In this document: positions 1 through 20,000 of the stretch, piece after piece
Layout: each line of letters opens with the position of its first letter
Position numbering within the stretch: position 1 is the stretch's first letter
NCBI GenBank assembly: GCA_028719205.1
Contig: JAQUKH010000010.1
Coordinates: forward strand, 53,440-73,439
DNA length: 20,000 bases
Reading direction: 5' to 3'
Source: a bacterium
Lineage (GTDB): Bacteria > JACRDZ01 > JAQUKH01
The notes under the pieces: generated by a model
The model's database searches: none
What the model saw: only the letters and a program-made list of their open reading frames with translations
Told to the model about the DNA's origin: nothing
Made by a program: the position numbers and the translations under genes

Positions 1-1305
1 ATATTGGATAAAGGGAATATTCCTGTTTTCGCGTGCGACCGGGATGAGACGCATCCGGTAATAGCTGGCGGAGGTGTATGCGCTTTTTTGAATCCTGAGC
101 CAGTCGCGGATTTTTTTGATTATTTTGTGATAGGCGAGGCGGAGGAAGTTTTAAGCAGGCTTATCGATATTTATGATAAAAATTATTCCGGCGGGTTTAA
201 AACAAAGAAAGAACGTGAATCGTATTTAATTGAGATCTCAAAAATTGAAGGGGTTTATGTCCCGCAGTTTTATAACTTTGTTTATAACAATAAAAATGAG
301 ATAACATCGGTAGAAGTACAAAAAGGCGCGCCGTCCAAAATAAAAAGGCTTTATATCAAGGACCTGGACAGCTTGCCGATCCTGCCGCAGATAACCAGCC
401 CGCATCTGGAATTCGGTGATATGTTCCTTTTAGAGGTCGGGAGGGGATGTCCCTTTCAGTGTAATTTCTGCGGGGCGACTTCTGTTTATAAGCCGTACCG
501 TTTTAGAAGTTTGGAGACAATAAAAAAGATCGTCAGAGGCCAGAAAGGGATAAAAACATTCGGTTTAATAAGCCCGGCTGTATCATGTTATCCAAAAATG
601 GAGGAGCTCTTCGAGCTTTTCTATTCGGAAAAAGCCAAAACGTCCTTTTCTTCGTTGAGAATAGATAAAATTGATGATAAATTGGCCCTTCTGCTGTCTG
701 AAAATAATCAGAGCACTATAACCCTGGCCCCTGAATGCGGCTCACAGCGCATGAGAAATATGGTTAATAAAAAAATAGAAGAAGAAGATATTCTTATGGC
801 CATTGAAAACCTGGCTAAGCATAAAATAAAGAATATTAAACTGTATTTTATGATAGGGCTTCCTGAGGAAAAACCGGAGGATATTGAGGCCATTTATGCC
901 TTGACACAAAAAATCAGGGATGTTACAATAACTGTTTATAAAAAGACGAAATATCTAACTAAAATAACGATCCATATTACTCCTTACGTTCCAAAGCCTC
1001 ATACCCCGTGGCAGGATATAAGTATGAGCGATGAGGAGGATTTAAGATCAAAATTGCATTTTTTACATAAATCTGTTTCAGAACTTGGATCGATCAAACT
1101 GGAAGCGGAAGATGTGAAAAACGCGATTTTGCAGTCAGTATATTCCAGAGGGGACAGGAAATTAGCCGAATTTATTATTGCGTTATCCCGTTCGGAAAAT
1201 AAGAACTGGAAAATAGCAGGCAAAAAATCAGGTTTTGCCTGGCAAAGATATTTATCAACGGAGCACTATGGTAAAATTTTGCCATGGGAACTCATAAGTG
1301 AATAG
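1..1305 (+). CDS. Radical SAM Fe-S protein (TIGR03960/YgiQ-like), 5'-truncated by window
   Basis: Frame open from base 1; CxxxCxxC motif in EVGRGCPFQCNFC; FLNPEPVADFFD..IGEAE, SLRID, TLAPECGSQRMR, LYFMIGLP and PYVPKPHTPWQ segments typical of this family. Confidence 0.85.
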   Translation: MLDKGNIPVFACDRDETHPVIAGGGVCAFLNPEPVADFFDYFVIGEAEEVLSRLIDIYDKNYSGGFKTKKERESYLIEISKIEGVYVPQFYNFVYNNKNEITSVEVQKGAPSKIKRLYIKDLDSLPILPQITSPHLEFGDMFLLEVGRGCPFQCNFCGATSVYKPYRFRSLETIKKIVRGQKGIKTFGLISPAVSCYPKMEELFELFYSEKAKTSFSSLRIDKIDDKLALLLSENNQSTITLAPECGSQRMRNMVNKKIEEEDILMAIENLAKHKIKNIKLYFMIGLPEEKPEDIEAIYALTQKIRDVTITVYKKTKYLTKITIHITPYVPKPHTPWQDISMSDEEDLRSKLHFLHKSVSELGSIKLEAEDVKNAILQSVYSRGDRKLAEFIIALSRSENKNWKIAGKKSGFAWQRYLSTEHYGKILPWELISE

Positions 1306-1324
1306 TTGACAGTGAATAGCCGAT
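1297..1324 (+). repeat. Degenerate heptamer tandem repeat (4 units)
   Basis: agtgaat-agttgac-agtgaat-agccgat; overlaps the TAG stop (1303-1305) of the radical SAM gene. Confidence 0.5.
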
Positions 1325-1354
1325 ATTAAAATTTAAAGGTTTAAATACTAAACT

Positions 1355-2743
1355 ATGGCTCAGATATTCAAAAGACGAATTGAGAATAGAAATCAGCATA
1401 TGATCTTTTTTACCAGTATGGTTATCCTTTTCATTACTGGTTATTTTAAGAGCGTTCCTAAATCATGGCTGCATTATCTTGGAAATACTACTTTGTTCTG
1501 GTCGCAGTTCAGCGCGATTTTGCACAGGTTAGCCGCGATAGCCTTCATAGTTTCCTCCCTTTACCATTTGAAGTTTTTGTTTATGAGTTCAGATGGGCGG
1601 TCTAATTTTAAAAATCTTATTTTTACCAAACAGGATATAGTTGATTTTTTTATACATGTTTTTTCCTCGCTTGGCCTTACTAAGAAAAAACTTATCAGAA
1701 AACGTTATTATTATAATGAAAAATGTGACTACTGGATCATGTTCCAGGGAACAATAATTTTTATTATTACCGGGACGATCCTCTGGCTGGAGGAATATTT
1801 CGGGAAATTTGCCATAGATATTTCTTATATACTTCATAATAAGGAGGCACTATGGGGAGTTTATGCTATTGTAGTCTGGCACTTTTTCAATCTTCATCCG
1901 GAATTTTATCTTTACGCGCGCGAGGACGCGCAGCCCTGCGGGCGTGATGAATGTGTATTTTGCGGCATTTGTGACTTATTGACCCAGGATAAAGACAGCC
2001 TTAATGTATTCCTCAGCGGCGATCAAAAGGTAGACGGCCTGACAAAAACATATACCCTTAATTTATGTATCGGCGATATGCTGACAAGGGCTAATAAGCT
2101 TAGGGAAAAGGGTATTACGTCCTGCAAGGAGGGTGTAGCAGTTTTAGCCGCTGATACAACGGTTTGTCAGTATGGCTGTATCGGCCTCGGTGATTGTGTG
2201 TTAGCCTGCAGGACGCATGCCAGGTATTTTGACGACAAAGGAAGAGGGATGGTAGACAATTCAAAATGTACCGGGTGCGAAGAGTGCATAAAGATTTGCC
2301 CGCGGAATCTTATTATCATGTATCCTAAGGAAAAACGTGTTCATATTCCTTGTAATTCGCTGGATAAAGGCACAAAGGTCAGAGAAGTATGCGCTGTCGG
2401 GTGTTTAGGCTGCGGGATATGCGTCAAGTTCTGTCCTGTTCAGGCTATTACACTCTCAAATAATCTGGCAAAAATTGATTATTCAAAATGTATTGAATGC
2501 GGTATTTGCGCGGTTAAATGCCCTCACAAAACTATTGTGGATACCACGGGCCCGAGGGCAAAAGTTAATATTCTGACAAAAGATTGTACGGGGTGTTCCG
2601 AGTGCGTGAAAGTTTGTCCTGTTAAGGCCATCCAGCCGGATACCGCGAACGCGGGTAAATTTATAGTGCTGGAAGATAAATGTATCGGATGCAAGGTTTG
2701 TATCGATAAATGTCCCACCAAATGTATTAAAATTAAATCATAG
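1355..2743 (+). CDS. Fusion of membrane cytochrome b (FdnI/CbcL-like) and RnfB-like polyferredoxin
   Basis: Residues 1-181: about four hydrophobic helices with His15, His57, His71, His161, His176 and the motif RYYYNEKCDYW..GT....TG..LW..H..EA.....VWHF. C-terminus: GITSC..CQYGCIGLGDCVLAC and CNSLDKGTKVREVCAVGCLGCGICVKFCP as in clostridial RnfB; five canonical CxxCxxCxxxCP motifs plus one variant. Confidence 0.8.
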   Translation: MAQIFKRRIENRNQHMIFFTSMVILFITGYFKSVPKSWLHYLGNTTLFWSQFSAILHRLAAIAFIVSSLYHLKFLFMSSDGRSNFKNLIFTKQDIVDFFIHVFSSLGLTKKKLIRKRYYYNEKCDYWIMFQGTIIFIITGTILWLEEYFGKFAIDISYILHNKEALWGVYAIVVWHFFNLHPEFYLYAREDAQPCGRDECVFCGICDLLTQDKDSLNVFLSGDQKVDGLTKTYTLNLCIGDMLTRANKLREKGITSCKEGVAVLAADTTVCQYGCIGLGDCVLACRTHARYFDDKGRGMVDNSKCTGCEECIKICPRNLIIMYPKEKRVHIPCNSLDKGTKVREVCAVGCLGCGICVKFCPVQAITLSNNLAKIDYSKCIECGICAVKCPHKTIVDTTGPRAKVNILTKDCTGCSECVKVCPVKAIQPDTANAGKFIVLEDKCIGCKVCIDKCPTKCIKIKS

Positions 2744-2768
2744 AGATGCCCGATTCGGACGTTTCTAT
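2740..2768. repeat. Degenerate REP-like palindrome
   Basis: ATAGAGATGCCCG-ATT-CGGACGTTTCTAT: 13-position stem with 2 G-T wobbles and 1 mismatch; resembles GTAGAGACGC..GCGTCTCTAC-type REPs; overlaps the TAG stop at 2741-2743. Confidence 0.55.
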
Positions 2769-2776
2769 AAATAAAA

Positions 2777-4339
2777 ATGTCCACTAAAAATCATCTTATC
2801 AAATCAACAACGATTATCAGCCTGAGCACGGTCTTGAGCCGGATTTTCGGGTTTATACGCGATATGGTTATAGCTAAATTTCTCGGGACCGGGATGCTCG
2901 CGGATGTGTTCCTGGCAAGCTTCGGAATCCCCAACATGATGAGGCATTTAATGGGTGAGGGTGTTCTCAGCGCGGGATTAGTTCCGGTTTTTACTGAATC
3001 TATTGAAAAAAATACAAGAGAAGAAACTAACTTGTTAATGAGCAGTTTTTTATGGATAGTTTTGATATTTTCAATTTTGGTTACTGTAATATTTATTATT
3101 TTTACTCCCTTTCTGGTAAGAATGATCCTTCCTGGTTTTATTTCTTCTCCTGAAAAAATGGAATTAACTATTAAAATAACCCGATGGTTAATACCTTACC
3201 TGATATTTATCGGCGTTTCATCATGTATGATAGGAATGCTTCATTCGTACAAATATTTTTTTGTTCCCGCGATCTCCCCCGCCGTTTTTAATTTTGGGAT
3301 TGTTATTTCATCCTTGTTTTTTGGGATTCTTTTCGATCAGCCGTTGAAAGGAATAGTAGCCGGTGTGCTTATAGGCGGTTTTATGCAGATCATGATCCAA
3401 TGGCCGATGCTGGTTCATATTGGATTTAAAATGAAGTTTGTTTTCTGGCATCCCGCGATAAAGAGGATTTTAAAAATGATCGGGCCGGCTATTTTTGCCT
3501 TGGCGGTAACAGAGATAAATATTACGATCACAAGGATTTTTGCCTCATCAGGACAGTTGGCCGGGGAGGGGGCAATTTCCATTTTATATTACGCGAACAG
3601 GTTGATCCAGTTGCCGATGGGGATTTTTACGATAGCTATCTCGACAGCTATTTTACCTACACTTTCCAGCCAGTTTATTGAAGGAGATATTGAGAAAGCA
3701 AAACTTACTATTTTATACGCGTTCCGGTTTTCTTTGTTTATAGTCATTCCTGCCACAGTGGGGCTTATTGTTTTGCGTGTCCCTATTATCCGTCTTTTGT
3801 TTGAAAGGGGCGCGTTCGGCCCGGGCGCGACCCATGATACCGCTATGGCGCTTTTATTCTACAGCCTGGGTATATTAGGTTATGTCGGCGTAAAAATAAT
3901 TATCCCGGTATTTTATTCATTAGAAGATACATTCACCCCCGCGAAAATCGCGTTACTTATATTAGTTATCAGCGTCTTTCTGGATTTTATTTTGGTCCGG
4001 TTAATGAGATTTTCGGGCCTGGCGCTCAGCATTTCTGTTTCAAATTTTATCCAACTTGGTTTTTTGATTTTCTTTTTAAAAAATAAAATCGGCCCGCTGG
4101 GATTAAAAAAGATGGTTATGCCTTTTATAAAAGTTGTAATGATCTCTTTTTTTATGGGCGCGGCCTGTTATTTGTTAATTAATTTTATCGAGAAATTCAT
4201 TGTTTTGAATTTAATAAATCAGATTTTTGAAGTAGGATTTTGTATTGCCGCGGGTATTATAATATTTTTTGGTTTATGTTATATTTTTAAACTTAAAGAA
4301 ATGGAGATCATTGGCGAAATAATTAGCAGAAAACGTTAA
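2777..4339 (+). CDS. murJ: Lipid II flippase MurJ (MviN)
   Basis: SRIFGFIRD, IPNMMRHLMGEG, YYANRLIQLPMGIF, LFERGAF; 520 aa polytopic membrane protein. Confidence 0.96.
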   Translation: MSTKNHLIKSTTIISLSTVLSRIFGFIRDMVIAKFLGTGMLADVFLASFGIPNMMRHLMGEGVLSAGLVPVFTESIEKNTREETNLLMSSFLWIVLIFSILVTVIFIIFTPFLVRMILPGFISSPEKMELTIKITRWLIPYLIFIGVSSCMIGMLHSYKYFFVPAISPAVFNFGIVISSLFFGILFDQPLKGIVAGVLIGGFMQIMIQWPMLVHIGFKMKFVFWHPAIKRILKMIGPAIFALAVTEINITITRIFASSGQLAGEGAISILYYANRLIQLPMGIFTIAISTAILPTLSSQFIEGDIEKAKLTILYAFRFSLFIVIPATVGLIVLRVPIIRLLFERGAFGPGATHDTAMALLFYSLGILGYVGVKIIIPVFYSLEDTFTPAKIALLILVISVFLDFILVRLMRFSGLALSISVSNFIQLGFLIFFLKNKIGPLGLKKMVMPFIKVVMISFFMGAACYLLINFIEKFIVLNLINQIFEVGFCIAAGIIIFFGLCYIFKLKEMEIIGEIISRKR

Positions 4340-4343
4340 AAAA

Positions 4344-4352
4344 TGATATAAT
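4344..4352 (+). promoter_or_regulatory. Extended -10 sigma70 promoter for kdsA
   Basis: TGATATAAT (TGn + perfect TATAAT) 9 nt before the kdsA ATG; no good -35. Confidence 0.5.
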
Positions 4353-4361
4353 TTAAAAGTT

Positions 4362-5198
4362 ATGAAAACCAAAGAGATCATTATAAATAAAGTAAAAATC
4401 GGCGGGGTAAATCCATTGGTTCTTATCGCGGGGCCTTGTGTTATCGAGTCAGAAAAGATTTTGTTCCTTTGCGCGGAAAAACTCTTGAAAATGACCGCAA
4501 AAATGAAAATACCTTTTATCTTTAAAGCATCCTATGATAAGGCAAACCGGTCATCAGTTGATTCATATCGCGGCCCTGGTTTTAAAAATGGTTTGAAGCT
4601 TCTTGGCAGATTAAAAAAAGAATTTAAGTTTCCTGTTACTTCTGATGTCCACTGCAAAGAAGAAATTCAAGAAGCGTCAGAGGTTTTGGATATGCTCCAG
4701 ATCCCGGCTTTGCTTTCCCGCCAGACAGATTTTATTGTAAACGCGGCAAAAACAGGGAAAGTAATAAATATAAAAAAAGGACAGTTTTTATCTCCCTGGG
4801 AGATGAAAAATGTTGTTTCTAAAATTGAGAGCGCTGGGAATGTAAATATAATATTAACTGAAAGGGGAACATCTTTTGGTTACAATAATCTTGTAGTGGA
4901 TATGCGTTCCTTGCCTTGTTTGAGGCAATTGGGATATCCGGTAGTTTTTGATGCCACGCATAGTGTCCAGCTTCCGGGAGGGTTAGGAAAATCTTCCTCA
5001 GGGCAGAGGGAATTTGTGCCGTTTTTAGCTAAATCCGCGATCGGTTGCGGCTGTGACGGAATTTTTATGGAAGTTCATGTGAATCCTGAAAAAGCTCTAT
5101 GCGATGGGCCTAATATGCTCCCGATAAAGGATTTGCCGCCTTTGTTGGAAGAATTGATGGCGATTGATGAGTTAAAAAGAAAAAAATTTTCAAGGTAG
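4362..5198 (+). CDS. kdsA: KDO-8-phosphate synthase
   Basis: IAGPCVIES, KASYDKANRSS, NIKKGQFLSP, ERGTSFGYNNLVVD, FDATHSVQLPGG, ALCDG; Cys in AGPC suggests the metal-dependent class. Confidence 0.97.
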   Translation: MKTKEIIINKVKIGGVNPLVLIAGPCVIESEKILFLCAEKLLKMTAKMKIPFIFKASYDKANRSSVDSYRGPGFKNGLKLLGRLKKEFKFPVTSDVHCKEEIQEASEVLDMLQIPALLSRQTDFIVNAAKTGKVINIKKGQFLSPWEMKNVVSKIESAGNVNIILTERGTSFGYNNLVVDMRSLPCLRQLGYPVVFDATHSVQLPGGLGKSSSGQREFVPFLAKSAIGCGCDGIFMEVHVNPEKALCDGPNMLPIKDLPPLLEELMAIDELKRKKFSR

Positions 5199-5205
5199 AA
5201 AATCA

Positions 5206-5739
5206 GTGAAAAAATTATTAACTTTTATAATTGCCGGAATCAGCGTTATATTTTTATCATGCGGAAAAGATGAAAAAATTTCTTTCGTAGAAAATAAAGT
5301 AAAGGGGCCGCAGTTAGTAATTGACAAATTTTCGATCACTGCCACGAACATGGGTAAAACGGAATGGATATTTCACGCGCGGAAGGCTGTAGTTTTTGAA
5401 GATAAAAATTTAATTGATGCTGATGAAATAAATATTGATTTTTTTATTGATAAAAAAGGGGAGGAGATATCTTCTCATTTAGTTGCCATAAAGGGAAACG
5501 TTAATACCAAGACTAATGATATGGAAGCAGTGGGAGCAGTTGTTTTAACTTCCGGAAGCGGCAATACATTATTTACAGAAAAAGTAAAGTGGCTTTCCGC
5601 AGCTCAAAAGTTTTTTACTGAGGAAGCGGTTAAAGTAGAAAAAAAAGACAGCATAATAACAGGTATCGGCATGGAGGCGGATCCGAATTTAGAAAATGTC
5701 AGGATCTTTAAGGATGTTAAAGTAGAGGCTAAAGAATGA
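5206..5739 (+). CDS. lptC: LPS export protein LptC, predicted lipoprotein
   Basis: GTG start; signal peptide ending FLS-C19; beta-jellyroll pattern (LFTEKVKW, FFTEEAVKV, ITGIGMEAD); lies directly before lptA-lptB. Confidence 0.85.
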   Translation: MKKLLTFIIAGISVIFLSCGKDEKISFVENKVKGPQLVIDKFSITATNMGKTEWIFHARKAVVFEDKNLIDADEINIDFFIDKKGEEISSHLVAIKGNVNTKTNDMEAVGAVVLTSGSGNTLFTEKVKWLSAAQKFFTEEAVKVEKKDSIITGIGMEADPNLENVRIFKDVKVEAKE

Positions 5740-6506
5740 CCATAGAAAAAAAGTTTTACAGTATTTATTGGGTAATATTATTTCTATTATTTTCATTTTC
5801 TGTAAGAGCGGAAGTGGTTGTTGATGATAATAAAAAAAAGGATAAAATAAACATAAAATCGGACAAGGTTGAGTATAATTTCAAAGAGGGAGAAGAAATC
5901 GCTGTTTTTACTGGTTCAGTTGAAATGAAAAAAGGAGACCTGACTGTTTATTCAGACAAAATGCAGATGTATTCACAGGGCAAAAAGGTTATCGGGGATG
6001 ATAATGTTAAGATCATTGTTGATAATGAAAAGGAAAACAGGGTTATGACTAGCGGGTATTATGAATATCACCGCGATGATGAATATGGTATACTTAAAAT
6101 AAATCCCAAAATGGTCATAATTAATAAAAAACAAAGTTCCGAGAAAAATAATGAAAATAAAGACAAAAAAAACGTGAAAGATTTTAAAAATTTAACTGTT
6201 ACAAGCGATGTTATGGAAATGTTCTCTAAAGAAGGTTATTCTAAAGCAATAGGGAAGGTTGTAATGGAAGAAGGAGACCGTAAGGCTTATTGTGATGAGG
6301 CTATATACTACGAGAAAGAAGATAAAGTTGTAATGACCGGTTCTCCCAGGATAGAGCAAAAAGATAATGTGTTCAATGGAGAAAAAATGATATTTTTCCT
6401 GAATGATAATAGATTAATTATTGAAGGAAAAGTCGAAGGGACAATTTTAGAAGAGGATAAAAAAAATAAAGAAGAAAAGAAAGCGGGCGATAAAATTGAG
6501 CAGTAA
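5736..6506 (+). CDS. lptA: LptA/OstA-family periplasmic LPS transport protein (long form)
   Basis: Signal peptide (VRA/E); [48 protein letters not shown] overlap with lptC and upstream of lptB. Confidence 0.85.
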
Positions 6507-7221
6507 ACTTAAGACAAGTAATCTGGCAAAATCATACGGGAAAAGAAAAGTAGTTAAAAATGTAAGTGTGGAAATAAACGAAGGTGAAATAGTCGGGCTT
6601 CTTGGCCCAAATGGGGCAGGCAAGACTACTACATTTTACATGACGCTCGGGTTAATAAAACCGGAAGCGGGAAATATCTTTTTAAATGATGAAGATATAA
6701 CCAACCTGCCCACATATAAAAGAGCAAGAAAAGGTATTAATTATTTGCCTCAAGAACCGTCCGTTTTCAGAAATTTAACAGTAGAAGACAATATCCGGGC
6801 TATTTTGGAATTTAATGAAACAAGTAAAACAAAAATTGAAAATCGGCTGGATAATTTATTGAAGGAATTCAGCCTGGATCATCTTAGAAGTAATTATGGG
6901 TATGCTCTTTCCGGCGGGGAAAGAAGGAGGGTTGAGATAGCAAGGTCATTAGCCTGTAATCCATCTTTTGTCCTGTTGGATGAGCCTTTTTCCGGGATCG
7001 ATCCGATTGCCGTTCTGGATATTCAGAAATTGATATATAAATTAAAAGAAAAAGGGATCGGGGTCCTGATCACGGATCATAATGTCAGGGAAACATTAGC
7101 TATAACGGACCGGGCATATATTATTGCCGCGGGAGAGATCCTGGTGTCCGGAACCGCTCAGGAACTGCTTTGCAGCGAGCAGGCCAGGAAAATTTATTTG
7201 GGCGAGAGTTTTAAGATGTAG
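6496..7221 (+). CDS. lptB: LPS export ABC transporter ATPase LptB
   Basis: TTG start; [59 protein letters not shown]. Confidence 0.97.
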
Positions 7222-7228
7222 GGAAAAT

Positions 7229-8626
7229 ATGAAAACAGGGCTTTACCAGACTATATCGCCAAAATTAGTATTAACGCCGAGATTGCAGCAGGCAATAAGT
7301 TTGCTGCAAATGTCGAATCTGGAATTGCTTTTTCATATCAGGCAGGAAATGATCCTCAATCCCTTTTTGGAAGAAGCAGCTGTTGAAGAAAATACTGAAG
7401 AAGAAAAAAAGACACAGAATGATGAAACTCTCATGGAAAATGAGAAAGAAGAAAGCGATGAAAATTTAAAGATAGAAGATTGGCAGGAATTAATTGAAAA
7501 CAATGGTGTATCATATGAAGCAAAAGATAAGATAGATTTTTTCGAAAAACCAATTGAAAATAAAACCAGTTTAATTCAGCATCTGATGTGGCAGCTGCAA
7601 ATGAGCAGGTTAACACCGGATGAGCGTTTACTGGGTGAGATAATAATCAGTGAAATTGATGAAAAAGGATATTTAAGGATTTCTCTTGAAGAATTAGCGA
7701 AAGCAGCCGATGTTCCTATTAAAGATATGGAGAGAGTTTTAAAGGTTATCCAGACATTTGAACCGGCTGGTGTGGGCGCGAGAGACCTTAAGGAATGTTT
7801 ATTACTGCAGTTAGGAGACAGGTCGGAAAATGAGAAAACAGCTAAGATATTATTAGAAGATTATCTGGAGGAAATCGAAAATAAGAATTACGGTAAAATA
7901 GCGGAAGATATAAATAAAAGTCTGGAAGAAGTGGAGAGAGCCGCTGATCTGATATCAAGTTTGAATCCTTATCCGGGAAGTGTTCTGGAAGAGATAAATA
8001 ATTTTTATATTGTGCCTGATGTTATTGTGGACAAGGTGGAAAATGAATATGTAGTTACTGTTAATGACGATCGTTTGCCGAATTTAGGTTTAAATAAATA
8101 TTATTTGAAGTTGCTGAAAAATAAAGAGAAACCATCTGATGTTTCGGAATTTCTGTCTAAAAAATTCCAGTCAGCTAATTGGCTGCTCAGCTGCATAGAG
8201 CAAAGACGGATGACTTTACTTCAAATTACGAAAGCGGTAGTAAAAAAACAGTATGAATTTTTTGAGAAAGGCTTAGAATACCTTTGTCCATTAAATCTAA
8301 AACAGATAGCGGATATAGTTGATATGCACGAATCTACCGTAAGCCGGACGGTGAGCAATAAATATGTCCAGACACCGAGGGGCATATTTGAATTAAAATT
8401 TTTCTTTTTGAAAGGTTTTAACACGATAGATAATGGATCGGTTCCGACTTTAATGGTTAAGGAATCAGTCAGGGACATAATAAAAAATGAAGTTACACCT
8501 TTAAGCGATGAAGAAATAGCAATTATATTAAAACAAAGGGGGATCAATATAGCCCGCAGGACCGTGAGCAAATACAGGGATGAGTTGAAGATCCCTACTT
8601 TAAATAAAAGAAAAGTCACGAAGTGA
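7229..8626 (+). CDS. rpoN: RNA polymerase sigma-54 factor
   Basis: Region I LTPRLQQAISLLQM, PAGVGARDLKECLLLQ, MHESTVSR, RpoN box ARRTVSKYR; start moved to ATG 7229, just after the lptB stop. Confidence 0.97.
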   Translation: MKTGLYQTISPKLVLTPRLQQAISLLQMSNLELLFHIRQEMILNPFLEEAAVEENTEEEKKTQNDETLMENEKEESDENLKIEDWQELIENNGVSYEAKDKIDFFEKPIENKTSLIQHLMWQLQMSRLTPDERLLGEIIISEIDEKGYLRISLEELAKAADVPIKDMERVLKVIQTFEPAGVGARDLKECLLLQLGDRSENEKTAKILLEDYLEEIENKNYGKIAEDINKSLEEVERAADLISSLNPYPGSVLEEINNFYIVPDVIVDKVENEYVVTVNDDRLPNLGLNKYYLKLLKNKEKPSDVSEFLSKKFQSANWLLSCIEQRRMTLLQITKAVVKKQYEFFEKGLEYLCPLNLKQIADIVDMHESTVSRTVSNKYVQTPRGIFELKFFFLKGFNTIDNGSVPTLMVKESVRDIIKNEVTPLSDEEIAIILKQRGINIARRTVSKYRDELKIPTLNKRKVTK

Positions 8627-8636
8627 CCACTTCGTG
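8617..8636. repeat. Perfect 9-bp inverted repeat at the rpoN/hpf junction
   Basis: CACGAAGTG-AC-CACTTCGTG; covers the rpoN TGA and ends just before the hpf SD (AAAGGAG 8638-8644). Confidence 0.7.
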
Positions 8637-8650
8637 GAAAGGAGACATTA

Positions 8651-8974
8651 ATGGAAATAAGAATTACAGGCAGGCACGTTCAGGTGACAAACGCGATGAA
8701 AGATTATGTCGAAAAAAAACTATCTCATTTAGAGACGTATTTTAATCATATTATTGAAGCTCATGTGATTATGGATATCGAAAAAAAGAACAGGCATAAA
8801 ATAGAAGTTGTTTTGCATACAAATGTCGGGAAACTTTTCGGCGAGGAAGAAACAGAAGATATGTACGCGTCTATCGACCTTGTGCTTGAAAAGCTGGAAG
8901 TGCAGTTGAAACGTCAAAAAGAAAAGGTACAGGAACATAAAATAAAGAAAGATATGAAACAAGCAGAAATGTAA
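8651..8974 (+). CDS. hpf: Ribosome hibernation promoting factor (short HPF/RaiA)
   Basis: ITGRHVQVTNAMKDYVEKKL, DMYASIDLVLEKLEVQLKRQKEK; SD present; follows rpoN. Confidence 0.95.
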   Translation: MEIRITGRHVQVTNAMKDYVEKKLSHLETYFNHIIEAHVIMDIEKKNRHKIEVVLHTNVGKLFGEEETEDMYASIDLVLEKLEVQLKRQKEKVQEHKIKKDMKQAEM

Positions 8975-9012
8975 AAACAAAAATATTAACATTTGGTATG
9001 GAGGGTTTTAAG

Positions 9013-9477
9013 ATGAAACTGATGGATTTTCTTGATAAAAGAGCAATTATTCCTGTTTTAGAGAAAAAAAACAAAGAAGAAGTTATTGAAGAGATGGTTG
9101 GGAAGTTAGTAGCTTTAGGTGAGATCAAAAACAGCGAAGAAACAGTTAAAATTTTATTGGAAAGGGAAAAACTGGGAAGTACCGGGATTGGTGAGGGAGT
9201 AGCTATTCCTCACGGCAAATCAAAAGATGTTAAGAAGATCACGGCTGTTTTCGCGAAATCCAAAGATGGAGTTGACTTCGAAGCGCTGGATGGTGAACCG
9301 GTGTATTTATTTTTTCTACTGGTTGCCCCTGAGAGTTCCACCAGTGAACATATTAAAGCATTGGCAAGGATTTCCAGATTGCTGAAGGATTCTAATTTCA
9401 GAAAAAAATTAAAGATGAAGCAAACAGTTGAAGAAATTTTATTCGCGATCTCAGAAGAGGATACAAGGCAGCCGTAA
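9013..9477 (+). CDS. ptsN: PTS EIIA (Ntr/Fru family)
   Basis: LEREKLGSTGIGEGVAIPHGK (phospho-His), GVDFEALDGEPVYLFFLL, HIKALARISR; GGAGG at 9000-9004 favours ATG 9013. Confidence 0.9.
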   Translation: MKLMDFLDKRAIIPVLEKKNKEEVIEEMVGKLVALGEIKNSEETVKILLEREKLGSTGIGEGVAIPHGKSKDVKKITAVFAKSKDGVDFEALDGEPVYLFFLLVAPESSTSEHIKALARISRLLKDSNFRKKLKMKQTVEEILFAISEEDTRQP

Positions 9478-9540
9478 GCAAGTTATTCAGCCAAAGACGT
9501 TTGTCATAAGTAAAAAATCAAATAACAGAAAAGGGATTTG

Positions 9541-10422
9541 ATGCAGAAATTTAAATTTGTTATTGTAACAGGATTATCCGGCGCAGGGAAAACTCAGGCG
9601 GTTCATATATTTGAGGATTTGGGTTTTTTCTGCATAGATAATCTGCTTCCGGTTTTAATTCCGGAATTTATACAGATATGCCAAAAGTCAAAAGATAAAT
9701 TATTGAAAGTGGCTATTGTTGTTGATATCCGTGGAAGGAAATTTTTTGGCGGGCTGCAGGATGTTCTTTATAAATTAGATGACACCGGTTTTAAATATGA
9801 AATACTTTTTATTGAGGCCTCTGATAGTGTTATTTTAAAAAGATTTAAAGAGACGAGAAGAGAACATCCGTTAGGCGGCCGCCGTACAATTGAAGAGAAT
9901 ATTGAACTTGAGAGGTCTTATTTAGAACGGGTCAGGGGAAAATCCAAAAAAGTCATTAACACATCCAATCTAAGCCTTAAGGAATTCAGGGAAGAGATAA
10001 TAAATGGGTTTTTGAGAGAAAAAAAATCTAATAAAATTAATTTTTATATAACTGCTTTTGGTTATAAATACGGTTTGCCGCAGGATGCGGATCTGGTTTT
10101 TGATGTTCGTTTTTTACCTAATCCGTTCTATGTTGCCAAACTTAAACATTATTCAGGTGAAAATCAAAGCGTGCGAAATTTTGTTTTAAAATCAAAGAAA
10201 ACAAAAGATTTTCTGAAAAGTTTATTTATATTTATTGATAAAATGGTTTCATTCTATCTGACAGAAGACAGAATGCATGTTGATATAGCTATTGGTTGTA
10301 CCGGGGGGAAACACAGGTCAGTTGTCATAAGCACTGAACTAAAAAAATATCTTACCAGACAAAATCATAAAGTAAATATTGTCTGTCGTGATATGAATAA
10401 AGAATATAAAAGGATGTTTTAA
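9541..10422 (+). CDS. rapZ: RapZ/YvcJ P-loop protein
   Basis: TGLSGAGKT, FCIDNL, RFKETRREHPL, FGYKYGLP, FDVRFLPNPFY, GCTGGKHRSV. Confidence 0.96.
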   Translation: MQKFKFVIVTGLSGAGKTQAVHIFEDLGFFCIDNLLPVLIPEFIQICQKSKDKLLKVAIVVDIRGRKFFGGLQDVLYKLDDTGFKYEILFIEASDSVILKRFKETRREHPLGGRRTIEENIELERSYLERVRGKSKKVINTSNLSLKEFREEIINGFLREKKSNKINFYITAFGYKYGLPQDADLVFDVRFLPNPFYVAKLKHYSGENQSVRNFVLKSKKTKDFLKSLFIFIDKMVSFYLTEDRMHVDIAIGCTGGKHRSVVISTELKKYLTRQNHKVNIVCRDMNKEYKRMF

Positions 10423-11706
10423 GTGAAGAGGCTAAAGTGGCTTTATCCGGGAATGGGTATAAAACGCTGGTTTTCTCTCCTGGCTATCGGAATATTTTTT
10501 ATCGGAGTAAGCATGTCCAATCCATTCCGCAGGATGACAGTTTTTTTGTTTCCGGAGGACTCATATTTTTTTACTAAAAGGAATTTGTTATTTCTTGGTT
10601 TAGGGATTATTTTTGTTATTCTTGGTATCAGGAAGCTTATTAAATCTTTAACGAGTATATTCCTTCCTCAGAAAGAGGATACCCTGGTTGATATAGTTTT
10701 TGAAAATAGACAGCTTAAAAAAGGCCCCAGGATAGTAGTTATCGGCGGGGGAACAGGGATGCCTGTTTTATTGCGGGGGCTAAAGGAATATACAAGCAAT
10801 ATAAGCGCGGTCGTTACTGTGGCCGATGATGGAGGAAGTTCAGGGAAACTTAGAGAGGGATTGAAGATCCTGCCTCCGGGTGATATCCGAAATTGCCTGG
10901 TTTCTCTGGCAGATTCAGCTCCTTTAATGGGGAATTTATTTCAGTATAGATTTGGCAAAGATACTGGTTTGGATGGCCACAGTTTTGGGAATATTTTTAT
11001 CGCGGCAATGTCTGAAGTTACAGGTGATTTTAGTGAAGCGGTTAAAGAGTCAAGCCGTGTTTTGGCTATCAGAGGAAGTGTTATTCCGGTTACTTTGGAT
11101 GACGTGCAGATAGGCGCGCGTATGAAAGACGGCAGAGAGGTGATCGGAGAAAGTAAAATATCAAAAAGCGCGGGTGGTATCGGCAGGATCTTTACAAGGC
11201 CCGAGGAAATATTTCCTGCAAAGGACGCTTTAAAAGCTATTGAAGAGGCTGAAGTAATTATTTTAGGCCCGGGTAGTTTGTATACAAGTATTATCCCAAA
11301 TCTTCTTGTTAAAGGGATTCCTGAGGCAATTGAAAGATCGGAAGCGGTGAAAATTTATGTTTGCAATATAATGACTCAACCTAATGAGACAGACGGATTT
11401 TCAGTTGGAGACCACTTGCAGGCAATAAAAGATCACGTTAATAATTATTTGGCTGAATATGTAATAGTCAATAATGGAGTGATCACAAAAGATATTTTGC
11501 AAAGATACAAGGAGGAAGGGGCGTATCCTGTAAACCTGGATAGAAAAAGAATAGAAAAAATGGGAATAAAAATAATTGAAGATGATTTGTTAACCATAGA
11601 AAAGGAAGAACCTATCGCGGGGAATTTAATAAGGCATAATTCTAATAAAATAGCATACTTGGTTCTTCGCCTGATAATGAATGCGAAATATATTAATAAA
11701 ATATGA
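10423..11706 (+). CDS. yvcK: YvcK/GlmR (CofD-like) protein with N-terminal membrane segments
   Basis: GTG start; KWLYPGMGIKRW leader with two hydrophobic stretches; IGGGTG, VTVADDGGSSG, PPGDIRNC, GHSFGN, LGPGSLYTSIIPNL, NIMTQPNET, RH. Confidence 0.93.
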   Translation: MKRLKWLYPGMGIKRWFSLLAIGIFFIGVSMSNPFRRMTVFLFPEDSYFFTKRNLLFLGLGIIFVILGIRKLIKSLTSIFLPQKEDTLVDIVFENRQLKKGPRIVVIGGGTGMPVLLRGLKEYTSNISAVVTVADDGGSSGKLREGLKILPPGDIRNCLVSLADSAPLMGNLFQYRFGKDTGLDGHSFGNIFIAAMSEVTGDFSEAVKESSRVLAIRGSVIPVTLDDVQIGARMKDGREVIGESKISKSAGGIGRIFTRPEEIFPAKDALKAIEEAEVIILGPGSLYTSIIPNLLVKGIPEAIERSEAVKIYVCNIMTQPNETDGFSVGDHLQAIKDHVNNYLAEYVIVNNGVITKDILQRYKEEGAYPVNLDRKRIEKMGIKIIEDDLLTIEKEEPIAGNLIRHNSNKIAYLVLRLIMNAKYINKI

Positions 11707-11987
11707 GTACTAATAAAATGAAGCAAGAAAAAAAACTGGAAATAAAAAATAAACTGGGATTGCACGCGAGGCCGGCCGCGCAATTGGTTCAGATGATAAA
11801 ACAGCATAAATCAGAGGTTTTCATTGAAAAAAACGGCGAAGTTGTTGACGGCAGGAGTATTCTTAGTGTATTGGCTTTGGCAGGAGAACCCGGAAGCGCG
11901 TTGAAATTTATAATAAGCGGCCAGGATTCGACTGAATTAATGAATAAAATAGAAGCATTTTTCCAAAATAGATTTAATGAGGAGTAG
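11703..11987 (+). CDS. ptsH: Phosphocarrier protein HPr
   Basis: NKLGLHARPAA (His15 equivalent) and DGRSILSVLAL (Ser46 equivalent, +31 residues); alternative start at 11718. Confidence 0.95.
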   Translation: MSTNKMKQEKKLEIKNKLGLHARPAAQLVQMIKQHKSEVFIEKNGEVVDGRSILSVLALAGEPGSALKFIISGQDSTELMNKIEAFFQNRFNEE

Positions 11988-11993
11988 CTCTCA

Positions 11994-13757
11994 ATGGAAA
12001 ATAATTTTAAAGGTATTCCAGCCTCTCCCGGAATAATTTCAGGGAAGGCATTTGTTATAGACAGGGATAATTTTGTTATTGAAAAGAAGAAAATTATTCA
12101 GGGCCAGATAAAAAATGAACTTTTACGGCTGAACAGGGCTGTTGTTAATACTAAGAGAGAAATATTTGAATTAAAAGAAAGGCTTTCAAAAGAATTAGGC
12201 GATTCGGAAGCCAGGATTTTTGACGCTCATCTTTTGATCCTGGAAGATCCGGTTTTTACCAAGGATATTATAGATAAAATAGAAAAAGAAAAACTGTCGG
12301 CAGAATACGCCTTGAGTGAAATTTTAGAGAAGACAGCGCTGGTTTTTGAAAAAATCAATGATATATATTTAAAGGAACGCAGCGCGGACCTGAAGGATGT
12401 AGGAAGAAGGCTGATACATAATCTTCTGGGATATAAGAAAAGGACTATTTCCGAACTGGATAAGAAAGTTATAATTATCGCGCATGATATTTCGCCGTCT
12501 GATACAGCCTCAATGAAAAAAGATAAAGTCATTGGTTTCGCGACAGATATCGGAGGCCAGACATCGCATACCGCGATCATCGCGCGGTCACTTGCGATTC
12601 CCGCGGTGGTAGGTTTAAGGAACATAATCGGGAGTGTTAAAACCGGAGATGAGGTTCTTATAGATGGTAATCAGGGGATTGTTATTATTGAACCTTCGGA
12701 TAAGACCTTAAAGGCTTATCAGTCTATTAAGAAGAAATTTCAGGTTTTTGAAAAAGAGTTGAAAAAGGTAACAAAATTACCGGCTGAAACGCAGGATGGG
12801 CATAGCGTTGAGCTTGTGGGTAATATTGAATCTCCCGAGGAAATTGATACGGTTTTAGCGCATGGAGGTGAAGGGATAGGGCTTTTCCGGACAGAGTTCC
12901 TTTATTTAAACCGCAATAATTTGCCGACTGAAGAAGAACAGTTCGAGGTATATAAAAAAGCTGCGGAAAAGGTCGGCGCGAGGCCTATAATTATCCGCAC
13001 GCTTGATATAGGTGGGGATAAATTTATTTCTTACATGGATATATCTCCTGAGGTTAATCCTTTTTTAGGATTAAGGGCGATCCGTCTTTGCCTGGAGCAT
13101 CCGGAAATTTTTAAAGTACAATTAAGGGCGATCCTAAGGGCAAGTGCTTTTGGACAAATTAAAATTATGTTTCCTATGATCTCAGGTTTATCCCAGCTTA
13201 AAGAGGCGAAACGGATCTTAAATGAAGTAAAGGAAGGTTTAGAAAAAGATAAGATCGGTTATGATAAAGATATGGAGTTAGGCGTAATGGTGGAAACTCC
13301 TTCGGCCGCGGTCATAGCGGATATTCTGGCAAAGGAAGTTGATTTTTTCAGCATCGGTACCAATGACCTGATCCAATACACCCTGGCGGTGGAACGTACC
13401 AATGAAAAGATCGCTTACCTTTATGAACCGCTTCATCCAGCGATAATAAGATTATTAAAAAATATTATTGACGCGGGGCATAAAGAGGGTATCTGGGTTG
13501 GTTTGTGCGGAGAAATGGCCAGTATCCCTTTATTTGTTATCATACTTCTGGGTATGGGACTGGATGAATTCAGCACAAATATTGTTTCACTCCCGCTCGT
13601 GAAAAAGATCATCAGATCAACTACTTATCGTGACGCGAAAATCCTGGTTGATAATATAATGGGATTATCTTCCTCAGTGGAAATACGTAAATATATCCAG
13701 GATAATTTAACTAATGTAATAAAAGAGGAATTAATTACAGGAGAAAAAACAAAATGA
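11994..13757 (+). CDS. ptsI: PTS enzyme I
   Basis: GIPASPGI, GGQTSHTAI (phospho-His), GIGLFRTEF, RTLDIGGDK, NPFLGLRAIR, SIGTNDLIQY, GLCGEMA; no GAF domain. Confidence 0.97.
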   Translation: MENNFKGIPASPGIISGKAFVIDRDNFVIEKKKIIQGQIKNELLRLNRAVVNTKREIFELKERLSKELGDSEARIFDAHLLILEDPVFTKDIIDKIEKEKLSAEYALSEILEKTALVFEKINDIYLKERSADLKDVGRRLIHNLLGYKKRTISELDKKVIIIAHDISPSDTASMKKDKVIGFATDIGGQTSHTAIIARSLAIPAVVGLRNIIGSVKTGDEVLIDGNQGIVIIEPSDKTLKAYQSIKKKFQVFEKELKKVTKLPAETQDGHSVELVGNIESPEEIDTVLAHGGEGIGLFRTEFLYLNRNNLPTEEEQFEVYKKAAEKVGARPIIIRTLDIGGDKFISYMDISPEVNPFLGLRAIRLCLEHPEIFKVQLRAILRASAFGQIKIMFPMISGLSQLKEAKRILNEVKEGLEKDKIGYDKDMELGVMVETPSAAVIADILAKEVDFFSIGTNDLIQYTLAVERTNEKIAYLYEPLHPAIIRLLKNIIDAGHKEGIWVGLCGEMASIPLFVIILLGMGLDEFSTNIVSLPLVKKIIRSTTYRDAKILVDNIMGLSSSVEIRKYIQDNLTNVIKEELITGEKTK

Positions 13758-14797
13758 TCAAAATAAAAGAATTTGATAAATCCAATTTGTTTGATATATT
13801 AAAAAATTTTTCGAAAATATGGGAACACGCGAATGAAATCGGAAGAAAATTTGAAATTGATAATAAATATTTTAAGGAAATAGAGAAAATAGTCATATGC
13901 GGAATGGGCGGGTCAGCTATCGGCGGGGATATTATAAGGGAATACGCGGAGACTAATTCCTCTATTCCTGTTTTTGTGGACAGGAATTATATACTGCCTA
14001 AATATGTAAACAATAAAACTTTATTAATTATGATCAGTTATTCCGGAAATACCGAAGAAACATTGAGCGTGTTTCGTGAAGCCGGCCGGACAGGAGCGAA
14101 AATGATCGGATTAAGTTCAGATGGGAAATTGTCTGAATTCTGCAACAGGGAAAAGGTTCCGTTTGTTTTGATCCCGTCAGGATATTCTCCAAGGGCTATT
14201 CTGCCTTATCTTTTCCTGCCGATCTTAATTATTCTGGAAAAGTTAAAAATCATTCCGGATCAAAGCGGCCCGGTTAAAGAGGTTTTTGATGTGCTTAATG
14301 AAATGTCCGGGGAATTGTCTGTTGCTGATAAAAACAAGGCATTAGACCTCGCAAAGAAATGCCGGGGCGGTGTTCCTATAATTTGTTCAAGCCAGAATTT
14401 TTCATCTCTCGCGCTTCGCTGGAAGACGCAGATAAACGAGAACAGCAAGGCTCCAGCGTACGCCCAGTTCTTTCCTGAATTAAATCATAATGAGATCGTA
14501 GGGTGGGAAGGGAATACTATAATAGATAAAAAATTTGAATTTATTTTCCTGAAAACCGCTTTGGAGCATCCCCGTATCAACCTTCGGATGGAAATAACAA
14601 AAGACATCCTGAAACAGAAAAATCTTTACGCGAATGAGATTTCAGGAAGAGGCCGCGAACTGCTTTCCCAGATGGTTTCCATTATTTATTTCGGAGACTG
14701 GGTAAGCTTTTATCTCGCGATCCTGAATGAAGTCGACCCGTCACCGGTAAAGATCATCACATTCCTGAAAAATGAATTAGGGAAGGTTGCCTTATAA
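13754..14797 (+). CDS. Bifunctional phosphoglucose/phosphomannose isomerase (SIS family)
   Basis: GMGGSAIGGD, SYSGNTEETL, PRA, RWKTQINENSK, PELNHNEI, GDWVSFYLA..VDPSPV..I..LK. Confidence 0.92.
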   Translation: MIKIKEFDKSNLFDILKNFSKIWEHANEIGRKFEIDNKYFKEIEKIVICGMGGSAIGGDIIREYAETNSSIPVFVDRNYILPKYVNNKTLLIMISYSGNTEETLSVFREAGRTGAKMIGLSSDGKLSEFCNREKVPFVLIPSGYSPRAILPYLFLPILIILEKLKIIPDQSGPVKEVFDVLNEMSGELSVADKNKALDLAKKCRGGVPIICSSQNFSSLALRWKTQINENSKAPAYAQFFPELNHNEIVGWEGNTIIDKKFEFIFLKTALEHPRINLRMEITKDILKQKNLYANEISGRGRELLSQMVSIIYFGDWVSFYLAILNEVDPSPVKIITFLKNELGKVAL

Positions 14798-14808
14798 ATA
14801 AAATATTC

Positions 14809-14837
14809 TTGACTGCCGTAATTTTGTTTGGGATAAT
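14809..14837 (+). promoter_or_regulatory. Sigma70-type promoter for the toxin-antitoxin pair
   Basis: TTGACT-N17-GATAAT with TGn extension at 14829-14830. Confidence 0.6.
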
Positions 14838-14885
14838 AAAGCTTAGATTTTGATTTTACCAGATATCAAAAAGGATTTTTGGAAT

Positions 14886-15173
14886 ATGACGCTCACATTT
14901 GAATGGGATGAGGCCAAAGCAATAGTTAATTTCAAAAAGCATAAAGTTAGTTTTGATGAAGGTAAAACGATTTTTAATGACCCATTTTTATTTACATTTC
15001 CTGATAATGAACATTCTATAGGCGAAGAGCGTTACATAAATATCGGCATTTCTGTAAAAGGGCGTATTTTAATTTTGACTAATACTGAACGAAAGGATAG
15101 AATACGTATTATCAATTGTAGAAAAGCAACAGCGAGCGAAAGGAGATTTTATGAAGAAGGCAGTTCCAAATAA
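14886..15173 (+). CDS. brnT: BrnT-family toxin (RelE-like RNase)
   Basis: FEWDEAKA..NFKKHKVSFDE, HSIGEERY..IG, RIRIINCRKATASERRFYE. Confidence 0.92.
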   Translation: MTLTFEWDEAKAIVNFKKHKVSFDEGKTIFNDPFLFTFPDNEHSIGEERYINIGISVKGRILILTNTERKDRIRIINCRKATASERRFYEEGSSK

Positions 15174-15456
15174 TACATTAAAAAAAGACGATTTAAAAGC
15201 GGAATATAATTTTTCCAATATGAAAGGGGCGGTGCGTGGAAAATATTATAAAGCGTATCGTGAAGGACATAATGTAATCATTCACCAAACCGACGGATCT
15301 GTTTCAGTTAAATATTTTAAGCTTGAGGATGGCGCAGTTATGATAGAGCCTGATGTTAAAAAATATTTTCCAAATTCGGAATCAGTAAACAAAGCCCTCA
15401 GGTCTCTTATAGATATTGTTTCATCAAAAAACTGGGCATCTGCACATACCAAGTAA
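15151..15456 (+). CDS. Putative cognate antitoxin (BrnA-like)
   Basis: Overlaps the brnT 3' end, SD AGGAG; DDLKAEYNFS..GAVRGKY and IEPDV..YFPNSESVNKALRSL pattern typical of BrnT partners. Confidence 0.75.
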   Translation: MKKAVPNNTLKKDDLKAEYNFSNMKGAVRGKYYKAYREGHNVIIHQTDGSVSVKYFKLEDGAVMIEPDVKKYFPNSESVNKALRSLIDIVSSKNWASAHTK

Positions 15457-15558
15457 TTATAACACCTAATTAAGAATTGTTTCTGTTTTTCATCTGTGAA
15501 TAAATAAATATTTCAACAGTATTTCGTTTTATCTTTTACTTCTGGAAATAAGGAATGA

Positions 15559-15887
15559 GTAATTTTGTTTTTATTAAAAGATAAAGTTGGTTTGAAAGAT
15601 TATTCTTTTTTTAAGCGAAATAATTATACTGGTAATGTGTTAATACTGATTCATTTCCTTCACTTAAAGCAATGATGTATACTGTTTTTTATAAATTTTA
15701 TCCTGATCAAAGAAAACCAATATTATCAGATGTTTATGATATTATTATATCTTCATTATTACCTTATGTTGATTGCTTTATTACTGAAGGACATCAATTT
15801 GATGCTATTCAAAAAATAAAAAAAGTTGATAGTTTTTTAGATCATCTCGAAGTAAAATCAATAAAAGAATTTTTGAAACAATCTTAA
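15559..15887 (+). pseudogene. AT-rich gene remnant, possibly frameshifted
   Basis: The 15672-15887 frame stays open back to 15636 (CVNTDSFPSLKAMMY..); a different frame is open 15559-15675; no SD; protein-like motif SDVYD..LPYVDCFITE. Confidence 0.45.
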
Positions 15888-15989
15888 AATTATGAATGAA
15901 AATATCAGTGGTATTATTTCAAAAATACGCTTGGCTACCATAATTTTGTTTTGGATGATGGAATAGTGTGTAAAAATCGGATAATATTC

Positions 15990-16018
15990 TTGACAAATCC
16001 CATCTAATATATTACAGT
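15990..16018 (+). promoter_or_regulatory. Sigma70-type promoter for the lamin-tail-domain gene
   Basis: TTGACA-N17-TACAGT, 36 nt before ATG 16055. Confidence 0.55.
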
Positions 16019-16054
16019 CTGCCGTAAAAAAACTCAATATATTCGCAAGATTAA

Positions 16055-17002
16055 ATGATAAAATTAAACAAAGCATACATTTCCCAATGGATTTTTGTTT
16101 TTGCCCTCCTTACGTCTGCATCCGCCTTTGCCGGAAAAATACGGATCAATGAAATTTATTATGACCCGCCGGGGGTATCTTCAACTGAAGTTGACAGCGA
16201 ATTTATTGAATTGTATGTGGTTGAAGGCGGATTTGACCCTTCGGGGTGGTATCTTCTTGACTGGGACAGCGACCATAAGAAGTGGGCTGTTCCGGATTCA
16301 TGCCCTCAAGTCCAAACAGGCGATTATATTGTTTTTCATTTTGGTAAAGGCGCAAATTATGATTCTTCGGGGGTTTATCATTTTTATATGGGTGAGGCCT
16401 CATCTAAACTTTCAAACAGCGGGGATCCGATCGGGTTGAGGGATGACAAAGATATCCCCCGGGATTTTGTTACTTATAAGGGCGGGACAGACAGTGAACT
16501 TACAGCTAATGATTATTGTTCATGGCCTAATGACGGATTAAAACCTTTAGGTACTGAATTGGAAGTTCCATCTGATTCCGGGTTTTCACTGCAATTTTCC
16601 GGAGATAATATTGATAACAGCAAGAACTGGATAATCGCTGAACCTACCTGCGGGTATGAAAATGTAAAGAAAGAGATCGTTTCAAAACCATCGGATGTTA
16701 CTGATATTTTAGCCTCGCCCCAGCCGTTCATTATAGACGGGTCCGGTGACTTAAAAATAAATTTCAGCCTTACTTACGGGGCTAATGTGACTTTGAGGAT
16801 CTATGATGTCAGGGGCAGGTTGCGTGTAAGTTTAAAAGAAGAAGCATCTTTCCCCGGAGGAGTGAATAGCGTTGACTGGGATGGAAAAGATGAAGAAGGG
16901 CGGGATGTAAAAATGGGGATCTATATCCTTTATATGGAAGTAAGAAGCGAGCAGGGGGTAAGTAGTTTGAAGAAGACGGTTGTGGTAGGAAAAAGAAAAT
17001 AG
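16055..17002 (+). CDS. Secreted lamin-tail-domain protein with C-terminal FlgD-Ig / T9SS-CTD-like domain
   Basis: Signal peptide (ASAFA/G); IRINEIYYDP..SEFIELY, LSNSGDPIGL and PTCGYEN (lamin tail domain); SPQPF..VTLRIYDVRGR..WDGKDEEGRDVKMGIYI..KKTVVV (FlgD-Ig-like). Confidence 0.8.
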   Translation: MIKLNKAYISQWIFVFALLTSASAFAGKIRINEIYYDPPGVSSTEVDSEFIELYVVEGGFDPSGWYLLDWDSDHKKWAVPDSCPQVQTGDYIVFHFGKGANYDSSGVYHFYMGEASSKLSNSGDPIGLRDDKDIPRDFVTYKGGTDSELTANDYCSWPNDGLKPLGTELEVPSDSGFSLQFSGDNIDNSKNWIIAEPTCGYENVKKEIVSKPSDVTDILASPQPFIIDGSGDLKINFSLTYGANVTLRIYDVRGRLRVSLKEEASFPGGVNSVDWDGKDEEGRDVKMGIYILYMEVRSEQGVSSLKKTVVVGKRK

Positions 17003-17030
17003 CATGGAGCATGGGGCATAGCGCATGGAG
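17001..17030 (+). repeat. Heptamer tandem repeat (nGCATrG x4)
   Basis: agcatgg-agcatgg-ggcatag-cgcatgg-ag, starting within the TAG stop. Confidence 0.8.
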
Positions 17031-17035
17031 TAAAA

Positions 17036-17068
17036 AAGTCACAAGTTGCAAGGTCACAAGTCACAAGT
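17036..17068 (+). repeat. Heptamer tandem repeat (AAGTCAC x4.5)
   Basis: aagtcac-aagttgc-aaggtcac-aagtcac-aagt. Confidence 0.8.
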
Positions 17069-17076
17069 GAATAAAT

Positions 17077-17100
17077 GTAGGGGCGACCGGCTGGTCGCCC
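17077..17100 (+). repeat. GTAG-type REP-like element
   Basis: GTAG followed by the perfect 8-bp stem GGGCGACC-GGCT-GGTCGCCC, GC-rich in an AT-rich context. Confidence 0.75.
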
Positions 17101-17132
17101 AAAATATGGGCACAATAATATTGATCAAATTT

Positions 17133-17939
17133 ATGAAAAACATTTTTTGGATAATTATCTTATTATTCCTTTCCCATTCCGCGTTTTCCGCTTTTGAGGA
17201 AAAACCTATCAGCGCGAGGTTCACGGGAATGGGGGAAACCTTTTCCGCTCTTCAGGGCGGGATTGAAGGCATTTACTATAATCCGGCGATGTTTGAAATA
17301 AAAGAGGAAAAAAACGCGATCTTTTCTTCTTATACTGAACTTTTTGGTATTAAAGAATTAAAAAATAATGTTTTCGCTTACAGCCGCACATTTTTTTTAG
17401 ATAATAAAATTGGTTTTGGGATACAAAAATTCGGCAATGGCCTTTATTACGAGGAGGAGAGGCTTTTAAATTTATCAGGCAGGTTTGCGGACAAGCTGGA
17501 TTTTGGAATAAATATAAAGGCGATGGATCTTAAGATCGAGTCTTTGGATAAATATTCAGCGTTTGGGATGGATGCCGGGATGCAGTACGCGTTTTACAGG
17601 AATTACCGTTTTGGATGCTCGGTAAAAAATTTTAACAGGCCAAAAATAATAGATGATCTGCCGGTTGTTTACCGCGCGGGTTTATCATGTAATATTATTG
17701 AAGGGATCATTCTTGCCTTTGACTGGGAAAAAGAAGAAAATTTCGAAAATAATTTCCATTTAGGCCAGGAAATATGTTTAAATAAGCTAATATTAATAAG
17801 GGCGGGATATGAAACCAAGCCAGGCCGTTTCAGCGGAGGGTTGGGTATAAAGATCAAGCCGGTCCGGATTGATTACAGTATTTTTGCCCATCCGGTGCTT
17901 GGAGAAACTCAAGTTTTTTCTTTTATTATGGATTGGTGA
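17133..17939 (+). CDS. PorV/PorQ-like (UPF0164-like) outer membrane beta-barrel
   Basis: Signal peptide (AFS/A); ISARFTGMGETFSA..IYYNPA; amphipathic strands (FGMDAGMQY, FGCSVKN, IRAGY, FSGGLGI, RIDYS..HPVLG); terminal Trp. Confidence 0.78.
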   Translation: MKNIFWIIILLFLSHSAFSAFEEKPISARFTGMGETFSALQGGIEGIYYNPAMFEIKEEKNAIFSSYTELFGIKELKNNVFAYSRTFFLDNKIGFGIQKFGNGLYYEEERLLNLSGRFADKLDFGINIKAMDLKIESLDKYSAFGMDAGMQYAFYRNYRFGCSVKNFNRPKIIDDLPVVYRAGLSCNIIEGIILAFDWEKEENFENNFHLGQEICLNKLILIRAGYETKPGRFSGGLGIKIKPVRIDYSIFAHPVLGETQVFSFIMDW

Positions 17940-17940
17940 T

Positions 17941-17969
17941 TTGACAAAGATTTGAAAATAATTTATAAT
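17941..17969 (+). promoter_or_regulatory. Consensus sigma70 promoter for panC-nadA-nadX
   Basis: Perfect TTGACA-N17-TATAAT, 10 nt before the panC ATG. Confidence 0.85.
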
Positions 17970-17979
17970 CTACACTTTT

Positions 17980-18825
17980 ATGAAGATAATTAGAAATATT
18001 TCCTCAATGCAGAAGTATTCCTTAAAATGCAGGGACAAAAAAAAGATCGGCTTTGTTCCTACCATGGGGTATCTTCACGAAGGGCATTTGAGCCTGATAA
18101 AGCGGGCCCGGAAAGAAAATGATATAGTTGTATTGAGTATTTTTGTTAATCCGATACAATTCGGGCCGAAAGAAGATTTTGAAAAATATCCGCGGGATTT
18201 TAAGCGTGACGAGAGAATGTCAAAGAGCGCGGGCGCTGATATAATATTTTATCCCTCCTGGAAGGATATGTATCCAGAAGGATATAAAACTTATTTGGAA
18301 GTTAAGGATTTGCAGGATCATTTATGCGGGAGATCAAGGCCGGGGCATTTTAAGGGTGTGGCAACTGTCGTGGCAAAATTATTCAATATAGTTCAGCCTT
18401 TTAACGCTTATTTTGGCCAAAAAGACGCTCAACAGTGTATAATTATAAAACAAATGACGCGCGACCTCAATATCCCTGTAAATATTAAAGTTTTGGAAAC
18501 ATTCAGGGAAAGTGACGGGCTCGCGATGAGTTCCCGTAACAGTTATCTTTTACCAAAAGAGCGTAAGGCCGCTTTAGTCGTTTCAAGGACTTTGCTGGCG
18601 ATAAAAAAAAATATTTTGTCAGGTGAACGTAATATAAATTTATTGTCCGTAAAGGCGAATAAGCTTATTAAAAAAGAGCCGCTTGCTAGGCTTGATTATT
18701 TTTCTTTTGCAGATGAGAATACTTTAGAGAAAATAACGAAGCTTTCGGGAAATGTTCTGGTATCCGCTGCCGTCTGGATCGGGAAAACAAGATTGATAGA
18801 TAATTTCAGGATAGGAATAAAATAA
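17980..18825 (+). CDS. panC: Pantoate-beta-alanine ligase
   Basis: [57 protein letters not shown]. Confidence 0.98.
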
Positions 18826-18826
18826 A

Positions 18827-19762
18827 ATGTTTACCAAATTTGAACTTTCATCTGAACAAAAAAAAATAATAAAAGAGATAAAAAAATTAAAAAAAGAACG
18901 GGACGCGGTAATTATTGTCCATAATTATCAAAGGCCTGAGATCCAGGAGATCGGTGATATTCTTGGGGATTCATTAGCCTTGAGCAGGGCCGCGGCAAAG
19001 ACTCAGCAGAGGGTGATCGTTTTCTGCGGCGTGCATTTTATGGCGGAAAGCGCGGCTATACTTTGTCCCGATAAAACGGTTTTACTCCCTGAGCTGGAGG
19101 CCGGCTGCCCGATGGCTGAAATGGTTACTGCGAAGAAACTTCACGAATTCAAAAAAAAATATCCGGGTGCTAAAGTTGTCTGTTATGTAAATTCTTCCGC
19201 TGAGGTGAAGGCCGCGAGCGATATATGCTGCACTTCATCAAATGCGACAAAGGTAGTCCAGTCAATAAAGGATACTAATGAGATCATTTTTATTCCGGAT
19301 AAAAATTTAGCGCACTATACTTCGTCTTTTACTGAAAAAAAAATAATCCCGTGGAATGGCTGTTGCCCGACGCATCACCGTTTGAAACCGGAGGATGTCC
19401 TGAAGGCAAAAGAAGCCCATCCTAATGCGACGGTTATTGCGCATCCGGAGTGTACTCCGAGCGTTTTGGCTTTGGTTGATTATGTTTTGAGCACCGAGGG
19501 AATGGTTCGTTACTCGAAAGAAACCAAGGCAAAAGAGATCATTGTATGCACAGAGGTCGGGATGCTTTACCGTTTGAAGAAAGAAAATCCGAATAAGAAT
19601 TTTTATTCTCCCCTGGAGGAAATGATCTGCCCGAATATGAAATTAAATACGCTGGAAAGTGTGCTTAACTCTTTAGAAAAGATGGAGCATGTTGTTACTG
19701 TACCTGCGGATGTAAGAGAAAAAGCAAAAAGGGCATTAGATAAAATGCTTGAAATAATATAG
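18827..19762 (+). CDS. nadA: Quinolinate synthase
   Basis: [54 protein letters not shown] (three Fe-S cysteines). Confidence 0.97.
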
Positions 19763-19771
19763 AGGAGTGAA

Positions 19772-20000
19772 ATGTTACCAGATAAAATTAAAGTCGGAAT
19801 AATCGGGTGCGGGACAATAGGTTCTAAACTCGCCAGGATCATAGAAAAAGAGATAGCGGAAATGGAAATTTGCGCCTTTTGCGATATTCAGGAAGCAAAA
19901 GCTCTAAAACTTTCAAAAGAGTTTTCCAGGGATATAAAAATAATGTCCATTGAAAATTTGATTGATAAGATGGATATGGTTATAGAAGCGGCTTCAAGCA
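19772..20000 (+). CDS. nadX: L-aspartate dehydrogenase, 3'-truncated by window
   Basis: Not in the ORF track. SD GAGGAG, then MLPDKIKVGIIGCGTIGSKLA..FCDIQEAKA..LIDKMDMVIEAAS; Rossmann GxGxxG plus D(L/M)V(I/V)EAAS motif; follows nadA. Confidence 0.82.
   Translation, partial: MLPDKIKVGIIGCGTIGSKLARIIEKEIAEMEICAFCDIQEAKALKLSKEFSRDIKIMSIENLIDKMDMVIEAASS

Follow-up and report, generated by a model that had tools for sequence, protein, structure and literature searches.

A single gene in the window that we analysed, a 20,000-nucleotide stretch of DNA, encodes a fusion of an FdnI/HyaC/CbcL-type cytochrome b domain with an RnfB-like polyferredoxin core. In the current view, anaerobes link reduced ferredoxin to the energetics of the membrane by complexes of several subunits, among them Rnf, Ech/Mbh and ferredoxin-dependent complex I. 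The most economical reading of the fusion, judged from its sequence, is that of a single-chain ferredoxin:quinone oxidoreductase. More specifically, it may well be a non-pumping ferredoxin:menaquinone oxidoreductase that works beside Rnf and complex I, an assignment that we place first but hold tentatively.

The gene occupies 1355..2743 of the + strand (462 aa plus stop) and, as the sequence-only reading of this DNA had it, runs as one open reading frame with no break. The source genome is metagenome-assembled, in 68 contigs, and an assembly chimera at the junction, or a decaying fusion that has no function, had therefore to be considered. Five of the six genomes of the host phylum, however, carry full-length orthologues; all five are species-level genomes from separate assemblies, and identities are 35–87%. 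The junction itself (1884-2129) is spanned by a contig from a separate study, and 32/32 candidate cluster Cys residues, together with haem His residues, are kept across the five fusion genomes. The orthologues are always solitary genes amid housekeeping genes. The ORF at 1355-2743 is a real fusion and not a chimera, and the combination of cytochrome b and RnfB-like parts proposed earlier is borne out by domain matches and orthologues alike; chimerism or decay retains a negligible probability.

The first part of the protein (residues 1-186; 1355..1912, +) is, by its family profile, a four-helix cytochrome b domain of the PF01292 type, predicted to hold two b haems. With PF01292 itself, the whole protein scores 22.7 bits and the N-domain 25.3 bits, both under the cut-off of 30.1. 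The family is matched by 9/9 members of the N-domain set at E up to 0.01 (best 4.2e-19), and a profile of these nine sequences finds FdnI (1kqf_C) at E 5.7e-13 and HyaC (4gd3_A) at E 3.1e-6. Both are dihaem cytochrome b subunits that anchor formate dehydrogenase-N (FdnI) or [NiFe] hydrogenase-1 (HyaC). AlphaFold2 predicts four long helices on the + strand, at residues 2-32 (1358..1450), 46-77 (1490..1585), 120-144 (1712..1786) and 151-180 (1805..1894). Comparison of the b domain by VIA gives a Z of 12.9 with 4gd3_A and of 12.1 with 1kqf_C. The roughly four-helix, FdnI-like membrane domain described from the sequence is thus recovered both by the model and by the profile.

The histidines proposed in that description were 15, 57, 71, 161 and 176, and most of the set stands. 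H15, at the cytoplasmic end of helix 1, is found in all full ORFs and aligns with the histidine of FdnI ‘CHW’. In helix 2, H57 is at the outer level and H71 at the inner one; helix 4 carries H161 (outer) and H176 (inner), with H181 directly after it. H57, H71, H161 and H181 are invariant in 5/5 fusions, and H57 and H71, spaced 14 residues apart, are invariant in 9/9 N-domain sequences as well. The exception is H176, which is not family-wide: the position reads H/H/H/Q/N over the five fusions, histidine being absent from it in two of the three fusion lineages, which suggests that the inner site has been remodelled. H181, which the proposal did not include, is invariant too. We take the bis-His haem ligands of FdnI to be H18, H57, H155 and H169; H15, H57 and H161 of the fusion align with FdnI histidines, and for H176 the match is off by no more than one residue. 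The FdnI equivalent of H176 is the inner-haem ligand, which also contacts the quinone analogue. Helix 3 opens with Y-N-E-K-C-D-Y-W (residues 119-127), in which E122, K123, Y126 and W127 are invariant in fusions and bc relatives alike. This segment aligns with ‘YNAGQKMMFW’ of FdnI, which belongs to the HQNO site. The fusion thus has in common with FdnI/HyaC the four-helix fold and the four haem-ligand His positions; it differs in the extra invariant His 71 and 181, and identity is just 18-22%.

The nearest relatives of the b domain are, by their sequences, almost all CbcL-like proteins fused to periplasmic multihaem c domains. CxxCH domains accompany the b domain at 71/80 genome loci and 72/80 metagenome loci (143/160), whereas the Fe-S fusion occurs at 3/80 genome loci and 0/80 metagenome loci, always in the host phylum. 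The fusion ORF contains no CxxCH motif. A common Y[HN]EK[LC][DE]YW motif links the b domain to the bc relatives, at 25-34% identity, and the fusion clade lies among bc-type rows with an SH-aLRT of 88 in a tree that is a quick, unfinished search with an arbitrary root. Published work on CbcL, a bc-cytochrome of metal reducers, describes a dihaem b domain that resembles HydC/FdnI and is linked to menaquinol, together with a nine-haem domain (PMC6295460; 10.1101/2022.08.31.506072). The fusion therefore appears to belong to the same b subfamily as the CbcL-type bc-cytochromes, Geobacter CbcL itself being compared here by its description, with the difference that a cytoplasmic polyferredoxin takes the place of their periplasmic haem c domain.

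These relatives also bear on the topology. Exactly one extra transmembrane segment separates core helix 1 from a haem c domain at the N-terminus in 132/140 relatives; where the haem c domain is C-terminal, exactly one such segment stands between it and helix 4 (6/6). In the fusion, K+R counts are 4 at the N-terminus, 1 in loop 1-2 and 11 in loop 2-3. The layout of the relatives and this charge bias place the Fe-S domain in the cytoplasm, in agreement with the earlier proposal of a cytoplasmic Fe-S chain, and the b domain is on these grounds a four-helix membrane domain with both termini cytoplasmic. The fusion has no periplasmic domain, and its outer loops are short. In FdnI/HyaC both ends are likewise cytoplasmic, but electrons arrive from a periplasmic Fe-S subunit, whereas the Fe-S chain of the fusion would lie on the cytoplasmic side. 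NapH-NapG fusions also combine a membrane protein and a polyferredoxin in one chain (PMC5449189); that family is described there as having five transmembrane segments, a twin-arginine before the last of them, Tat-exported periplasmic Fe-S clusters and no haem b. A Sec/Tat dual-targeted polyferredoxin of this kind was considered for the present gene and rejected on its four helices, the lack of an RR before the last helix and the cytoplasmic Fe-S domain. The sole RR of the fusion, at residue 7, is missing in the orthologues at loci L012 and L013.

Between the two halves lies a motif that the earlier description had overlooked, C195-x4-C200-x2-C203-x2-C206 (1937..1972, +). It is invariant in 5/5 fusions, and residues 195-206 match no family. 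We regard it as a candidate site for an extra metal cluster beside the inner haem. The AlphaFold2 model is poor in this region, with pLDDT <50 for residues 181-213 and a pTM of 0.59, and the relative placement of the b and Fe-S halves is not confidently modelled.

The remainder of the protein (residues 231-460; 2045..2734, +) is assigned as an RnfB-like cytoplasmic polyferredoxin core by phmmer, VIA and the NCBIfam RnfB models. With phmmer it pairs with Acetobacterium woodii RnfB (9eri_B, residues 99-327) at E 1.7e-39, the Cys residues being in register, and VIA gives a Z of 22.0 with 9eri_B and, at an rmsd of 1.8 Å, of 21.2 with 7zc6_B of C. tetanomorphum. The score for TIGR01944 lies above the cut-off (77.2 bits; cut-off 68.7), and that for the RnfB equivalogs (NF005503 and related models) lies below it (146.5 bits; cut-off 252). 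The similarity thus extends beyond generic ferredoxin motifs to RnfB itself, as had been claimed. Six Cys motifs had been counted in this half, and that count holds as five canonical CxxCxxCxxxC motifs plus an atypical one (C271/275/281/285). Residues 231-460 contain 28 invariant Cys, a number that fits seven [4Fe-4S] clusters, which we would expect the protein to bind by homology; with the linker, the fusion has 32 Cys that are invariant in 5/5.

RnfB has been described as the subunit where Rnf interacts with ferredoxin, its clusters B1-B7 forming a path to a terminal B8 cluster; its membrane helix and the B8/PF04060 domain touch the Rnf membrane subunits and hold this terminal cluster (PMC11889175). 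The fusion has the B1-B7 cytosolic core in common with RnfB of A. woodii and C. tetanomorphum, and the same C-terminal extra 2x[4Fe-4S] domain as the long RnfB forms (~330 aa). It has neither the N-terminal membrane helix nor the B8 domain: alignments to RnfB begin at about chain residue 95-99, and PF04060 is absent from the fusion at E up to 1. Where RnfB feeds the [2Fe-2S] cluster of RnfA/E, the core of the fusion is joined to a dihaem cytochrome b.

The sequence-only reading had also offered an alternative RnfB, which would join the Rnf complex and connect it with the quinone pool. The RnfB-like C-terminal half would suit such a role, and archaeal Rnf systems tied to cytochromes and methanophenazine have been described (PMC9012536). 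The genome, however, was found to hold a complete rnf operon, with rnfCDGEA followed by a 269-aa rnfB that carries PF04060 (contigs C52 and C50), where an operon that lacked rnfB had been suggested as a check. In RnfB, residues 1-98 (TM1 helix and B8 domain) provide the contacts to RnfG and RnfA/E and the terminal cluster, and the fusion has no counterpart of them. Furthermore, the fusion gene stands outside any rnf operon, unlike rnfB, and no orthologue has rnf genes beside it. With the genome encoding a full rnfCDGEAB, its own RnfB included, we consider an alternative RnfB very improbable.

The neighbourhood of the gene is without conserved redox partners. Upstream lies a radical SAM protein (1..1305, +; PF19864, PF04055) whose 5′ end is cut by the window and which does not adjoin the fusion gene at L012 and L013. 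Downstream, after a gap of 33 nt with no terminator-like site, is murJ (2777..4339, +; PF03023, E 2.8e-105), followed by kdsA and lptC/A/B. A promoter and terminator scan gave no counts above chance (5 promoter-like sites, 5.6 expected). Sequencing runs X2 and X4 cover the contig only in part. No rnf, hydrogenase or fdh genes occur within the 20-kb window, as had been stated from the sequence, and no conserved redox neighbour is found across three lineages, in all of which the fusion gene adjoins envelope-biogenesis clusters.

The rest of the genome suits a ferredoxin:menaquinone oxidoreductase. Two POR_N enzymes (2-oxoacid:ferredoxin oxidoreductases) are encoded, as is complex I, and the search for quinone synthesis genes was answered by MqnA and UbiA-type prenyltransferases for menaquinone. 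In the proposed mechanism, reduced ferredoxin from the 2-oxoacid:ferredoxin oxidoreductases would dock at the distal clusters, and electrons would travel along the RnfB-type chain to the lineage-specific 4-Cys site on the membrane surface, which would take the place of the RnfB membrane helix and the mobile B8 cluster. From this site electrons would pass to the inner, cytoplasmic-side haem of the dihaem cytochrome b and then to menaquinone. The donor, the acceptor and the direction of flow are those that the homologies suggest; menaquinone is the likeliest acceptor because the b domain is of quinone-reactive FdnI/CbcL origin and retains the cytoplasmic-side motif. Such an uncoupled step would lose roughly 0.35 V that Rnf and complex I could conserve.

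The histidines fit this mechanism less well. With an FdnI-like quinone site on the cytoplasmic side, the outer haem would be off the electron path, and the invariant H57 and H161 fit a transmembrane role better. The protein might instead carry ferredoxin electrons along its Fe-S clusters and then over both haems, inner before outer, to an acceptor in the periplasm that another gene encodes, with the quinone pool bypassed or only touched. A multihaem cytochrome that serves acceptors of low potential or outside the cell could fill this place, as could a periplasmic enzyme of repair or maturation. The logic would resemble that of Tmc/Hmc or MsrQ, contained here in one chain. Both haem levels are strictly conserved, the ancestors of the b domain connect the membrane to periplasmic c haems, and the genome has large clusters of multihaem cytochromes (PF14522, PF22113), one of which is 1387 aa long. 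The loss of H176 in two lineages suggests that an FdnI-type quinone contact is dispensable, and the position of the gene beside envelope-biogenesis clusters also accords with a periplasmic outlet. Against this, the protein has short outer loops and nothing folded in the periplasm, no conserved gene for a periplasmic partner adjoins it in any lineage, and the quinone-region residues are invariant; in addition, uncoupled electron export costs membrane potential. Taken together, we judge periplasmic delivery a serious possibility, though clearly a less probable one than menaquinone reduction.

Electrons might also flow in the opposite direction. In NarI-NarH, DsrMK, HdrED and the QmoC fusion, a dihaem b anchor is wired to a cytoplasmic Fe-S chain, and in QmoC this is achieved within a single chain, as here. 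The b subunits of these systems belong to the NarI family (PF02665) and not to PF01292, their Fe-S parts are of the HdrC, HdrD or NarH types and not RnfB, and their catalytic partners are encoded adjacent. Operating in the style of NarI-NarH, DsrMK or HdrED, the fusion would pass electrons from menaquinol or a periplasmic donor through the b haems and the Fe-S chain to some soluble acceptor in the cytoplasm whose potential is moderate, as opposed to low-potential ferredoxin. A dihaem b domain with a cytoplasmic polyferredoxin is indeed the layout of the quinol-oxidising respiratory anchors, Rnf has been described as reversible (PMC11889175, PMC9588780), and the genome encodes a periplasmic-type [NiFe] hydrogenase and molybdopterin enzymes. 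In the fusion, however, a catalytic subunit is neither fused nor adjacent, transfer from menaquinol to ferredoxin is strongly uphill, inward electron transfer opposes the membrane potential, and RnfB-type wires are known as ferredoxin sites. We therefore regard inward supply as rather improbable.

The two outward readings together would make the fusion a further minimal ferredoxin route. Ferredoxin otherwise enters the respiratory chain by Rnf plus complex I or by ferredoxin-dependent complex I; a third route, in which an RnfB wire and two b haems lead to menaquinone or directly to periplasmic cytochromes, is quite possible, although we would not call it probable. If it exists, it would demonstrate the modularity of such wires, in that an RnfB core, separated from its pump, has been joined to a haem anchor of the CbcL type, and it would offer a small, expressible object for testing ferredoxin-to-quinone or ferredoxin-to-periplasm transfer. 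Metabolic models of the uncultured, cytochrome-rich host phylum would change. Through a periplasmic outlet, if real, the cell could respire acceptors whose potential is too low for menaquinol to reduce them, and the protein is a candidate engineering part for electron export from ferredoxin-producing metabolism. Should the protein prove to be no more than an uncoupled overflow valve, a modest finding would be left, a lineage-specific domain shuffle.

On the sequences compared, the Fe-S fusion is a rare architecture, retained across a single small phylum without cultured members. A further metagenome scan with another alignment gave pattern matches and no relative, and a protein search with the N-domain alone added only P0118. 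A search for longer proteins (953-2720 aa, forms of 371-953 aa lying outside this range) returned only one multihaem protein. Neither a PF01292-RnfB fusion nor a single-chain ferredoxin:menaquinone oxidoreductase was found in the literature covered, which leaves out most subscription journals. In the ESM Atlas, the cluster that comes closest in language-model features, whether to the whole protein or to residues 1-235, scores 0.83, which, being <0.9, makes it a lead only, compared by features and description. None of its members occurs among the 160 motif-sharing loci. The cluster comprises 208 members, mostly from Thermodesulfobacteriota, described as 309-aa ‘putative 4Fe-4S binding proteins’. 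They are ~150 aa shorter than the fusion, so they would hold at most one dicluster domain and no RnfB core. PF01292 is assigned to 97% of them and Fer4_10 to 96%, the same two-family combination as in the fusion, and the pairing of a cytochrome b with a ferredoxin may thus extend beyond the host phylum.

The gene at 1355..2743 (+ strand) is a single open frame encoding 462 aa, with a cytochrome b domain at residues 1–186 and an RnfB-like polyferredoxin at residues 231–460. This fusion is not an artefact. It occurs in five of the six species genomes of the window's phylum, and in the sixth, which is 78% complete, only a stand-alone 268-aa cytochrome b was seen. A 12.1-kb contig of sequencing run X1, possibly the source of the assembly, covers the gene with no differences, and a 259-nt contig of run X5, from a different study, bridges 1884–2129 with 28 differences. 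The bridge and the recurrence across the phylum dispose of the assembly chimera that the sequence-only reading had named as a risk. In the species-genome collection, the full fusion lies on three named MAG contigs. A search of 5.8 billion proteins gave full-length matches at 86% and 79% identity, and an exhaustive search of 1.84 billion representatives gave only P0003 (79%), P0122 (41%) and P0123 (37%). A further match, P0124, was excluded as a full-length fusion because it lacks the b domain.

In its N-terminal half the protein is a true cytochrome b of the FdnI/HyaC type. With the single sequence, the Pfam match to PF01292 on residues 15–176 is weak (22.7 bits, where the cut-off is 30.1). 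A profile built on nine N-domain sequences, drawn from the window, four orthologues or relatives from other loci, the genome's own paralogue and the protein-search match P0118, finds FdnI (1kqf_C) at E 5.7e-13 over almost its entire length and HyaC (4gd3_A) at E 3.1e-6, and all nine members match PF01292. The AlphaFold2 model (mean pLDDT 85.0, pTM 0.59) contains four long helices (2–32, 46–77, 120–144 and 151–180), as anticipated from sequence. In structure, second-look alignment scores Z 12.9 against HyaC, 12.1 against FdnI and 10.8 against E. coli CybB; Z values of this kind cannot by themselves settle the identity of a helical bundle, and more weight falls on the sequence profile. H15, H57 and H161 line up with the FdnI haem ligands H18, H57 and H155, and H176 lies one residue off FdnI H169. 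The spacings of 14 residues in helix 2 (H57–H71) and 15 in helix 4 (H161–H176) are as expected for two haem levels. Position 176 (residues 176–181 are encoded at 1880–1897), which corresponds to the inner-haem ligand of FdnI, carries Gln or Asn in two of three fusion lineages and His in all aligned bc-type relatives, in which the b domain is fused to a multihaem c (CxxCH) domain as in CbcL. H181 and H71 are invariant in the fusion family, and this combination suggests an altered inner-haem or quinone site.

The C-terminal half is an RnfB core. PF00037 matches five stretches (E 3.4e-29), and residues 232–396 map to positions 98–265 of long RnfB models in NCBIfam. The protein scores above the cut-off of the rnfB subfamily model TIGR01944 (77.2 against 68.7 bits) and below that of NF005503 (146.5 against 252). 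Residues 231–460 align with residues 99–327 of A. woodii RnfB (9eri_B, E 1.7e-39) and with C. tetanomorphum RnfB (E 4.4e-39), and VIA gives Z 22.0 to 9eri_B and Z 21.2, with an rmsd of 1.8 Å over 164 residues, to 7zc6_B. RnfB-specific signatures, beyond generic ferredoxin motifs, had been proposed for this terminus, and the TIGR01944, 9eri_B and VIA results agree. As described for the A. woodii structure (PMC11889175), RnfB has one helix in the membrane, a mobile B8 domain with a single cluster (residues 30–100), from which electrons go to the [2Fe-2S] cluster of the membrane, and a B1–B7 part in the cytosol, with ferredoxin docking proposed near the B1–B2 clusters. The B1–B7 part is kept in the fusion, its 28 Cys residues invariant in 5/5 fusion sequences. 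In contrast to RnfB, the fusion lacks the membrane helix and the B8 domain, and PF04060 is not matched in it by Pfam. The positions they would occupy are taken by the cytochrome b and, directly after helix 4, by an invariant C195-x4-C200-x2-C203-x2-C206 motif, which may be a cluster-binding site and lies in a linker modelled at pLDDT <50.

The missing docking parts speak against the suggestion that the protein is an alternative RnfB, as does the complete rnf operon of the genome, and we consider that role very improbable. A contig break interrupts the rnfCDGEAB operon, with rnfC, D, G, E and A at the start of C52 (1–4186) and rnfB (269 aa, with PF04060) at the end of C50 (11654–12634); the two ends share a 246-nt overlap at 98.8% identity. 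After rnfB (locus L009) come a cytochrome c assembly gene (PF01578) and, beyond it, apparent hemA, hemC, hemD and hemB, by eye, and an NHL-repeat multihaem cytochrome.

On the topological evidence the polyferredoxin is cytoplasmic, as the sequence-only reading had reasoned. Lys and Arg residues number 4 at the N-terminus, 1 in loop 1–2 and 11 in loop 2–3, a bias that places both ends of the b domain inside. Relatives that carry haem c domains on the b core offer an independent test, as those domains are necessarily periplasmic. Exactly one extra hydrophobic segment separates an N-terminal haem c domain from core helix 1 in 132/140 relatives (none at the threshold used in the other 8), and exactly one separates helix 4 from a C-terminal haem c domain in 6/6. 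The polyferredoxin follows helix 4 with no further helix, and is therefore placed in the cytoplasm. The fusion has no twin-arginine motif ahead of its last helix, and differs in this from the Tat-exported NapH–NapG polyferredoxins described in PMC5449189.

No redox partner gene lies in the 20-kb window, and the absence of rnf, hydrogenase and fdh genes noted earlier holds. The order is radical SAM, fusion, murJ, kdsA, lptC, lptA, lptB, rpoN, hpf, ptsN, rapZ, a CofD-family gene, HPr, ptsI, a PGI-type gene and BrnT, with panC and nadA further downstream. The 41% orthologue adjoins an NHL-repeat protein, DUF1385, skp, lpxD and lpxC, and the 35% orthologue ftsA, ftsZ and truA; with differing neighbours and no redox partner, the gene is solitary in three lineages. 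A different envelope-biogenesis cluster lies beside it in each (murJ-kdsA-lptCAB, window 1355–4339; skp-lpxD-lpxC, L012 7929–12000; the ftsA-ftsZ end of the division cluster, L013 4778–9320), a pattern that could be coincidental or could point to a role connected with the envelope. Downstream, 14850–15456 contains a BrnT-family toxin gene (PF04365) and, overlapping it, a 101-aa ORF that has no Pfam match and is probably the BrnA-type antitoxin; the pair lies in the window's lowest-GC stretch (0.286 at 15001–16000). At 16055–17939, a secreted 315-aa protein with lamin-tail and FlgD-Ig-like domains precedes an ORF of 297 aa that has no Pfam match and resembles an outer-membrane beta-barrel.

Our leading reading, put at slightly short of an even chance, is a single-chain ferredoxin:menaquinone oxidoreductase. 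Electrons from ferredoxin would enter the B1–B7-like chain, pass through the candidate four-Cys site (C195–C206) to the inner haem, and from there reduce menaquinone. RnfB is an established ferredoxin site; characterised PF01292 proteins are quinone-reactive; and E122, K123, Y126 and W127 do not vary and fall opposite the FdnI segment that forms the HQNO pocket. The genome also has menaquinone synthesis genes, MqnA adjoining a UbiA-type prenyltransferase gene. Against this reading, the outer haem is conserved, yet would be superfluous if the quinone site lay on the cytoplasmic side; H176 is substituted in two lineages; and the step would waste energy. All three points speak instead for the main rival, in which the protein is a transmembrane wire leading to an acceptor in the periplasm, and which we consider possible but doubtful. 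Inward supply of electrons from quinol through the fusion is improbable, being thermodynamically awkward and having no catalytic partner.

The genome further carries NuoH, two POR_N enzymes, two [NiFe] hydrogenase large subunits and four molybdopterin enzymes. Its second PF01292 protein (257 aa), the sole other b-domain relative there, sits amid a multihaem cytochrome cluster (L010, contig C21 18000–36000, ORFs 5300–15379) with cytochromes c of 579, 381, 270 and 1387 aa, together with an NHL-repeat protein. The cluster has the appearance of a bc-type quinol:cytochrome module in split form, for use in extracellular electron transfer.

Relatives were collected as loci sharing the b-domain motif Y[HN]EK[LC][DE]YW, with species genomes and metagenomes contributing 80 each. 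CxxCH domains are N-terminal in 65 genome loci, C-terminal in 4 and on both sides in 2; six loci lack them (four cut at the 5' end), and three, all in the window's phylum, are Fe-S fusions. The metagenome loci comprise 72 with N-terminal CxxCH and eight without (seven cut), with no Fe-S fusion among the 80. A quick maximum-likelihood tree with an arbitrary root was built from the full set of 80 genome loci together with the window and three outgroup rows. It groups the four Fe-S rows as a single clade (SH-aLRT 97), which adjoins two bc-type rows (SH-aLRT 88). The simplest history is a single event in the phylum that joined a CbcL-like b domain, which had lost or never had its haem c domain, to an RnfB core.

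NarIH, DsrMK, HdrED and QmoC already exemplify the wiring of a membrane b cytochrome to Fe-S proteins in the cytoplasm; what is new here is the PF01292–RnfB combination as a solitary gene. The sequence-only reading did not recognise the architecture, and a literature search of incomplete coverage found no description of a PF01292–RnfB fusion. A shorter cytochrome b–ferredoxin fusion may exist elsewhere: the nearest ESM Atlas cluster (score 0.83, a lead only) is listed as a 309-aa PF01292 + Fer4_10 family of 208 members, mostly Thermodesulfobacteriota. In an Omnitrophota MAG (L015, 4686–10351), too, this b-domain family lies next to ferredoxin metabolism: a 644-aa bc-type cytochrome, with 11 CxxCH motifs and the b domain, immediately precedes an ORF of 1216 aa that resembles, by eye, pyruvate:ferredoxin oxidoreductase.
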